Shown here piece after piece: positions 1-64,000 of a stretch of 64,000 nucleotides of DNA. Numbering within the stretch: position 1 is the first letter of the stretch; each line of letters starts with the position of its first letter. The notes under the pieces were generated by a model. The model saw nothing but the letters and a program-made list of their open reading frames with translations, was not told the origin of the DNA and ran no database searches. Location of the stretch: contig OY969604.1 in the NCBI GenBank assembly GCA_963701325.1, positions 13,710 to 77,709 on the forward strand, in the 5' to 3' direction. Position numbers and translations under genes: made by a program. This DNA is from an uncultured Acidimicrobiaceae bacterium (lineage in GTDB: Bacteria; Actinomycetota; Acidimicrobiia; Acidimicrobiales; RAAP-2).

Positions 1-1
1 C

Positions 2-310
2 ACAGAGGCAGGGGTTGCCCCGGCCCACGGTACGAACGTCGTCTCCACAAAGACCATTACGTGGGGCAGTGGGAAGACCTCGAAGACGACCTACACGTAT
101 ACGAAGGTGACTACCAATAATTGCGCAGCACTGACGGGTTACACGAAGACCGCCAAGTATCACGAGGCGGGTCATGTGAACACCGGTACGGCCGGCGGCA
201 CGGCCACCGGGATGCGCGGTGGGGTGTTTTCTGGTTATGCATGCGTCTACACGCACACCGCAACTCCGCATACGTTGAAGGTCGTCAACCAGGGTAATTT
301 CAACGTTTAG
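2..310 (+). CDS. 3' end of a gene entering from upstream of the window; Thr/Gly-rich hypothetical protein C-terminus
   Basis: Frame 2 is open from base 2 to TAG at 308-310 (TEAGVAPAHGTNVVSTKTITWGSGKTSKTTYTYTKVTTNNCAALTGY...VVNQGNFNV). The ORF track shows only the part after an internal GTG at 107. GC is visibly lower than in the rest of the window. A strong hairpin follows. No family recognised. Confidence 0.4.
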   Translation, partial: TEAGVAPAHGTNVVSTKTITWGSGKTSKTTYTYTKVTTNNCAALTGYTKTAKYHEAGHVNTGTAGGTATGMRGGVFSGYACVYTHTATPHTLKVVNQGNFNV

Positions 311-343
311 GCCAACAAGCAACAAGTAACTGACGTACCGCGA

Positions 344-374
344 AGGAGGCCCCGGCCAGCAGCCGGGGCCTCCT
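344..374 (+). terminator. GC-rich hairpin downstream of the partial gene (intrinsic-terminator-like, no clear U-tract)
   Basis: AGGAGGCCCCGGC (344-356) pairs perfectly with GCCGGGGCCTCCT (362-374), leaving a 5-nt loop CAGCA. It lies 34 nt after the stop codon. Confidence 0.5.
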
Positions 375-641
375 CGCGCTACCTCTGGCAACTCATGAAC
401 GAGGGAGGCGGGTCCTTCTCGAAGTGCAGCGGGACGGCTGTGGAGGGGGACGGCGGGGAAGACGGTCTGCCTGGACTCCGACCCGTCGGATGCGGGCGGC
501 GAGAGGGCGACCGGTGCCAGGGAGGCACTAGTTTGCAGGTCAGGCCGAACCCGAGCCCCGAAGACCGGATGGAAGCGACCGGGGTCCGCCGCTGGCTTCA
601 CGTAGCTTGGGCGGGTCAACGACCGAACAATGGAGGCTGTC

Positions 642-1032
642 ATGATCGGTGACAAGGAAGAGCAGTTCCAAGGCAAGGGAACCGACCTGGGCGGCCTGCA
701 GTCGCATATCGAGGAGTACCTCAAATCCGACGGCTTCACCGTCCAGAGTTCGACTCCGGGTGAGCAAGGCGTGGTCATCCAGGCCAAGAAGGGCGGCTTC
801 CTGCCGCGGGGTCGTTGCTGCGGACCGAGCGCTGACCGTCACGATTGCGGGTAGCCCTGCCGACTTCACGGTTCGGATCGGCATCGGCAAGTGGCTCGAG
901 CACATCGGGACGGCAGCGATCGAGACACTGCTCATCTCGGGGCTGTTTCTCGTCGTCGACGTTGCCGAGGTTGCCTGGAATTTCGAGATCGAGGACAAGC
1001 TCGTCAAGAGCATCAAGTCGTTCGTCGGGTAG
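642..1032 (+). pseudogene. Small hypothetical protein (~130 aa), reading frame broken by a +1 shift near 800-815
   Basis: GGAGG sits 5 nt before ATG 642. The frame-0 product MIGDKEEQFQGKGTDLGGLQSHIEEYLKSDGFTVQSSTPGEQGVVIQAKKGGFL turns into junk and stops at 852-854. A protein-like, high-GC3 frame (+1) continues as RGVVAADRALTVTIAGSPADFTVRIGIGKWLEHIGTAAIETLLISGLFLVVDVAEVAWNFEIEDKLVKSIKSFVG up to 1032 and has no start or RBS of its own. Confidence 0.5.
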
Positions 1033-1159
1033 CGAATCGCCCGTCCCCATTGTCCGGCAGCTGCTGTCCAACGCGGGCAGAGTGGGTGAAGACGACTGCC
1101 TGCTTCCGGCCGATACCGGTCCGCCGATCTGATCGTCCCGAGAGGTTGACAACGGTGCC

Positions 1160-1957
1160 GTGGGTTCACTGCCGCTGAGTGCGACCGCCGTGATCGAACG
1201 GCTGATGGGAGCCGGCTGCCTCGCCCCAGAGGAAGAAGCCGAAGAGCTGATGGCTGCTGCTCGGGACGAGGCAACCCTCGAGGCATCCATCAGACGCCGC
1301 GAGGCCGGTGAGCCGTTGGCATGGATCACGGGCACGATGCGCTTCTGCGGTCACAACGTGCGCGTCGACCCGGGAGTGTATGTCCCTCGGATCCAGACGG
1401 AGGTGCTCGCGGCACGCGGTGCCGAGCTCATGGCAGCGCGAGGGCGAACGTCGCGAGCTGTGGATCTGTGCACCGGCACGGGTGCGATTGCCCTGCATCT
1501 GATGGCCTCGGTGCCGGGCGCAGCGGTCGTGGCGGTCGATTCCGAGCGGCTGGCGGCGGCCTGTGCTCGTCGCAACGGTGTGCCGGCCGTCGTAGGCGAC
1601 CTCGGCCAGCCCCTGGGTCGACGCGACTTTGATGTCGTCACGGCTGTGGCTCCGTACGTCCCGACGGCGGACCTACGATTTCTGCCAGCGGACGTCCAGC
1701 GATACGAGCCTCGCATCGCGCTGGACGGGGGCAGCGACGGCCTCGAGCTCGTGCGGCGGGTGGTTGCCACTGCCGCGGCCCTCCTTCGACCGGGTGGCTG
1801 GCTCCTGACGGAAGTCGGAGGCGAGCAGGACCGCGGGCTTGCTGCGACGCTCGAGGCATGCGGTTTCGGTGCCGCCGCCACGTGGTCTGACGAGGACGGC
1901 GACCTGCGTGGGCTCGCGGCGCAGTTGATGGATTCCGGCTCCGGAGCCGCCCCCTGA
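1160..1957 (+). CDS. PrmC/HemK-related SAM-dependent methyltransferase (putative protein N5-glutamine methyltransferase family) with a degenerate NPPY motif
   Basis: 265-aa ORF with HemK-like layout: RVDPGVYVPRIQTE, SAM motif VDLCTGTGAIAL, FDVVTAVAPYVP at the position of xNPPY, and EPRIALDGGSDGLELVRRV. Confidence 0.75.
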   Translation: MGSLPLSATAVIERLMGAGCLAPEEEAEELMAAARDEATLEASIRRREAGEPLAWITGTMRFCGHNVRVDPGVYVPRIQTEVLAARGAELMAARGRTSRAVDLCTGTGAIALHLMASVPGAAVVAVDSERLAAACARRNGVPAVVGDLGQPLGRRDFDVVTAVAPYVPTADLRFLPADVQRYEPRIALDGGSDGLELVRRVVATAAALLRPGGWLLTEVGGEQDRGLAATLEACGFGAAATWSDEDGDLRGLAAQLMDSGSGAAP

Positions 1958-1984
1958 CGAGAACCCATGCCCAGGCTGGGAGCA

Positions 1985-2001
1985 GCGTCCCGCAGGGACG
2001 C
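1985..2001. terminator. Short hairpin between convergent genes (possible bidirectional terminator)
   Basis: GCGTCCC-GCA-GGGACGC forms a 7-bp stem with a 3-nt loop. It lies in the 48-nt gap between the methyltransferase stop (1957) and the enoyl-CoA hydratase stop (2006). Confidence 0.35.
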
Positions 2002-2005
2002 GCGC

Positions 2006-2803
2006 TCAGGACGGAAGGGGCGGAAGGCTTCCCTGCCAGTGTGGCGTCCGGTGTTCGAGATACGAGAGGACCCCCTCACGGGCATCCGGATGGTCCATGA
2101 GCTGATGGTGGAGGGCTGTCTCCCGCTGCTCGACCCCGTCGGCGGAGAGCTCCCAGGTGGACCAGAGCAGCTCCTTGCTTGCGGCCACGGACAGAGGGGC
2201 GGTGTTGGCCGCCACGTCACGGGCGAGGTCGATCGCAGCCGGGAGGACCTGGTCGGCGGGGAGTGCCCGGCTGCAGAGCCCCAACTCCCTGGCCTCGATT
2301 CCGTCGAAGGTGCGACCGGTGAGCAGGATGTCCGCGGCGGCCGACTGTCCGACGATCCTAGGGAGCGTCCAGTGGGAGAAGGCGTCCCCCATCACGCCGC
2401 GGCGTGTCTGCACGATGCCGTACTTGGCGTCCGTGGCAAAGATCCGGATGTCGCACTGGAGGGTGAGCGTCAATCCCACCCCGATGGCATGACCGTTGAC
2501 CGCCGCGATGACCAGCTTGCGAACCTGCCACGCCGGCATCGGGACAGCTGCCGCGCTGAAGCTCGACTCGTCCTGCTTGGCGAACGTCCCCGCCCCTCCG
2601 GACAGATCGGCACCCGCGCAGAACGCCGGGGGCGTGCCGGTCACGACGACCACCCGGACCCGGTCGTCGGCATCGCAGGTGCGGAACGCACGAGCGAGCG
2701 CGTCGCCCATACCGCTCCCGAACGCATTGCGCACCTCGGGCCGGTTGAGGGTGATCGTTGCGACGCCACCGTCGATGTCGAGGAGGATCGAGTCGTCGTT
2801 CAC
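2006..2803 (-). CDS. Enoyl-CoA hydratase/isomerase (crotonase) family protein
   Basis: The C-terminal 265 aa of the composite 678-aa ORF read VNDDSILLDIDGGVATITLNRPEVRNAF...TGTPPAFCAGADL...AAVNGHAIGVGLTLTLQCDIR. GTG 2803 overlaps the TGA of the upstream LLM gene (GTGA). Confidence 0.85.
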   Translation of the reverse strand: MNDDSILLDIDGGVATITLNRPEVRNAFGSGMGDALARAFRTCDADDRVRVVVVTGTPPAFCAGADLSGGAGTFAKQDESSFSAAAVPMPAWQVRKLVIAAVNGHAIGVGLTLTLQCDIRIFATDAKYGIVQTRRGVMGDAFSHWTLPRIVGQSAAADILLTGRTFDGIEARELGLCSRALPADQVLPAAIDLARDVAANTAPLSVAASKELLWSTWELSADGVEQRETALHHQLMDHPDAREGVLSYLEHRTPHWQGSLPPLPS

Positions 2804-3832
2804 GCAGTGCCGGCCTCGGAGCCGTGCGCATCCTTGAGCGCGTCGACCAGCTCTCCGACGAGGTCCTCGGTCACCTGGTAGGGCGTGTAGAAGGCGACCC
2901 GCTCTGCCGTCCCTCCGAACCGGGCGGCGATGGTGGCTGCGACCTGCTTGGGCGAACCGACCGCAGCCAACGTCGCCAGCATCGCGTCGTCGATGCTGGT
3001 CGGCATCTCGTCCCAGCGACCCTCCTTGGACAACCTGTTCAGCTCGGGTTGCAGGTCCTCCCACCCTTCGACTTCGAGGACCGGTCTGTAGGCCGGCGTG
3101 GACCCGTAGAAGGCGAGGAGCCAGCGCGAGCCGGACCTGGCGGTCTCCAGCTCGGTGTCGTCCCTCCCGCAGCACACGATCACCTCCGCGGTCACCTCGA
3201 GATCGCTGCGAGCCCGGCCACCGCGGCGGAGGCCCTCTTCGATCGCCGGGAGTGTCCGCTCGCGGAAATGGCTCGCAGTATTGAAGGGCATCACCAGCAA
3301 CCCGTCTGCCACCTCGGCAGCCAGGCGGACCATCTGGGGGCCGAGCCCTCCGATGGCGATCGGGGGCGTCCCGTAGGGATTGGGCCCCGGATCGAATGTC
3401 GGGGTCATCAGGGTGTGCGACGAGAACTCCCCCCGGAAGTCGAGGCGTTCCCCGGTCTCCCATGAGTGGAAGATGGCCCGGAGGGCGGCGATCTTGTCCC
3501 GCATTCGCCGCGACCGGCCGCTCGAACTCCGCTCCGTACCGTCGCTCGATCTGAGCCTTGACCTGGGTTCCGAGCCCGAGCGTGAAGCGACCCTTCGAAA
3601 GGAGCTGGAGATCGTTGGCCTGGTGGGCGAGCTGGATCGGGTTGCGGGGAAAGGCGATGGCCACGTTGGTGGCCAACTCGAGCGAATGGGTGGCCTGCGC
3701 AGCGAGGATCAGCGGGGTGAACACGTCATGGGGCCCCTCGAAGCTGAACGCGCCGTCGAGGCCGAGGTGCTCGAGTCGACGAGCGTGGTCGGGGGCCGCC
3801 TCGCCATCAGCCAGCTGGGTGTCGAACTTCAT
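2800..3832 (-). pseudogene. LLM-class F420-dependent (luciferase-like) oxidoreductase, frameshifted (+1) near 3508
   Basis: The N-terminus MKFDTQLADGEAAPDHARRLEHLGLDGAFSFEGPHDVFTPLILAA...GTQVKAQIERRYGAEFERPVA is in one frame (ATG 3832). The C-terminus (R)MRDKIAALRAIFHSWETGERLDFRGEF...AERVAFYTPY is one base further on (ORF 2800-3504). Removing one G in GCGGCG (3506-3511) gives ...ERPVARMRDKIAAL. Confidence 0.75.
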
Positions 3833-3953
3833 CGGGTCACGCGTCTTCCGCGAGGTGGTCGTGCCGAGTCCACTCCCGTGGAACGGTTGGCGCAAGTGCG
3901 CTCGACCCGCCGGGTCCTCGCCGGAACGGTCAGAGGCGGCGGCCCGGACGGAG

Positions 3954-5339
3954 TCAGAGCCGATTGGTCCAGGCGTGTGCCCCCATCTGGACGGCGTCCC
4001 AGGGGCTTCCCAGTGGAGGGGTGTAGGAGAGGTCCAGGTCACTCATCTGCTCGACCGTCATGCCGTGGAAGAGTGCCGTCGCTGCGATGTCGATCCGCTT
4101 GGCCACCTCCGCCTGGCGGTGTCCGAACAGCTGGACCCCGAGCAGTTGGCCGGTGGAGCGGTCGCCTGTGAAGCGCATGGCGATTCTGTGACTTCCCGGG
4201 TAGTACGCCTTGTGGTCGTCCGCCTCGCATCCGACGGTCACCGGGTCGAAGCCTGCGGACCGCGCTTCGTGGTCCCGCAGTCCGGTCCGGGCGACGGCGT
4301 GGTCGAAGATCTTGACCACCTGGGTCCCGAGGCTCCCGGCGAAGACGCGGTTCCGGCCGAGGGCGTTCTCGCCGGCCACGCGGCCCTGCTTGTGTGCAGT
4401 CGTGCCGAGCGGGAGATAGGTGACGCCGAGGAGCCGGTGGTGGGTGATCGCGGAGTCACCGGCCGCGAAGACGTGGGGGAGAGTCGTCCGCATCCGGGGG
4501 TCCACCTCGAGGGCACCACCGTGGCCGAGTGTGGCTCCCGCGGCGGCGGCCAGCTGTGTGTCCGGTCGCACGCCGACGACCAGCAGGACCATGTCGACGC
4601 ACCGGTGCACCTCACCCGCGGTGGTCCTCGCGTCGACCCTGAGCCGACCACCGCCATCACTCGGGCACCGGGAGATCCTGGTCGCGGTGGTACCGGTGAG
4701 GACCTCGACACCGTGCTCTGTGAGCTGGGCGCGGACCAGTGCCCCGAGCTCGGGATCGACGGTCGGGAGGACCTCTTCGAGCTGCTCCATCTGGGTGACC
4801 CGGAGACCGCGTGTGGCGAGCGCTTCTGCCATTTCGAGGCCGATGTAGCCGGCTCCGACGATCACTGCGCTGGCAGGAGCGGCATCCTCGAGCGTCTTCA
4901 TGACGGCAAAGGTGTCGCCCATCGAATGGAGGAGATGGACGCCGTCCTCGGCACCGAGGGCACCCTCGCCGCTGACCCCCTCGATCGGGGGCATGGCCGG
5001 GAGAGCACCGGTGCCGACGATGAGTTCGTCGTACGAGAGCAGCTCCTCCGTGCCATCAGGGTCGGTGACCAGCAGGGTACGGTCCGCCACGTTGATCCGG
5101 CGAGCCAGAGTGTCGACCCGCACCTCCATCCCGGTCTGCTCCAGGTCGGCAGTGGTGCGGTGCGCAAGGTTCTGCCAATGGCTCACGTCGCCTGAGATGT
5201 AGTAGGGGATGCCGCAGATGGAGAAGTTGGGATAGGCGTCGGCAAGCACCACGGTGACCCTCGCTGTGCGGTCGAGCTCTCGGATCCGCAGGGCGGCGCT
5301 GATCCCGGCGTCACTGCCTCCGACGGCGACGATGTGCAT
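3954..5339 (-). CDS. FAD-dependent pyridine nucleotide-disulfide oxidoreductase, CoA-disulfide reductase/NADH oxidase-like (single redox Cys)
   Basis: ATG 5339 is preceded by GAGGAG. FAD fold MHIVAVGGSDAGISAA, single active-site Cys motif NFSICGIPYY, NAD fold VIVGAGYIGLEMAEA, and AAGDSA. 461 aa. Confidence 0.8.
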   Translation of the reverse strand: MHIVAVGGSDAGISAALRIRELDRTARVTVVLADAYPNFSICGIPYYISGDVSHWQNLAHRTTADLEQTGMEVRVDTLARRINVADRTLLVTDPDGTEELLSYDELIVGTGALPAMPPIEGVSGEGALGAEDGVHLLHSMGDTFAVMKTLEDAAPASAVIVGAGYIGLEMAEALATRGLRVTQMEQLEEVLPTVDPELGALVRAQLTEHGVEVLTGTTATRISRCPSDGGGRLRVDARTTAGEVHRCVDMVLLVVGVRPDTQLAAAAGATLGHGGALEVDPRMRTTLPHVFAAGDSAITHHRLLGVTYLPLGTTAHKQGRVAGENALGRNRVFAGSLGTQVVKIFDHAVARTGLRDHEARSAGFDPVTVGCEADDHKAYYPGSHRIAMRFTGDRSTGQLLGVQLFGHRQAEVAKRIDIAATALFHGMTVEQMSDLDLSYTPPLGSPWDAVQMGAHAWTNRL

Positions 5340-5377
5340 TGGATCTCCTCGGGCTGGGGTCGATGCCGACGGTCCGC

Positions 5378-6127
5378 TCAGTGGTGGGCCTCGAACCCGG
5401 TCTCTGGGTCTTGGGTCCCTCGCAGGTGGGGCACGATGATGTCGGCGGATTCTGCCGGGGTGATCCCGGGGTAGAGCAGGAAGATGAGGCCGACCGCGGC
5501 GATCCCACCGACGATCTGGGCTCCGATGAACCACGGGGCGGACGACGGTGCGATTCCGGCGAAGGTGTTGGAGAACATCCGCCCGATGGTGATGGCCGGG
5601 TTGGCGAAGCTGGTCGACGAGGTGAAGAAGTAGGCGGCCGTGATGTAGGCGCCGACAGCCGCGGGCGTGTAAGCGGTCTTTCCGGAGCGGGCCAGTGCGA
5701 AGATCACCAGGACCAGCCCGAGGGTGGCGACGACCTCGGAGAGCAGGTGCGGCCCGGTGGCCCGGTGATGGGTCGAGATCGAGACGGTCCGGAGCGAGAA
5801 CATGACGTTCGCCACGATGGCGCCGGTGACGCACCCGGCCACCTGGGCGGGCAGATACGCGGCGGCGTCACGCCAGGAGATCCCACCGAAGGCGGCATCC
5901 ACGAACGAGACGACCGGGTTGAAATGAGCGCCCGACAGGGCCCCGAAGATCAGGATGACCGCGAACAGGCCGGCTCCGGTCACGATGGCGTTCTGCAGCA
6001 GTTCCAGCCCGTGGTTTCCCGGGGAGAGCTGTTGGGCGGCGATGCCCGATCCGACGACGATGGCGGCGAGGAAGGCACTGCCGAGGTACTCCGCGGCCAG
6101 GCGGCGCCACAGGACGACGTCGTTCAC
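5378..6127 (-). CDS. MIP-family channel (aquaporin/aquaglyceroporin)
   Basis: Two NPx boxes (GAHFNPVVS and FANPAIT) and about 6 hydrophobic segments. GTG 6127 lies 25 nt after the upstream gene's stop. 249 aa. Confidence 0.85.
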   Translation of the reverse strand: MNDVVLWRRLAAEYLGSAFLAAIVVGSGIAAQQLSPGNHGLELLQNAIVTGAGLFAVILIFGALSGAHFNPVVSFVDAAFGGISWRDAAAYLPAQVAGCVTGAIVANVMFSLRTVSISTHHRATGPHLLSEVVATLGLVLVIFALARSGKTAYTPAAVGAYITAAYFFTSSTSFANPAITIGRMFSNTFAGIAPSSAPWFIGAQIVGGIAAVGLIFLLYPGITPAESADIIVPHLRGTQDPETGFEAHH

Positions 6128-6152
6128 GGTGGTCCTGGCGAGCCGAGGCGGA

Positions 6153-6617
6153 TTATGAGCAGCAGCTGGATGCGGACCCAGCCGAGGTCGCGGTCGGCAG
6201 CTCGCCCTCGGCGGTGTGGCTGTGCCCGTCCCGGGCGGTGTCCTCGAAGCTGTCCGCATCCGCGAGCACCGTGTAGACCTCCCAACGGGCACCGTCGGGT
6301 CCATCCACCCAGACCTTGTCCTGGATCGCGTAGCAGCACGTGGTCTGCGCCTCGACGCGTGCCTCTATCTCCTGGTCACTCAAGGACGCCGCCGCAGCGA
6401 GCACTGCGCCGGGTGACCCGACCTCGACCCCGAGGTGGTTGATGGAGCCCGGCTGGCCGGCCCCTTCGATGAGCACCAGCTTGAGGGGTGGCTCGGCGAT
6501 CGAGAAGTTGGCATAGCGGGGGCGGACCTTGGCCGGACGGGCATTGAACAGCTTCGAATAGAAGGCGACGGCTTGGTCGAGATCGGACACATTGAGGGCG
6601 AGTTGCACGCGGGACAT
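6153..6617 (-). CDS. ArsI/CadI-family (glyoxalase/VOC fold) heavy-metal/organoarsenical resistance metalloenzyme
   Basis: MSRVQLALNVSDLDQAVAFYSKLFNARPAKVRPRYANFSIAEPPLKLVLIEG, with the vicinal-cysteine signature QTTCCYAIQDKVWV typical of ArsI/CadI. The C-terminal tail ends in CC. Confidence 0.8.
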   Translation of the reverse strand: MSRVQLALNVSDLDQAVAFYSKLFNARPAKVRPRYANFSIAEPPLKLVLIEGAGQPGSINHLGVEVGSPGAVLAAAASLSDQEIEARVEAQTTCCYAIQDKVWVDGPDGARWEVYTVLADADSFEDTARDGHSHTAEGELPTATSAGSASSCCS

Positions 6618-6662
6618 GGCGCTCCCTTACATTGAAGGCTGTCGATTGTCGAGTATGGACGA

Positions 6663-6684
6663 TACATTGACGGATGTCAATATA
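6663..6684. promoter_or_regulatory. Candidate ArsR operator: imperfect inverted repeat in the divergent cadI/arsR intergenic region
   Basis: TAcATTGAC-GGAT-GTCAATaTA has perfect 6-bp arms ATTGAC/GTCAAT, extended to 9 with one mismatch. It lies in the AT-richest patch of the 56-nt gap. A related TACATTGAAGG copy is at 6619-6629. Confidence 0.4.
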
Positions 6685-7057
6685 CTGGAGCGAGAACGTG
6701 ACGACCGAAACCACCGACCCGGAGCTCCTCTGCTGCCCGCCACTGACCGGGCGCGCCCTCTCCAACGAGCAGGCGGTCGCGATGGCCGAGGTGCTCGCCG
6801 CGCTCGGCGATCCCGTCCGGCTCCGGATCTTCTCGATCGTGGCCAGCGAGGGGGAGGTCTGCAGCTGCAACCTCGAGGGACCGCTTGGCAAGAGCCAGCC
6901 CACGATCTCCCACCACACGCACAGGCTCGCCGCTGCAGGCCTCATCGTCGGCGAAAAGCGGGGGCGCTGGATGTGGTGGCGTGCGGTCCCTGCCCAGCTG
7001 ACCGCGCTGCGAGTCGCCCTCGGCGGAATCGACGACACCCAGCAGTCGCCAGCGTGA
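6674..7057 (+). CDS. arsR: ArsR/SmtB-family metalloregulatory transcriptional repressor
   Basis: wHTH LAALGDPVRLRIFSIV...ISHHTHRLAAAGLI, metal-site cysteines ELLCCPP and EVCSCNL. An alternative and perhaps better start is GTG 6698, which is preceded by GGAG, because ATG 6674 lies inside the operator repeat. Confidence 0.85.
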   Translation: MSIYWSENVTTETTDPELLCCPPLTGRALSNEQAVAMAEVLAALGDPVRLRIFSIVASEGEVCSCNLEGPLGKSQPTISHHTHRLAAAGLIVGEKRGRWMWWRAVPAQLTALRVALGGIDDTQQSPA

Positions 7058-7239
7058 CAGCAGCGTCTGCCGACGAGGTGCACGCAATCGGGTAACGCCA
7101 GGAGTGGACCTGGACCGGCGGGGTGGGGGAGGGGCCGGTCTCGGGACTCTCGCCCCGCCGGGCGAATAGAGTTGCTCCGAGTACCTGCCCGTTGCCGACG
7201 ACGACTGTCGGCACGCCGATCGGAGGGATCGCGAGCGTC

Positions 7240-7695
7240 ATGACCCAAGTGGAGATTCCGACTGCGGTGCACATCGGGGCCGACGATCTCCCGTTCGTCG
7301 ACATCGGCGACGGCAACAAGCTCAAGGTGATCCAGGTCAAGCCAGAAGAGGGCCTCTGGATCGTCGAGAACATCTTCCAGGCCGGCTACGAGGTCCAGAC
7401 CCACCGGCATACCGGTCCCGTCTACGCCTACACCGTTTCTGGTGCATGGCGGTACAAGGAGTACGACTACGTCAATCACGCTGGGTCGTTTCTCTACGAG
7501 CCTGCCGGGTCGGTGCACACCCTGCAGTGCGTCGAAGACCAGACACGGGTCTGGTTCCAGATGTACGGCGTCAACCTCAACCTCGACGCCGCTGGCAATG
7601 TGGAGAGCGTGTTCGACGGAGCGGGGACCCTGGCTGCCTACCTGGCCCTCTGCGAGGCGGAGGGCTTTCCGCCGCCGAAGGTGCTGGTTGGATGA
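7240..7695 (+). CDS. Cupin-fold protein, 2,4'-dihydroxyacetophenone dioxygenase-like family
   Basis: ATG 7240 follows GGAGGG. Cupin metal motif QTHRHTGPVYAYTVSGAWRY...GSFLYEPAGSVHTL. 151 aa. Confidence 0.6.
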   Translation: MTQVEIPTAVHIGADDLPFVDIGDGNKLKVIQVKPEEGLWIVENIFQAGYEVQTHRHTGPVYAYTVSGAWRYKEYDYVNHAGSFLYEPAGSVHTLQCVEDQTRVWFQMYGVNLNLDAAGNVESVFDGAGTLAAYLALCEAEGFPPPKVLVG

Positions 7696-7847
7696 GGAGC
7701 GCGGGTCGGACCGGCGGGTCCGATGTCACGACCAGGCAGGAATAGCCGGGGAACGGAGCCCCGCCGCCTCTGTCGCGAACGGCGCGGGCTGCACCGAGGA
7801 TGATCTGCCGCCGAAACGCGGCCCGACGCAGCACGGAGGGAACCACC

Positions 7848-9011
7848 ATGGCTAATCCGATCGGGCCCTTGGGCCCGGCCGACGAGGACTTCAACCACCA
7901 GATCGTCGACACCTTCTCGACCGTGGGACCGAGCGATCCCTCGTGGACCGAGAAGGTCTGTGCGATGGCGGCGAAGCGAGACGGGACCCTGCAGCTCGGC
8001 TTCGGCCTCGGCAAGTACACCAACCGAAACATCCTGGACGGGTACGCAGGCATCTCGCGCGGTGTCGAGCAGTTGACCGTGCGCGGCAGTCGCCGACTCT
8101 TCCCGGACCCGGACCGGACGATGGTCGGACCGGTGCGGTACGAGGTGCTGGAGCCGATGAAACGGATCCGGTTCGCGCTCGAGGCCAACGAGTGCCAACC
8201 CGTCGCCTTCGACTGGGTCTTCGAGGCGATGCTGCCGCCCGCCCTCGAGGAGCGCACCCACCAGCGGGCCCCCCTCGGCTACCGGGTGAGCGCCGAGCTG
8301 GTTCGCTATCACCAGATCGGAGTGGCCGCTGGGTGGGTCGAGATCGACGGAGAGCGAGAGGTGATCGACCCGGACGAATGGGTCTCCACCCGAGACCACT
8401 CGTGGGGGGTGCGCTACGACGTCGGCGTGCCCCCGACCGACACCGACCCGTTCAATCCGGCGTCGGACATGGACTTCCGAATGATCTGGAGCCCCGTGCT
8501 CATGCAGGACCCCGACGGCAGCCGGTGGGGGCTGTTCCTGCACCTGGTCCACGCCGAGGGATTCGGCCGGTCGCACCGGACGGTGATCGGAGGAATCGAG
8601 CACACAGACGGCCGCGTCGAGCGGGTCGCTGACATCGATCTCGATCTGGCCTACGACCCGGCGAACCGGCGACTCCTCGGCGGCACGGTGACCGCGCAGA
8701 TGGAGGACGGCGGTGAACGCCGATTCCAATTCGAGGTGCCGACCCAGACCGGGTTCCAGCTCGGCGTCGGGCTGTACTTCGGGTGGAGAGGTCACCACCA
8801 CGGCGAGTGGCGTGGTGAACTGCACATCGACGGGGAACGGCTCCCGGACTGTTCAGATCCGGAGCTCGCACGTGAGATGCACCAGCTCCGGGACACCGTC
8901 GTCCATGTGCGTGATCTCGACCGCGGCGGCGAAGGATGGGGCAACTGCCAGCCGATGATCGCGGGCGCCTTCCCGCAGCTCGGTCTCACCGCAGAGTCGT
9001 CCTTCTGGTGA
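7848..9011 (+). CDS. Conserved-looking hypothetical protein (387 aa), no family recognised
   Basis: ATG 7848 follows GGAGGGAACCACC. The product has balanced, non-low-complexity composition (MANPIGPLGPADEDFNHQIVDTFSTVGPSDPSWTEKV...WGVRYDVGVPP...GWRGHHHGEWRGELHIDGE). High GC3 in this frame only. Confidence 0.6.
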   Translation: MANPIGPLGPADEDFNHQIVDTFSTVGPSDPSWTEKVCAMAAKRDGTLQLGFGLGKYTNRNILDGYAGISRGVEQLTVRGSRRLFPDPDRTMVGPVRYEVLEPMKRIRFALEANECQPVAFDWVFEAMLPPALEERTHQRAPLGYRVSAELVRYHQIGVAAGWVEIDGEREVIDPDEWVSTRDHSWGVRYDVGVPPTDTDPFNPASDMDFRMIWSPVLMQDPDGSRWGLFLHLVHAEGFGRSHRTVIGGIEHTDGRVERVADIDLDLAYDPANRRLLGGTVTAQMEDGGERRFQFEVPTQTGFQLGVGLYFGWRGHHHGEWRGELHIDGERLPDCSDPELAREMHQLRDTVVHVRDLDRGGEGWGNCQPMIAGAFPQLGLTAESSFW

Positions 9012-9040
9012 TCCGACCGTCGAGGCCCGCTGGTGTGGGG

Positions 9041-9080
9041 AGCGTCCCCGTGCCGGCCTGCCCGGCCGACACGGGGCGCT
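9041..9080 (+). terminator. Long imperfect hairpin after the hypothetical gene
   Basis: AGCG(T)CCCCGTG...CACGGGGCGCT forms an outer stem of 11 bp with one bulge. An inner CCGG/CCGG stem adds further pairing. It starts 30 nt after the stop at 9011. Confidence 0.35.
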
Positions 9081-9258
9081 GCAACCCTGCGGTCCGCCGA
9101 CAGATCGCACCGGGGAGGGTGTGGATCGGACCGCCACCCGTTCTACCAACCGCTCGGTGACGCCACCGTCACGAATGGCTGAAGCTTCGGTGAACAGGTG
9201 GTGACCGACCGGCGGACGACCACGAGCCCGGCCCGAGGGGATCGGTGCCGATCTGGCC

Positions 9259-9729
9259 TCAGAGTGTCGACGAGAGGGCAGCCAGTGCGGCGGCATCCCG
9301 CTCGGCGAGGTCGGAGATCATGGCGTCCGCTTGGCGCAGCCGGGTCCCGAGCTCGACCAGCAGCTTGTAGGCGACCGACGGTGCGGAGGACTGGAGGGAA
9401 CGGAACTCGCGCCTCGACAGCACCAGGAGGGTCAGATCGGTGTCGGCCACCACCGTCGCCGTTCGATCGCCCCCGTCCAGGAGCGCGAGCTCGCCGAAGA
9501 ACGAGCCAGGGCCGAGCACCGCGAGGGTGAGCCCATTGCGCGATGCGGTTGCCGAGCCGTCGACGATGATGAAGAACTCCTGACCCGGGGTCCCGAATGT
9601 CGCCACTTCGGTACCCTTCGTCACCTCGACCATCGACGTGAGGCTCTCGATCTCGTTGAGCTCTCGCTTCGTGCACCCCGAGAACAGGGACACGCCTCGC
9701 AACAGGTCCAGCCGTTTGTCTTTGCGCAT
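9259..9729 (-). CDS. Stand-alone cyclic-nucleotide-binding (CAP effector) domain protein, no DNA-binding domain
   Basis: 156 aa. LLRGVSLFSGCTKRELNEI...GQEFFIIVDGSA...GSFFGELALLDGGDRTATVVA is the canonical cNMP phosphate-binding cassette. Confidence 0.8.
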   Translation of the reverse strand: MRKDKRLDLLRGVSLFSGCTKRELNEIESLTSMVEVTKGTEVATFGTPGQEFFIIVDGSATASRNGLTLAVLGPGSFFGELALLDGGDRTATVVADTDLTLLVLSRREFRSLQSSAPSVAYKLLVELGTRLRQADAMISDLAERDAAALAALSSTL

Positions 9730-9809
9730 TCGAGCTCCCGCGACGAGGACTGATCCCTCTTCGGGCTATTCTCGTCACGGCCCCCGCCGAATTGCAAGCA
9801 CTGCCGGCG

Positions 9810-10241
9810 CTAGCGGGCGGTGATGTACTCCATCAGCTCGTTGCGGTCCTTCTCGAGCTCACCCATCCGGCTCTTGACCACGTCGCCGATGCTGACGATC
9901 CCGATCAGCTTCCCCTTCTCGACCACCGGCACATGGCGGATCCGCTGCTCGGTCATCAGATTCATGATCGACTGCACGTCGTCGGTGGGTGCGCACACCC
10001 GGACCGAACTCGACATGATCGAGGTCACCGGTTCGTCCAGTAGATCGGTTCGGACCTCGCTCAGGTGCCAGACGACGTCCCGCTCGGAGACGATTCCCTC
10101 GATGGTGCCATCGCCTGGTGAGACGATGAGGGCGCCCACACGGTGGCGGACCAGCTCGGCCACGACCGTCCCCACCGTGACCTCGCGGGTGACCGTTGCG
10201 ACGCTGGTGCCCTTGGCCTCGAGGATGGTGGCGACGAGCAT
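9810..10241 (-). CDS. CBS-pair domain protein
   Basis: ATG 10241 follows GGAGGGATC. Two CBS motifs (VGALIVSPGDGTIEGIVSERDVV and IRHVPVVEKGKLIGIVSIGDVV). 143 aa. Confidence 0.85.
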   Translation of the reverse strand: MLVATILEAKGTSVATVTREVTVGTVVAELVRHRVGALIVSPGDGTIEGIVSERDVVWHLSEVRTDLLDEPVTSIMSSSVRVCAPTDDVQSIMNLMTEQRIRHVPVVEKGKLIGIVSIGDVVKSRMGELEKDRNELMEYITAR

Positions 10242-10367
10242 GATCCCTCCACTTCCGGCGCGGGAATCCCGCACCTCGTTCCGGCCACGACACGGTGGCC
10301 GGAATATCATCGCGCCAGCGAGACGCAAAAGATACCGGTCCGGGTGCCTGGAGCACCCCGGTCGTGC

Positions 10368-11419
10368 TCAGACGACGGAGGCCCGCTCTGGGAAGTGGCA
10401 CGCGACCGGGTGGCCGCCGCCTCGGTCGACGAGGGCCGGAACCTCTTGGGCACAGAGCTCCTGGGCCTTCCAACACCTCGTGCGGAACCGGCACCCGCTC
10501 GGGGGAGCTTCCGGGCTGGGCACGTCGCCCTCGAGGACGATGTGCCGCCGCGAACGCTCCTTCCTGGGGTCGGGCACGGGAACGGCAGACAGCAGCGCCT
10601 GGGTATAGGGGTGCTCCGGGCGCCCGTAGACGTCGGCTCGGGTCCCCACCTCCACGATGCGCCCGAGGTACATGACGGCCACCCGATGCGAGATGTGGCG
10701 GACCACCGAGAGGTCGTGGGCGATGAACAGATAGGACACGCCGAGCTGCTGTTGGAGGTCCTCCAGGAGATTGACCACCCCAGCCTGGATGGAGACGTCG
10801 AGCGCCGAGACCGGTTCGTCGAGCACCAAGAGCTTGGGCTCCAGGATGAGGGCTCGGGCAATGCCGATCCGTTGTCGTTGGCCACCCGAGAACTCGTTGG
10901 GGAACCGGCTGGCGTGATCGGGCTCGAGGCCGACCAGCTGCAGCGCATCCGCGACCCTCTGCCGCCCGGAGCCGCGCTCCCACAGACCATGGATGTGAAG
11001 GGGCTCGGCGAGCGACTCGCCCACCGACATCCTCGGGTCGAGCGAGGCGAAGGGATCCTGGAACACGACCTGGATGTCACGACGAACCTCTCGGATGGTG
11101 CGCGGCGCGAGGCCGACCAGCTCACGACCTTCGAATCGCACCGAGCCCGACGTCGGCTCGATGAGCTGGAGCACGGCCCGACCGGTCGTGGTCTTCCCGC
11201 AGCCCGACTCGCCGACGAGGCCCAGGGTCTCACCCTGCCGGATCGAGAAGCTCACCCCGCATACGGCGTGCACGGTCCCTCGCTGCCGGCGGAAGCTTCG
11301 GTTGCGGACCGGATAGTGCTTGACCAGATCGACGACCTCCAGGAGAGGCCCGGTCTCGTCAGCGACCACTGAGGAGCCGACCCCGGTGGTCACCGCCGCA
11401 TGCGGCCCGTCCGCCGCGG

Positions 11420-11423
<4 letters not shown>
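10368..11423 (-). CDS. Peptide/nickel ABC transporter ATP-binding protein (OppF/DppF type)
   Basis: Walker [10 protein letters not shown], signature [15 protein letters not shown], Walker [14 protein letters not shown]-terminal oligopeptide-type extension. ATG 11423 overlaps the upstream TGA (ATGA). Confidence 0.9.
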
Positions 11424-12451
<1,028 letters not shown>

Positions 12452-12452
12452 G

Positions 12453-13451
12453 TCAGGCCCGGACCCTGGATTTCTTGGGGTCGAGCGCCTCGCGCAGTCC
12501 GTCCCCGACGAAGAACACCGAGAGGATCAGCAGCACGAGAAAGACGACCGGGAAGACGAACAGCCACCACTCGGTTGTGGCTGAGTCCTGGCCCTGGTCG
12601 ATGAGCAGACCCAGTGACACGTTGGGAGGCTGGATACCGAGGCCGAGATAGGAGAGGGTCGACTCGAGGACGATGCTCAGTGCCACGGTGATCGTGGCGT
12701 TGACGATGATCGGGCCAGCGGCGTTGGGGAGCATGTGACGCAGGATCAGTCTCGAGTCGGACGCGCCGAGGGCCCGGGACGCCTCGACGAAGTCTCGCTC
12801 GCGCAGCGTCAGGAAATCGGCCCGCACCAGGCGGGCGATGTAGGTCCAGGAGATCGCCCCGATGATGACCGCGAGCCAGAACCAGTTGCTCGACTGCTTG
12901 GCCACGAGGTGGGCGAGGACGACGAGAACAGCGAGCACCGGGACGACCAGGATCAGGTCGACGAACCGCATGAGGGCGGTGTCGACGTGTCCTCCGTAGA
13001 AGCCGGCGACGGCACCGACCAACGAGCCGATGACGGTCGCCAGCACGGCCACGGTGAGGGCGATCTCGATGTCCTGGAGGGTGCCGTGCATGACCTGGGC
13101 GAACATGTCGCCGCCGATGCTGTTGGTGCCGAAGGGGTGGGAGAGCGACGGCGGTGCGTTGAGGGTGTTGGTGATGGCGGTGTAGCTGTAGGTCCAGAAC
13201 AGCCCGGTCAGGATGGCAGCCACCGCGAGAGCCACGAAGATGGAGAGACCCACCAGGGCGAGCGGCTCGTGGAGCAGCCGCCGGGCCACCGTGGCCAGCT
13301 GACCGCGGGTCTCGCCCACCATGCCGTGTTCGTCGGGACCGCCATCCGAAACTGGCGGTGGCGCGCCGGGAAGTGTGTGCATGCCGGCCTCGGTGGCGCC
13401 GACCCGGTCGACGCGCTGCTGACGAGGTGAGGCATCGGAGAACTCAGACAT
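12453..13451 (-). CDS. ABC transporter permease (OppC/DppC type)
   Basis: Multi-span membrane protein with the EAA-type loop FVEASRALGASDSRLILRHMLPNA. Adjacent to the ATPase genes. Confidence 0.9.
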   Translation of the reverse strand: MSEFSDASPRQQRVDRVGATEAGMHTLPGAPPPVSDGGPDEHGMVGETRGQLATVARRLLHEPLALVGLSIFVALAVAAILTGLFWTYSYTAITNTLNAPPSLSHPFGTNSIGGDMFAQVMHGTLQDIEIALTVAVLATVIGSLVGAVAGFYGGHVDTALMRFVDLILVVPVLAVLVVLAHLVAKQSSNWFWLAVIIGAISWTYIARLVRADFLTLRERDFVEASRALGASDSRLILRHMLPNAAGPIIVNATITVALSIVLESTLSYLGLGIQPPNVSLGLLIDQGQDSATTEWWLFVFPVVFLVLLILSVFFVGDGLREALDPKKSRVRA

Positions 13452-14421
13452 ACCGGATCCGCGGGTCGAGATAGGCGTAGACGATGTCTGCGATCAGGTT
13501 GAAGAGGATCACGAACGTCGCGGTGATCAGGAGGTAGGCGAGCGTCACGTTGACATCGAGGTCGTTGACCCCGTTGAGGAACCAGACGCCGAGGCCTTGC
13601 CAGCCGAACACGATCTCGGTGATGAGGGCACCGCCGAGCACGGCCGCGAAGTCGAGCGCGATGACGGTGGTCACCGGGATGAGGGCGTTGCGGAAGATAT
13701 GGCGGAACAGGACCCGACGAGGTGAGATCCCCTTGGCTCGGGCGAGCCGCACGTGGTCGGTGTCCAGGGTCTCCAGGATCGAGGCCCGCTGGTAGATCGC
13801 CCAGGAGGAGTAGCTGACCAGGATCAGCGTGATGGTCGGCAGCACGGTGTGCGCCGCGTAGTCGGGCAGGCGCGAGAGGAAGGGGCCGGAGAGTGTCGGA
13901 CTCTGCTCGCCGTTCGTGTACAGGACGATGCGGTTGAGGTGCTCGTTGATCGGGATGGCCACGAACTCCTTGAGCAGCAACCCGACCACGAAGACCGGGG
14001 CGGCGAGGAAGAGGAAGTTGGTCACGGTGGCCACGTGGTCGCCGACCCTCCCCTGGTGGAGCGCGGCGTAGACGCCCACGGCGAGGGACAGCACGATCGC
14101 GAGGAGGGTGGCCAGGACCACCATCCGCAAGGTGACCAGCAGGTGCGATGTCAGCTGGGGCCCGACCGGTTGGCCGGCGATCGTCGTTCCGAAGTCCCCC
14201 CGGATGGCATGGGAGAACCAGATCCAGTATCGGTCCCAGAGCGGGTGGTCGAGGTTGAGGAGTTTCTCGCGGGCCACGATCGTGGCGTGGGAGATGTGCG
14301 GGTTCTCCTTGAGCGTGGCGAGCGGATTGCCCGATTCGGCGACGAGGACGAACACGAGGATGGTCGCCAGGAAGAGCACGACCACGCTGATGAGCAGCCT
14401 TCTGAGGATGTACCGGGTCAC
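13444..14421 (-). CDS. ABC transporter permease (OppB/DppB type)
   Basis: MTRYILRRLLISVVVLFLATILVF N-terminus typical of DppB/OppB, loop HVRLARAKGISPRRVLFRHIFRNA. Overlaps the next gene by 8 nt. Confidence 0.9.
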   Translation of the reverse strand: MTRYILRRLLISVVVLFLATILVFVLVAESGNPLATLKENPHISHATIVAREKLLNLDHPLWDRYWIWFSHAIRGDFGTTIAGQPVGPQLTSHLLVTLRMVVLATLLAIVLSLAVGVYAALHQGRVGDHVATVTNFLFLAAPVFVVGLLLKEFVAIPINEHLNRIVLYTNGEQSPTLSGPFLSRLPDYAAHTVLPTITLILVSYSSWAIYQRASILETLDTDHVRLARAKGISPRRVLFRHIFRNALIPVTTVIALDFAAVLGGALITEIVFGWQGLGVWFLNGVNDLDVNVTLAYLLITATFVILFNLIADIVYAYLDPRIRYV

Positions 14422-14434
14422 GGACGGACCGAGC

Positions 14435-16198
14435 CTAAGCGGTCTTCAGCCCCCACAGGTTGGCGTTCCAGGGGATGCCGGACTCGGACACATTGGGCAC
14501 GAGGTTGCCGTAGTTCGAGTTCCAGGCGAAGTAGGTGGGTACCTGGTACAGCGGCAACGTGACCATGTCGCCCCAGATCAGCTTGTCCGCCTGGTTGAAG
14601 TCACTGGCTTCCTGGCTCGCCGAGGTGGCCGCGGCGCCCGAAGCCAACAATTTGTCGACCTCTGGATTGGCGTAGTGGTCGTAGTTGGAGGAGCACGCGG
14701 AGCTCGTGTACGAGCAGTACACCGGTTGATTGCCGGACGGGAACGGTGACGAGACCCAGGCGAATTCGACGATCTGGAAGCTACCGTCCGGGAGGTTGGT
14801 CCCGAAGAGGGTGTTCGCGTCGTAGTTCTGGATGTTGATCTTGATGCCGATGGTCTTCATGTTGGCCTGGAAGAGCTGCTCGGTCTGTGAGCGGACCGCG
14901 TTGCCGGAGGTGGACTGGATGGTGAAGGTGAGGTCCTTGTGGGCCTGCGGGCCGTAGTTGGCCTGGAAGTAACCGTCGGATCCCATCTTGAACCCGAGTC
15001 CCTTGAGCAACGATTCGGCCTTGGCCGTGTTGAGCGTGGCGTAGGCTGCGCCGTTGTCAACGTACTGTGGCTGGGTCGGCATGAACATCCGGTTCCCGAG
15101 TGGGACGGTGCTCGGGTAGACCTCCCCCACGGTGTGGGAGATGATCTGCGGGCGGTTGGTCCCATAGGCGATGGCTTGGCGCACCTGGAGTTTGGCCAGA
15201 TACGGGTCAGCCTGGTTGAAGTCGATGTGCTCGAATTGGAGCCCGGGCGCGATCACCCGGGTGGTGTTGGGCACCTGGGCCGCGTTCTGGACCATCGAGG
15301 TGCTCACCGTCGAGGGGTTGATGAGTTGGACCTCGCCGTTCTGGAGGGCGGGTACCTCCTGGGTGTCGTCCGAGAAGAATTGGAAGACGATCTTGTTCAG
15401 CTTGCCCGGCGTCCCCCAGTACTTCGGATTGCGGACCAGGACGACCGACTGGTTGTTGTTGTAGCTCTGGATCTCATACCAGCTGCCCGAGATGGTCTGG
15501 GCCGGACCGGCGAACCCGGTGTTCCAGCCGACAGTCCGAGCGATGTGCGCCGGGACCAGGTTGATGAACAGGCTCTGCCAGTCGGCGAAGGGTTGGGAGA
15601 ACTTGACGGTCACCGTCTTGCCGTTGGGGCAGAGCCCAGCGTTGTTGTCGGCTGCTGATCCCGGATCGCAGGCTGCGCCGCCGGACGGGTTCGAGCCGCT
15701 GATCGAGGAGATCTGGCTGTACCCCGTGGTCGAATAGGCGTCGTAGGGCTGTCCACCGACGTCGGTGTACGCGGAATTGCCGCTCTGGGCCTGCCAGTTG
15801 TAGATGAAGTCGTCCGCGTCGATGGGCATCCCGTCCTGCCAGACCGCCTTCGGGTTGATGTTGTAGGTGACGGTCTGGGGGTTCGAGGTGATGGTGACGC
15901 TGCTCAGCAGGTCGGTGTTGAGGACCGGCTTGAGGCCGGCGTTGACGATGTAGGGCTGGGGCCAGACGATGTCGAGGATCTCCTGGAGGACGAACGAGTT
16001 TGCCGCCGTCGTGTTGATGTTGAACCCTGACAGGTTCTCGTCGAGGGCCATGGTCAGGGTGCCACCCGACTTGACCGCGCCCGCGCTCGCGCCGGACGTG
16101 GCGGTCGTGCCGCCGCCGCTGCTGCACGCGGTCAGGATGATCGAGGCGACGCCCACCAGCACCGCCGCCACGGCGAATCGTCTGCCTCTTCCGAACAT
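14435..16198 (-). CDS. ABC transporter substrate-binding lipoprotein, family 5 (peptide/nickel)
   Basis: Signal peptide with lipobox MFGRGRRFAVAAVLVGVASIILTAC. ATG 16198 is preceded by GGGAG. The ORF is open up to GTG 16231, and ATG 16210 is also possible. First gene of the 5-gene operon. Confidence 0.85.
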   Translation of the reverse strand: MFGRGRRFAVAAVLVGVASIILTACSSGGGTTATSGASAGAVKSGGTLTMALDENLSGFNINTTAANSFVLQEILDIVWPQPYIVNAGLKPVLNTDLLSSVTITSNPQTVTYNINPKAVWQDGMPIDADDFIYNWQAQSGNSAYTDVGGQPYDAYSTTGYSQISSISGSNPSGGAACDPGSAADNNAGLCPNGKTVTVKFSQPFADWQSLFINLVPAHIARTVGWNTGFAGPAQTISGSWYEIQSYNNNQSVVLVRNPKYWGTPGKLNKIVFQFFSDDTQEVPALQNGEVQLINPSTVSTSMVQNAAQVPNTTRVIAPGLQFEHIDFNQADPYLAKLQVRQAIAYGTNRPQIISHTVGEVYPSTVPLGNRMFMPTQPQYVDNGAAYATLNTAKAESLLKGLGFKMGSDGYFQANYGPQAHKDLTFTIQSTSGNAVRSQTEQLFQANMKTIGIKINIQNYDANTLFGTNLPDGSFQIVEFAWVSSPFPSGNQPVYCSYTSSACSSNYDHYANPEVDKLLASGAAATSASQEASDFNQADKLIWGDMVTLPLYQVPTYFAWNSNYGNLVPNVSESGIPWNANLWGLKTA

Positions 16199-16300
16199 CG
16201 ACGCTCCCATCGTCCGGCCGCCACGCGGCACGTCACCTCCATCGGCAACGTCACGAAACCGTAACCGAGATCCCGGGCGAGGGTCTTGACATCAATGGCG

Positions 16301-16346
16301 GGTCCGGACGGTCACCGAGCGCGTTCTCGCACGGACCGTCCGGACC
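16301..16346 (-). terminator. Hairpin between the nitronate monooxygenase stop and the ABC operon promoter region
   Basis: GGTCCGGACGGTC (16301-16313) pairs perfectly with GACCGTCCGGACC (16334-16346). 13-bp stem, 20-nt loop, 16 nt beyond the stop at 16362. Confidence 0.35.
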
Positions 16347-16361
16347 GGGCGCCCGCTCCGG

Positions 16362-17483
16362 TCAGACGGTGACCTCCGGCTGGAGGCGCTCCGAGGCCTC
16401 GATGTACTCCTCGACCATCGAGAAGACCACATCCTTGGCCTTGCGCACGGTGGTGGCCCGGCCGATGACCTGTCCGCACGGGTTGAAGTTCACGTCCTTG
16501 GCCTGTTCCGGGTAGCGGTGCCCGCGTGAGACCGCCTCGATGGCCACCATCATCTGGAGAGGCATCGGGAGCGGATCCGGGCTGTCCTCTGCCTCCCAGG
16601 CCTCGGTCCAATCGTTGCGCAGCATGCGGCAGGGCTTCCCGGTGAAGGAACGGGACCGGACTGTGTCCCGGCTGGACGCGGCAAGGTAGGTCTCCATCTG
16701 CCGGGGTGGGATGTCGGCCTCCTCGACGGTGAGCCAGAGGGTGCCCGACCACACCCCTTGGGCGCCGAGTGCGAGCGCAGCTGCCATCTGGCGTCCGCTG
16801 CCGACCCCCCCTGCGGCGAGCACCGGGATCGGTGCCACCGCGTCGACCACCTCGGGCCAGAGCACGATGCTGCCGACGTCGCCGGTGTGGCCACCTCCTT
16901 CGGAACCCTGGCAGATGATGAAGTCGAGGCCGGCGGTCTTGTGGTTGAGGGCGTGCTTGACCGATCCGGCCAGTGCGCCGATCAACCGGCCGGCCCCCTG
17001 GACCCGCTCGACCACGTCCGGCGGGGGAGTGCCCAGCGCGTTGGCGATGAGCTTCACATTGGGATGGCGCAGAGCAACCGTGAGGAGGCCGGCCGCATGG
17101 GCGGCAGTCCAGCCGATCATCCCGTTTGAGGTCCGTTCGCTTTCGGGGATCTCGGGAACGCCGTGGTCGGCGAGGATCTTGAGGGCGAACTCCTTGTGCT
17201 GTGGCGGCACCAGGCCGCGGATCTGGGCCTCGAGCTTGTCGGGGTCCATCTCGTCCATTCCCTCGTACTTGGCCGGGATCACGATGTCGACCCCGTAGGG
17301 CTTGTCGCCGACGTGCTCGTCGATCCAGGTCAGCTCGACCTCGAGCTGGTCGGGGGTGAAGCCGATGGCACCGAGGACCCCGATCCCTCCGGCGTTGGTG
17401 ACCGCGGCGACCACGTCACGGCAGTGGGTGAAGGCGAAGATCGGGAATTCGATGCCGAGCGTGTCGCAGATCTCAGTGTGCAT
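16362..17483 (-). CDS. Nitronate monooxygenase (NMO / 2-nitropropane dioxygenase family, FMN-dependent)
   Basis: MHTEICDTLGIEFPIFAFTHCRDVVAAVTNAGGIGVLG...ICQGSEGGGHTG...VLAAGGVGSGRQMAAALALGAQGVW. ATG 17483 overlaps the end of the TetR gene by 11 nt. Confidence 0.85.
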   Translation of the reverse strand: MHTEICDTLGIEFPIFAFTHCRDVVAAVTNAGGIGVLGAIGFTPDQLEVELTWIDEHVGDKPYGVDIVIPAKYEGMDEMDPDKLEAQIRGLVPPQHKEFALKILADHGVPEIPESERTSNGMIGWTAAHAAGLLTVALRHPNVKLIANALGTPPPDVVERVQGAGRLIGALAGSVKHALNHKTAGLDFIICQGSEGGGHTGDVGSIVLWPEVVDAVAPIPVLAAGGVGSGRQMAAALALGAQGVWSGTLWLTVEEADIPPRQMETYLAASSRDTVRSRSFTGKPCRMLRNDWTEAWEAEDSPDPLPMPLQMMVAIEAVSRGHRYPEQAKDVNFNPCGQVIGRATTVRKAKDVVFSMVEEYIEASERLQPEVTV

Positions 17484-18159
17484 TGGAGGGCTCCTCGGTT
17501 GCGGTTGTGGGGGACGGGATCGAGTGTGATGGTCGGCCTGCCGCACACTCCGACGCACCGTCGAGGGTGAGGCCGACGAGCGCGGCAAGGCCGCGGAGCG
17601 CGAGCGCGTCGGGGACCGAGTCCGGATCGAGGCGCCGTTGCAGGGCCAACCCTGTGAGGAGGGCCTTGACCAGTACGGCCAGGTCGGTTGGTGTCGAAGA
17701 GGGATGGGCCCCGACCGCGGTAGTCCAGCCCTCGAGCTGGCGGGCGCTGTACTGCACGGCCTCGGCATTGCGCACTCGGAGCACCTCTGCCACCTCGGGA
17801 TCGCGTGCCGCCCGGAGCCACAGCTCGTGCTCGAGCAGCGACCAGGTGGCGGTCTGCCCGGCGCTCGCGTCGGCGAGGTTGGTCCAGACGGCGGCCAGTT
17901 GGTCGGCCGGCGAGTCGCTCACCGCCACCTCGGCCAGCAGCACCGTGAGCAGCAAGTCCCGCCAGGCGTCGAGGAGTGCCAGCAGGAGCCCTTGTTTCGA
18001 GCCGAAATGCGCGTAGACCGCGCCCGAGGTCCGGCCCGCAGCCTCGCCGACCGCGTCGACCGACACCGCGTCGATGCCCTGGGCGGCGAAGAGGTCGGCG
18101 GCAGCAGCAAGCAGCAGTGCACGCGTCTCGGCCTTGCGCTCCTGCTGTGTCTTGGGCAT
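17473..18159 (-). CDS. TetR/AcrR-family transcriptional regulator
   Basis: N-terminal HTH RALLLAAAADLFAAQGIDAVSVDAVGEAAGRTSGAVYAHFGSKQGLL. 228 aa. Confidence 0.85.
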   Translation of the reverse strand: MPKTQQERKAETRALLLAAAADLFAAQGIDAVSVDAVGEAAGRTSGAVYAHFGSKQGLLLALLDAWRDLLLTVLLAEVAVSDSPADQLAAVWTNLADASAGQTATWSLLEHELWLRAARDPEVAEVLRVRNAEAVQYSARQLEGWTTAVGAHPSSTPTDLAVLVKALLTGLALQRRLDPDSVPDALALRGLAALVGLTLDGASECAAGRPSHSIPSPTTATEEPSNAH

Positions 18160-18292
18160 GTTCCCCCGGCGCTCCTGGGGTCCGGTCGACCGACCGACCC
18201 GCTCCTGCGCCCACTATATATCGGAAGCGTTACGCAAGAGGCGGGGATGCCGGCCTGAGGGCGCGGCCCTACAGTGGGCCCATCAGTGGACG

Positions 18293-18333
18293 GGGTCCGA
18301 CTCCAGAGGACACGGGTCCCGCTCCACAGGACA
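18293..18333 (+). promoter_or_regulatory. Tandem 20/21-nt direct repeat immediately upstream of the aldehyde dehydrogenase RBS
   Basis: GGGTCCGACTCCAGAGGACA (18293-18312) and GGGTCCCGCTCCACAGGACA (18314-18333) match at 17 of 20 positions with a 21-nt period. The repeat ends 2 nt before AGGAGGAGG. A 9-bp palindrome GCGTTACGC is at 18227-18235, beside a TATATAT patch. Confidence 0.3.
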
Positions 18334-18345
18334 AGGAGGAGGATC

Positions 18346-19780
18346 ATGGAACCGTTCGAGACCGTCGTCCGGGACAAGCTGTACATCGGGGGGGAGTGGG
18401 TTCCGTCCTCGGGGTCGGGCACCATCGAGGTCATCGACTCGACCACCGAGCAGGTCATCGGGACCGTCCCGTCGGGGTCGGTCGCCGACGTCGACCGGGC
18501 GGTGGCCGCGGCGCGTGCCGCCTTTCCCTCGTGGTCGGCCACCCCGGTCGCAGACAGGACCGCGGTGTTGACCGCCGTGGGCGAAGCGCTGGCCGAGCGC
18601 ACCGACGTCCTGGCAGATCTCATCACCCACGAGGTGGGCATGCCGCGGCTCTTCTCTCAGCTCGTCCAAGTCGGCCTGCCCCTCAATTCGTTCCGGACCG
18701 CGGCCCAGGTGGCCGAGGGCTTCACCTGGGAGCAGACGGTCGGCAACTCGCTCGTCGTCGCGCGAGCCGATCGGCGTGGTCGGCTGCATCACGCCGTGGA
18801 ACTACCCGCTCCACCAGATCGCGGCCAAGGTGGCCCCCGCCCTCGCCGCAGGGTGCACAGTGGTGCTCAAGCCGAGCGAGGTCGCACCCCTCAACGCCTT
18901 CGTCCTCGCGGAGATCTTCGACGAGGTCGGTGCGCCTCCCGGTGTGTTCAACCTGGTGTCCGGGCCCGGCCCGGTGGTCGGCGAGGCCATTGCCGCCCAC
19001 CCGGACGTCGACATGGTGTCGTTCACCGGATCCACCCGTGCCGGCAAGCGAGTGTCCGAGGTGGCCGCTGCCACGGTCAAGCGGGTGGCCCTCGAGCTCG
19101 GCGGGAAGTCGGCCAACGTCATCCTGTCCGACGCCGACCTGGCCGCGGCGGTGACCGACGGTGTGGGCAAGTGCTACTTCAACTCGGGCCAGACCTGCAG
19201 TGCGCTGACCCGGATGCTCGTGCCACGTGACCGGTTGGCCGAGGCAGAGGACCTGGCCCGGACCGCGGCCGAGACGTTCACCACCGGGGATCCGTTCGCG
19301 GAGGGGACTCGGCTCGGCCCGCTGGTGTCCGCCACCCAACGCGACCGTGTGCGCGGCTACATCGACAAGGGCATCGGCGAGGGGGCGACCTTGGTGACCG
19401 GCGGGGCGGAGGCTCCCGAGGGGCTCGAGACCGGCTTCTTCGTACGCCCGACCGTCTTCTCGTCGGTGACCCCCGACATGGTCATCGCACGAGAGGAGAT
19501 CTTCGGTCCGGTCCTCGTGATCATGCCCTACGACACGGAGGAGGAGGCGATCGAGATCGCCAACGGGACCGACTACGGCCTGGCGGGAGGCGTGTGGTCT
19601 GGCGACCCCGACCGGGCCAAGGCCGTGGCCCGCCGGCTGCGCACCGGCCAGGTGGAGGTCAACGGGGGCAACTTCAATCCGATGGCCCCGTTCGGGGGGT
19701 ACAAGCAGTCGGGCAACGGCCGGGAGTTCGGCGCATTCGGTCTCGAGGAGTTCCTCGAGGTCAAGTCCCTGCAGCTCTGA
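18346..19780 (+). pseudogene. NAD(P)-dependent aldehyde dehydrogenase, frameshifted (+1) near 18760
   Basis: MEPFETVVRDKLYIGGEWVPS...[12 protein letters not shown] in frame 1 continues as (REPIGV)[13 protein letters not shown]...[10 protein letters not shown]...[12 protein letters not shown]...EEIFGPVL in frame 2 (ORF 18776-19780). Removing the G at about 18760 restores [21 protein letters not shown]. Confidence 0.85.
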
Positions 19781-19799
19781 CCCCCCGTAGGGCCGCGAC

Positions 19800-20981
19800 T
19801 CAGAACCCGATCTGGTCCCCGGTGAGCCCGAGGTGGATGCGGGTCGCGTCGATGTAGGTCTTCTCGCCGATGAACACGTGCTGGGTTCCCGTGTAGAGGT
19901 CACGGAAGGCCCGTTCGAGCCGTGAGCCCTCGCGGATCGCGGTGGTGCCGGCGGCAAGGTGGGCCCACTGGCCGATCTCGCGGGCGGACTCGGTCGCATA
20001 GGTGGCTGCCACCCGCAGGTCGGCGCGCATCGACGGGGTCAGCCCACCACCGTCGAGGACCGTTTGTTCCACCTCGCGGAACGTGGTCAGCACCAGGAGG
20101 CGGGCTGCCTTCCACATCGCCTCGTGGTGGGCGAGTCCCTTCTGGAAGGTGGGGCGGTTGACCAGCGCGCCGTCGTCACCCATCCGGACCTTGGTGGCGG
20201 CCAGTTCGGTGACATCGTCGAGCATGCTCTTGGACACGCCGAGCGCCCACGACGCGTGCCCGGCCGCGGTGATCGGGATCAGCCCCATCCGGAAGGCCGC
20301 CGACTCGCCGCGCATCGGGGTCCGCGTGAACAGCTCGAAGGTCCGCGCCTCGGGGACGAAGCGGTCGGTCACGTTGTAGTCGTAGCTGCCGGTTCCCTTG
20401 AGCCCCTGCACGTGCCAGCCGTCGGTGAAGACCACATCCTCGCGGGGGAGGACGGCGACCAGCAGGGGAGGGATCCCGTCGTCGCCGACGACCATCTGTC
20501 CGCCCTCGGTCGGGATGAAGCCGGCGGCCACGTAGGGCGAGTGGCCGGTGCCCGAACCGAAGTTCCACGCCCCGGTCAGCCGGTAGCCGCCCGCCGTCCG
20601 TTCACCGAGCCCGTTGGGGAAGAACTGCCCTCCGGCGGTCACCCGGTTGTCGTGGGCGGTGAAGACCTCGGCGAACCCCTCGTCGGGGAGATAGGCGGCG
20701 CAGCTTGCCGCAGAGGGGAGGTTGGCGATGCCGATCCACCCGAGGGACCCGTCCTGCCAGGCCAGCTCGATCCAGGTCTCGATCATCTCCTCGAACGACG
20801 GCTCGGTCCCGCCCGCCGCGGTGGGGTTCGCCCACACCATGAGCCCGCTCTCCCAGAGGGCGTCGACGGTGCGTGCGGTCAGGGTGCGGTTGCGCTCTGA
20901 CTCCTCCGACTCCGCGGCGGTCACCTCGCGCAGTGTCCGGGCTGCCTCGGGGCCGGTCAGGGTCCGGCTCGGGGCGGTCAC
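19800..20981 (-). CDS. Acyl-CoA dehydrogenase-fold protein (HsaA/flavin-dependent monooxygenase-like subgroup)
   Basis: 393 aa. WHVQGLKGTGSYDYNVTDRFVPEARTF and the C-terminal helical domain are typical of the ACAD type-2 fold. GTG 20981 overlaps the SDR stop (GTGA). Confidence 0.7.
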   Translation of the reverse strand: MTAPSRTLTGPEAARTLREVTAAESEESERNRTLTARTVDALWESGLMVWANPTAAGGTEPSFEEMIETWIELAWQDGSLGWIGIANLPSAASCAAYLPDEGFAEVFTAHDNRVTAGGQFFPNGLGERTAGGYRLTGAWNFGSGTGHSPYVAAGFIPTEGGQMVVGDDGIPPLLVAVLPREDVVFTDGWHVQGLKGTGSYDYNVTDRFVPEARTFELFTRTPMRGESAAFRMGLIPITAAGHASWALGVSKSMLDDVTELAATKVRMGDDGALVNRPTFQKGLAHHEAMWKAARLLVLTTFREVEQTVLDGGGLTPSMRADLRVAATYATESAREIGQWAHLAAGTTAIREGSRLERAFRDLYTGTQHVFIGEKTYIDATRIHLGLTGDQIGF

Positions 20982-21727
20982 ATCAGGCCGATCTGCTCGA
21001 GCAGCCCGACCCGCAGCCCGGCGGTGAACCCACCGTCCACCACCAGGGAGTGCCCGGTCACGAAGGAGGCGTCCTCGGAGGCGAGGAAGGCAGCTGCCGC
21101 GGCGATCTCCTCGGGTCGTCCGAAGCGGCCGAGCAGGTGCTCCTCGCGGAGCCGCTCGCGGTAGAGGTCGAGGCCGTCCGAGTCGGTGATCGACCGCAGC
21201 AGCGGGGTGTCGATGCCGCCCGGGCAGATGCAGTTGACCCGGATGCCGCGCCGGCCGTAGTCGATGGCCATCGACTTGGTCAGCATGACAACCCCGCCCT
21301 TGGAGGCGTTGTAGGCACTGCCACCCTCGGTCCCCTCGATTCCCTCGATGCTCGCGATGTTGACGATGGAGCCGCTGCCCTGAGCGAGCATGTGCACCGA
21401 GCTGTACTTGTCGACGAGGAAGGTCCCCTTCAGGTTGACGTCGATCACCCGGTCCCACTCGTCGGCGTCCAGCAGGTGGACCGGACCACCGCCGGCCACG
21501 CCGGCGGCATGGACCACCGAGTCCAACCGGCCGTGCTCGGCCACCACCGCGTCGAACGCGGCTCGCACCGCGGCTTCGTCCCGCACGTCGAGGACATGGT
21601 CGACACCCGCGGCGACGTCGATGGTGGAGACGATCGCCCCCTCGGCGGACAGGCGCTCGGCACAGGCGGCGCCGATCCCTGAGGCAGCCCCCGTCACGAC
21701 CGAGACGGTCTGGTCCAATCGTCCCAT
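20978..21727 (-). CDS. SDR-family oxidoreductase
   Basis: VVTGAASGIGAA cofactor motif, catalytic YNASK, PGGIDTPL. 249 aa. Confidence 0.9.
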   Translation of the reverse strand: MGRLDQTVSVVTGAASGIGAACAERLSAEGAIVSTIDVAAGVDHVLDVRDEAAVRAAFDAVVAEHGRLDSVVHAAGVAGGGPVHLLDADEWDRVIDVNLKGTFLVDKYSSVHMLAQGSGSIVNIASIEGIEGTEGGSAYNASKGGVVMLTKSMAIDYGRRGIRVNCICPGGIDTPLLRSITDSDGLDLYRERLREEHLLGRFGRPEEIAAAAAFLASEDASFVTGHSLVVDGGFTAGLRVGLLEQIGLM

Positions 21728-21838
21728 CGAGGGTCCCCCTTGGTCGTGCCGCTGCCGATCCGGCGATGGCGACGCTCGAGCCGAACGTAGGTGGGCGCGG
21801 TCGGGCGGGTCAAGGCCGACGCGGGACCCCGTCAGGGC

Positions 21839-22300
21839 TCAGGGCCCGGTGGCCGGCAGCGGTCCGAGCATGTGGTGGCTCAGGTCGCCGACGAGGTCGA
21901 TGAAGTACCGCCGCTCCGTGAAGCGCCATGACCCGCCCTCCGACGCGAACCGGTCGTGGTACCGGCCGGCCAGGATCGGCTGGAGCGGCAGGCCCGGCAC
22001 CGCCTGGAGCACCGTCCAGTAGGACCGGGTCGCCGCCGTTCCCGTTTGCCCGTCGACCTCGAGGATGACGTTGGTGGTCACGTGCTTGGTGCCCGGTGTG
22101 CCGTCGGGGTAGCGCCGGGTGGTCGAGGTGAACATGTCCAGCACTGCATCGGGCCCGGTGAGGGTCGGCCCGGTGTCACCCGACCCGATGGCCGCGCCCC
22201 CGAGCAGATCGGCCAGTCCCTCGAAGTCGCCGCTGTCGATGAGCTCCGCATAGCGGAAGAGCAGGTTGTGGATGGCGGTGGCGGTGGCGGCGTCGGTCAT
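21839..22300 (-). CDS. NTF2/SnoaL-like fold protein
   Basis: ATG 22300. MTDAATATAIHNLLFRYAELIDSGDFEGLADLL...RYHDRFASEGGSWRFTERRYFIDL is typical of SnoaL_4/NTF2-like proteins. 153 aa. Confidence 0.65.
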   Translation of the reverse strand: MTDAATATAIHNLLFRYAELIDSGDFEGLADLLGGAAIGSGDTGPTLTGPDAVLDMFTSTTRRYPDGTPGTKHVTTNVILEVDGQTGTAATRSYWTVLQAVPGLPLQPILAGRYHDRFASEGGSWRFTERRYFIDLVGDLSHHMLGPLPATGP

Positions 22301-22311
22301 GGAAGATGCCG

Positions 22312-23100
22312 TCAGGCCCCCACGGCATGCATGCCGCCGTCGACGTGGAGGATCTCTCCGGTGGTCATGGGGAGGAGATCGGACAGCAGTGCCACGCACG
22401 CCCGCGCCACGACCTCGGCGTCGAGCACGTCCCATCCGAGCGGTGCCCGGTCGGTCCAGGTCTCCTCGAAGGTCGAGAACCCGGGGATCGACTTGGCCGC
22501 CATCGTCTTGACCGGTCCTGCGGCCACCAGGTTGACCCGGATCCGCTCGGGCCCGAGGTCCCGTGCCAGGTACCGGGAGAGCGATTCGAGGGCGGCCTTC
22601 GAGACGCCCATCCAGTCGTAGGCGGGCCAGGCCACCGTGGCGTCGAAGTCCAATCCGACCACCGACGCCCCGGGCCGGCCATCGGCTCCGGCTGCCACCA
22701 GCAGCGGACGGAACACCTCGACCAGCGCCTTGAGCGAGTAGGTGGACACGTGGAGCGCGACCTGGACCTGGTCCCAGCTGGCCTGGAACATGTCGCCGCC
22801 GAGGCATTCGGGTGGGGCATAGCCGATTGCGTGCAGCAGGCCGTCCAATCGGTCCCACCGCTCGGCCAGCCGGGCGCCGGCTCCCGCGAGCTGATCCGGT
22901 TCGGTCACGTCGATCTCGAGCACGTCGACCTCGGTGGGCAGCTTGCGGGCCGTGCGCCTGGTCAGGGAAAGTCCTCTCCCCGCACCCGACAGCACCACCT
23001 CGGCCCCTTCCTGCTGCGCCGAGCGTGCCACCGCGAACGCCAGGGACGCGTCGGTGAGCACGCCGGTGACAAGGATGCGCTTTCCCTCGAGGAGTCCCAT
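22312..23100 (-). CDS. fabI: Enoyl-[acyl-carrier-protein] reductase (NADH), FabI/InhA type
   Basis: MGLLEGKRILVTGVLTDASLAF..., catalytic region YDWMGVSKAALES, AAGPVKT. 262 aa. Confidence 0.85.
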   Translation of the reverse strand: MGLLEGKRILVTGVLTDASLAFAVARSAQQEGAEVVLSGAGRGLSLTRRTARKLPTEVDVLEIDVTEPDQLAGAGARLAERWDRLDGLLHAIGYAPPECLGGDMFQASWDQVQVALHVSTYSLKALVEVFRPLLVAAGADGRPGASVVGLDFDATVAWPAYDWMGVSKAALESLSRYLARDLGPERIRVNLVAAGPVKTMAAKSIPGFSTFEETWTDRAPLGWDVLDAEVVARACVALLSDLLPMTTGEILHVDGGMHAVGA

Positions 23101-23162
23101 GCCGCGCACAGGGTAGCCCGGCCCCGCTCCGGGCCCCGTGGGCGGTGTGCAAGGGTAGGGCG

Positions 23163-23816
23163 ATGCGCATCGGAATCCTGGGAGGGACCGGTCCTGCTGG
23201 CCGCGGCCTGGCCGTGCGCCTCGCCGCCGCCGGCGACGAGGTCGTGATCGGATCCCGCGACGCGGCGCGCGCCGCCGGGGTGGCCTCCGGTCTCGTCGAG
23301 TCGTGGCCCGACCGTGCACTCGCGATCAGCGGGGCGTCCAACGAGGACGCCGCCGCCGCCGAGTTGGTCATCGTTGGCACCCCGTGGGACGGGCTCGTCG
23401 CCACGGTCACCCCGCTTGCCGTCGCGCTCTCGGGCAAGGTGGTCGTCTCGATGGTCAACGCGCTGGTCAAGGAAGGGAAGGAATTCCTGGCCCTGATGCC
23501 ACCACGGGGCTCGATGGCCGCGACCCTCCAGGCTGCGCTTCCAGAGGCCCTGGTCTCCGCTTCCTTCCACCACCTGCCCGCATCGGAGATGGAGTCCCTC
23601 ACCACGCCGATGGACGCCGATGTCCTGGTGTGCTCGGACCACACCGAGGCCACTGCGGCCACGGTCGCCCTGGTCGACCGCATCGAGGGGCTGCGTGGGA
23701 TCGACGCCGGGAGCCTCGCGCAGGCCGCCGCCATCGAGGCGTTGACCGCCGTGCTCATCACGGTGAACATCCGCCACAAGGTGCACGCAGCCCTACGGCT
23801 GACCGGGCTCGGGTGA
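23163..23816 (+). CDS. npdG: NADPH-dependent F420 reductase
   Basis: MRIGILGGTGPAGRGLAVRLAAAGDEVVIGSRD Rossmann N-terminus. Length (217 aa) and C-terminal part are typical of NpdG/FNO. The ORF track start 23145 lies upstream of the likely ATG 23163. Confidence 0.7.
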   Translation: MRIGILGGTGPAGRGLAVRLAAAGDEVVIGSRDAARAAGVASGLVESWPDRALAISGASNEDAAAAELVIVGTPWDGLVATVTPLAVALSGKVVVSMVNALVKEGKEFLALMPPRGSMAATLQAALPEALVSASFHHLPASEMESLTTPMDADVLVCSDHTEATAATVALVDRIEGLRGIDAGSLAQAAAIEALTAVLITVNIRHKVHAALRLTGLG

Positions 23817-23835
23817 GCAGCCGGATCGACTCGAG

Positions 23836-24963
23836 GTGATCCGGCTCTACGACACAGCCCGCCAGGAGGTCGCCCCGCTCGAGGCCGGTCCCCTCGTCAC
23901 GCTCTACTCGTGTGGGATCACCCCGTACGACTCGGCCCATCTGGGACATGCGCAGGTCTACCTGACCTTCGACATCCTCCAGCGCCGGCTGCGCGATCTC
24001 GGGCACGGTACGCGCTGCGTTCGCAATGTCACCGACGTGGACGACGACATCCTGCGCAAGGCACGCGAGCTCGGGGTCCACTATCTCGACCTGGCCGCCG
24101 AGGAGATGACCCGGTTCGACGCCGACATGGCCGCGCTCGGACTCCTCCCCGCGTGGTCTGAGCCCCGGGCGACCTCGGCGATCCCCGAGATCCTCACGCT
24201 CATCGGTTCGGTGCTCGAGTCGGGGCATGCGTACCGCTCCGGAGGTGCGGTCTACTTCGACGTGACCACCTTCGCCCGGTTCGGCGAGATCAGCCATCTC
24301 GGACAGGACGCGATGGTGGCCCTCGCCGCCGAGCACGGTGGCAATCCGAACGACCCGCAGAAGCGACACCCGCTCGACTTCGTCCTCTGGCAGCCCTCCC
24401 TTGCCGACGAACCGTCGTGGGAGTCGCGCTGGGGACCCGGCCGGCCGGGCTGGCACATCGAGTGCTCGGCCCTGGCGCTCCGAGAGCTCGGTGAGACCGT
24501 CAACGTCCACGGTGGTGGGCGCGACCTGGTCTTCCCCCATCACGAGTGCGAGGCGGCCCAGTCCGAGTCGGTCACCGGCACCCGGTTCGTCCGCCACTGG
24601 CTCCACGTCGGCCTCGTGGGCCTGGATGGCACCAAGATGTCGAAGTCCCTCGGCAACCTGGTCTTCGTGGGTGATCTGTTGAAGGAGTGGGAGCCGGCGG
24701 TCGTACGGCTGGCGCTGCTCTCGCACCACTACCGGCACGATTGGGAGTGGTCGGACGGCGATCTGGCTCGTGCTGAGACCCGTCTCGCCGCCTGGCGTGC
24801 CGCGGGTCAGGGATCCGGGCCTGAAGAGGACGGGCTCGCTCTGGTGCGCGCCGCCCTCGACGACGACCTCGACACCCCGTCCGCTCTCGACGCCCTCGAC
24901 AGGGAGGCGGCTGCCGGCCGGCCCGTCGTCCGTGGGGCAGCGTTGCTGGGCGTTACCCTGTAG
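23836..24963 (+). CDS. mshC: Cysteine--1-D-myo-inosityl 2-amino-2-deoxy-alpha-D-glucopyranoside ligase (mycothiol ligase, CysRS paralogue lacking the anticodon domain)
   Basis: CGITPYDSAHLGHA, GPGRPGWHIECSA, FPHHE, KMSKSLGN. The short C-terminus ends DDDLDTPSALDALD...ALLGVTL, as in MshC rather than CysS. GTG start. Confidence 0.8.
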   Translation: MIRLYDTARQEVAPLEAGPLVTLYSCGITPYDSAHLGHAQVYLTFDILQRRLRDLGHGTRCVRNVTDVDDDILRKARELGVHYLDLAAEEMTRFDADMAALGLLPAWSEPRATSAIPEILTLIGSVLESGHAYRSGGAVYFDVTTFARFGEISHLGQDAMVALAAEHGGNPNDPQKRHPLDFVLWQPSLADEPSWESRWGPGRPGWHIECSALALRELGETVNVHGGGRDLVFPHHECEAAQSESVTGTRFVRHWLHVGLVGLDGTKMSKSLGNLVFVGDLLKEWEPAVVRLALLSHHYRHDWEWSDGDLARAETRLAAWRAAGQGSGPEEDGLALVRAALDDDLDTPSALDALDREAAAGRPVVRGAALLGVTL

Positions 24964-25076
24964 GACTGTCGCGATCGGATTGGTGCACCGGCCGCCCCGA
25001 TCCATCGTCGGGGGCATCCCGGGCGTCCACCTCGCCGGACACCGTCGATTCCAACGTTTCGGAGAAAGGCACACCA

Positions 25077-27080
25077 ATGGCAGCCGTCAACGTCCGACTC
25101 CCTGATGGCTCGACCAAGGAGATCGAGAAGGGCACCACGGCGCTCGAGCTTGCTGCCGCGATCGGTCCCCGTCTCGCCAAGGCTGCGATCGCCGCCACCT
25201 TCGACGGCGTGCCGGTGGACCTGTCGGCCGTCGTGCCCGACGGAGCCGAGGTGACCGTCGTCACCGCCGACTCGCCCCTCGGCCGCGAGGTGCTGCGTCA
25301 CTCGACCGCCCATGTGCTGGCCCAGGCGGTCCTGCGGCTCTGGCCGGGCGCGCACTACGCCATCGGCCCGGTGATCGAGGACGGCTTCTACTACGACTTC
25401 GAACTGCCGGGTGGGGCCCACTTCAGCGATGAGGATCTCGGGCGGGTGGCCACCGAGATGCGGGCGATCATTGCCGAGGACCAGCCCTTCGTCCGCGACG
25501 AGTATTCGATCGGAGAGGGTCTGGCTCTCTTCGCCGACCAGCCGTTCAAGCGCGAGATCATCGAGGCGGTTGCCGCCGGCAGCGACGAGGTCGACGCCTC
25601 CGGCGCAGGCGCCAACGGGGCGGCGATCTCGATCTACCGGAACCCGCCCGCCTTCACCGACCTGTGCCGTGGACCCCACGTGCCGAGCACTGGCCGGTTG
25701 GGCCACTTCGCCCTCCAGCGGGTGGCCGGCGCCTATTGGCGCGGCGACGAGAAGCGCCAGCAGCTCCAGCGCATCTACGGCACCGCCTGGGAGTCGGACG
25801 CCGCGCTCGCCGAACACCTCCGGCTCCTCGAGGAAGCCGAGCGGCGCGACCACCGCAAGCTCGGTGCGGAGCTCGACCTGTTCTCGTTCCCGGAGGAGAT
25901 CGGGTCCGGTCTGCCGGTCTTCCACCCGAAGGGCGGGACGATCCGCCGGTTGATGGAGGACTACTCGCGCCAGCGTCATGTGGCGGCGGGCTACGAGTTC
26001 GTCAACACGCCCCACATCACCAAGTCCGAGCTGTTCGAAACGTCCGGACACCTCGACTGGTTCGCCGAGGGGATGTTCCCGCCCATGGAGCTCGACGGCG
26101 GCCAGCGCTATTACCTCAAGCCGATGAACTGTCCGTTCCACGTCCTCATCTTCAAGAGCCGCCAGCGCTCCTACCGAGACCTTCCGCTCCGGCTCTTCGA
26201 ATTCGGCGCGGTCTACCGTTACGAGAAGTCGGGCGTGGTGCACGGTCTGACCCGGGTGCGAGGCATGACCCAGGACGACGCGCACATCTTCTGCACCCGC
26301 GAGCAGATGGCCGACAAGCTCCACTCGACCCTGACCTTCGTGCTCTCGGTGCTCCACGATTACGGCCTCGAGGACTTCTTCCTCGAGCTCTCGACCCGTC
26401 CGGAAGGCAAGGCGGTCGGCACGGTCGAGGAGTGGGACGAGGCCACCGAGACGCTCCGCAGCTCCGCGCTCGGGATCGGCCTCGAACTGGTGCTCGACGA
26501 GGGCGGCGGTGCCTTCTACGGGCCCAAGATCTCCGTGCAGGCCAAGGACGCCATCGGCAGGACCCACCAGATGTCGACGATTCAGCTCGACTTCCAGACG
26601 CCCCGCCGGTTCGCCGCCGAGTACATCGGGTCCGACAACACCCGCCACCTGCCGATCATGATCCACCGTGCGCTGTTCGGCTCGGTGGAGCGGTTCTTCG
26701 CCATCCTGTTGGAGCACTATGCCGGCGCACTGCCCACCTGGTTGGCACCCGAGCAGGTTCGGGTCCTCGGGGTGCGGGACGACCATCAGGGCTATGCCGA
26801 CAAGGTGGCTGCCCGCCTGGCCGCGGTCGGTGTGCGGGTGGGGCTCGAGCCGGCCGACGAGCCGCTCTCGGCCCGGATCCGTCGGGCCAAGCTGCTCAAG
26901 ACGCCCTACATCCTGGTGGTCGGAGACGACGATGTCGCCGCAGGCACCGTCGGGGTCAACCGACGGGGGAGCGACCGTCCGGTACGGGGTGTCCCGGTGA
27001 CCGACTTCACCGAGGCACTCGAACGCGAGATCACCGAGCGGCGACTGCCCGAATCGTCGGGCTCGACCGCCGGCGGGTGA
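25077..27080 (+). CDS. thrS: Threonine--tRNA ligase
   Basis: 667 aa. TGS domain VRLPDGSTKEIEKGTTALELA, editing-site HSTAHVLA, class II core FHPKGGTIRR...YRYEKSG...QDDAHIF, and an anticodon-binding C-terminus. RBS GGAGAAAGG. Confidence 0.97.
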   Translation: MAAVNVRLPDGSTKEIEKGTTALELAAAIGPRLAKAAIAATFDGVPVDLSAVVPDGAEVTVVTADSPLGREVLRHSTAHVLAQAVLRLWPGAHYAIGPVIEDGFYYDFELPGGAHFSDEDLGRVATEMRAIIAEDQPFVRDEYSIGEGLALFADQPFKREIIEAVAAGSDEVDASGAGANGAAISIYRNPPAFTDLCRGPHVPSTGRLGHFALQRVAGAYWRGDEKRQQLQRIYGTAWESDAALAEHLRLLEEAERRDHRKLGAELDLFSFPEEIGSGLPVFHPKGGTIRRLMEDYSRQRHVAAGYEFVNTPHITKSELFETSGHLDWFAEGMFPPMELDGGQRYYLKPMNCPFHVLIFKSRQRSYRDLPLRLFEFGAVYRYEKSGVVHGLTRVRGMTQDDAHIFCTREQMADKLHSTLTFVLSVLHDYGLEDFFLELSTRPEGKAVGTVEEWDEATETLRSSALGIGLELVLDEGGGAFYGPKISVQAKDAIGRTHQMSTIQLDFQTPRRFAAEYIGSDNTRHLPIMIHRALFGSVERFFAILLEHYAGALPTWLAPEQVRVLGVRDDHQGYADKVAARLAAVGVRVGLEPADEPLSARIRRAKLLKTPYILVVGDDDVAAGTVGVNRRGSDRPVRGVPVTDFTEALEREITERRLPESSGSTAGG

Positions 27081-27631
27081 GCCTCGACAGACTCTGGGCC
27101 GGTTGGCGAGGCCCGTACGTGACGGGTGCAGGTGGGGCCGCGGACGGCGAGGGCGACCCGAGCGGGCCCGCGGCGCCCGACGCCGGCGGCCCCGACCACT
27201 GCGTCTTCTGCCGGATCGCGGCGAGTGGTCCACCGTCGGTCGACAACGGGGTGCTCTGGGTGGGTACCACCACGCTGCTCGTGCTCAACGCCTACCCCTA
27301 CGCGAGCGGGCACCTGATGGCCGTCCCCCTCAGGCATGTCGGGACGCTGGCCGAGCTCACCGATGTCGAAGGTACCGACCTGTGGTCGTCACTCCGCCTC
27401 GGGGTGGCTGCGCTCGAGGCTGCCTACCACCCGGACGGGGTCAACCTCGGTGCCAACTTAGGAAAGGCGGCCGGAGCCGGGATCCCGCGGCATCTGCATC
27501 TCCATGCCGTGCCCCGCTGGGTCGGTGACACCAACTTCATGACCGCGGTGTCCGAGACCCGGGTGCTGCCGGAGACCCTCGCCTCGAGCTGGGAGCGCCT
27601 GCACGCCGCCTGGCCACAGGACGCGGTGTGA
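27077..27631 (+). CDS. HIT (histidine triad) family protein
   Basis: CVFCRI...NAYPYASGHLMAVP...GAGIPRHLHLHAVPRW (HxHxHxx). GTG 27077 overlaps the thrS TGA (GTGA). Same position as the HIT gene in the mycobacterial thrS-pgsA1 block. Confidence 0.85.
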   Translation: MSLDRLWAGWRGPYVTGAGGAADGEGDPSGPAAPDAGGPDHCVFCRIAASGPPSVDNGVLWVGTTTLLVLNAYPYASGHLMAVPLRHVGTLAELTDVEGTDLWSSLRLGVAALEAAYHPDGVNLGANLGKAAGAGIPRHLHLHAVPRWVGDTNFMTAVSETRVLPETLASSWERLHAAWPQDAV

Positions 27632-27731
27632 GCACCAGGTGGGCCCGACGCGACGGCGGTCCGCGCCCCTGACCGAGCGCGGGTCCCGAGCGACCAGGTG
27701 GTACGCTGAGCTGGACCTTCTGGAGGAACCG

Positions 27732-28508
27732 ATGTTCGACGGGCGATGGCGCGTGGCGGTGGACCGGGGGACCGGACCCGTCGGGCGAAAGCTGCATCGG
27801 ATGGGGGTGACCGCCGATGTGTTGACGGCCACCGGCCTCATCTCGGCAGCGGCCACGGCGGTCGCGGTCGGGTCCGGCCATCTGCACCTTGCGATCGTCC
27901 TGTTGATCCTGACCGGTCTCCACGACCTCCTGGACGGGCCGGTCGCAAAGGCATCGGGCACCTCGTCGGTGCGGGGGGCCTTCTTTGACTCGGTCACCGA
28001 CCGGGTGTCGGACGCGCTCATTCTCGGCGGTGTGGCCTGGTACCTCGTGGGGGCCGATCCCGGGCATCTGGTGCTGCTGCCCTTCGCCATCCTCGGGACG
28101 ACCTCGCTCGTCTCGTATCAGCGCGCCAAGGCCGAGTCGCTGGGCATCTCGGCCAAGGGCGGCCTGATGGAGCGGGCCGAGCGGATGATCCTCCTCGGCA
28201 TCGGGTTCCTCTCTGCCTCGTTCTTGGTCCCGGTGCTCTGGCTGATGCTCGCCCTCACCCTGGCCACTGCGGTCGGGCGGTTCGCCAGGGTCTGGCGCCT
28301 GGCCGAGCCTCCGGCGGCGCAGGCGACCGTCCAGCGCACGCGGCGTCCCCGTGCCACCGCCAGGATCGGGGGACGCACCGGCTCGTCGTTCCCCTCCCGG
28401 TGGCGTGCCCGTCGACAGGGGGAGCTGGCCAGCCGGTCCGGTCGGACGTGGCGGGCCAGGCATGCCCGCCAGGGATTCCGCCAGCGGGCCGGCCGGCGTC
28501 ACGGCTGA
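27732..28508 (+). CDS. pgsA1: CDP-alcohol phosphatidyltransferase, phosphatidylinositol-phosphate synthase type, with an Arg-rich C-terminal tail
   Basis: Motif DGPVAKASGTSSVRGAFFDSVTDRVSD (DGx2A[RK]x8Gx3Dx3D). About 5-6 TM segments. RBS GGAGGAACC before ATG 27732. Synteny thrS-HIT-pgsA1-patA-pimA. Confidence 0.8.
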   Translation: MFDGRWRVAVDRGTGPVGRKLHRMGVTADVLTATGLISAAATAVAVGSGHLHLAIVLLILTGLHDLLDGPVAKASGTSSVRGAFFDSVTDRVSDALILGGVAWYLVGADPGHLVLLPFAILGTTSLVSYQRAKAESLGISAKGGLMERAERMILLGIGFLSASFLVPVLWLMLALTLATAVGRFARVWRLAEPPAAQATVQRTRRPRATARIGGRTGSSFPSRWRARRQGELASRSGRTWRARHARQGFRQRAGRRHG

Positions 28509-28545
28509 ACGTTCTCACCACCGCGTCGTTCGGGGCTGAGAACCG

Positions 28546-29466
28546 ATGAGCAACGGACGGGTGCTGCTCCGGACGTACACCACCCTCGGCCGCTGTCTCG
28601 CAGCGCTGCCCGAGCCGGTCGCGCTGGGGGTGGCCTCGATGGTCGGGGACACCCTCTACCGGGTGCGCCACGAACACCGGGCGATGATCTCCGCCAACCT
28701 CAGCCGGGTCGTCGGTGGAGGGCCCGACGACAGCGAGTTGCTGGATCGGTGGGCACGGCGCGCGTTTCGGGCCTACGCTCGATACTGGGTTGAAGGGGCC
28801 AGGATCGGGAGCACGTCGCCGGACGAGATCGTCCGGCGAATGTGCGTGGACGGCCTCCACCACCTGCACGAAGGGATGGCCCGAGGCAAGGGTGTCGTGA
28901 TGGCGCTACCGCACATAGGGAGCTGGGAGTACGGGGGTGCCTTTCTCGCCACGCAGGGACTGCCGATGACCGCCGTCGCCGAGCGCCTCGAACCGCCCGA
29001 GCTCTTCGACTACTTCGTCCAACAGCGGGCGGCCATGGGCCTGACCGTCGTCCCACTGGACAACCGCTCGGGTGGGACCCTGATGACCACCTTGCGAAAC
29101 GGGGGACTGGTGGGCCTCCTCTGCGACCGCGACATCGAGGGAACCGGCATCGAGGTCGAGTTCTTCGGCGAGACGACCACCATGCCGGCGGGCCCGGCCA
29201 CTCTGGCCCTCCGTAGTGGCGCGGTCCTGGTCACCGGTGCCGTCTACAGCGGACCGGGCCACGATCACCGGGCGCTCGTCGAACCGCCGCTCGACACCAC
29301 CCGGACCGGCACCCTGCGCGCCGACGTCGCCCGGCTGACCCAGGAGGTCGCCACCCGGCTCGAGGGGCTCATCCGACGTGCCCCCGAACAGTGGCACGTC
29401 TTCCAGCCGCTGTGGCTTGCCGACCGGCCGGAGGCCACCAGGGACGCGGACGGGATCCCGGCATGA
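28546..29466 (+). CDS. patA: Phosphatidylinositol mannoside acyltransferase (HtrB/LpxL lysophospholipid acyltransferase family)
   Basis: 306 aa. Acyltransferase HX4E box LPHIGSWEYGG, FFGETTTMPAGPATLA. Position between pgsA1 and pimA. Confidence 0.75.
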   Translation: MSNGRVLLRTYTTLGRCLAALPEPVALGVASMVGDTLYRVRHEHRAMISANLSRVVGGGPDDSELLDRWARRAFRAYARYWVEGARIGSTSPDEIVRRMCVDGLHHLHEGMARGKGVVMALPHIGSWEYGGAFLATQGLPMTAVAERLEPPELFDYFVQQRAAMGLTVVPLDNRSGGTLMTTLRNGGLVGLLCDRDIEGTGIEVEFFGETTTMPAGPATLALRSGAVLVTGAVYSGPGHDHRALVEPPLDTTRTGTLRADVARLTQEVATRLEGLIRRAPEQWHVFQPLWLADRPEATRDADGIPA

Positions 29467-31347
29467 GCGCCGAGCACACCCCCCGCGCCACCGAACAGGG
29501 AACCACCGCGCCTCCGCTGAGCGAGGACGGGGCGCAGCGCGTCCGGATCCCACCGGTCCCGGTGCCGGACGTCGGCCCGGCAGCCGCCAACGGGGCCCAC
29601 GCGGGTAACGGGTCGGGTCCTGGCGGGGAACCCCGGTTCCGCACGCTCGAGGAACACGAGTTCGACGTGGTCGCCGTGGTCTCCGCAGAAGGACGCTTCC
29701 TCTTCGTGAGCGCATCGGCCGAGGCGTTGCTCGGGTACGACATCAGCAACGCGATCGGTCAGGACGCCTTCCGCCTCCTCGAATCGTTCAGCGTGGACCC
29801 GGTGCGCTCGCTCTTCGACGACCTGGTGGCCCGACGGCGGCTCTCGCTCTCGTTGGAGCTCGAGACGACCCGTGCCGACGGGACCCCGATCGACCTCGAA
29901 GTGGTGGCGGCCAACCACCTCGACGATCCGATCGGCGGGATCGTGCTCAACATCCGTGACATCACCGAGCGAAAGCGGCTCGAACAGCGGGTGCGCGCGG
30001 TCGACCGGCGCCAGGACGTCATCGTCGAGTCATTGGCCGACGGCCTGATCATGGTCGACGCGGCCGGCCGGATCGTCCGGGTCAACGAGGCGTTCGAGGT
30101 GCTCTTCTCGGTCCCCCGGATCAGGCTGCTCGGGCGTCGCCTCGTGGATGTGCTCCAGCTGCAGCGCGACGAAGGACTCGACCTGTTCGACGAGGACGGG
30201 GAGACCGTCGACGACGAGGACCACCCGGTCCTGGTGAGCTTGCGGACGCGGCCGCCGGGTCGTCGGTGTCGTCCTGGGATTCCGCGACCGCGAGGGGCCG
30301 TCCCGGTGGGTCCGGGTCAACGCGGCCGCCATCATCGAGCCCGACGGCACGGTCGGTGGCGCGGTGGGATCGATCAGCGACATCACCGGCCAGCGTGCTG
30401 CGGCCTACGCCTTGCATCAAGAGGAGCGTTTCCTCCAGGTCCTGCTCGACACCCTCGACGAGGGCATCGTGGCCTGCGACGCGGACGGACGGATCACCGT
30501 GTTCAATCCGGCGGCCCGGCGCCTCCACGGCCTGACGGGGGACGCTGAGCCGGTGGGGCGGCTCCCGTCGAGCAGTCGGCTGCGACGGCCGGACGGCTCG
30601 CCACTCGAGTCGGCTGACAACCCATTGCTCTTGGCCATGTCGGGGGAGCGTCTCACCGATGTGGAGATCCTCCTCGAGTCCGACGACGGCGGGCACCGCA
30701 AGGTGAGCGTCAACGGCCAGGCCCTCGTCGACGACGACGGCTGGAAGCTCGGCGCGGTCGTGGCCATGCACGACGTGACCGAACAGAAGCGCAACGAAGA
30801 GCGCCTCGCGGAGCTGGCCCTCCACGATCCCCTGACCGGGCTGGCCAACCGGGCCCTGTTGGCCGAGCGGCTCCAGCAGGCCATCGACAGCCTCGCGCGG
30901 AGCGCCGAGGCCGGCGAGCCCGTGCCGGCCGGCGCCGAGCACTCCGGGGTGGCGGTCTACCTCCTCGACCTCGACGAGTTCAAGGAGATCAACGACGAGC
31001 TCGGCCACGAGGTGGGTGACGAGATGCTCGTCGCGGTGGCCCGCCGGCTCTCCGCCATCGTCCGGCCCTCGGACACGGTGGCCCGGCTGGGTGGCGACGA
31101 GTTCGTGATCGTCTGCGACATCGAGAGCGGCGAGGAGGAGATGCTCCGGATCGGGGAGCGGATCTCGGAGGCGTTGGCCCGGCCCTACCGCATCGAAGGG
31201 CGGACCCTCGTCGCCGAGGCCTCGGTGGGTGGCGTCTTCGCCGACAATCCGGACACCGACCCTTCCAAGCTGTTGAGTCGGGCGGACGACGCCATGTACG
31301 GCGTCAAGTGGAGCCGGCGCCGGCACCGCCGCTCGATGACGGACTGA
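29463..31347 (+). pseudogene. PAS-PAS-PAS-GGDEF diguanylate cyclase, frameshifted (+1) at about 30249 inside PAS2
   Basis: ATG 29463 overlaps the patA TGA (ATGA). There are three PAS-like modules, each ending in an ...DIT(E/G)(R/Q)K-type linker. The GGDEF domain has LHDPLTGLANR, A-site RLGGDEFVIV (31090-31104) and I-site RPSD 5 aa upstream. Frame 0 gives ...DEDHPVLVSLRT and frame +1 gives GRRVVGVVLGFRDREGPSRWVRVNAAAIIEPDG... Confidence 0.85.
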
Positions 31348-31354
31348 CCGGTCG

Positions 31355-32545
31355 GTGGCCGGAGGCGGTGCGCCGGGTCCGGCGTTGCGAGTCGCCCTGA
31401 TCTGCCCCTACAGCCTCTCCCGACCCGGTGGCGTCCAGGGCCAGGTCCTTGGCCTCGCCCGCAGCCTCGTCGGGCGAGGGCACGAGGTCACCGTGTTCGC
31501 CCCGCTCGACGCGGCGAGCGATGCGCCCGCCGGGATCGCCCTGGTACCGACCGGTCACGCGGTCTCCGTCCGGGCGAACGGGTCGGTCGCGCCGGTCACC
31601 ATCTCGCCCCGTGCCGTGCGGCACGCCGTCCGGGCATTGCGCTCGCTCGATGCCGACGTGGTCCACGTCCACGAACCGTTCGCCCCCGGCCTGCCCTACG
31701 GCGTCCTGGCGGCCAGCCGGATGCCGCCCGTCGTCGCGACCTTCCACCGCAGCGGCAGCAGTGTCCTCTACACACTGCTGCGCCCGTTGGCCAGGATTGC
31801 CGCACGTGGTCTGGCGGCGCGCTGCGCGGTCTCGGGTGCTGCTGCAGCCACCGCCTCCCGAGCTCTGCCCGGGCGTTACGAGGTGTTGTTCAACGGGGTC
31901 GAGGTCGACCGCTACCGCCGGGTCGAATCGTGGTCCACGATCGGCCCGACCGTGCTCTTCCTCGGCCGGCACGAGGAGCGCAAGGGATTGTCCGTCCTGC
32001 TCGAGGCCGCGGCGTGCCTCGCCCGCGACCGGGATCGTCTTCGGGCCGATGCGCCAGCTCCGATTCTCTGGGTCGCCGGGGACGGTCCGCAGACCGCGGC
32101 ACTCCGGCGGCGTCATCCCGAGTCGAGCACCCTGCAGTGGCTCGGGGTGCTGAGCGAGGAGGAGAAACTCCGGCGGCTCGCCGCCGCCGACGTGCTGACC
32201 GCCCCGTCGCTCGGGGGAGAGTCCTTCGGGATGGTGCTGCTCGAGGCCATGGCCGCCCGAACGGTGGTGGTGGCCAGTGACATCGAGGGGTACCGGGCCG
32301 CGAGCGGGGGGTGCGCCGTGCTCGTGCCACCGGGCGACGCGCGGGCCTTGGCCGCAGCGCTCGCCGGCGTGCTCGACGGCCGCCTCGCTCCGCCAGCACG
32401 TCCAGGCGCGGACGTCGGATCCACGAGCGACTGTGGAGCCTGGCTCGATCGCGGGTCCGAGCGCGCCGAGCAGTGGTCGATGGAGGTCCTGGCCGAGCGG
32501 TACGAGGAGATCTACCAAGCCGTGATGGTCGGGGCCGGCCGCTGA
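31355..32545 (+). CDS. pimA: GT4 glycosyltransferase, phosphatidyl-myo-inositol alpha-mannosyltransferase type
   Basis: LRVALICPYSLSRPGGVQGQVLGLARSL N-terminus, EX7E region ESFGMVLLEAMAA. Synteny with pgsA1/patA. GTG 31355; TTG 31385 is an alternative start. Confidence 0.8.
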   Translation: MAGGGAPGPALRVALICPYSLSRPGGVQGQVLGLARSLVGRGHEVTVFAPLDAASDAPAGIALVPTGHAVSVRANGSVAPVTISPRAVRHAVRALRSLDADVVHVHEPFAPGLPYGVLAASRMPPVVATFHRSGSSVLYTLLRPLARIAARGLAARCAVSGAAAATASRALPGRYEVLFNGVEVDRYRRVESWSTIGPTVLFLGRHEERKGLSVLLEAAACLARDRDRLRADAPAPILWVAGDGPQTAALRRRHPESSTLQWLGVLSEEEKLRRLAAADVLTAPSLGGESFGMVLLEAMAARTVVVASDIEGYRAASGGCAVLVPPGDARALAAALAGVLDGRLAPPARPGADVGSTSDCGAWLDRGSERAEQWSMEVLAERYEEIYQAVMVGAGR

Positions 32546-32567
32546 GCGGCCGTACACTGCTCGGACG

Positions 32568-33809
32568 ATGAGCGACGCCCCGGATCGTCCAGGCCCAGCC
32601 GGCCCACCCGGGAGCCCGTCCGGCGGCGGTCCTCCCCGTCCGGGGTCCTCGGGCACCTCGGGCAGCGCTTCGGGCGGCGGCTCCGGCAACCGCCGCCGCC
32701 GCGGGCCGCGCCCCTCCTCCTCCTCCTCCTCCTCCTCCTCCTCCTCGTCCTCCGGTACCTCGTCCTCCGGGGGCGGCTCCTCAGGTGGCAGGAGCCGCGG
32801 CGGCTCTCGCCAACCCGGTCGCGGCGGTACCGCCGGAGCCGGCAAGCGCAGTGGGTCCGGCGGCGGTTCCTCCCGTGCCGCTTCCGGCGGTCGGCGACCC
32901 GCCGGATCCGGGGGCGCGCAGCCGCGGCGCAGTGGTGCCGGGCCGAGCCAGACCGAGGGTGCGGTCACGGTTGTTCCCACGCCCAGGGCGGACCGGTCCG
33001 CCGACGTCGCGGAGGTGGCCGCGATCAAGGCGAACCGCAGGCGGGCACTCACCTTGTGCCTGCTCCCCGGCGCCGTCATCGGGATCGTGCTGGGTGCCGT
33101 CCTCCTCGCGGTCGGTCAGCCGGTGGTGGCTCTCGGGGTGCTCGTCGTCTCGGTTGTCCTGGTCGCCGCGCTGGTCTGGTGGGGCGCGCCAGGGACCGTC
33201 TCCCGCTCCCTCGGAGCCTGCCCCAGCGAGGAATGGGAGCATCCCCGCCTGCACAACCTGGTGGACGGCCTCTGCGCCACGATGGGCCTCGACCGGCCGA
33301 CCGTGCTCGTCGTCGACAGCGACGTGCCCAACGCAATGGCCATCGGCCGCGACCCTGCGTCAGCGTCCCTGGTGGTCACGAGCGCCCTCGACCGGGACCT
33401 CGGCCTGGTCGAGCTCGAGGGAGTGCTGGCTCACGAGCTCGTGCACATCAAGCGTCACGACACGGTCCTGGCCGGGATCGCTGTGATGGTCACCGTGCCG
33501 TGGGCCCTCGTGCGGGGCACCCCGGCGGGCGTCCGGACCGTCCACCGGTTGATCGGACCCGGGCGCGAGTTCTCCGCCGACCAGCGCGCGGCCACGGTGG
33601 TGCGCTATCCACCCGGCATCTGCTCGGCGCTCCAGACCATGCTCGGGTCCGCCTCCCGAGCCGGCGGCTGGCCGCCGTCGACGGGACGGGTCGCGGCCCT
33701 GACTCGGTGGCTCTGGGTCGACCCGATGGCTGGATCATCCCCGGCGGAGTCGCCGGACGGGAATCTCGACGACACCAGAGTGCGGGCAGCCGCCTTCTCG
33801 CTCGGCTGA
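32568..33809 (+). CDS. M48-family (HtpX-like) zinc metallopeptidase with a ~150-aa Gly/Ser/Arg/Pro low-complexity N-terminal region
   Basis: HExxH as HELVH (33432-33446) in AHELVHIKRHD. Two TM segments precede it (LLPGAVIGIVLGAVLLAV, VVALGVLVVSVVLVAALVWW). The N-terminus is GPPGSPSGGGPPRPGSSGTSGSASGGGSGNRRRRGPRPS(13xS)GTSSSGGGSSGGRSRGGSR... Confidence 0.75.
   Translation: MSDAPDRPGPAGPPGSPSGGGPPRPGSSGTSGSASGGGSGNRRRRGPRPSSSSSSSSSSSSSGTSSSGGGSSGGRSRGGSRQPGRGGTAGAGKRSGSGGGSSRAASGGRRPAGSGGAQPRRSGAGPSQTEGAVTVVPTPRADRSADVAEVAAIKANRRRALTLCLLPGAVIGIVLGAVLLAVGQPVVALGVLVVSVVLVAALVWWGAPGTVSRSLGACPSEEWEHPRLHNLVDGLCATMGLDRPTVLVVDSDVPNAMAIGRDPASASLVVTSALDRDLGLVELEGVLAHELVHIKRHDTVLAGIAVMVTVPWALVRGTPAGVRTVHRLIGPGREFSADQRAATVVRYPPGICSALQTMLGSASRAGGWPPSTGRVAALTRWLWVDPMAGSSPAESPDGNLDDTRVRAAAFSLG
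32713..32753 (+). repeat. Trinucleotide microsatellite (CCT/TCC)n inside the M48 peptidase gene, encoding Ser13
   Basis: 11 perfect CCT units (32713-32745) followed by CGTCCTCC. In frame this reads TCC x10, TCG, TCC, TCC. Confidence 0.9.
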
Positions 33810-33839
33810 CGGCTCGCCCGGGGGCCAGACGGGGTTCGC

Positions 33840-34370
33840 TCAGCCGGCGGTCGGGCAGATGCCGATCTCGTCGTCAGCGTCGCAGCCCCAGCCCGCGCCG
33901 GTGTTCTGCTCGAGCACGTGGTCTCGCAGCCGTCGGAGCAGCGCGCCCAGCTGAGCCTCTTCGGCGGGGGAGAACAACTGGCTGAGGAGCTCATCGATGT
34001 GAGCGAGGTGCTCCGGGATGGCCCGCTCCATCATCTCCCGGCCGGCGGGAGTGAGCTCGGCGAACGAGCCGCGCTTGTCCTGAGGACACGTGCGACGGGT
34101 GACCAGTCCCTGGTCCTGGAGACGGTCGACGGCACGGGTGAGCCCGCTCGGTGAGAGGGAGCTCTGGGCGGCGAGCTCGCTCATCCGCAGCGCGTTCCCC
34201 TCGGTGCGGGCCAGCCGGATGAGGACGTCGAACGACTGGTTGGACGAAAGGCTGTCCGGCTCGAGCCGCCGCTCGAAGAGGCGTCGCAGCCCGGCGGCCG
34301 ATTCGAAGAGCAGGCCCACCGTGGTGAGCCGCTCGTCAGTGGACTCCCGCATGTCCGTTGTCGATCCCAT
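33840..34370 (-). CDS. MarR-family transcriptional regulator
   Basis: wHTH FDVLIRLARTEGNALRMSELAAQSSLSPSGLTRAVDRLQDQGLVTRRTCPQDKRGSFAELTPAGRE. 176 aa. Confidence 0.85.
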   Translation of the reverse strand: MGSTTDMRESTDERLTTVGLLFESAAGLRRLFERRLEPDSLSSNQSFDVLIRLARTEGNALRMSELAAQSSLSPSGLTRAVDRLQDQGLVTRRTCPQDKRGSFAELTPAGREMMERAIPEHLAHIDELLSQLFSPAEEAQLGALLRRLRDHVLEQNTGAGWGCDADDEIGICPTAG

Positions 34371-34395
34371 GCCCGGAGCTTACAGGTTTGGAGAA

Positions 34396-34438
34396 ATAGT
34401 TGCGACTGCAAATAAATGTCGTATAGTTGTTTGTGCAA
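34396..34438. promoter_or_regulatory. Candidate MarR operator pair in the marR/yceI divergent intergenic region
   Basis: Two 16-nt direct repeats, ATAGTTG-CGAC-TGCAA (34396-34411) and ATAGTTG-TTTG-TGCAA (34423-34438), have starts 27 nt apart. Each contains a TTG...CAA dyad. They lie in the only AT-rich stretch of this region. Confidence 0.4.
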
Positions 34439-34485
34439 GCACAGAAGCGCCCGAGGGCGCAGCACACGACCTCAAAGGAGCAGCT

Positions 34486-35068
34486 ATGGCACAGACCACA
34501 GAAGTGACCAGCAGGACAGTCAACGGTGCGGAGTATCCGGCTGTGGGCACCTACACCATCGATCCGAGCCACACCCGCATCGGGTTCGCGGTACGGCACA
34601 TGGCCGTGTCCAAGGTACGTGGCGGGTTCAACCGGTTCGAGGGCACACTCCAGCTCGCCGAGGACCCGGTCGATTCGACGGTGTCCGTCTCGATCGAGGC
34701 CGACAGCGTGGACACCCGCGACGAGAACCGGGACAACCACCTCCGGACCAACGACTTCTTCGACGTACCCAACCATCCGACCTGGACCTTCGTGAGCACG
34801 GGCGTTCGCCCGGTCGACGCGACCCACTGGAAGGTGGACGGCGACCTGACCATCCGCGGGACGACCAGGCCGGTGACCCTGGATGCCGAGCTCGAGGGGG
34901 TCGTGAAGGACCCCTACGGCAACCATCGGGTGGGCTTCGAGCGCGACGGCGTCCCTCGACCGCGAGGAGTTCGGTGTGGCGTTCGGAGCGGTCATGGAGG
35001 CCGGCGGGCTCGTCGTCGGCAAGAAGGTCGACATCGAGATCGAGGCCGAGGCGGTGCTCCAGCAGTAA
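34486..35068 (+). pseudogene. YceI-family (polyisoprenoid-binding) protein, frameshifted (+1) near 34942
   Basis: AAAGGAG RBS, ATG 34486. GTYTIDPSHTRIGFAVRHMAVSKVRGGFNRFEG...DTRDENRDNHLR...DGDLTIRGTTRPVTL...GNHRVGFE, then one base on ATASLDREEFGVAFGAVMEAGGLVVGKKVDIEIEAEAVLQQ with stop 35066-35068. Confidence 0.8.
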
Positions 35069-35093
35069 GAAGCCTCCACGGCAGCCAGTCCCC

Positions 35094-35123
35094 ACCGTCG
35101 CCACCCCACGGGGTGGCGACGGT
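35094..35123 (+). terminator. Hairpin after yceI
   Basis: ACCGTCGCCACC (35094-35105) pairs perfectly with GGTGGCGACGGT (35112-35123). 6-nt loop, 26 nt after the stop. Confidence 0.5.
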
Positions 35124-35164
35124 CGCGGGCGGGGAGCTCCAGGACCCGCAGGTAGGATGGAGCG

Positions 35165-36064
35165 ATGACCGCCACTCCGAGCCCCGACCGTCCCACGGGC
35201 ACCTTCACCGTCAAGCGAGGCCTCGCCGAGATGTTGCGCGGCGGGGTGATCATGGACGTCGTCGACGCCGAACAGGCGAAGGTGGCCGAGGATGCAGGGG
35301 CGGTTGCGGTCATGGCGCTCGAGCGGGTGCCGGCCGACATCCGCCGCGACGGCGGGGTGGCCAGGATGAGCGATCCCGCCCTCATCGAGGGCATCACTGC
35401 CGCGGTCACCATCCCGGTCATGGCCAAGGCGCGCATCGGTCACTTCGCCGAGGCTCAGGTGCTGGCTGCACTCGGGGTCGACTTCATCGACGAGAGCGAG
35501 GTCCTGACGCCGGCCGACGAGGCCTACCACGTCGACAAGTGGGCGTTCGAGATCCCCTTCGTCTGTGGCGCCACCAACCTCGGCGAGGCGCTCCGGCGCA
35601 TCTCGGAGGGCGCTGCGATGATCCGCTCCAAGGGCGAAGCCGGCACCGGCAACATCGTCGAGGCCGTCAGGCACCTGCGGTCGATCCTCGGCGACATCCG
35701 CAAGGTCACCGAGGCGGACTCCGCCGAACTCTACGGCTGGGCCAAGGAGCTGGCCGCCCCCATCGGCCTGGTCCAGGAGGTCGCGTCCACCGGGCGCCTG
35801 CCTGTGCCCCTGTTCTGCGCCGGTGGTATCGCCACGCCTGCAGACGCCTCCTTGGTCATGCAGCTCGGGGCCGAGGCCGTCTTCGTGGGCTCGGGCATCT
35901 TCAAGAGCGCCAACCCGCCGCTCGTGGCGAGGGCCGTGGTGGAGGCGACGGCCCACTACTCCGACGCCGAACTGGTCGCAAAGGTCTCCACGGGACTCGG
36001 CGCGGCGATGGCCGGCCAGGAGATCGGCACGCTCGGTGTGCACCTGGCCGATCGTGGCTGGTGA
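35165..36064 (+). CDS. pdxS: Pyridoxal 5'-phosphate synthase lyase subunit PdxS
   Basis: [42 protein letters not shown]...[11 protein letters not shown]...[14 protein letters not shown]. 299 aa. Confidence 0.97.
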
Positions 36065-36100
36065 TCCGGGCGCCGCACGTCTCAGACGCAGTCTCGGCCG

Positions 36101-36733
36101 ATGACCATCGGGGTACTCGCGCTCCAGGGTGACGTGCGGGAGCACGCGGCCGCGTTCGCCGAGCTCGAGGAGCCGGTGCGCGAGGTCCGAGAACCGGCTG
36201 ACCTCGTGGACCTCTCGGGACTGGTCGTCCCGGGCGGCGAGTCGACAACGTTGTCCCTGCTGCTCGGCTCGTCCGGTCTGTTCGACCCCCTGGCCGAGGC
36301 GCTCGCCGCCGGCCTCGCCGTGTTTGGTACCTGCGCCGGGATGATCCTGCTGGCCAGACGGGTGCTCGACGGACGCCCCGACCAGCGGCAGTTCGGCGTC
36401 ATCGACCTGACCATCCGGCGGAACGGCTACGGCCGCCAGTCTGCATCCTTCGAGACCGCGGTCACGGTGGCCGGTGTCGGGGCAGGGCCCCTGCCCGCCG
36501 TGTTCATCCGCGCCCCGTTGGTCGAGCAGTGCGGACCGGGGGTCGAGGTGCTGGCTACGCTTCCCGATGCGGGCGCTTCCCGCCTCGCCGGCACGGACCG
36601 TGGGGGGGCGACGGGCTCTCCGGTCGTCTGCCGGCAGGGACCGGTGCTCGCGGCCGCGTTCCACCCGGAGCTGACCGGGGACCGTCGACTGCACCGGCTG
36701 TTCGTGGAGATGACCAAGGAGGAGAGGCGCTAG
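36101..36733 (+). CDS. pdxT: Pyridoxal 5'-phosphate synthase glutaminase subunit PdxT
   Basis: IGVLALQGDVREH, nucleophile elbow FGTCAGMILLA, IRAP, AAAFHPELT. Confidence 0.95.
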   Translation: MTIGVLALQGDVREHAAAFAELEEPVREVREPADLVDLSGLVVPGGESTTLSLLLGSSGLFDPLAEALAAGLAVFGTCAGMILLARRVLDGRPDQRQFGVIDLTIRRNGYGRQSASFETAVTVAGVGAGPLPAVFIRAPLVEQCGPGVEVLATLPDAGASRLAGTDRGGATGSPVVCRQGPVLAAAFHPELTGDRRLHRLFVEMTKEERR

Positions 36734-36736
36734 GCC

Positions 36737-37486
36737 ATGTCGGGACACTCGAAATGGGCGACCACCAAGTACCGCAAGGGCGCGCAGGACGCTGCCCGCG
36801 CCAAGGTCTTCGCCAAGCTCATCCGCCAGATCGAGGTCGCGGCACGCGAAGGGGGGAGCGACATGACGGCGAACGCCGGCCTCCGCACGATGTACACCAA
36901 GGCCCGTGATGCGTCGGTTCCGATCGACACCATCGAACGGGCCATCAAGCGGGGATCGGGCGAGCTCGAAGGTGTTCGCTACGAGTCGATCGCCTATGAG
37001 GGCTACGCCCCCGACGGCGTGGCCGTGATCGTCGAGTGCCTCTCGGACAACCGCAACCGCACCGGTGCCGAGATCCGGAACCTCTTCAACCGGAACGGCG
37101 GGACCATGGCGGAACCCGGGGCGGTCAGCTGGCAGTTCGAACGAAAGGGCATCATCCCCGTTCCACACACCTTCGACGAGGAGCGGGTCCTCGAGGTGGC
37201 CATGGAGGCCGGCGCCGAGGATCTCACCGACGATGGCGAGCGATGGCTGGTCACCACCGCACCGTCGGACATGATGGCGGTCCGAGCCGGGTTGGAGGAG
37301 GCCGGCCTGGAGCCGGGTGCCTCGGAGCTCTCGATGGTCCCCACCTCGACGGTCGAGGTGGCCTCGGAGTCCGAGGCCAAGCGGGTCCTGCGCCTCATCG
37401 AGGCGCTCGACGACCATGACGACGTGCAGAACGTCTACGCCAATTTCGACATCCCCGACGAGATCATGGCGGCCTACGAGGGCTGA
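36737..37486 (+). CDS. yebC: YebC/PmpR-family DNA-binding transcriptional regulator
   Basis: MSGHSKWATTKYRKGAQDAARAKVFAKLIRQIEVAAREGG. 249 aa. Confidence 0.95.
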   Translation: MSGHSKWATTKYRKGAQDAARAKVFAKLIRQIEVAAREGGSDMTANAGLRTMYTKARDASVPIDTIERAIKRGSGELEGVRYESIAYEGYAPDGVAVIVECLSDNRNRTGAEIRNLFNRNGGTMAEPGAVSWQFERKGIIPVPHTFDEERVLEVAMEAGAEDLTDDGERWLVTTAPSDMMAVRAGLEEAGLEPGASELSMVPTSTVEVASESEAKRVLRLIEALDDHDDVQNVYANFDIPDEIMAAYEG

Positions 37487-37565
37487 TTCACGCATCCCGG
37501 TCGGTGCCCCTCCGGCCGCCGGGGGATCACCCCACCCGCTCGCGCTGCAGACTACTGTCGAACGC

Positions 37566-38075
37566 ATGTTCGTCCTCGGGATCGACCCTGGACTGTCGCG
37601 CTGCGGCTACGGCGTGGTCACCCGCCGGGGGGACCGCCTGACGGCGGTGGCTGGTGGTGTCGTCACCACGCCCCCCGAGATGCCGTTGCCCGACCGCCTG
37701 CACACGCTCTCGGAGGAGCTGCGTGCGCTCGTCGACGAGTTCCGGCCCGGGGCGGTCGTCGTCGAGCGGGTCTTCTTCCAGATGAACGCGCGCACCGCCA
37801 TGGCCACCGGGCAGGCCGCCGGCGTGGCGCTTGCGGCCGCGGCCGCATCGGGGTGCGAGGTGGCCCAGTACACGGCCAACGAGGTCAAGCAGGCACTGGT
37901 CGGGTTCGGCGGTGCGACCAAGGAGCAGGTGCAGCGCATGGTGGCGTCCGTGCTCGGTCTGGCCGAGCCGCCCCGCCCCCCCGACGTGGCCGACGCGTTG
38001 GCCCTTGCCGCATGCCACCTCACCGGACAACCGCTCCGACGGGCGGTGGCCGCGTCCGGCGGAGGCGTGCGATGA
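37566..38075 (+). CDS. ruvC: Crossover junction endodeoxyribonuclease RuvC
   Basis: MFVLGIDPGLSRCGYGVV...VVVERVFF...YTANEVKQALVGFGGATKEQVQ...DVADALALAACH. Confidence 0.93.
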   Translation: MFVLGIDPGLSRCGYGVVTRRGDRLTAVAGGVVTTPPEMPLPDRLHTLSEELRALVDEFRPGAVVVERVFFQMNARTAMATGQAAGVALAAAAASGCEVAQYTANEVKQALVGFGGATKEQVQRMVASVLGLAEPPRPPDVADALALAACHLTGQPLRRAVAASGGGVR

Positions 38076-38085
38076 GAGGTGTGCA

Positions 38086-38680
38086 GTGATCGGATCCCTG
38101 CGTGGCACCCTGCTCGAGCGACCCACGATGGGCGAGGTGATCGTCGAGGTGCACGGCGTGGGGTACCCGCGCGTCGGTCCCGACCTCGGTGCTCGCCTCC
38201 CTCGGCACCGTGGGCAGTGATGTCTTCCTCCACGTCCACACCCACGTCCGGGAGGACGCCATCGTCCTCTACGGATTCGCCCACGCCGACGAGCGACGGT
38301 GCTTCGAGGCCCTGCTCGGCGCGCACGGGGTCGGGCCCGCACTGGCCCTGGCCATCCTGTCGTCGCTCTCGCCTGCCGCACTCTCGACCGCGGTCCTGGA
38401 GGACGACGTGGACACTCTCTGCCTCGTTCCCGGGGTTGGCAAGAAGACCGCTGCCCGCCTCCTGCTCGAGCTCAAGGCCCGCCTCGACCTGCCCGAGCTC
38501 GGAGGGGACGGTGCCGGGACGTCCGGGTCCGGCACACGCCGTGGCGAGGCGCGCGCCGCGCTCGTCGAGCTCGGGTACGGCCCCGACGAGATCAGCGGCG
38601 CGCTCGACGGCGCCGACGAGGACGTGCCGGTCGAGGAACTCGTGCGCGCCGCCCTCCGAGAGCTGGCCCACCACCGATGA
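38086..38680 (+). pseudogene. ruvA: Holliday junction branch migration complex subunit RuvA, frameshifted (+1) in the C-run 38166-38168
   Basis: GTG 38086 gives VIGSLRGTLLERPTMGEVIVEVHGVGY, then one base on (R)ASVPTSVLASLGTVGSDVFLHVHTHVREDAIVLYGFAHADERRCFEALLGAHGVGPALALAILS...VPGVGKKTAARLLLELK (ORF 38189-38680). Confidence 0.9.
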
Positions 38681-39774
38681 CGGCCGAGGCGCGCCGCGAG
38701 GTGCTGGCTCCGCCGGGCGGAGGGGCGATGCTCGACGAGGACCCGCGTCGCCCGGTCGATCCGACCGCCGGCCCCGAGGAGGTGGAGGAGGTCGGGCTCC
38801 GGCCGCGCACCCTCGACGAGTTCGTGGGGCAGGGCCAGCTCACCGAGCACCTCCGGATCGTCGTCGAGGCAGCCCTGCGGCGCGACCAGGCGGTCGACCA
38901 CCTGCTGTTCGCCGGCCCGCCGGGGCTCGGCAAGACCTCGCTGGCCGGCATCGTCGCCGCCGAGATGGGCGTGGGGCTCCGGGTCACCTCTGGTCCGGTG
39001 CTGGTCCGGGCCGGCGATCTGGCCGCCCTCCTCACCGATCTCCAGGAGGGGGACGTCCTGTTCATCGACGAGATCCACCGGCTCCACCGGTCGGTCGAGG
39101 AGATCCTCTATCCGGCCATGGAGGACTTCAAGCTCGACATCCTGATCGGCAAGGGTCCGACTGCACGCAGCATCCGGCTCGACCTACCCCGGTTCACCCT
39201 GATCGGCGCAACCACACGGACCGGGCTGGTGGCAGGGCCGCTGCGCGACCGGTTCGGGTTCGTCGGGCGCCTCGACCTCTACGCCGTCGAGGAGCTCGAG
39301 GCCATCGTGCGCCGGACGGCGGGTCTCCTGCGGGTGCCCATCGACAGCGACGGGGCCCGCAGGGTCGCCGAACGGTCCCGGGGCACGCCGCGCGTTGCCA
39401 ACCGGCTGCTGCGCCGGGTGCGCGACTTCGTCGAGGTCCGGGCGGAGGGCACGATCACCTCCGAGGCCGCCGTCGCCGGACTGGACGTCTTCGGGGTCGA
39501 CGTGCTCGGGCTGGACAAGGTCGACCGGGCAATCCTCGACGTGCTCTGCCGCCGGTACGCCGGTCGTCCGGTGGGGCTCACGACGCTGTCCCAGTGCATC
39601 GGCGAGGAGACCGACACCATCGAGGAGGCCTACGAGCCGTACCTCCTCCAGCAGGGCCTGATCCAACGAACCGCCCGGGGCCGGATCCCCGGCCCGGCCG
39701 CCTGGGCCCACCTCGGGATCAGCCCGGGCGAGACCCCGTCGCTCTGGCCGTCGACGCCGACCGATCCCTTCTGA
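38677..39774 (+). CDS. ruvB: Holliday junction branch migration DNA helicase RuvB
   Basis: LRPRTLDEFVGQ, Walker A GPPGLGKTS, DVLFIDEIHRL, TLIGATTR, RGTPRVANRLLRRVRD. ATG 38677 overlaps the ruvA TGA (ATGA). Confidence 0.97.
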   Translation: MTAEARREVLAPPGGGAMLDEDPRRPVDPTAGPEEVEEVGLRPRTLDEFVGQGQLTEHLRIVVEAALRRDQAVDHLLFAGPPGLGKTSLAGIVAAEMGVGLRVTSGPVLVRAGDLAALLTDLQEGDVLFIDEIHRLHRSVEEILYPAMEDFKLDILIGKGPTARSIRLDLPRFTLIGATTRTGLVAGPLRDRFGFVGRLDLYAVEELEAIVRRTAGLLRVPIDSDGARRVAERSRGTPRVANRLLRRVRDFVEVRAEGTITSEAAVAGLDVFGVDVLGLDKVDRAILDVLCRRYAGRPVGLTTLSQCIGEETDTIEEAYEPYLLQQGLIQRTARGRIPGPAAWAHLGISPGETPSLWPSTPTDPF

Positions 39775-39892
39775 CGTCCCCGGGCGTGGTGCCCGCGGCG
39801 CGTGCGGTGCCACCATGGACCCCGTGTCCGAGCCCCCCGACCAGCGGTCGCCGCCGGGGCTCCGCAATCCCTCCCCTCCCGGCCGCACCCCG

Positions 39893-40963
39893 ATGGACGC
39901 CTACGACTACGGACTGCCAGAGGTCGCCATCGCACAGGAACCGATCGAGCCGCGGTCGGCGGCCCGGCTCCTGATCGGCCCGGGTCTCGGTGGGGAGGCG
40001 GGTCCTCGGCACGCGACGGTGGCCGACCTGCCGGGACTCCTCCGTCCCGGTGACGTGCTCGTGGTCAACGAGACCAGGGTGCTGGCCGCGAGGCTCACCC
40101 TCTCGAGGCTCGGCGGTGGTCGGGCCGAGGTCCTCCTGGTCGAGCCCCTCCCGGGTGGGGACGAGTGGGAGGCCCTGGTCCGCCCGGGGCGCCGACTCCC
40201 GGCCGGCTCGCTCCTCGTCGAGCCCGGTCACACCTCGACCGGGCCGGTGGTCGAGGTGGGGGGCCCACTCGACGGGCGGGGGACCCGGAGGGTCCGGCTC
40301 CTCGACCCGGGCATCGTGGGCCGGGCGGGTTCGATGCCCCTCCCGCCGTACATCCGTCACCAGCCGGACGACCCCGACCGCTACCAGACCGTCTACGCCG
40401 CCGACCGCGCGCTCGTCGATCGCTCAGCTGCCGCCCCGACGGCCGGGCTGCACTTCACCGACGGGTTGCTCGAGCAGTGCCGAGCAGCGGGCGCCCGCCT
40501 GGCCCGGGTGGATCTGGCCATCGGGCTCGACACCTTCCGCCCGGTCACCGCACCGAGCGCCGAGGAGCACGTGATCCACACCGAGCGCTACTCGGTACCG
40601 GCCGACACGGTGGTCGCCTGCCGGGACGCCGAGCGGGTGGTGGCGGTCGGAACCACGGTGGTGCGCGCCCTCGAGTCCGCCGCCGCCACGGGCGCACTGT
40701 CCGGGCGGACCGGCCTCTACATCCACGGGGAGTTCCGGTTCCGGGTCGTCGACGTCCTGGTCACCAACTTCCACCTGCCCCGCTCGAGCCTCCTGCTCCT
40801 GGTGGAGTCCTTCGGCGGGCCGTGCTGGCGCGAGCTCTACGCCATCGCCCTGGCCACGGGCTACCGGTTCCTCTCGTTCGGTGACGCGATGATCGTCGGC
40901 CGCGCCGGTGAGAAGGGTGTGCCGAGGTGGGGATCCGGTACACCCGCTCCGGGCCCCGCATGA
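39893..40963 (+). CDS. queA: tRNA preQ1(34) S-adenosylmethionine ribosyltransferase-isomerase QueA
   Basis: MDAYDYGLPEVAIAQEPIEPRSAARLL matches the usual QueA N-terminus. MPLPPYI, AAPTAGLHFT, VGTTVVRALES, TNFHLPRSSLL. The ORF is open from 39815, but the extra 26 aa look non-native. Confidence 0.9.
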   Translation: MDAYDYGLPEVAIAQEPIEPRSAARLLIGPGLGGEAGPRHATVADLPGLLRPGDVLVVNETRVLAARLTLSRLGGGRAEVLLVEPLPGGDEWEALVRPGRRLPAGSLLVEPGHTSTGPVVEVGGPLDGRGTRRVRLLDPGIVGRAGSMPLPPYIRHQPDDPDRYQTVYAADRALVDRSAAAPTAGLHFTDGLLEQCRAAGARLARVDLAIGLDTFRPVTAPSAEEHVIHTERYSVPADTVVACRDAERVVAVGTTVVRALESAAATGALSGRTGLYIHGEFRFRVVDVLVTNFHLPRSSLLLLVESFGGPCWRELYAIALATGYRFLSFGDAMIVGRAGEKGVPRWGSGTPAPGPA

Positions 40964-42075
40964 ACCCTGTGACGGTCGAAGTCACCGCGACCGATGGGGC
41001 CGCTCGGACCGGTCGGGTGCTGACCCCTCGTGGCTCCTACCGGGTGCCGGCCTTCATGCCGGTCGGGACGAGGGGGTCGGTCAAGGCCCTCGACAGCGCC
41101 GACCTCGAGACCCTCGGGGCCGAGGTGGTGCTGGCCAACACCTACCACCTGCTGCTGCGGCCCGGGGCCCGGGTGGTGGCCGCGCTCGGCGGCCTGCACC
41201 GCTTCACCGGGTGGGTCGGGCACACCCTCACCGATTCCGGCGGGTTCCAGGTGCACTCGCTGCGCCCGACGGTCGACGACGACGGGGTCACCTTCCGGTC
41301 GGTCTACGACGGCTCGGTCATCCGGATGACCCCCGAGTCGGCGGTCGAGGCCCAGGGCCTGATCGGGGCCGACATCCAGATGGTGCTCGACGTCTGCGCC
41401 ACCCTGCCGGCCACCACCGAGGTGCTCCGGCTTGCCGTCGAGCGCACCGCGGCCTGGGCGGAACGGGCCCGTCGTCACCACGTCCGGCTCGAGGCCCGGC
41501 CTGAGCGACAGGCACTGTTCGGGGTGGTCCAGGGCGGAACCGACGCCATGCTCAGGATCGAGAGCGCGGACCGGACGGTCGCCCTCGAGCTCGACGGCTA
41601 CGGCATCGGGGGCCTCTCGGTCGGCGAGCCGCGGCCGGCCATGCTCGAAGCCCTCGCCGTCACCGTGCCCAGGCTGCCGGCCGATCGCCCGCGCTACCTG
41701 ATGGGGGTCGGCGACCCGGTCGGGATGCTCGAGGCGATCGCCCTCGGGGTCGATCAGTTCGACTGCGTGGCCCCGACCCGGCTCGCCCGCCATGGGGCCC
41801 TCTGGACGAGCGCCGGCCGGCTCAACCTCCGGAATGCTGCCTACGCAACCGACGACGGCCCGATCGACCCTTCGTGCCGATGCCCGACCTGTGGCCGCTG
41901 GTCGCGGGGGTATCTCCGGCACCTGCTGTCGGTCGGCGAGCCGACGGCCTGGCGCCTGCTCAGCCTGCACAACCTGGCCTACGTGCTCGATCTCATGGAG
42001 CAGGCCCGTGACGCCATCTCGCGCGGGCAGCTCGACGCGCTCCGGACCCGGACCGCCGACCGATGGGAGAACTGA
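40960..42075 (+). CDS. tgt: tRNA guanosine(34) transglycosylase Tgt
   Basis: PAFMPVGT, LANTYHL, TDSGGFQV, GYGIGGLSVGE, LMGVG, zinc site CRCPTCGRWSRGYLRHL. ATG 40960 overlaps the queA TGA (ATGA). Confidence 0.93.
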   Translation: MNPVTVEVTATDGAARTGRVLTPRGSYRVPAFMPVGTRGSVKALDSADLETLGAEVVLANTYHLLLRPGARVVAALGGLHRFTGWVGHTLTDSGGFQVHSLRPTVDDDGVTFRSVYDGSVIRMTPESAVEAQGLIGADIQMVLDVCATLPATTEVLRLAVERTAAWAERARRHHVRLEARPERQALFGVVQGGTDAMLRIESADRTVALELDGYGIGGLSVGEPRPAMLEALAVTVPRLPADRPRYLMGVGDPVGMLEAIALGVDQFDCVAPTRLARHGALWTSAGRLNLRNAAYATDDGPIDPSCRCPTCGRWSRGYLRHLLSVGEPTAWRLLSLHNLAYVLDLMEQARDAISRGQLDALRTRTADRWEN

Positions 42076-42157
42076 GGCCGCCGGCCCGTCTGTCGGGCGC
42101 CCCTGGGCTACAGTCGGTGCGCTGTGCAGACCGCCGACCCCCTTCTTCCACCGCACG

Positions 42158-42625
42158 ATGCCTGACGTCCAGAGCCTGGTCGGGGCCCTGGCGGGCGCGT
42201 CATCGAAGACGACCTCGAGCAGCGGGTCGTCGATCATCTACATCTTGCTCATCGTCGGGGTGGGCTTCTACTTCTTCATCTACCGCCCCCAGCAGCGCAA
42301 GGCCAAGGCCATCCGGGAGCGGTCGAACGCATTCGAGGTGGGTGACGAGGTGGTGACGGCCGGCGGCATCGTCGGGCACGTGATCGACATCGACGGTGAC
42401 CGGATCACCCTCGAGACCAGCGTGGGCGCCTCGTTCGTGGTGCTCCGCCCATACATCCTCCGCAAGCTCGAACCATCTGGGGCGGAGGTCGACGACGAAG
42501 AGGCCGACGACGAGGACCCCTCGGACGTGGACGACGAGGCCCACGAGGACGACGAGAGCCATGCCGACCACGAGAACGACGGGCACGACGAGCCCAGCGG
42601 GGCAGACGGCTCCCCGGCCGCCTGA
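42158..42625 (+). CDS. yajC: Preprotein translocase subunit YajC with a ~50-aa acidic C-terminal tail
   Basis: TM segment plus YFFIYRPQQRKAK and GDEVVTAGGIVGHV. The tail is EPSGAEVDDEEADDEDPSDVDDEAHEDDESHADHENDGHDEPSG. Confidence 0.85.
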   Translation: MPDVQSLVGALAGASSKTTSSSGSSIIYILLIVGVGFYFFIYRPQQRKAKAIRERSNAFEVGDEVVTAGGIVGHVIDIDGDRITLETSVGASFVVLRPYILRKLEPSGAEVDDEEADDEDPSDVDDEAHEDDESHADHENDGHDEPSGADGSPAA

Positions 42626-42631
42626 GCAGCC

Positions 42632-44143
42632 ATGAGGGACAAGCGCAACCTCTGGATCAGCCTCATCGCCGTGGTCGGGGTCGCGGTCATCCTGCTCGGC
42701 GTGACCCTGGCCAAGGGCTGGTCACCCAAGCTCGGCCTGGACCTCGACGGCGGGCTCTCGGTCGTCTACCAGACCCACACCCCGGTCAACTCCGCAGAGC
42801 TCGACACGATCGTGACCATCCTCAACGACCGGGTCGGCAACGGGACGAGCGGGGCCACTGTCGAGAGCCAGGGAAAGAACCAGATCGCGGTCTCGGTTCC
42901 CGGGGCCAAGAACTCCCAGCAGATCCTCGCAAACCTCGGCAACACCGGCCAGCTGTTCTTCCGGCCCGCCCTCTGCTACGCGAACAATCTCCAGGTGCCC
43001 AAGGGTCAGAAGCCCTCGACCGGGCCCCTCCCGACCACCTGTGCAGCGACCTCGCAGCTCACAGCAGCGAACCTCGCGGTCAACACGAGTACGAGCCAGG
43101 CTACCAAGACGCCGCCTCCCGATCCGCAGTTCACGACCTACCCGACGACCAGTCCGGACAACGACAAGGAACACTCGACCGTCCTCCTGCCCGGCACCGG
43201 GGCCGCCGCGGTCAACGGACGCTACGTGCTCGGTCCGGCCGGGCTCTCGGGCACGGGTGTCCACTCGGCCACCGCCCAGGTCAACAGCGGACAGTGGGTG
43301 GTCAACATGAGCCTGACCTCTGCGGGGAGCCAGGCATGGGACACCCTCGCTATGCAACAGTTCCACGCCATCATCGCAGTGGATCTCGACGGCCAGGTCA
43401 TCACGGCCCCGATCACCCAACCAGGGCAGTCCACCTTCTCCCAATTCAACGGCCAGGTGCAGATCTCGGGGAACTTCACCGAGGACCAGGCCAAGACGCT
43501 CGCCGCCGACCTCAACTTCGGCGCGCTGCCCGTGAAGCTCGACCGCCTGACCGTGCAGACCGTCTCGCCCACGCTCGGCAAGTCGTCGCTGCAGGCCGGC
43601 CTCATCTCCGGCCTCTTCGGTCTGGCCCTGGTCATGCTCTACACGATCTTCTACTACCGCCTTCTCGGCGTGGTCGTGGTCGCCGGCCTCACGGTGACCG
43701 GTGCGCTGCTCTGGTCGATCATCGCGATCATGGGACAGGCCCTCAACACCACCATCGACCTCGCCGGCGTGATCGGCATCATCGTTTCCATCGGCATCAC
43801 CGTCGACTCCTACATCGTCTACTTCGAGCGACTGAAAGACGAGGCGCGCTCCGGCCGCACCGTGCGGACCAGCGTGGACCGCGGCTTCAAGAGCGCCTTC
43901 CGCACCGTGCTCGCAGCCGACTTCGTGTCCTTCCTCGGTGCGGTGATCCTCTACGAGCTCTCGCTCGGGCCGGTGCAGGGCTTCGCTCTCTTCCTCGGCA
44001 TCTCGACCATCCTCGACGTGTTCGTGACCTACTTCTTCACCCGCCCGTTCGTGATCCTGCTCGGCCGGAGCCGGACCGCAACCGAGGCCAAGAGCATGGG
44101 GGTCGCCCGCGGTCTCGGTATGCACGCGGAGGCGGTCGCATGA
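42632..44143 (+). CDS. secD: Protein translocase subunit SecD
   Basis: LGLDLDGGLSVVYQ, large periplasmic domain, C-terminal 6-TM bundle with GIIVSIGITVDSYIVYFER. 503 aa. Confidence 0.93.
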   Translation: MRDKRNLWISLIAVVGVAVILLGVTLAKGWSPKLGLDLDGGLSVVYQTHTPVNSAELDTIVTILNDRVGNGTSGATVESQGKNQIAVSVPGAKNSQQILANLGNTGQLFFRPALCYANNLQVPKGQKPSTGPLPTTCAATSQLTAANLAVNTSTSQATKTPPPDPQFTTYPTTSPDNDKEHSTVLLPGTGAAAVNGRYVLGPAGLSGTGVHSATAQVNSGQWVVNMSLTSAGSQAWDTLAMQQFHAIIAVDLDGQVITAPITQPGQSTFSQFNGQVQISGNFTEDQAKTLAADLNFGALPVKLDRLTVQTVSPTLGKSSLQAGLISGLFGLALVMLYTIFYYRLLGVVVVAGLTVTGALLWSIIAIMGQALNTTIDLAGVIGIIVSIGITVDSYIVYFERLKDEARSGRTVRTSVDRGFKSAFRTVLAADFVSFLGAVILYELSLGPVQGFALFLGISTILDVFVTYFFTRPFVILLGRSRTATEAKSMGVARGLGMHAEAVA

Positions 44144-45597
44144 CCCCGGATCGCGACGGCGACGGCACGACCGTCGACGAGGTGGTCGAGGAGCTCGAGT
44201 CCCCCGAAGAGGAGCTCGAGGAGGCCTTCGACGACGAGCTCGCGCACGCCGCCGAGCTCGAGGCGGCCGAGGCCGGCGGGGCGAAGCGGCCCAACGCCCT
44301 GCTTCGCCTCTACCGCGGCGAGACCTCCTTCGACTTCATCGGCAACCGCCGATGGTGGTTCGGGGTCTCCGCCCTGATCATCGTCCTCGGCATCTTCTCG
44401 CTCGGGATCCGCGGCCTCAACGAGGGCATCGACTTCAAGGGCGGTCAGTCCTGGACCGTTTCGTCCCAGACGCTGACCGTTCCGCAAGCCACCTCGGCGG
44501 TCGAGGGCGCCGGTCTCTCGCAACCCACGGTGGTCCAGCTCACCGATCAGCTCAACGGCCAGAAGCAGATCCAGGTCACCGCCGACCTCAACTCGAAGTC
44601 GGTCAGCGAGCGCCAGGCGATCGAGACCAAGGTCCAGGACGCGTTGGCCGGCGCGGCCCACGTGAGCAACCCCAACGACGTGAGCTACAGCGAGGTCGGG
44701 TCCACCTGGGGGTCGCAGGTCACCCACAAGGCCATCGAGGCGCTCATCGTCTTCTTCATCGCGGTGACCGCCTACATCTCCCTGCGCTTCGAGTTCAAGA
44801 TGGCGGTTGCCGCCATCGTGGCCGTGTTCCACGACGTCCTCATCGTGCTCGGCATCTATTCGATCTTCGGCTTCCTCGTCACGCCGGACACGGTGATCGC
44901 CGTGCTCACCGTGCTCGGCTACTCGCTCTACGACACGGTCGTCGTCTTCGACCGGATCAGGGACAACTCCCAGGGGCTCGGCGCGTCTGGCAGGATCACC
45001 TACTCGGACATGGTCAACCTCTCGATGAACCAGACGCTGGCCAGGTCCATCAACACCTCGCTGGTCGCGATCATCCCCGTGCTCTCCGTGCTGCTCATCG
45101 GCTCGGTGCTCCTCGGTGCCGAGACGCTCCAGAGCTTCGGCCTGGCGCTGGTCATCGGCCTGACCAGCGGCGCCTACTCGTCGATCTTCATCGCCTCGCC
45201 CCTGCTCGCCCTCATGAAGGAGCGGGAATCGCGGTATGTCACCATCCGCCAGCGTCTCGACGCGCGGGGCGAACGCGGGCCCGCGCTGACCCCGGCCGCC
45301 GCCGCGGCGCTGGCCGGCGCCGCGGGTGGGAGCGGCCGGGGCTCGTCGAAGGTCCGGACCTCCACCGGGGTCATCCGGCCGGGCCAGGGGAAGTCGCAGA
45401 AACGGTCCGGCGCGCCGGCGGCGGCCACTGCAGTCGCCGCCACGACCGCCGGCGGTGCCAAGCAGTCTGGGTCGGCAGGCGCTGCACGCACCGGGGGCCC
45501 CGGTCCGTCCGCGTCGGGCTCGACCCGACCCGCCGGCAACCGTCCTCCGCCGCGACCTCGCAAGGGGAAGGGGAAGGGGAAAGGCAAGCGGCGCTGA
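44140..45597 (+). CDS. secF: Protein translocase subunit SecF with an acidic N-terminal and a ~115-aa Ala/Gly/Arg/Lys-rich C-terminal extension
   Basis: FDFIGNRRWWFGVSALIIVLGI, GIDFKGG, FHDVLIVLGIYS, GYSLYDTVVVFDRIR, ending ...RPRKGKGKGKGKRR. ATG 44140 overlaps the secD TGA (ATGA). Confidence 0.93.
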   Translation: MTPDRDGDGTTVDEVVEELESPEEELEEAFDDELAHAAELEAAEAGGAKRPNALLRLYRGETSFDFIGNRRWWFGVSALIIVLGIFSLGIRGLNEGIDFKGGQSWTVSSQTLTVPQATSAVEGAGLSQPTVVQLTDQLNGQKQIQVTADLNSKSVSERQAIETKVQDALAGAAHVSNPNDVSYSEVGSTWGSQVTHKAIEALIVFFIAVTAYISLRFEFKMAVAAIVAVFHDVLIVLGIYSIFGFLVTPDTVIAVLTVLGYSLYDTVVVFDRIRDNSQGLGASGRITYSDMVNLSMNQTLARSINTSLVAIIPVLSVLLIGSVLLGAETLQSFGLALVIGLTSGAYSSIFIASPLLALMKERESRYVTIRQRLDARGERGPALTPAAAAALAGAAGGSGRGSSKVRTSTGVIRPGQGKSQKRSGAPAAATAVAATTAGGAKQSGSAGAARTGGPGPSASGSTRPAGNRPPPRPRKGKGKGKGKRR

Positions 45598-45603
45598 CCG
45601 TCG

Positions 45604-45613
45604 CCCCCCCCCC
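45604..45613 (+). repeat. C10 homopolymer in the secF-rel intergenic region, partly forming a hairpin
   Basis: Ten consecutive C residues begin 7 nt after the secF stop. CCCCGGC (45610-45616) pairs with GCCGGGG (45624-45630), leaving a 7-nt loop. Confidence 0.9.
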
Positions 45614-45675
45614 GGCCCTGGTCGCCGGGGTGACCGGCGCACCGTTCGGGCTGCTCACCCGGGTACCGTGTAGGG

Positions 45676-48150
45676 ATGGCTCTGGCCACACCAGTCCCCG
45701 CTGAGGGGACCGCAGGGACCGGCGGAGCGGTGCTCCGCGGATCGTCGCTCCCGCCTGCCGAAGCCGAGCTCCTGGGGCCGGTCCTCGACGCCTTCCTGCG
45801 GCGGCACCCGGCAGACGACACCTCGATCATCATCCGCGCCGCGGAGACGGCCACCGTCGCCCATGCCGGCCAGCTGCGCCGATCCGGCGAGGCCTACATC
45901 ACCCACCCCATCGCGGTTGCCGGGATCGTCGCCGATCTCGGTCTCGACGCCCAGACGGTCGCCGCCGCCCTCCTGCACGACGCAGTGGAGGACACCGGGG
46001 TCACCACCGAGCTCATCGAGCGTGACTTCGGGCCCGCGGTCGCCCTCATCGTGGAGGGGGTGACCAAGCTCGACCGTCTCCAGTTCGACTCGAAGGAGGC
46101 CCAACAGGCGGCCACGGTGCGCAAGATGCTGGTGGCGATGGCCGACGACTGGCGGGTCCTCATCATCAAGCTGGCCGACCGCCTGCACAACATGCGGACC
46201 CTCTCGGTCATGCCGGAGTGGAAACAGCGCCGCACCGCGGAGGAGACCCTGGACATCTACGCCCCGCTGGCCCATCGACTGGGTATCCAGGAGGTCAAGT
46301 GGCAGCTCGAGGACCTGGCCTTTGCGACCCTCCACCCCAAGCGCTACGCCGAGATCGAACAGATGGTCGCCAGCCGGGCCCCGCTGCGCGACGAGTTCCT
46401 GGCCAGAGTCCTGGTCTCGGTGCGCGAGCGCCTGGCCGCTTCCGGCCTGACCGCAGAGGTCACCGGGCGACCGAAGCACCTCTGGAGCATCTACGAGAAG
46501 ATGGTCGTCCGGGGCAAGGAGTTCGACGAGCTCTACGACCTGGTGGGGATCCGGGTGATCGTCGAGTCGGACAAGGACTGCTGGGCGGCGCTCGGGTCCA
46601 TCCATGCCATCTGGCCACCGGTCCAGGGCCGGTTCAAGGACTACATCAACTCGCCCAAGTTCAATCTCTACCAGTCGCTCCACACCACGGTCATCGGCCT
46701 CGACGGCAAGCCGATCGAGGTCCAGGTCCGGACCCATGAGATGCACCGCCGGGCCGAGTACGGGATCGCCGCCCACTGGGGGTACAAGGAGAACCCCGGT
46801 CGGCCCGATCGCCCGGGGACCGGAGGAGGACCCACCGTCGATGCCGCGCCCGCTGGGCTCGCCGTCCGGCCGCGCAAGGGCCGCGTCAAAGGAGGGGAGG
46901 GCAGCCGCAAGGACCACCCCCAGAAGTCCCCGGGGACCGACCCGACCAAGCGGGCCGACGTCGCCGAGCGCGACCGGCGGGCCGAGCGTCATGCACTGGC
47001 GAAGGAGACATCGTCGACCACCGCCGAGATCGAGTGGATGCAGCGGATCGTCGACTTCCAGAACGAGACGACCGATCCGATCGAATTCCTCGAGGCGCTC
47101 AAGCTCGACCTCGAGGAGGACGAGGTCTATGTCTTCACCCCCAAGGGCAAGGTCATCGCACTGACCGCCAATGCCACGCCGGTCGACTTCGCCTACAGCA
47201 TCCATACCGAGGTCGGACACCGCTGTATCGGGGCCAAGGTCAACGGCCGGCTGGTCCCGCTCGAGACCAAGCTCAACTCGGCGGACACGGTGGAGATCTT
47301 CACCTCGAAGGCGCCGACGGCGGGACCGTCCCGGGACTGGTTGGGCATCGTCGCCTCCTCGCGGGCCCGGACCAAGATCCGCCAGTGGTTCTCCCGGGAG
47401 CGCCGTGAGGACGCCATCGAGCTCGGGCGGGAGGAGCTGATCAAGGAGCTCCGGCGGGAGGGTCTCCCCGTCCAGAAGCTGGCCTCCGAGCGCGCCCTCG
47501 CCGAGCTCGCCGTCACCATGAACTACGCCGACATCGACGCGTTGCATGCGGCGATCGGCGACAACCGGATCTCGGCCCGCGCGGTGGCCCAGCGCATCCT
47601 GCGCGAGCTGCGGGGCGGGGTCTACGAGGAGCAGCTCCCGGTCACCGCCCGCCAGCAGCCGATCGCGGCCCGACCGGGGCGGGGCTCGGCGGTCGGGGTG
47701 TACGTCGAAGGACTCGACGACCTCATGGTGCGGCTCTCCCGCTGCTGCACACCGGTCCCAGGCGACGAGATCGTCGGGTTCGTGACCCGGGGTCGGGGTG
47801 TCTCGGTCCACCGTGCAGACTGTGCCAACGCAGCCTCCCTGGCCAGCCGGTCGCGCGAACGGCTCATCGAGGTCGAATGGGACCATCGGTCCTCCGGTGT
47901 CTTCGTGGCGACCATCGAGGTGGTGGCCATCGACCGGTCCCGGTTGCTCGCCGACGTGACCAAGGTGGTCTCCGAGCACCACCTCAACATCGTGAGCGCC
48001 AATACCCAGACCGACTCCGACCGGATCAGCCGGATGCGGTTCGACGTCGAACTGGCCGACCCGGCCCATCTGGAATCGGTGCTCAACCTGATCCGGCACC
48101 TCGACGCGGTCTACGACGTGTACCGGATCCTCCCCGGCAAGAAGGACTGA
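45676..48150 (+). CDS. relA: Bifunctional (p)ppGpp synthetase / guanosine-3',5'-bis(diphosphate) 3'-pyrophosphohydrolase (long RSH, Rel)
   Basis: HD domain HPIAVAGIVADLGLD...LLHDAVEDT. Synthetase RPKHLWSIYEKM...DLVGIRVIV...YQSLHTTV. TGS VYVFTPKGKVIAL...HTEVGHRCIGAKVNGR. C-terminal ACT-like domain. 824 aa. Confidence 0.95.
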   Translation: MALATPVPAEGTAGTGGAVLRGSSLPPAEAELLGPVLDAFLRRHPADDTSIIIRAAETATVAHAGQLRRSGEAYITHPIAVAGIVADLGLDAQTVAAALLHDAVEDTGVTTELIERDFGPAVALIVEGVTKLDRLQFDSKEAQQAATVRKMLVAMADDWRVLIIKLADRLHNMRTLSVMPEWKQRRTAEETLDIYAPLAHRLGIQEVKWQLEDLAFATLHPKRYAEIEQMVASRAPLRDEFLARVLVSVRERLAASGLTAEVTGRPKHLWSIYEKMVVRGKEFDELYDLVGIRVIVESDKDCWAALGSIHAIWPPVQGRFKDYINSPKFNLYQSLHTTVIGLDGKPIEVQVRTHEMHRRAEYGIAAHWGYKENPGRPDRPGTGGGPTVDAAPAGLAVRPRKGRVKGGEGSRKDHPQKSPGTDPTKRADVAERDRRAERHALAKETSSTTAEIEWMQRIVDFQNETTDPIEFLEALKLDLEEDEVYVFTPKGKVIALTANATPVDFAYSIHTEVGHRCIGAKVNGRLVPLETKLNSADTVEIFTSKAPTAGPSRDWLGIVASSRARTKIRQWFSRERREDAIELGREELIKELRREGLPVQKLASERALAELAVTMNYADIDALHAAIGDNRISARAVAQRILRELRGGVYEEQLPVTARQQPIAARPGRGSAVGVYVEGLDDLMVRLSRCCTPVPGDEIVGFVTRGRGVSVHRADCANAASLASRSRERLIEVEWDHRSSGVFVATIEVVAIDRSRLLADVTKVVSEHHLNIVSANTQTDSDRISRMRFDVELADPAHLESVLNLIRHLDAVYDVYRILPGKKD

Positions 48151-48157
48151 GGTCCTC

Positions 48158-49468
48158 GTGTGTGCGAAGCCGGTGGCGGCGCGCGCCCCGAGTGGCACCC
48201 ACGACGTCCTCTTTCCCGAGTCGACCCGTTGGGAGTCCCTGTTGACCCGCTTCGCCGACCAGGTCGAGCGGGCCGGCTACGGCCTCGTCCACACCCCGAT
48301 CTTCGAGGACGCCTCGATCTTCCGCCGGGGGATCGGTGAGGGGAGCGACGTCGTGGGCAAGGAGATGTACGAGTTCGAGGACCGCGGCGGCAGGCTCCTG
48401 GCCCTGCGACCGGAGGGGACCGCCCCGATGGTGCGGGCATTCGTCCAGCACCGTCCGTCGCTGCCGTGGAAGGCCTGGTACGCAACCCCGGCCTTCCGCT
48501 ACGAGCGTCCGCAGGCCGGCCGGTACCGCCAGCACCATCAGGTGGGGGTGGAAGCCCTCGGACCGTCCGACCCTGACCTCGATGTGGAGGTGATCGCGCT
48601 CGCCGACGGCTTCTTCCGGTCGCTCGGACTGCGCAGCTTCTCGCTCCGGCTCAACTCGATGGGGGACGGTCTCTGTCGACCGGCGTACCTCGACCTGCTG
48701 CGCGGGTATCTCGCGTCCCGCCGCCCGCAACTCTGCGGCGAGCACCGGGACCGGTTGGAGGCCAACCCGTTGCGGGTGCTCGACTGCAAGCTCGAGGCCT
48801 GCCGCACGGCGACGCAGGACGCGCCCCGGCTCGTCGACCACCTCTGCGATCCCTGTCGCGAGCACTTCGAGCGGGTCCGGTCCGGCCTCGACGCACTGGC
48901 GGTCCCCTACGTGCTCGACCACCGGCTGGTACGCGGGTTCGACTACTACACCCGGACCACCTTCGAGTTCTCGTCCGCTGCCCTCGAGTCGGCCCAGAAC
49001 GGGATCGGCGGCGGGGGGCGCTACGACGGCCTCGTCGAGATGCTCGGTGGCCCACCGACCCCGGGCATCGGGTTCGGGATCGGGATCGAGCGGGTCCTCC
49101 TGGCCTGTGACGCCGAAGGCTCCTTCCCGGTCGTCCCGGCTCGGCTCGACGCGTTCGTGGTCGACACCACCGGCGGGACGGTCGCCAGGGACTTGACGGC
49201 GGCGCTGCGCGGCGCCGGGCTCTCAGCCGACCGTGCCTTCGACGACCGCTCGATGAAGGCCCAGCTCAAGCTTGCCGACCGGTCCGGCGCGGCGGTCGCG
49301 CTCATCGCCGGTCCGGACGAGGTCGCCTCGGGTACGGTGTCACTCCGGCCCCTGCGCACAGCGGGGGACCAGCGCACCGTGCCGGTCGCGGAGGTAGTGG
49401 ACGCGGTGCGTGCCGCCACCCGACCGGGCGGGATCGTCGATCCCGCCCTCGGGCACCAGGCCCCGTGA
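48158..49468 (+). CDS. hisS: Histidine--tRNA ligase
   Basis: GTHDVLFPES, EMYEFEDRGGRLLALRPEGTAPMVR, FRYERPQAGRYRQHHQ, GGGGRYDGL. GAGG RBS lies before GTG 48158. Confidence 0.95.
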   Translation: MCAKPVAARAPSGTHDVLFPESTRWESLLTRFADQVERAGYGLVHTPIFEDASIFRRGIGEGSDVVGKEMYEFEDRGGRLLALRPEGTAPMVRAFVQHRPSLPWKAWYATPAFRYERPQAGRYRQHHQVGVEALGPSDPDLDVEVIALADGFFRSLGLRSFSLRLNSMGDGLCRPAYLDLLRGYLASRRPQLCGEHRDRLEANPLRVLDCKLEACRTATQDAPRLVDHLCDPCREHFERVRSGLDALAVPYVLDHRLVRGFDYYTRTTFEFSSAALESAQNGIGGGGRYDGLVEMLGGPPTPGIGFGIGIERVLLACDAEGSFPVVPARLDAFVVDTTGGTVARDLTAALRGAGLSADRAFDDRSMKAQLKLADRSGAAVALIAGPDEVASGTVSLRPLRTAGDQRTVPVAEVVDAVRAATRPGGIVDPALGHQAP

Positions 49469-49562
49469 CCGGCCTGTCACCCGGAAAGGACCACCGTTGA
49501 CCGATCCACCCGCGGCCAAGTCTCCGCACGCGCAGCCGGCCTCGTCGACCGGGGCCACCACC

Positions 49563-51293
49563 ATGCGCGACCGGATGTGCGGCTCGGTCGACACCAACGA
49601 TGTGGGTGTCCGGGTCACGGTGTGCGGCTGGGTCGCCAAGCGCCGTGAGCACGGCGAGCACCTGGCCTTTGTCGACCTGCGGGACCACACCGGCATCGTG
49701 CAGTGCGTCGTGCCGGGCACGGTCGACGTCCGGAGCGAGTACGTCGTGGCGGTCGAGGGCGAGGTACGGCACCGGCCCGAGGGGACGGTCAACCCCGAGC
49801 TCCCGACCGGTGAGGTCGAGCTCGGCGACTGCACGGTCACCGTGCTCAATGTCGCGGAGCCGCCTCCCTTCGCCGTGGACGACCGGGTCGAGGTCGACGA
49901 GGTGGTGCGGCTCACCAACCGCTTCGTGGACCTGCGCCGGCCTCGGATGCAGGCCAACCTCCGGGTGCGGGCCACGGTCAACCGCGCGTTGCGGGCGGCC
50001 ATGGACCGGCAGGGTTTCGTCGAGGTCGAGACGCCAATGCTCTGGGCGCCGACCCCCGAGGGGGCCCGCGAGTTCGCAGTGCCCAGCCGGCTCCACCCGG
50101 GGTCCTGTTACGTGCTGCCCCAGAGTCCCCAGCTGGCCAAGCAGCTCCTCATGGTGGCCGGGGTCGACCGCTACTTCCAGATCGCCCGCTGCCTGCGGGA
50201 CGAGGATCTGCGTGCCGAGCGCCAGTTCGAGTTCTCCCAACTCGACGTCGAGGCATCCTTCGTCGATCAGGAGGACATCCTCGGCTTCGTGTCCGAGGCC
50301 GTCCTCGACGCGGCCGAGGCGGTCACCGGGGAGCGGCCCGGACCGGTGCCGCGGATGACCTGGGCCGAGGCCGTCGACCGCTACGGGTCGGACAAGCCCG
50401 ACCTCCGCTTCGGCATGGAACTGGTCGACCTCTCCGAGCTCTTCGCCGGCACCGAGGTCAGGGCGTTCGGGGCGCCCTGCGTGAAGGCCATCGTGCTCGA
50501 GGGCGGGGCATCACTCGGCCGCTCTCGGCTGGACGCGCTCACCGAACGGGCCAAGGCCCTCGGGGCCAAGGGGTTGGCCTGGTTCCGGGTACAACCCGGA
50601 GCGGACCGCACGGCCGATCTGGATTCGCCGCTCAACCGCTTCCTCTCGGACGACGAGCGGAGCGGCCTCCTGGCCGCCACCGGTGCCGCGGTCGGGGATC
50701 TCGTCCTGGTGGTGGCCGACCAGTACCGCGAAGCCTGTGCCGTGCTCGGCGCGCTGCGGTCGGATCTCGGCGGCAGGCCGGTCTCCGAGGGTCCGTACCG
50801 CTACCTCTGGGTGGTGGACTTCCCGTTGTTCGACGGGGTCGACGACGAAGGCCGCCCGATCGCCGCCCACCACCCGTTCACCATGCCCCACCCCGACGAC
50901 ATCGACCGGCTCGAATCGGACCCGGCCTCGGTGCGGAGCCAGGCCTACGACCTGGTCCTCAACGGATGGGAGCTCGGCTCGGGCAGTGTCCGTGTGCACC
51001 GGGCTGACATCCAACGGCGCATCTTCTCGGTCCTCGGTCTCGGCGACGAGGAGATCGCCTCGCGCTTCGGCTTCCTGCTGGGTGCCTTCCGGTTCGGTGC
51101 ACCGCCGCACGCGGGCTTCGCAGTCGGCATCGACCGCCTGGCCGCCATCTTCGCCGGCGAGGACAGCATCCGCGAGGTCATCGCCTTCCCGAAGACGCAG
51201 TCCGGATGGGACCCGATGACCGACGCGCCCAAGCCCCTCGCTCCAGGCGCGCTCGCCGAGCTCGGGCTGCGACCTCTGCCCGCGGCGGAGTGA
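49563..51293 (+). CDS. aspS: Aspartate--tRNA ligase
   Basis: MRDRMCGSVDTNDVGVRVTVCGWVAKRREHGEHLAFVDLRDHTG (OB fold), QSPQLAKQLLMVAG, CLRDEDLRAERQFEFSQLD, GWELGSGSVRVH, PPHAGFAVGIDRL. The ORF is open from 49410; a TTG at 49497 with a GGAAAGGA RBS is an alternative start. Confidence 0.95.
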   Translation: MRDRMCGSVDTNDVGVRVTVCGWVAKRREHGEHLAFVDLRDHTGIVQCVVPGTVDVRSEYVVAVEGEVRHRPEGTVNPELPTGEVELGDCTVTVLNVAEPPPFAVDDRVEVDEVVRLTNRFVDLRRPRMQANLRVRATVNRALRAAMDRQGFVEVETPMLWAPTPEGAREFAVPSRLHPGSCYVLPQSPQLAKQLLMVAGVDRYFQIARCLRDEDLRAERQFEFSQLDVEASFVDQEDILGFVSEAVLDAAEAVTGERPGPVPRMTWAEAVDRYGSDKPDLRFGMELVDLSELFAGTEVRAFGAPCVKAIVLEGGASLGRSRLDALTERAKALGAKGLAWFRVQPGADRTADLDSPLNRFLSDDERSGLLAATGAAVGDLVLVVADQYREACAVLGALRSDLGGRPVSEGPYRYLWVVDFPLFDGVDDEGRPIAAHHPFTMPHPDDIDRLESDPASVRSQAYDLVLNGWELGSGSVRVHRADIQRRIFSVLGLGDEEIASRFGFLLGAFRFGAPPHAGFAVGIDRLAAIFAGEDSIREVIAFPKTQSGWDPMTDAPKPLAPGALAELGLRPLPAAE

Positions 51294-51303
51294 GGGCGCA
51301 CCG

Positions 51304-52665
51304 TTGGCAGGCGACGACCTGTTCTCCGGGGCGGCGCGTGAGCACCTCGAGCAGCGGGCCCCGCTGGCGGCGCGGCTGCGCCCACGGTCGCTCGACGAGA
51401 TCGTGGGCCAGCAGCACCTCGTCGGACCCGGCGCCCCGCTGCGCGCGCTCATCGAGTCGGACCGGCTGACCTCGGCCATCCTCTGGGGTCCGCCGGGCAC
51501 CGGCAAGACGACCCTGGCCGCGGTGGTGGCGGCGGCCACGGCCAAGCGGTTCGTCCCCCTGTCGGCGGTGAGCGCCGGGGTCAAAGACGTGCGGGAAGTG
51601 GTCGAGGGCGCCCGGCGGCTCCTCGGGGAGCAGGGCCGCGGCACGATCCTCTTCCTCGACGAGGTCCACCGGTTCAACCGCTCCCAGCAGGACGCCCTGC
51701 TCCCGTCGGTCGAAGAGGGACTGCTGGTGCTGATCGGTGCGACCACCGAGAACCCGTTCTTCGAGGTCAACGCACCGCTGCTCTCGCGGTCGACCCTCTG
51801 GCGCCTGGAGCCCCTCTCGGAGGACGAACTGTCCGAGGTCGTCGCCCGCGCGCTGGCCGCAGAGGGGGCCGCGGCCGACCCGGAGGCGGTGGCCGCGCTG
51901 GTGGGCCTGGCCGACGGGGACGCACGCGCGGTGCTCACCACCCTCGAGGTGGCCCTCGCCCTGGCAGGCCCGCGACCGGTCGCCCTCGACGATGTGGAGC
52001 GGGCACGGCACACCCGCCTCCAGCACTACGGGGAGGACGACCACTACGACCAGGTCAGCGCCTTCATCAAGTCGGTGCGGGGTTCCGACCCCGACGGCGG
52101 TCTCTACTGGCTGGCCCGGATGCTCGAGTCGGGGGAGGATGCCCGGTTCATCGCCCGCCGACTGGTGATCCTGGCCAGCGAGGACATCGGGGAGGCCGAC
52201 CCGCTCGCGCTAGTGGTGGCTGATGCCGCGGCCCGGGCGGTCGAGTTCGTCGGCCTCCCCGAGGCCCAGCTCAACCTGGCCCAGGCGGTCGTGCACCTCG
52301 CCTGTGCACCCAAATCGAACCGGGTCACGGTCGCCCTCGGGCGGGCTGTTCGGGACGTACGCGACGGGCCCCGGGGCGACGTGCCCACCCATCTGCGCGA
52401 CGCCCACTACCGCAGCGCTGCGGCCATCGGGCACGGCGAAGGCTACGAGTACCCGCACGATCATCCCGATGCGTTCGTGGCCCAGGAGTACCGACCGGCC
52501 GGCGTGGCCTCCACCCGCTACTACGAACCGAGTGACCGCGGGCACGAGGCAGTGGTGTCCGAGCGGCTCCGCCGGTGGCGGGCAGGTGGGGACGAACCGT
52601 TGGCATCCCAGTCGGGGGTCGATGATCCGGTGGTACCCGACCCGGCGGCTGATGGGGAAGACTGA
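51304..52665 (+). CDS. rarA: Replication-associated recombination protein A (RarA/MgsA AAA+ ATPase)
   Basis: LRPRSLDEIVGQQHL, Walker A GPPGTGKTT, LFLDEVHRFNRSQQDALLP, IGATTENP, HYDQVSAFIKSVRGSDPD. TTG start. Confidence 0.93.
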   Translation: MAGDDLFSGAAREHLEQRAPLAARLRPRSLDEIVGQQHLVGPGAPLRALIESDRLTSAILWGPPGTGKTTLAAVVAAATAKRFVPLSAVSAGVKDVREVVEGARRLLGEQGRGTILFLDEVHRFNRSQQDALLPSVEEGLLVLIGATTENPFFEVNAPLLSRSTLWRLEPLSEDELSEVVARALAAEGAAADPEAVAALVGLADGDARAVLTTLEVALALAGPRPVALDDVERARHTRLQHYGEDDHYDQVSAFIKSVRGSDPDGGLYWLARMLESGEDARFIARRLVILASEDIGEADPLALVVADAAARAVEFVGLPEAQLNLAQAVVHLACAPKSNRVTVALGRAVRDVRDGPRGDVPTHLRDAHYRSAAAIGHGEGYEYPHDHPDAFVAQEYRPAGVASTRYYEPSDRGHEAVVSERLRRWRAGGDEPLASQSGVDDPVVPDPAADGED

Positions 52666-52669
52666 CCGC

Positions 52670-55600
52670 ATGCGGGCGTCGAGATCGCGGGGCCTGGCGT
52701 CGCTGCGGCTGGCCGCGGTGCCCGTCGCACTGACCCTGCTCGCAGGATTCTGGTCCGGAGCAGCGACTGCGGCGCCGGCGCACCCGCTCGCGATGGTCCG
52801 CCTGGTGGGCGCCGGCACCAGCATTCCGTCCGGAGCCACGGTGGTGGGCGCGACCGATCCGGCGTCCACCGTCGAGGCCGAGGTGGTCCTCCGTCCGCGT
52901 GATCCGGCCGCGCTCGACGCGTTCGTGCGTTCCGTGTCGACGCCGGGGAGCCCGCAGTTCCGCCGCTACCTCCCGCGGGGCCGGTTCGGAGCTGTCTTCG
53001 GGCCCGATGCCGCGACGGTGACCGCCGCCCGGGACTGGCTCTCCTCGACCGGCCTCGTGGTCGGTCCGACCGCTCCGGACGGCCTCTTCATCCCGGTCTC
53101 GGGTTCGGCCACCGAGGTGGAGCGGAGCTTCTCGGTTTCCCTCGTCCAGGCCCGGTTGCGGAACGGATCGGTGACCCGGGTCGGCCTCGGCGATCCCGAG
53201 GTGCCCGCCGCGCTCGCCGGGGACATCCAGGGGGTCATCGGCCTGTCCGACGCCTCGCTCCTCCATCCGCAGATCGTCCTGGGTGGCGGTGGCGCGAGCA
53301 CGGCACGGCCCCCGGCGGCCGCCTCGCCGCGGTCCGGTGCCCACCCGCTCCAGGTCGGCCCCTCTCCGTGCCCCGAGGCGAGCCAGGTGGCGAGCGCCTT
53401 CAACGGGTGGACCGCGAACCAGTTGGCCTCGACCTATGGCCTCTCGACCCTCTACGGCGGGGGCCGCTCGGGCGCGGGCCAGACCGTCGGCGTCTACGAG
53501 CTCGAGTCCTACGACCCGAGTGACATCCAGACCTACGAGTCCTGCTACGGGCTCGGAGTGCCGGTCACCGACGTCACCGTCGACGGTGGTGCGGGCCCGC
53601 CGACCGAGGACGGTGAGGCTGCGCTGGACATCGAGATGGTGGCGGGGCTTGCGCCCTCGTCGTCGGTGCTCGTCTACACGGGTCCGCAGGTCGGGACCGG
53701 ACCGATCGACACGTACGCAGCCATGGTGGATGCTGACGCGGCCAAAGTGCTCTCGACGAGTTGGGGCGAGTGCGAGGCCGATATGGACCCGAGCGACCAA
53801 GCGGCGGAAACCGCGCTGTTCGCCCAGGCGGCCACCCAGGGACAGACCGTGCTGGCCGCCTCGGGCGACTCGGGCTCGAGCGACTGCTTCGACGTCCTGC
53901 ATCCGGCAGGTAGCCAGACGCTCGCGGTGGACGACCCCGCCGACCAGCCCGACGTGACCGGCGTGGGAGGCACCTCGCTGACCGCGGCGAACTCGAACGC
54001 CCCGTCCGAGTCGGTCTGGAACAACTGGGACGCCAGCAGCATGACCGGTGGCGCAGGGGGAGGGGGCAACTCGACGGTGTTCGTCGCTCCCTTCTGGCAG
54101 CAGGTGCCCGGCGCCGAGATCCCGGACACCGTGCGCACCTGCGGACCCCACGCCGACCAGCAGTGCCGTGAGGTTCCCGACGTCGCCGCCTCGGCCGACC
54201 CGGACCACGGCGTCGTCATCTTCTTCGACGGGCACTGGTCGCCGGTAGGGGGGACCAGTGCGGCGGCCCCGCTCTGGGCCGGACTGCTCGCCGACACCAA
54301 TCAGGGCTGCAACACCCCGGCCGGACTGCTCGGTCCCGAGCTCTACCAGTCCGGGGCTGCCTCCTCCGAGAACGACATCACCACCGGGAGCAACAGCATC
54401 TTCCCGGGGATGACCGGCGGACTGTTCGACGCGCACGTGGGCTACGACCTGGCCTCGGGGTGGGGGAGTCCCCGTGCCGCCTCGCTGCTCGGCCTGTTCT
54501 CCGGAGCGGCTGCCGGTTGCCCCGCCGTCACCGGGCTCTCCCCGTCGTCGGGCAAGGCCTCAGGCGGCCAGACGGTGGTCGTCAACGGCTCCGGGTTCGG
54601 CACCGGCACACCGACCGTCCGGTTCGGTGGTACGGCAGCGACCGTCGTTTCGCACACCCCGAGCTCGCTGACGGTGACCACCCCCGACGTGGTCACCGGT
54701 CAGCAGTCGGTGGTCACGGTCACCACCACCGGTCCGGCCGCGGGCACGAGCGCCGCAGTTCCCTCGTCGACGTTCACCTTCATCTCCCCGCGGGTGACCT
54801 CGGTGATCCCGATCAAAGGTCCGACCACCGGGGGCGGACAGGTCACCATCGCCGGCTCCGACTTCGGCGGCGCGACCTCGGTCCGATTCGGCACCAGCGC
54901 CGCAGGATCCTTCACGGTGACCTCGCCAGGATCGATCGTGGCCACCGTGCCCGCCGGGCCTGCCGGAGGGGCGACCGTGGACGTCTCGGTGACCTCCCCG
55001 GACGGGACGAGCCCGCAGGTCGGCTCCGATCGCTACATCTACGCCCTGCCGGGCTACTGGCTGGTCGCCTCCGACGGCGGCATCTTCGACTTCGGTCACG
55101 CCGGGTTCTACGGATCGACCGGCAACCTGACCCTCAACCAGCCGGTGGTCGGGATGGCCGCGACCCCCGACGGCAAGGGCTACTGGCTGGTCGCCTCCGA
55201 CGGCGGCATCTTCGCCTACGGCGATGCCGGCTTCTACGGTTCGACCGGCAACCTCACGCTCAACCGCCCGGTGGTCGGCATGGCCGCGACCCCTGACGGC
55301 AAGGGCTACTGGCTGGTCGCCTCCGACGGCGGCATCTTCGCCTACGGCGACGCCGGCTTCCACGGCTCGACCGGAGGGATCACGCTCAACCGCCCGGTGG
55401 TCGGGATGGCTTCGACCCCCGACGGCAAGGGGTACTGGCTGGTCGCCTCTGACGGCGGCATCTTCGCCTTCGGCGACGCCGGCTTCCACGGCTCGACCGG
55501 CAACCTCATCCTCAACCGCCCGGTGGTCGGGACGGCTTCGACCCCAGACGGCAAGGGCTACTGGCTGGTCGCCTCCGACGGGGGCATCTTCGCCTTCGGC

Positions 55601-55798
55601 GATGCCGGCTTCTACGGCTCGACCGGCAACCTGACCCTCAACCGCCCGGTGGTCGGCATGGCGCCCTCACTGACCGGCAAGGGCTACTGGCTGGTCGCCT
55701 CCGACGGCGGCATCTTCGCCTACGGCGATGCCCGGTTCTTCGGATCGACGGGCGGGATCACCCTCAACCGCCCGGTGGTGGGGATGACCTCGACCTGA
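52670..55798 (+). CDS. Secreted S53 (sedolisin/kumamolisin-like) serine-carboxyl peptidase with pro-domain, two IPT/TIG domains and six C-terminal 42-aa repeats
   Basis: Signal peptide MRASRSRGLASLRLAAVPVALTLLAGFWSGAATAAPA. Pro-kumamolisin-like activation region (RPRDPAALDAFVRSVSTPGSPQFRRYL). Catalytic E/D in GEAALDIEMVAG, STSWGE, nucleophile in VGGTSAAAPLWAG (Ser codon 54257-54259). IPT-like CPAVTGLSPSSGKASGGQTVVVNGSGF and SPRVTSVIPIKGPTTGGGQVTIAGSDF. Then 6x GYWLVASDGGIFxxGDAGFxGSTGxxxLNxPVVGMAxTPDGK. Confidence 0.8.
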   Translation: MRASRSRGLASLRLAAVPVALTLLAGFWSGAATAAPAHPLAMVRLVGAGTSIPSGATVVGATDPASTVEAEVVLRPRDPAALDAFVRSVSTPGSPQFRRYLPRGRFGAVFGPDAATVTAARDWLSSTGLVVGPTAPDGLFIPVSGSATEVERSFSVSLVQARLRNGSVTRVGLGDPEVPAALAGDIQGVIGLSDASLLHPQIVLGGGGASTARPPAAASPRSGAHPLQVGPSPCPEASQVASAFNGWTANQLASTYGLSTLYGGGRSGAGQTVGVYELESYDPSDIQTYESCYGLGVPVTDVTVDGGAGPPTEDGEAALDIEMVAGLAPSSSVLVYTGPQVGTGPIDTYAAMVDADAAKVLSTSWGECEADMDPSDQAAETALFAQAATQGQTVLAASGDSGSSDCFDVLHPAGSQTLAVDDPADQPDVTGVGGTSLTAANSNAPSESVWNNWDASSMTGGAGGGGNSTVFVAPFWQQVPGAEIPDTVRTCGPHADQQCREVPDVAASADPDHGVVIFFDGHWSPVGGTSAAAPLWAGLLADTNQGCNTPAGLLGPELYQSGAASSENDITTGSNSIFPGMTGGLFDAHVGYDLASGWGSPRAASLLGLFSGAAAGCPAVTGLSPSSGKASGGQTVVVNGSGFGTGTPTVRFGGTAATVVSHTPSSLTVTTPDVVTGQQSVVTVTTTGPAAGTSAAVPSSTFTFISPRVTSVIPIKGPTTGGGQVTIAGSDFGGATSVRFGTSAAGSFTVTSPGSIVATVPAGPAGGATVDVSVTSPDGTSPQVGSDRYIYALPGYWLVASDGGIFDFGHAGFYGSTGNLTLNQPVVGMAATPDGKGYWLVASDGGIFAYGDAGFYGSTGNLTLNRPVVGMAATPDGKGYWLVASDGGIFAYGDAGFHGSTGGITLNRPVVGMASTPDGKGYWLVASDGGIFAFGDAGFHGSTGNLILNRPVVGTASTPDGKGYWLVASDGGIFAFGDAGFYGSTGNLTLNRPVVGMAPSLTGKGYWLVASDGGIFAYGDARFFGSTGGITLNRPVVGMTST
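55052..55795 (+). repeat. Tandem 126-nt coding repeat, 5.9 copies (3' end of the S53 peptidase gene)
   Basis: Units start at 55052, 55178, 55304, 55430, 55556 and 55682, each with GGCTACTGGCTGGTCGCCTCCGACGG. Neighbouring units are roughly 90% identical at the nucleotide level by eye. Confidence 0.9.
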
Positions 55799-55871
55799 CC
55801 GGCCCGTTTCGGGCATCGCGTGGCCCGGAGAGCCCCGGGTCGCGGATCGGGCGATCTAAGCTGATCCGATC

Positions 55872-56273
55872 ATGACCGCTGGAGAGATCGCCGTCCTGGT
55901 GGCGAGCATCGCCTGCGTGATCGCAGTGGCCGCCCTGCTGCTGGCTGTGGCCTCGCTCCGCCGCCAGGTGCAGCGGCTCGGCGCGCTGGCCGACGAGCTC
56001 CGCCGGCAGACCGTCCCCCTCGTCGCGGACGCCCACCGCGTGGTCGGGCAGGCGGCCACCGAGATGGAACGGGTCGGCGCCGTCCTCGACACGACCGAGT
56101 CGGTGCACGCGACGGTGGACTCGGCTTCGCGTCTCGCCTACCGCGCATTCGCCAACCCGGTGGTGAAGGTCCTGGCTGTCCGCGCCGGTGCCGCGACCGG
56201 GATCCGTCGGCTCGCGTCGCGGGAGACCGCTCCGCGCAATGGCGCGTCCGTTCCCCGCGATCGGAGCCGGTGA
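55872..56273 (+). CDS. DUF948-like membrane-anchored coiled-coil protein
   Basis: MTAGEIAVLVASIACVIAVAALLLAV N-terminal TM followed by a helical region. Architecture and position upstream of alaS match actinobacterial DUF948 proteins. Confidence 0.65.
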   Translation: MTAGEIAVLVASIACVIAVAALLLAVASLRRQVQRLGALADELRRQTVPLVADAHRVVGQAATEMERVGAVLDTTESVHATVDSASRLAYRAFANPVVKVLAVRAGAATGIRRLASRETAPRNGASVPRDRSR

Positions 56274-56614
56274 TCGTCGTTCCACGGCGGGCCTTCTGGC
56301 TGATGACCGGAGCAGTGGCCGGTGCCGGCTCGGCGCTCTGGGCCGAGCGCAAGGTCCGGCACACCCTCGAGCAGGCGGCGGCACGGCTCGCACCCGAGGC
56401 GCTGGCGACAGAGGTCGGTCGGTCGGCCCGTCAGGTGGCAGGGCAGACCGGCAAGCGGGTGCGGGACGCGGTGGCCTCCGGGCGATCCGAGAAGCAACGC
56501 CGTGAGTCCGAGCTCTGGGACCAGCTGGCCTCGTCCGGCGCCGTCGCGCCCGACGGTGTCCCGACCATCGGAGGGGACACCCGGCGAGAATCAGCCTCTC
56601 ACCTGGGCACGTAG
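56270..56614 (+). CDS. Small hypothetical membrane protein
   Basis: GTG 56270 overlaps the upstream TGA (GTGA). One TM ([17 protein letters not shown]) followed by a charged helix. High GC3 in this frame. Confidence 0.45.
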
Positions 56615-56616
56615 GA

Positions 56617-59233
56617 TTGCCGGTCGTGACCTCCGGCACGGCGCACGGCGCCGACCACCTCAGAGCCGCGTTCACCGGCTTCTTCGTCGAGCGCGGCCAC
56701 GCGGCGGTGCCCTCGGCGAGTCTGATCCCGCACGACCCGACGGTGCTGTTCACGATCGCCGGGATGGTGCCGTTCAAACCCTTCTTCCTCGGCGACGAGG
56801 TCCCGCCCTGGACCCGGGCCACGTCGGTGCAGAAGTGCTTCCGCACCGTCGACATCGACGTGGTCGGCACCACCCAGCGCCACTGCACGTTCTTCGAGAT
56901 GCTCGGGAACTTCAGTTTCGGCGACTACTTCAAGGCGGAGGCCATCCCGTTCGCCTGGGAGCTGGTGACCGGTGTGCTGGGCATCGACGGCGACCGGCTC
57001 TGGATCACGGTGCACGAGGACGACGACGAGGCGGAGGCCATCTGGCAGCGACGCGGTCGGTATCCCGACCGGACGCATCCAGCGGATGGGCGACGACAAC
57101 GTCTGGAAGGGTGAGGGTGTCGGCCCGTGGGGTCCGAGCTCCGAGCTCTTCTTCGACAAGGGGTCCGCCTACGGCGAGGACGGGGGACCGGCGCTGGGCG
57201 GTGCAGAGCGCTTCGTCGAGATCTGGAACCTGGTCTTCATGCAGTACGACCGCCATCCGGACGGATCGACGGACGCGTTGCCGCGGCCCAGCATCGACAC
57301 GGGCGCCGGGCTCGAGCGCATCCTGCCCGTCCTGCAGGGCGTCGACTCGATCTTCGACACCGAGCTGTTCGTGCCGCTCCTCGAGGAGGCCCAGTCGATC
57401 ACCGGCCGGACCTATGGCGAGGACGACCACGACGACGTGGCCCTTCGCATCCTGGCCGACCACGGGCGGGCCATGTCCATGGTGGTGGCCGACGGGGTGC
57501 TGCCGGCCAACGAGGGTCGGGGCTACGTGCTCCGCCGACTCATCCGCCGCGCCGTGCGCCGGGGGCGTCAGCTCGGGGTCACCGAGCCGTTCACACCGCG
57601 GCTCGTGGACGTGGCCGTCGCGGTCCTCGGGGGCACCTATCCGGGACTCGCCGAGCAGCACGAGCTGGTCGCCGACGTGGTGGGCCGTGAGGAGGAGGCC
57701 TTTCTGCGCACGCTGGCCACCGGGTCGGCCATCCTCGACGAGGAGCTGGCCGCGGCCGGTGACACGCTCGCCGGCGACGTTGCCTTCCGGCTGCACGACA
57801 CCTACGGCTTTCCGGTCGAGCTCACGGTGGAGATCGCCGAGGAGGCCGGCCGGAGCGTCGACCTGGAGGGGTTCGAGCAGGCCATGGACCGCCAGCGCGC
57901 CCAGGCCAGGGCCGCGGCGCGGGCCGGTCGGGTGCCTGCTGGGGAGGAGGCCTACCGGTCGGTCCTCGACCTCGAGGGCCGGACCGTCTTCGTCGGGCAG
58001 CGGTCCGACGACTACTCGACGCCGGCCCGGGTGGTCGCGGTGCTGACCGACCGTGCGCCCGAGGATGCCGGGCAGGTCGAGGTCTTCCTCGACCGGACCC
58101 CCTTCTACGCCGAGGGTGGGGGACAGATGGGCGACACCGGGACCATCGTCACCGAGAGCGGCACGGCGTTCGTCTTCGACACGGTCTCGGCGCTGCCCGG
58201 ACTGACCTCCCATCGGGCGACGGTCACCGGTGAGATCCTCGCCGGGCAGGATGCCATCGCGACGATCGACGGTTCCCGGCGTGAGGCCCTGCGGCGCAGC
58301 CACACCGCCACCCACCTCCTGCACGCGGCACTGCGCAGCGTCCTCGGGGGCCATGTGCGCCAGCAGAGCTCGCTGGTCGCGCCCGACCGTCTCCGCTTCG
58401 ACTTCAGTCACCACGCTGCGGTCACCCCGGGCGAGCTGGCCGAGGTCACCACCCTGGCCAACGCCGACGTGCTCACCGACGACAGGGTGGTTGTCGAGGA
58501 GCACTCGAGGGCCGAGGCCGAGGCGATGGGAGCATTGGCGTTCTTCGGCGACAAGTACGGCGAACGGGTGCGCGTCGTGCAGGCCGGGCCGCACTCGACC
58601 GAGCTCTGTGGTGGCACCCATGTCAGCGCGCTCGGGATGATCGGTCCGATCACGATCGTCTCCGAGTCGTCCATCGGCTCCAACACACGACGGATCCTCG
58701 CGGTGACCGGCATGGGCGCCATCGAGCGGACGGCCTCCCGGGAGGCGTTGCTCGACGGAGCGGCCGACCTGCTCCGCACCGACCCGGAACACGTCGGCGA
58801 GGCCATCGAACGCCTGCTGGAGCGCCAGCGCGCTGCCGAAAAGGCCCTCGAACAGGCCCGTGCCCGCGAGCTCCGGGCCGACGCGCAGACGCTGCTCGCA
58901 GAGTCGTCGGGGGGAGCCGTGGTGGCCCGCCGGGACGGGCTGAGCCCGGACCAGCTCCGTGACCTGGCCCAGAGCGTCCGGTCGTCGGGGGGGCTCCGGG
59001 CGGTGGTGCTCGGTGGGAGCCCGGACGGTGCCAAGGCCTCGCTGGTCGTGGCGGCCGACCCTGCTGATCGCCCCGACGGGCAGGTAGACGCCGGCGGGCT
59101 CGTCAAGCAGATCTCCCCACTGCTGGGCGGCGGCGGCGGTGGTTCGCCCGAGGTGGCCGTCGCAGGGGGCAAGGACCCGACCGGCATCGACCGGGCCCTC
59201 GAGGAGGCCCGTCGGGTGCTCGGCGGCTCCTGA
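56617..59233 (+). pseudogene. alaS: Alanine--tRNA ligase, frameshifted (+1) at about 57046
   Basis: [62 protein letters not shown]...DDDEAEAIW in frame 1. Then [37 protein letters not shown]...EIWNLVFMQY...HTATHLLH...GGGGGSPEVAVAGG in frame 2 (ORF 56972-59233). Start is TTG 56617 or GTG 56626. Confidence 0.93.
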
Positions 59234-59239
59234 ACGCCG

Positions 59240-59698
59240 GTGGGGACGGACGGCCCGAACCGGCGCGGACGGGCGGTCGGCATCGATCTGGGTACCCGCC
59301 GCATCGGTATCGCGGTGAGCGACTCGGCGGGCACGGTGGCCACGCCGCGGAGCACCGTGGTCCGGAGCGGGGACGCCGACCGGGACCGCCGGACCCTGGT
59401 GGACCTCATCCTCGAGGAGGAGGCGGTCACGGTGGTCGTCGGCCTGCCCCTCTCCCTGGACGGGAGCCGTGGCCCGGCGGCGCTGGCGGCCGAGGCCGAG
59501 GCCGGCGCCCTGCAGGCACTGCTTGCCGACAGGGACATCACGGTCGAGCTCTTTGACGAGCGCCTCACCACCGTGACCGCCGAGCAGTCCCTCGGTGCCG
59601 CGGGCACACGCGGGCGCGCCCGACGGGCCGTCGTCGACCGCACGGCCGCCGCGGTCATTCTCTCGGCATGGCTCGACGGCCGGAGGGCTCGATCGTGA
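59240..59698 (+). CDS. ruvX: Holliday junction resolvase-like RuvX (YqgF)
   Basis: AVGIDLGTRRIGIAVSD...VVVGLPLSLDGSRGPAA...DERLTTVTAE. GTG start. Confidence 0.9.
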   Translation: MGTDGPNRRGRAVGIDLGTRRIGIAVSDSAGTVATPRSTVVRSGDADRDRRTLVDLILEEEAVTVVVGLPLSLDGSRGPAALAAEAEAGALQALLADRDITVELFDERLTTVTAEQSLGAAGTRGRARRAVVDRTAAAVILSAWLDGRRARS

Positions 59699-60900
59699 CC
59701 GGCCCCGACGAGGGATCTGGGGAGCACAGCCCGCCCGCGTCCGGACCCGACGTCGTCGCGACAGCCCGCATCGGCCCGGCCGAAGTCGGGGGAGAAGATG
59801 CGGTGGCCGTCGACCCCCACATCTACGGGCGCCAGAGTCAGGGCGACGGCGGCGCGGGCGGTGGCGGGCGTCACCGGGGTCATGCTGGGCGGCGGGGCCA
59901 CCCCTGGCGGATCGCCGTGCTGGTCATCGTCGTGCTCGGGGTTGCCTTCCTGGTCGCGGTGTTCCTCTGGGTCTCGTCGGAGGCCTCTCCCTCGGGACCT
60001 CCGGGCGCGCAGGTCGTGGTCACCGTGCCCACCGGTTCGGGGGTCGACCAGGTGGCGGGCACCCTCGAGGCGAAGCAGGTCATCGGCAGCTCGCTCGCCT
60101 ACCGGATCTGGTCCCAGTTCCACAGCATCCCCGGGGTCCAGGCCGGTGCCTACGCCTTCCGGCGCAACTCGAGCTTCGCCACCGTGAACGGGATCCTCGC
60201 CACCGGGCCCAACGTCTTCCCGGTCATCATCCCCCCTGGCTTCACCGTGGCCGAACTGGCCCAACGGGTCGGCCAGGTGCCGGGCCACACCGCGAGCGCC
60301 TTTCTGGCCACGGCCGCAACCGTGCACTCACAGTGGCAGCCCGCCGGCTCGACCAACCTGGACGGGCTCCTCGGCACGGGGACCTATCTGGTCTTCCCGG
60401 CGGAGACCGACCACCAACTGCTCGTCGACATGATCGGCCGGTTCGACACCCTCGCAGCCCGGGTCGGCCTGGCCGAGGGCTCGGCCCACCTGGGGCTCAC
60501 GCCGTACGAGGTGATCACCATCGCGTCGATCGTCGAGAAGGAGGGGGTGATCGCCCAGAACCTCGGTCCGGTGGCCCGGGTCGTCCTCAACCGCATCGCC
60601 CGCGGAATGCCCCTGCAGATGGACTCGACGGTGCTCTACGCGCTCGGACGGGACGGTGGCCCGGTGACCGCGGCCGACCTCCAGACCCAGACGCCCTACA
60701 ACACCTATCTGCACACCGGCCTCCCCCCGTCCCCGACCTGCTTCCCGTCCCGTGCGTCGCTGCAGGCGGCCCTCGACCCACCCGCCGGCTCCTGGCTCTA
60801 CTTCGTGGTGGTCGAACAGAATGGCACCGAGGCCTTCTCCGACACCTTCGCCGAGCAGCAGGCCAACGAGGCACTTGCTGCCGCGCGCGGTCTGGGCTGA
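59695..60900 (+). CDS. mltG: Endolytic murein transglycosylase MltG (YceG family)
   Basis: Disordered N-terminus, one TM (IAVLVIVVLGVAFLVAVFLWV), then TIASIVEKEG, LQMDSTVLYA, YNTYLHTGLPPSP. GTG 59695 overlaps the ruvX TGA (GTGA). The ORF is open from 59668. Confidence 0.9.
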   Translation: MTGPDEGSGEHSPPASGPDVVATARIGPAEVGGEDAVAVDPHIYGRQSQGDGGAGGGGRHRGHAGRRGHPWRIAVLVIVVLGVAFLVAVFLWVSSEASPSGPPGAQVVVTVPTGSGVDQVAGTLEAKQVIGSSLAYRIWSQFHSIPGVQAGAYAFRRNSSFATVNGILATGPNVFPVIIPPGFTVAELAQRVGQVPGHTASAFLATAATVHSQWQPAGSTNLDGLLGTGTYLVFPAETDHQLLVDMIGRFDTLAARVGLAEGSAHLGLTPYEVITIASIVEKEGVIAQNLGPVARVVLNRIARGMPLQMDSTVLYALGRDGGPVTAADLQTQTPYNTYLHTGLPPSPTCFPSRASLQAALDPPAGSWLYFVVVEQNGTEAFSDTFAEQQANEALAAARGLG

Positions 60901-60984
60901 GCGGGCAAGACTGCACGGATGCCGATGACCTCCGATCTGCCGCCGGGTCGCACCGACCACCTGTCAGCGGATGCGGGCGGCTCG

Positions 60985-61857
60985 ATGAGCGGCATCACGG
61001 CTGCGACCAACGTGGTCGGGGTCATCGGCGACCCGGTGGCCCATTCCCTCTCACCGCTGCTGCACAACACCGCCTTCGCGGTCCTGGCGGTCGACTGGGT
61101 CTCTGTCGGGTTCCCGGTGGTGGACGGGGGAGCGGCCCAGGCGCTGGCCGGCGCCGGCGCGCTGGGGATCCGCGGGCTCTCGGTCACCATGCCCCACAAG
61201 GGTGCGGTGGCAGGCGTCGTGGACGAGCTCACGCCCGAGGCCGCCCGTCTCGGCGCGGTCAACTGCGTGATCGCGACTGCCGACGGATGGGTGGGTGACA
61301 ACACCGACGGCGCCGGTTTCGTGGCGGCGCTCCGCCGTGCCCACCGGTTCGACCCGGGAGCGCAGCGCTGTCTGGTGATCGGAGCGGGGGGAGCGGCGCG
61401 TGCAGTGGTGGCCGCGCTGGCCGACGCCGGCGCGGACCAAGTGGTGGTCGTCAACCGCACCCCGGAGCGGGCGGCGACCGCCGCAGCCCTGGCCGGCCCG
61501 GTCGGGCGGGTGGGCACGCCGGCGGACGCGCCGTCCTGCCGGCTCGTGGTCAACGCGACGCCGGCAGGCATGGGCGACGTGGCCAACGGACCGGCGTCCT
61601 GGCCGCTCGATCCGGCGCTGCTCGACGCCGGGCAGCTGGTCGTCGATCTCGTCTACCACCCATCGGTCACGCCCTGGCTCGAGGCGGCGCGCCAGCGGGG
61701 CGCGACGGTGTCGAACGGCCTCGGGATGCTCGTCCATCAGGCTGCCCTGCAGGTCGAGCGGTGGACAGGGCACGCCGCCCCGGTCGACGCGATGTGGCGG
61801 GCTGTACAGGAGCTGGGCGCCCGACGGCGCCCCGGGGAGGCACCGACCGACGGGTAG
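60985..61857 (+). CDS. aroE: Shikimate dehydrogenase (NADP+)
   Basis: VIGDPVAHSLSPLLHN, LSVTMPHK, VGDNTDGAGF, VIGAGGAARAVV, NATPAGM. The ORF is open from ATG 60919; ATG 60985 fits the usual N-terminus better. Confidence 0.9.
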   Translation: MSGITAATNVVGVIGDPVAHSLSPLLHNTAFAVLAVDWVSVGFPVVDGGAAQALAGAGALGIRGLSVTMPHKGAVAGVVDELTPEAARLGAVNCVIATADGWVGDNTDGAGFVAALRRAHRFDPGAQRCLVIGAGGAARAVVAALADAGADQVVVVNRTPERAATAAALAGPVGRVGTPADAPSCRLVVNATPAGMGDVANGPASWPLDPALLDAGQLVVDLVYHPSVTPWLEAARQRGATVSNGLGMLVHQAALQVERWTGHAAPVDAMWRAVQELGARRRPGEAPTDG

Positions 61858-61878
61858 CCTTGCTGGCGGAGCAACCTG

Positions 61879-63015
61879 GTGACCTACGCAGCCGACACCC
61901 TCGCGACGCGCCCTCGCCACCTGGCGGCCCGCATCGATCCGATCCTGGTCGGCACGACGCTGCTCCTCGCGGTGACCGGGATCGTCATGATCTTCTCCGC
62001 GACCAGGGCCAAGCTGGCGCTCGCCGGCGAGGACCCGCACTACTACCTCAAGCGCCAGGCGGCCTTCTTTCTCATCGCGCTGCTCGTGTTCGTGGCGGTG
62101 GCCCTCTTCGACTACCGGAGGCTCGAGCAGATCAGCACGGTCCTCTACGTGGGCATCCTCCTCGGCCTCCTCGCGGTCCTCTCGCCGTTCGGCTCGCACG
62201 CGCTCGGGTCACAGCGGTGGTTCTCCCTCGGGCCACTCCAGCTGCAGCCCTCGGAGTTCGCCACCCTGGTCCTGATCGTGGCCATCGCCACCTACTGCAC
62301 GCGACGACCCGAGGGTCTCACCTTCCGGGACCTCGTCCGGATGGTCCTCATGTCGGCGCTGCCCATCCTCCTCGTCATCAAGCAGCCCGACCTGGGCACC
62401 GCGATCGTGATGTCGGTCATCCTGGTGGTGATGCTGGCCGTGGCGGGGATGCCCGGGCGCTACCTGGTCCTGCTGGTCATCGGGGCGGCGGCGGTGGTCT
62501 TCCTCGCGATCAACCTCGGCCTGGTCAAGCACTACCAGATCCAGCGGCTGACCAGCTTCATCTCACCCAACGGCGCGAGCCAGGACGTGACCTACAACGT
62601 GACCCAGGCCAAGGACGCCATCGCCCACGGGGGCATCTTCGGGACGGGTCTCTTCAAGGGTGCCCAGACCAACCTTGCCTACGTTCCCGAGCAGCAGACC
62701 GACTTCATCTTCTCGGCCGTGGGGGAGCAGCTGGGGTTCGTCGGGTCCGGCATCCTGCTCATGATCTACGGGATCCTCGCCTGGCGGGTCCTGCGGGTGG
62801 CCCAGCAGGCGAAGGACACCTTCGGGCGGCTGCTGTGCGCCGGCGTCTTCGCCCTGCTCACCTTTTCGATCTTCGAGAACGTCGGGATGAACATGGGGAT
62901 CATGCCGGTCGCCGGCATCCCCCTCCCCTTCCTGTCCTACGGCGGGTCGGCGATGATCGCCTTCATGGCCGCGATCGGCCTGGTGGCGAGTGTGCAGCGC
63001 CGGAGCGCCCGGTGA
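61879..63015 (+). CDS. SEDS-family peptidoglycan glycosyltransferase (FtsW/RodA/SpoVE)
   Basis: LQLQPSEFA, IKQPDLGTAIV, EQQTDFIFSAVGEQLGFVG, GIPLPFLSYGGSAMI. 378 aa, GTG start. Confidence 0.9.
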   Translation: MTYAADTLATRPRHLAARIDPILVGTTLLLAVTGIVMIFSATRAKLALAGEDPHYYLKRQAAFFLIALLVFVAVALFDYRRLEQISTVLYVGILLGLLAVLSPFGSHALGSQRWFSLGPLQLQPSEFATLVLIVAIATYCTRRPEGLTFRDLVRMVLMSALPILLVIKQPDLGTAIVMSVILVVMLAVAGMPGRYLVLLVIGAAAVVFLAINLGLVKHYQIQRLTSFISPNGASQDVTYNVTQAKDAIAHGGIFGTGLFKGAQTNLAYVPEQQTDFIFSAVGEQLGFVGSGILLMIYGILAWRVLRVAQQAKDTFGRLLCAGVFALLTFSIFENVGMNMGIMPVAGIPLPFLSYGGSAMIAFMAAIGLVASVQRRSAR

Positions 63016-63602
63016 GCGACCTCGACACCGACCCGGTGAGCGACCCCACCGTTGGCGCGCCCGGCGAGGGCTCCGACGGCGTGGGGGCGCCGGGCGAGGC
63101 GGCCGATCGTGCAGGTGACCCGGCGGACCCGCCGCTGGAAGCGGCGACAGTTCCCGAGACCGCCCGACCGAGCGGTCTGCGCACGGCACTCGTCTCCTCG
63201 GTCACCCTCGACCTGCCCAACCAGCATCCGACCGTGGTGCTCCGGGAGAGCGAGACCCCGCGACGGCAACTGTCCTTCTCGATCGGCTTCCCGGATGCGG
63301 TCGTCCTCTCCCATGCCTTCCGCCGGATCGCGACCCCCCGGCCGCTCACCCACGAGCTCATGAGCTCGGTGCTCCAGCGCTTCGACGTCGACATCGTGGC
63401 GGTGCGGATCGTCGGCCGCCGCGGCACCGTCTATTTCGCCGAGCTCGACCTGCGGGGCCGGAGCGTGCGATCGGTGCACTCGTGCCGGCCGAGCGATGCC
63501 CTCACCCTCGCCCTTCTCCAGCCGGTGCCGGTCCCCATCCTCGTCGACGAGCGGCTCCTCGAGGGCTCGGGCGACGTCGAACCGCGGGGCGCCGCCGGCT
63601 GA
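63012..63602 (+). CDS. Bifunctional-nuclease (BFN/DUF151) domain protein with an acidic, Pro-rich N-terminus
   Basis: GTG 63012 overlaps the SEDS TGA (GTGA). The core is PTVVLRESETPRRQLSFSIGFPDAVVLSHAFRRIATPRPLTHELMSSVLQRFDVDIVAVRIVGRRGTVYFAELDL...RPSDALTLALLQPVPVPILVDERLL. Confidence 0.75.
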   Translation: MSDLDTDPVSDPTVGAPGEGSDGVGAPGEAADRAGDPADPPLEAATVPETARPSGLRTALVSSVTLDLPNQHPTVVLRESETPRRQLSFSIGFPDAVVLSHAFRRIATPRPLTHELMSSVLQRFDVDIVAVRIVGRRGTVYFAELDLRGRSVRSVHSCRPSDALTLALLQPVPVPILVDERLLEGSGDVEPRGAAG

Positions 63603-63620
63603 CCCGGTGGGCGGCGGTCG

Positions 63621-64000
63621 TCAGCGTCCGGTGAGCAGCCGGTGCCGCCGCTCCTGTTCCTCTTCGTAGGCGGACTGCTCGGCAGCGTCGGCGGCGGCGG
63701 TGCCCTCGTCGGAGATGCGCATCAGCAGCGCAATGAGGATGTAGTTGGCGATGAGCGCGGAGCCGCCGTAGGAGACGAAGGGAAGGGTGATCCCGGTGAG
63801 GGGGAGGAGCCGGACCACCCCCCCAATGATGAAGAAGGCCTGGAAGCCGAGGATGATGGTGAGCCCGGCCGCGGTCAGCTTGGCGAACTCCGAGCGGGCC
63901 GCCTGAGCGATGCGCAAGCCGGCACCGACCAGCAGGAGGAAGGCGACCACGACCATGGTCGAGCCGAGCAGTCCCATCTCCTCCCCGATGGCGGCGAAGA
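63621..64000 (-). CDS. Second SEDS-family protein (FtsW/RodA/SpoVE), C-terminal part only; the N-terminus lies beyond the window end
   Basis: The frame stays open to base 64000 (..FAAIGEEMGLLGSTMVVVAFLLL...LPLTGITLPFVSYGGSALIANYILIALLMRIS). Stop at 63621. Confidence 0.85.
   Translation of the reverse strand, partial: FAAIGEEMGLLGSTMVVVAFLLLVGAGLRIAQAARSEFAKLTAAGLTIILGFQAFFIIGGVVRLLPLTGITLPFVSYGGSALIANYILIALLMRISDEGTAAADAAEQSAYEEEQERRHRLLTGR

Follow-up and report, generated by a model that had tools for sequence, protein, structure and literature searches.

A predicted PAS-sensor diguanylate cyclase gene at the patA–pimA junction in one clade of uncultured Acidimicrobiales

The PIM block and its additional gene

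In the mycobacterial Rv2614c–Rv2609c block the acyltransferase gene is followed directly by pimA (PMC3229680), which bears out the gene order against which the original prediction identified an insertion. Cyclases that act locally on glycosyltransferases have been described elsewhere, including BcsA-PilZ, PgaCD, NfrB-DgcJ and BgsA (e.g. PMC8669469, PMC5567048, PMC10211494). Domain calls in the window (the whole 64,000-nucleotide stretch of DNA analysed) were made using Pfam, NCBIfam and a PDB sequence search. This gave the order thrS, HIT, PgsA-like CDP-alcohol transferase, PatA, a 627-aa PAS-PAS-PAS-GGDEF protein and PimA, followed by a protease gene.

25077..27080, + strand: thrS (threonyl-tRNA synthetase), which opens the conserved block (Pfam TGS, tRNA_SAD, tRNA-synt_2b, HGTP_anticodon)
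27077..27631, + strand: HIT-family gene, Rv2613c-like (Pfam HIT, 1.1e-9)
27729..28508, + strand: PgsA-like CDP-alcohol phosphatidyltransferase, putative PI-phosphate synthase (Pfam PF01066)
28546..29466, + strand: patA, PIM acyltransferase (NCBIfam equivalog NF005919, 262 bits against a cutoff of 209)
29463..31347, + strand: PAS-PAS-PAS-GGDEF diguanylate cyclase gene, 627 aa after removal of one base (Pfam GGDEF, 133.9 bits; three PAS stretches)
31355..32545, + strand: pimA, GT4/GT-B mannosyltransferase (Pfam Glyco_transf_4, Glycos_transf_1)
32568..33809, + strand: M48/HtpX-like protease gene downstream of pimA (Pfam Peptidase_M48)

The window shares the thrS-HIT-pgsA-patA-...-pimA order of the mycobacterial/corynebacterial block (thrS, HIT-like, pgsA1, patA, pimA, Nudix), but adds a 1.9-kb sensor cyclase gene between patA and pimA. 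It also has the M48/HtpX-like gene after pimA, which is conserved in the clade (most related loci) and replaces the mycobacterial Nudix gene. Both PatA and PimA have clear orthologues in M. smegmatis, namely PatA 5oce (E = 2.7e-46) and PimA 4n9w/2gej (E ~8e-51; runner-up PDB match for PimA, 3e-9). The GTG start of the HIT gene overlaps the thrS TGA (GTGA), and its NCBIfam ATP adenylyltransferase match fell under the cutoff. The PgsA-like gene, with an alternative GTG start at 27639, lies ~44 nt upstream of patA in 88/88 loci. Unlike in the mycobacterial block, the best NCBIfam matches of its product, archaetidylinositol-phosphate and phosphatidylinositol-phosphate synthases, were both below cutoff (PIPSynth, 126.8 bits against 170), and PIM production by these organisms is predicted from their genes. 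Further downstream the window carries pdxS, with pdxT, yebC and ruvC/ruvA predicted from the open reading frames of a related locus (L002); these surroundings presumably match the mycobacterial neighbourhood.

Conservation, gain and loss of the cyclase gene

The comparison set consisted of Acidimicrobiales MAGs, all uncultured, and provided 78 informative genome loci. The insertion predicted from a single locus held across this set, as the patA-cyclase-pimA arrangement occurred in 76/78 related genomes, a recurrence that makes it more than chance. In the sister clade patA was followed directly by pimA in 6/7 loci, as in mycobacteria. Across the genomes compared, the insertion marks one clade within the Acidimicrobiales and is not class-wide. 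Unrelated genes commonly present at this junction had been named originally as evidence against the idea; one related genome (L087) did carry 4.2 kb of unrelated inserted DNA there, including a fragment of an integrase gene.

Cyclase orthologues formed more than 120 clusters (~620–630 aa, 64–93% identity). Median identity to the window was 67.6% for the cyclase, 62.9% for PimA and 73.4% for PatA, and the pairwise dN/dS of the cyclase was 0.12–0.19. The cyclase is conserved under purifying selection. In a four-protein tree the ingroup had 100% bootstrap support and a cyclase-less clade was nested within it (100% with L082, 92% with L076 added), with 0% support for a basal placement. This nested subclade displayed clean loss of the cyclase and a restored direct patA/pimA overlap, so the gene is dispensable in at least one lineage; its two cyclase-bearing sister lineages carry faster-evolving copies (52–57% identity). 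The history of the cyclase is one gain and one loss.

Both junctions of the gene could be read in the sequence as originally predicted:

29463..29466, + strand: ATGA overlap of the cyclase ATG (29463–29465) and the patA TGA (29464–29466)
31348..31354, + strand: 7-nt spacer from the cyclase TGA (31345–31347) to the pimA GTG (31355)

A start-stop overlap of patA and the cyclase (ATGA or GTGA) was present in 76/76 cyclase-bearing loci. The distance from the cyclase stop to the pimA start was 0–9 nt in 69/74 loci, mostly 7 nt ahead of GTG or 4 nt ahead of TTG. Shine-Dalgarno-like complementarity was observed at the cyclase start (median −6.1 kcal/mol versus −3.2 at random positions). No such site was found at the pimA start of cyclase-bearing genomes, where the median of −3.2 kcal/mol equalled that of random positions. 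Terminator-like sites from pgsA to the end of pimA did not exceed the shuffled-sequence level. The original prediction held that the gene must be co-transcribed, and is probably co-translated, with its neighbours. Because the overlaps are conserved on both sides (76 loci) and pimA lacks a Shine-Dalgarno-like site, co-transcription and co-translation with patA and pimA are strongly suggested.

The encoded protein and explanations for its position

The domains and motifs of the frame-corrected protein were as follows:

29634..29987, + strand: PAS domain 1, ~aa 58–175 (Pfam PAS families, AlphaFold2 secondary structure)
29988..30399, + strand: PAS domain 2, ~aa 176–312, with the frameshift inside (best Pfam PAS stretch 185–307)
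30400..30798, + strand: PAS domain 3, ~aa 313–445 (aligns with the P. aeruginosa PA0861 PAS domain)
30799..31344, + strand: GGDEF catalytic domain, ~aa 446–627 (Pfam PF00990, E = 5.5e-39; alignments to solved cyclases)
31063..31074, + strand: I-site RPSD (RxxD), five residues upstream of GGDEF (sequence)
31090..31104, + strand: active-site motif GGDEF, in RLGGDEFVIV (motif scan)

Across 121 orthologues, columns with at least 98% identity numbered 28 in PAS domain 1, 50 in PAS domain 3 (the best conserved PAS) and 96 in the GGDEF domain, which covers PF00990 profile positions 1–159 of 161. PAS domain 2 weakly matched the WalK PAS domain (4.8e-6), and attempts to assign ligand residues for haem or flavin gave none. 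The N-terminal ~57–65 aa are disordered and variable (AlphaFold2 mean pLDDT 79.5; residues 1–65, <50), and no transmembrane segment was found (maximum hydropathy 1.28). The GGDEF motif and the DxDxFKxIND...GHxxGD residues are intact and invariant in the orthologues, as are R, P and D of the I-site, in keeping with the catalytic competence first read from the window. The gene product is thus a sensor cyclase of an ordinary, cytoplasmic kind, predicted to make c-di-GMP.

The explanation we favour, and consider probable as a whole, is a functional soluble PAS-gated cyclase, fixed in the clade and expressed with the PIM genes, whose target is left open. The ancestor of one Acidimicrobiales clade, which had the ancestral actinobacterial PIM block, would have acquired the gene precisely where patA stops and pimA starts, and the clade would have kept it since. 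The cyclase would be transcribed together with pgsA-patA-pimA. At the ATGA overlap, ribosomes ending patA would begin translating the cyclase, and those ending the cyclase would most likely re-initiate at pimA 4–7 nt downstream, since pimA itself lacks a ribosome-binding site. Through this coupling, production of the cyclase would follow that of the early PIM enzymes in timing and, roughly, in amount. Enzymatic activity would be set post-translationally, with the three PAS domains presumably sensing an intracellular cue and the RxxD I-site giving product inhibition. The frameshift in the window would be a sequencing or assembly indel. That c-di-GMP directly affects the synthesis of PIM or of the envelope is one of several possibilities.

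The cyclase may instead have a function unrelated to PIM, having inserted into an operon that is expressed constitutively, at a junction that tolerates insertions, a reading to which we give slightly less than an even chance. It would stay put because imprecise deletion would disrupt pimA translation; with no ribosome-binding site of its own at pimA in cyclase-bearing genomes, only precise excision would be tolerated, and the single observed loss was precise. The insertion in L087 demonstrates that this junction admits other DNA, and no c-di-GMP receptor was found nearby. This reading leaves unexplained why the gene was neither relocated nor duplicated in 76 species-level genomes; otherwise, it is largely compatible with the favoured explanation.

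The original prediction went further, hard-wiring c-di-GMP into PIM synthesis so that it acts directly on the pathway or its products. c-di-GMP could bind PimA, PatA, PgsA or the M48 protease; alternatively, the cyclase itself could dock on membrane-associated PIM enzymes. In this way the cue sensed by the PAS domains would tune the synthesis of envelope glycolipids. The clade-wide fixed and translationally coupled position stands, as does a conservation of the cyclase at least equal to that of PimA. The locally acting cyclases above provide precedents, and M. smegmatis lacking the c-di-GMP-binding kinase PdtaS has lowered PI, PE and hexamannoside PIM (bioRxiv 10.1101/615575). However, Pfam and a motif scan found no c-di-GMP-binding domains or motifs in the neighbouring genes (PilZ, MshEN, GIL and degenerate GGDEF/EAL domains by Pfam), no riboswitch was found there, and no residues of PgsA, PatA or PimA tracked the presence of the cyclase. 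One subclade lost the gene cleanly with its neighbours visibly unchanged, and for GGDEF genes adjacency by itself is weak evidence. The case for functional wiring came from gene position only, and we judge a direct action on PIM synthesis unlikely.

As given, the cyclase is split into two reading frames (29463–30248 and 30250–31347) by a single base:

30243..30250, + strand: frameshift site, where the window has one G more (TTGC[G]GACG) than L001–L004 (nucleotide alignment)

Alignment to these four closest genomes placed the extra G at about 30244–30245. Among the gene's indels whose length is not a multiple of three, it alone is seen against each of the three closest genomes; near 29618–29630, two further pairs of 1-nt gaps (versus L002 and L003) cancel out. 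A genuine frameshift, leaving the cyclase dead in the window organism, would fit the overlapping reading frames as given (29391–30548 and 30364–31347), but is very improbable. The one 1-nt insertion is accompanied by no further lesion, and codon changes on the terminal branch (32 synonymous, 6 non-synonymous) resemble those of intact relatives. A second window-specific 1-nt insertion breaks another conserved gene, YceI, within 5 kb. Frameshifted cyclases occurred in 11/54 loci from MFD MAGs, which are Nanopore assemblies (PMC12313526), versus 0/22 other MAG loci (Fisher p = 0.028), and pimA is frameshifted too in the same assemblies. Furthermore, a stop ~800 nt ahead of pimA would be expected to reduce translation of pimA, given its lack of a Shine-Dalgarno-like site. 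The gene can be frame-corrected, as originally assumed, and the frameshift is most likely a long-read sequencing or assembly error, not the mark of a pseudogene.

Least probable is a catalytically silent GGDEF protein that uses its I-site to serve as a scaffold or c-di-GMP receptor. The invariant RxxD and odd C-terminal motif YGVKWSRRR could speak for it, but in GGDEF domains of the receptor type the A-site is normally degenerate, and here GGDEF and DxDxFKxIND...GHxxGD are all invariant.

Across a whole lineage of uncultured soil Acidimicrobiales, the predicted cyclase gene lies between two essential-type envelope glycolipid genes and is tightly coupled to each, which suggests, short of demonstrating, a link between signalling and envelope synthesis there. 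Our literature search found no paper describing a cyclase between patA and pimA, and the novelty is limited to its conserved, translationally locked position.

Comparison with known cyclases

In common with PleD/WspR-type cyclases, the window protein has a full-length Pfam GGDEF match, an RxxD placed five residues ahead of its GGDEF A-site, and the DxDxFKxIND and GHxxGD motifs for substrate and metal. Those enzymes have receiver-domain input, whereas the window cyclase has three PAS domains, and their usual C-terminal YxAKxxGRN motif is replaced by YGVKWSRRR, invariant in this family. The best sequence match was RbdA (PA0861, 5xgb; 9e-26 over PAS3 and GGDEF), and DosP and RbdA head the Foldseek list for the predicted model. 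A coiled linker from the last PAS to the GGDEF domain is common to the window cyclase and the PAS-GGDEF(-EAL) sensors RbdA and E. coli DosP/DosC, but the window cyclase has no EAL, transmembrane or periplasmic part.

As in BcsA-PilZ, PgaCD, NfrB-DgcJ and BgsA, the cyclase gene is embedded among genes for membrane-associated glycosyl- and acyl-transfer. The glycosyltransferase here is of the GT-B/GT4 type and has no module recognisable as binding c-di-GMP, and whilst those systems make secreted polysaccharides, the products predicted for the window are essential-type membrane glycolipids.

Gene order at the PIM locus and the split cyclase reading frame

Genes of the early phosphatidylinositol mannoside (PIM) block were called from an ORF listing and translation, together with Pfam, NCBIfam and PDB sequence searches. 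All elements of the original prediction (the gene order, the ATGA overlap, the 7-nt gap, and the GGDEF and RPSD motifs) were present in the sequence.

Genes of the PIM block and its flanks in the window (coordinates, strand, assignment)
23836–24963, +, mshC-like ligase; 420 bits on the MshC model (cutoff 485) and 339 on the CysS model (cutoff 340)
25077–27080, +, thrS; ORF and Pfam
27077–27631, +, HIT-family gene; its GTG overlaps the thrS TGA (GTGA, 27077–27080)
27729–28508, +, CDP-alcohol phosphatidyltransferase (PgsA-like); best NCBIfam matches, both below cutoff, to archaetidylinositol-phosphate synthase (132, cutoff 180) and phosphatidylinositol-phosphate synthase (126.8, cutoff 170)
28546–29466, +, patA; 262 bits on the PIM acyltransferase equivalog NF005919 of NCBIfam (cutoff 209), M. 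smegmatis PatA at E = 2.7e-46
29463–31347, +, PAS-PAS-PAS-GGDEF gene (the cyclase); Pfam
31355–32545, +, pimA; M. smegmatis PimA at E = 8e-51 in the PDB, next match 3.4e-9
32568–33809, +, M48/HtpX-like gene; ORF and Pfam

PatA was assigned as an orthologue, the next family in the PDB search reaching only 1.7e-9. The orthology of PimA was established by the PDB search, with no NCBIfam family at its cutoff for this protein. In the window patA is not followed directly by pimA, as the cyclase lies between them. Its ATG (29463–29465) overlaps the patA TGA (29464–29466) to form ATGA, and 7 nt separate its TGA (31345–31347) from the pimA GTG at 31355. The GGDEF codons occupy 31090–31104 and RPSD 31063–31074, five residues upstream of GGDEF.

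Several features of the flanks were also recorded. thrS and the HIT gene are start/stop-coupled in the same manner as patA and the cyclase. Directly 5' of thrS, the ligase scored higher as MshC (mycothiol ligase) than as CysS, both under cutoff, and this MshC-like gene together with the PI-related genes hints at a clustering of inositol-based metabolism here. Downstream, the N-terminus of the M48/HtpX-like protein (32568–33020) consists of ~150 residues of Ser/Gly/Arg/Pro-rich low complexity, including a run of 13 Ser, with local GC up to 0.76; in the mycobacterial block this place is taken by a Nudix gene. A tRNA scan found none.

As given, the cyclase is split over two frames (29463–30248 and 30250–31347). 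Alignment to the four closest genomes (L001–L004) revealed exactly one extra G in the window, TTGC[G]GACG, removal of which gave a 627-aa protein with no other lesion. Window-specific codon changes comprised 32 synonymous and 6 non-synonymous, as in intact relatives, and dN/dS was 0.12–0.15 against L001–L003 and 0.17 against L004 (pairwise range 0.12–0.19). The original prediction had treated the frameshift as correctable, which was upheld by the single extra G, the intact frame after its removal and the purifying-type dN/dS. Within the ~21 kb alignable to L001–L003, a further window-specific 1-nt insertion at 34939 disrupts a YceI gene and is a second sign of assembly indel errors. For this YceI-like gene (34500–35150) the window reads '...GNHRVGFERDGVPRPRG...', and L002 encodes an intact 215-aa YceI protein (15912–16559). 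Multi-frame cyclase genes occurred in 11/54 MFD MAGs versus 0/22 MAGs of other projects (Fisher test, P = 0.028), and pimA was also frameshifted in the same MFD loci. MFD MAGs were assembled from Nanopore reads (PMC12313526). Judged from these comparisons, an assembly indel is the most probable cause of the frameshift. A genuine mutation, acquired very recently by this organism, is the less likely source. A pseudogene was rejected given the one extra G, the lack of relaxed selection, the second indel in YceI and the confinement of frameshifts to MFD MAGs.

Distribution and history of the cyclase at the patA–pimA junction

A PatA scan using one genome per species returned 80 loci, all from Acidimicrobiales MAGs, two of which end just past patA and were left out. 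A comparison of patA–pimA junctions across relatives had been proposed as a check on the original prediction, and it placed the cyclase at the junction in 76 of the remaining 78 loci; in the other two (L078 and L079) patA is directly followed by pimA. L081 and L084, which belong to the same nested group as L078, also lack the cyclase, and their next relative, L082, carries it. The nearest outgroup came from a library of representatives at 50% identity and from a third search for homologues, its PatA being ~57% identical to that of the window. Here, patA directly precedes pimA in 6/7 loci (L085, L086, L088, L089, L090 and L091). In the seventh, L087, the junction is occupied by 4.2 kb of unrelated inserted DNA that includes an integrase fragment, so this site can accept foreign DNA. 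The insertion (L087 6852–11138) holds the phage-integrase fragment and unannotated ORFs, with a GC content of 0.69 versus 0.73 in the upstream flank.

A neighbour-joining tree was built from ThrS, PgsA, PatA and PimA (1585 columns, 100 bootstraps). Both the ingroup and the cyclase-less clade were monophyletic at 100. The latter was sister to cyclase-bearing L082 at 100, cyclase-bearing L076 joined them at 92, and a basal placement of the cyclase-less clade scored 0. Rooting with M. smegmatis PatA/PimA alone had failed to resolve the base and was replaced with the closer outgroups. The simplest history would be a single gain in the clade ancestor followed by a single clean loss. In the cyclase-less clade the patA/pimA overlap is restored as ATGA or GTGA, and the loss looks like a clean excision at the sequence level. 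The direct GTGA/ATGA overlap lies at ~10880–10950 in L078 and L079 and at 6894–6897 in L081, and the PimA N-terminus is ~9 residues longer in this subclade than in cyclase-bearing genomes. The cyclases of L082 and L076 were more divergent, with 57% and 52% identity to the window versus a median of 67.6%; GGDEF and RxxD are still intact in both, and PAS1 of L082 contains a scaffold N-run.

Searching for homologues of the cyclase gave more than 120 clusters at 64–93% identity, all of ~620–630 aa, and every cluster with a source name was labelled Acidimicrobiales. For a signalling protein, the conservation of the cyclase is at housekeeping level, its median identity across the related genomes falling among those of the genes surrounding it.

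Protein identity to the window (median over the related genomes)
PgsA, 81.3%
ThrS, 80.0%
PatA, 73.4%
HIT, 68.9%
cyclase, 67.6%
PimA, 62.9%

Predicted catalytic and sensory properties of the cyclase

Pfam recovered PAS in three stretches, together with a complete GGDEF domain at 133.9 bits (PF00990, cutoff 23.8) over profile positions 1–159 of 161. In an alignment of 121 sequences, 96 positions of the GGDEF domain were at least 98% identical, compared with 50 in PAS3, 28 in PAS1 and 19 in PAS2, and the N-terminal 57 residues were variable. The A-site RLGGDEF (aa 541–547) is intact and invariant in all 121. Five residues upstream lies the RxxD I-site, in the arrangement RPSD-TVARL-GGDEF, of which R, P and D are invariant. 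Residues were mapped onto PleD numbering. In the alignment to solved cyclases the DxDxFKxIND, GHxxGD, RxxD and GGDEF residues were all in place, and the metal/GTP-binding residues, LDLDEFKEINDELGHEVGD, matched column by column and were invariant. A guanine-contacting Asp is present, versus Ser in cGAMP-making Hypr variants, so the predicted product is c-di-GMP. At the C-terminal motif the Lys is kept and the remainder is atypical, with an invariant YGVKWSRRR versus the common YxAKxxGRN. The stretch at 31282–31320 reads ADDAMYGVKWSRRR, invariant across the family, in place of the usual ADxAxYxAKxxGRN of GGDEF domains.

AlphaFold2 modelling (alignment of 45 orthologues, mean pLDDT 79.5) gave disordered residues 1–65, three alpha/beta PAS units (pLDDT mostly 80–95) and a long helix that connects them to the GGDEF domain. 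A search for membrane helices by hydropathy found no segment hydrophobic enough, the maximum being 1.28 over 19 aa. Foldseek matched the model to the tandem PAS domains of FixL (TM 0.70–0.75, normalised to target) and MmoS, to E. coli DosP, P. aeruginosa RbdA (PA0861) and PpsR, and to phytochrome- and LOV-linked cyclases. Single PAS domains matched PDB sequences weakly (WalK PAS and RbdA), and the conserved H152, W282, C338, H355 and H436 are not diagnostic of a haem, LOV or FAD cofactor. Across the PDB searches, the conserved Cys/His/Trp residues, and AlphaFold2 with Foldseek, the search for a PAS cofactor or ligand gave no ligand call; none could be named because the Foldseek matches are to generic multi-PAS sensors. 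The best-supported reading of these motifs and models is that the cyclase would be a functional, soluble, PAS-gated and product-inhibited diguanylate cyclase.

Coupling to pimA and a possible link to PIM synthesis

The cyclase start codon lies 1 base before the patA stop in all 76 cyclase-bearing loci (ATG in 41, GTG in 35), and the frame is open from this overlap into the conserved domains in 68/76, the others being loci with assembly frameshifts. pimA starts 0–9 nt past the cyclase stop in 69 of 74 loci, mostly with GTG at 7 nt or TTG at 4 nt. We hybridised the −20 to −4 region of each start to a generic anti-Shine-Dalgarno sequence. Median values were −6.1 kcal/mol for the cyclase, −6.4 for patA, −5.2 for thrS, and −3.2 for both pimA and random positions, by which the cyclase start looks like a real initiation site. 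Most likely, from these values and spacings, pimA would rely on ribosomes terminating at the end of the cyclase.

The HIT–pgsA distance ranged from 71 to 4525 nt and the pgsA–patA (~44 nt), patA/cyclase and cyclase–pimA spacings were fixed, so the invariant unit is pgsA-patA-cyclase-pimA. The HIT–pgsA region (e.g. L085 2729–4798, L082 4255–4698 and L036) carries an oppositely oriented EF-G-like gene in the sister clade, a glyoxalase gene in L082 and 2–4.5 kb of extra DNA in several ingroup loci, and spans only ~100 nt in the window and its closest relatives. No terminators beyond shuffled-sequence level were found between these genes. A promoter and terminator scan of 24500–34500, using a sigma-70 consensus ill-suited to the phylum, gave counts not clearly above shuffled sequence and no predicted site isolating the cyclase. 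The position and coupling of the cyclase, and its catalytic competence as predicted from motifs, stand as originally proposed.

In Actinobacteria the early PIM genes serve an envelope pathway that is essential and deeply conserved, and that is a drug-target area in mycobacteria; we know of no second-messenger input to them. Transcribed and translated, as predicted, within their operon, the cyclase would be made in parallel with the enzymes of early PIM synthesis. The original prediction went further, in wiring c-di-GMP into PIM synthesis. Position and coupling speak for this; the functional link found no such backing in a neighbouring receptor, a riboswitch or tracking residues. Pfam detected no PilZ, MshEN, GIL or degenerate GGDEF/EAL domain in HIT, PgsA, PatA, PimA or M48, Rfam gave no riboswitch across the whole window, and a GGDEF tblastn with crude motif scans found no further GGDEF, EAL, HD-GYP or PilZ signatures in its 64 kb. 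Among PgsA, PatA and PimA, only one trivial PatA position was conserved with the cyclase and different in all cyclase-less genomes.

There is close to an even chance that the function of the cyclase is unrelated to PIM and that translational coupling has locked the gene in place, as translation of pimA would survive exact excision only. Both the only loss seen, which was clean, and the insertion of foreign DNA in L087 fit such a locked gene. Direct control of the first committed PIM steps by c-di-GMP from the operon cyclase, through binding to PimA or PatA or in a membrane complex with them, we consider unlikely. If true, this essential envelope pathway of actinobacteria would gain its first second-messenger control, and a new type of c-di-GMP-binding site would be implied, carried either by a GT-B mannosyltransferase or by an acyltransferase of the LpxL family. 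Kept in register in dozens of species, with pimA translation apparently dependent on it, the cyclase is a testable candidate for a second-messenger input. The cyclase-bearing lineages and the nested lineage without it offer a natural experiment in which to search for a partner. Were the link merely positional, the locus would exemplify how a gene, once inserted in an essential operon, can be locked there by translational coupling.

In the open-access full-text literature we found no paper that connects the PIM operon with diguanylate cyclases, nor one combining Acidimicrobiia and PIMs. The nearest reports concern PdtaS, a c-di-GMP-binding kinase whose loss in M. smegmatis is reported to alter the amounts of PI, PE and late PIMs (preprint, bioRxiv 10.1101/615575), and cyclases acting locally on polysaccharide synthases. 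The Corynebacterineae block comprises Rv2614c (thrS-like), Rv2613c, Rv2612c (pgsA), Rv2611c (acyltransferase), Rv2610c (pimA) and Rv2609c (mutT-type), with nothing between the acyltransferase gene and pimA (PMC3229680). The window holds the same operon as this known actinobacterial early PIM block and differs by the cyclase inside it, whilst the protein itself is unremarkable among PAS-GGDEF cyclases. What is new is to find the two together, with the cyclase holding a fixed, in-register position in the PIM block throughout a whole clade.
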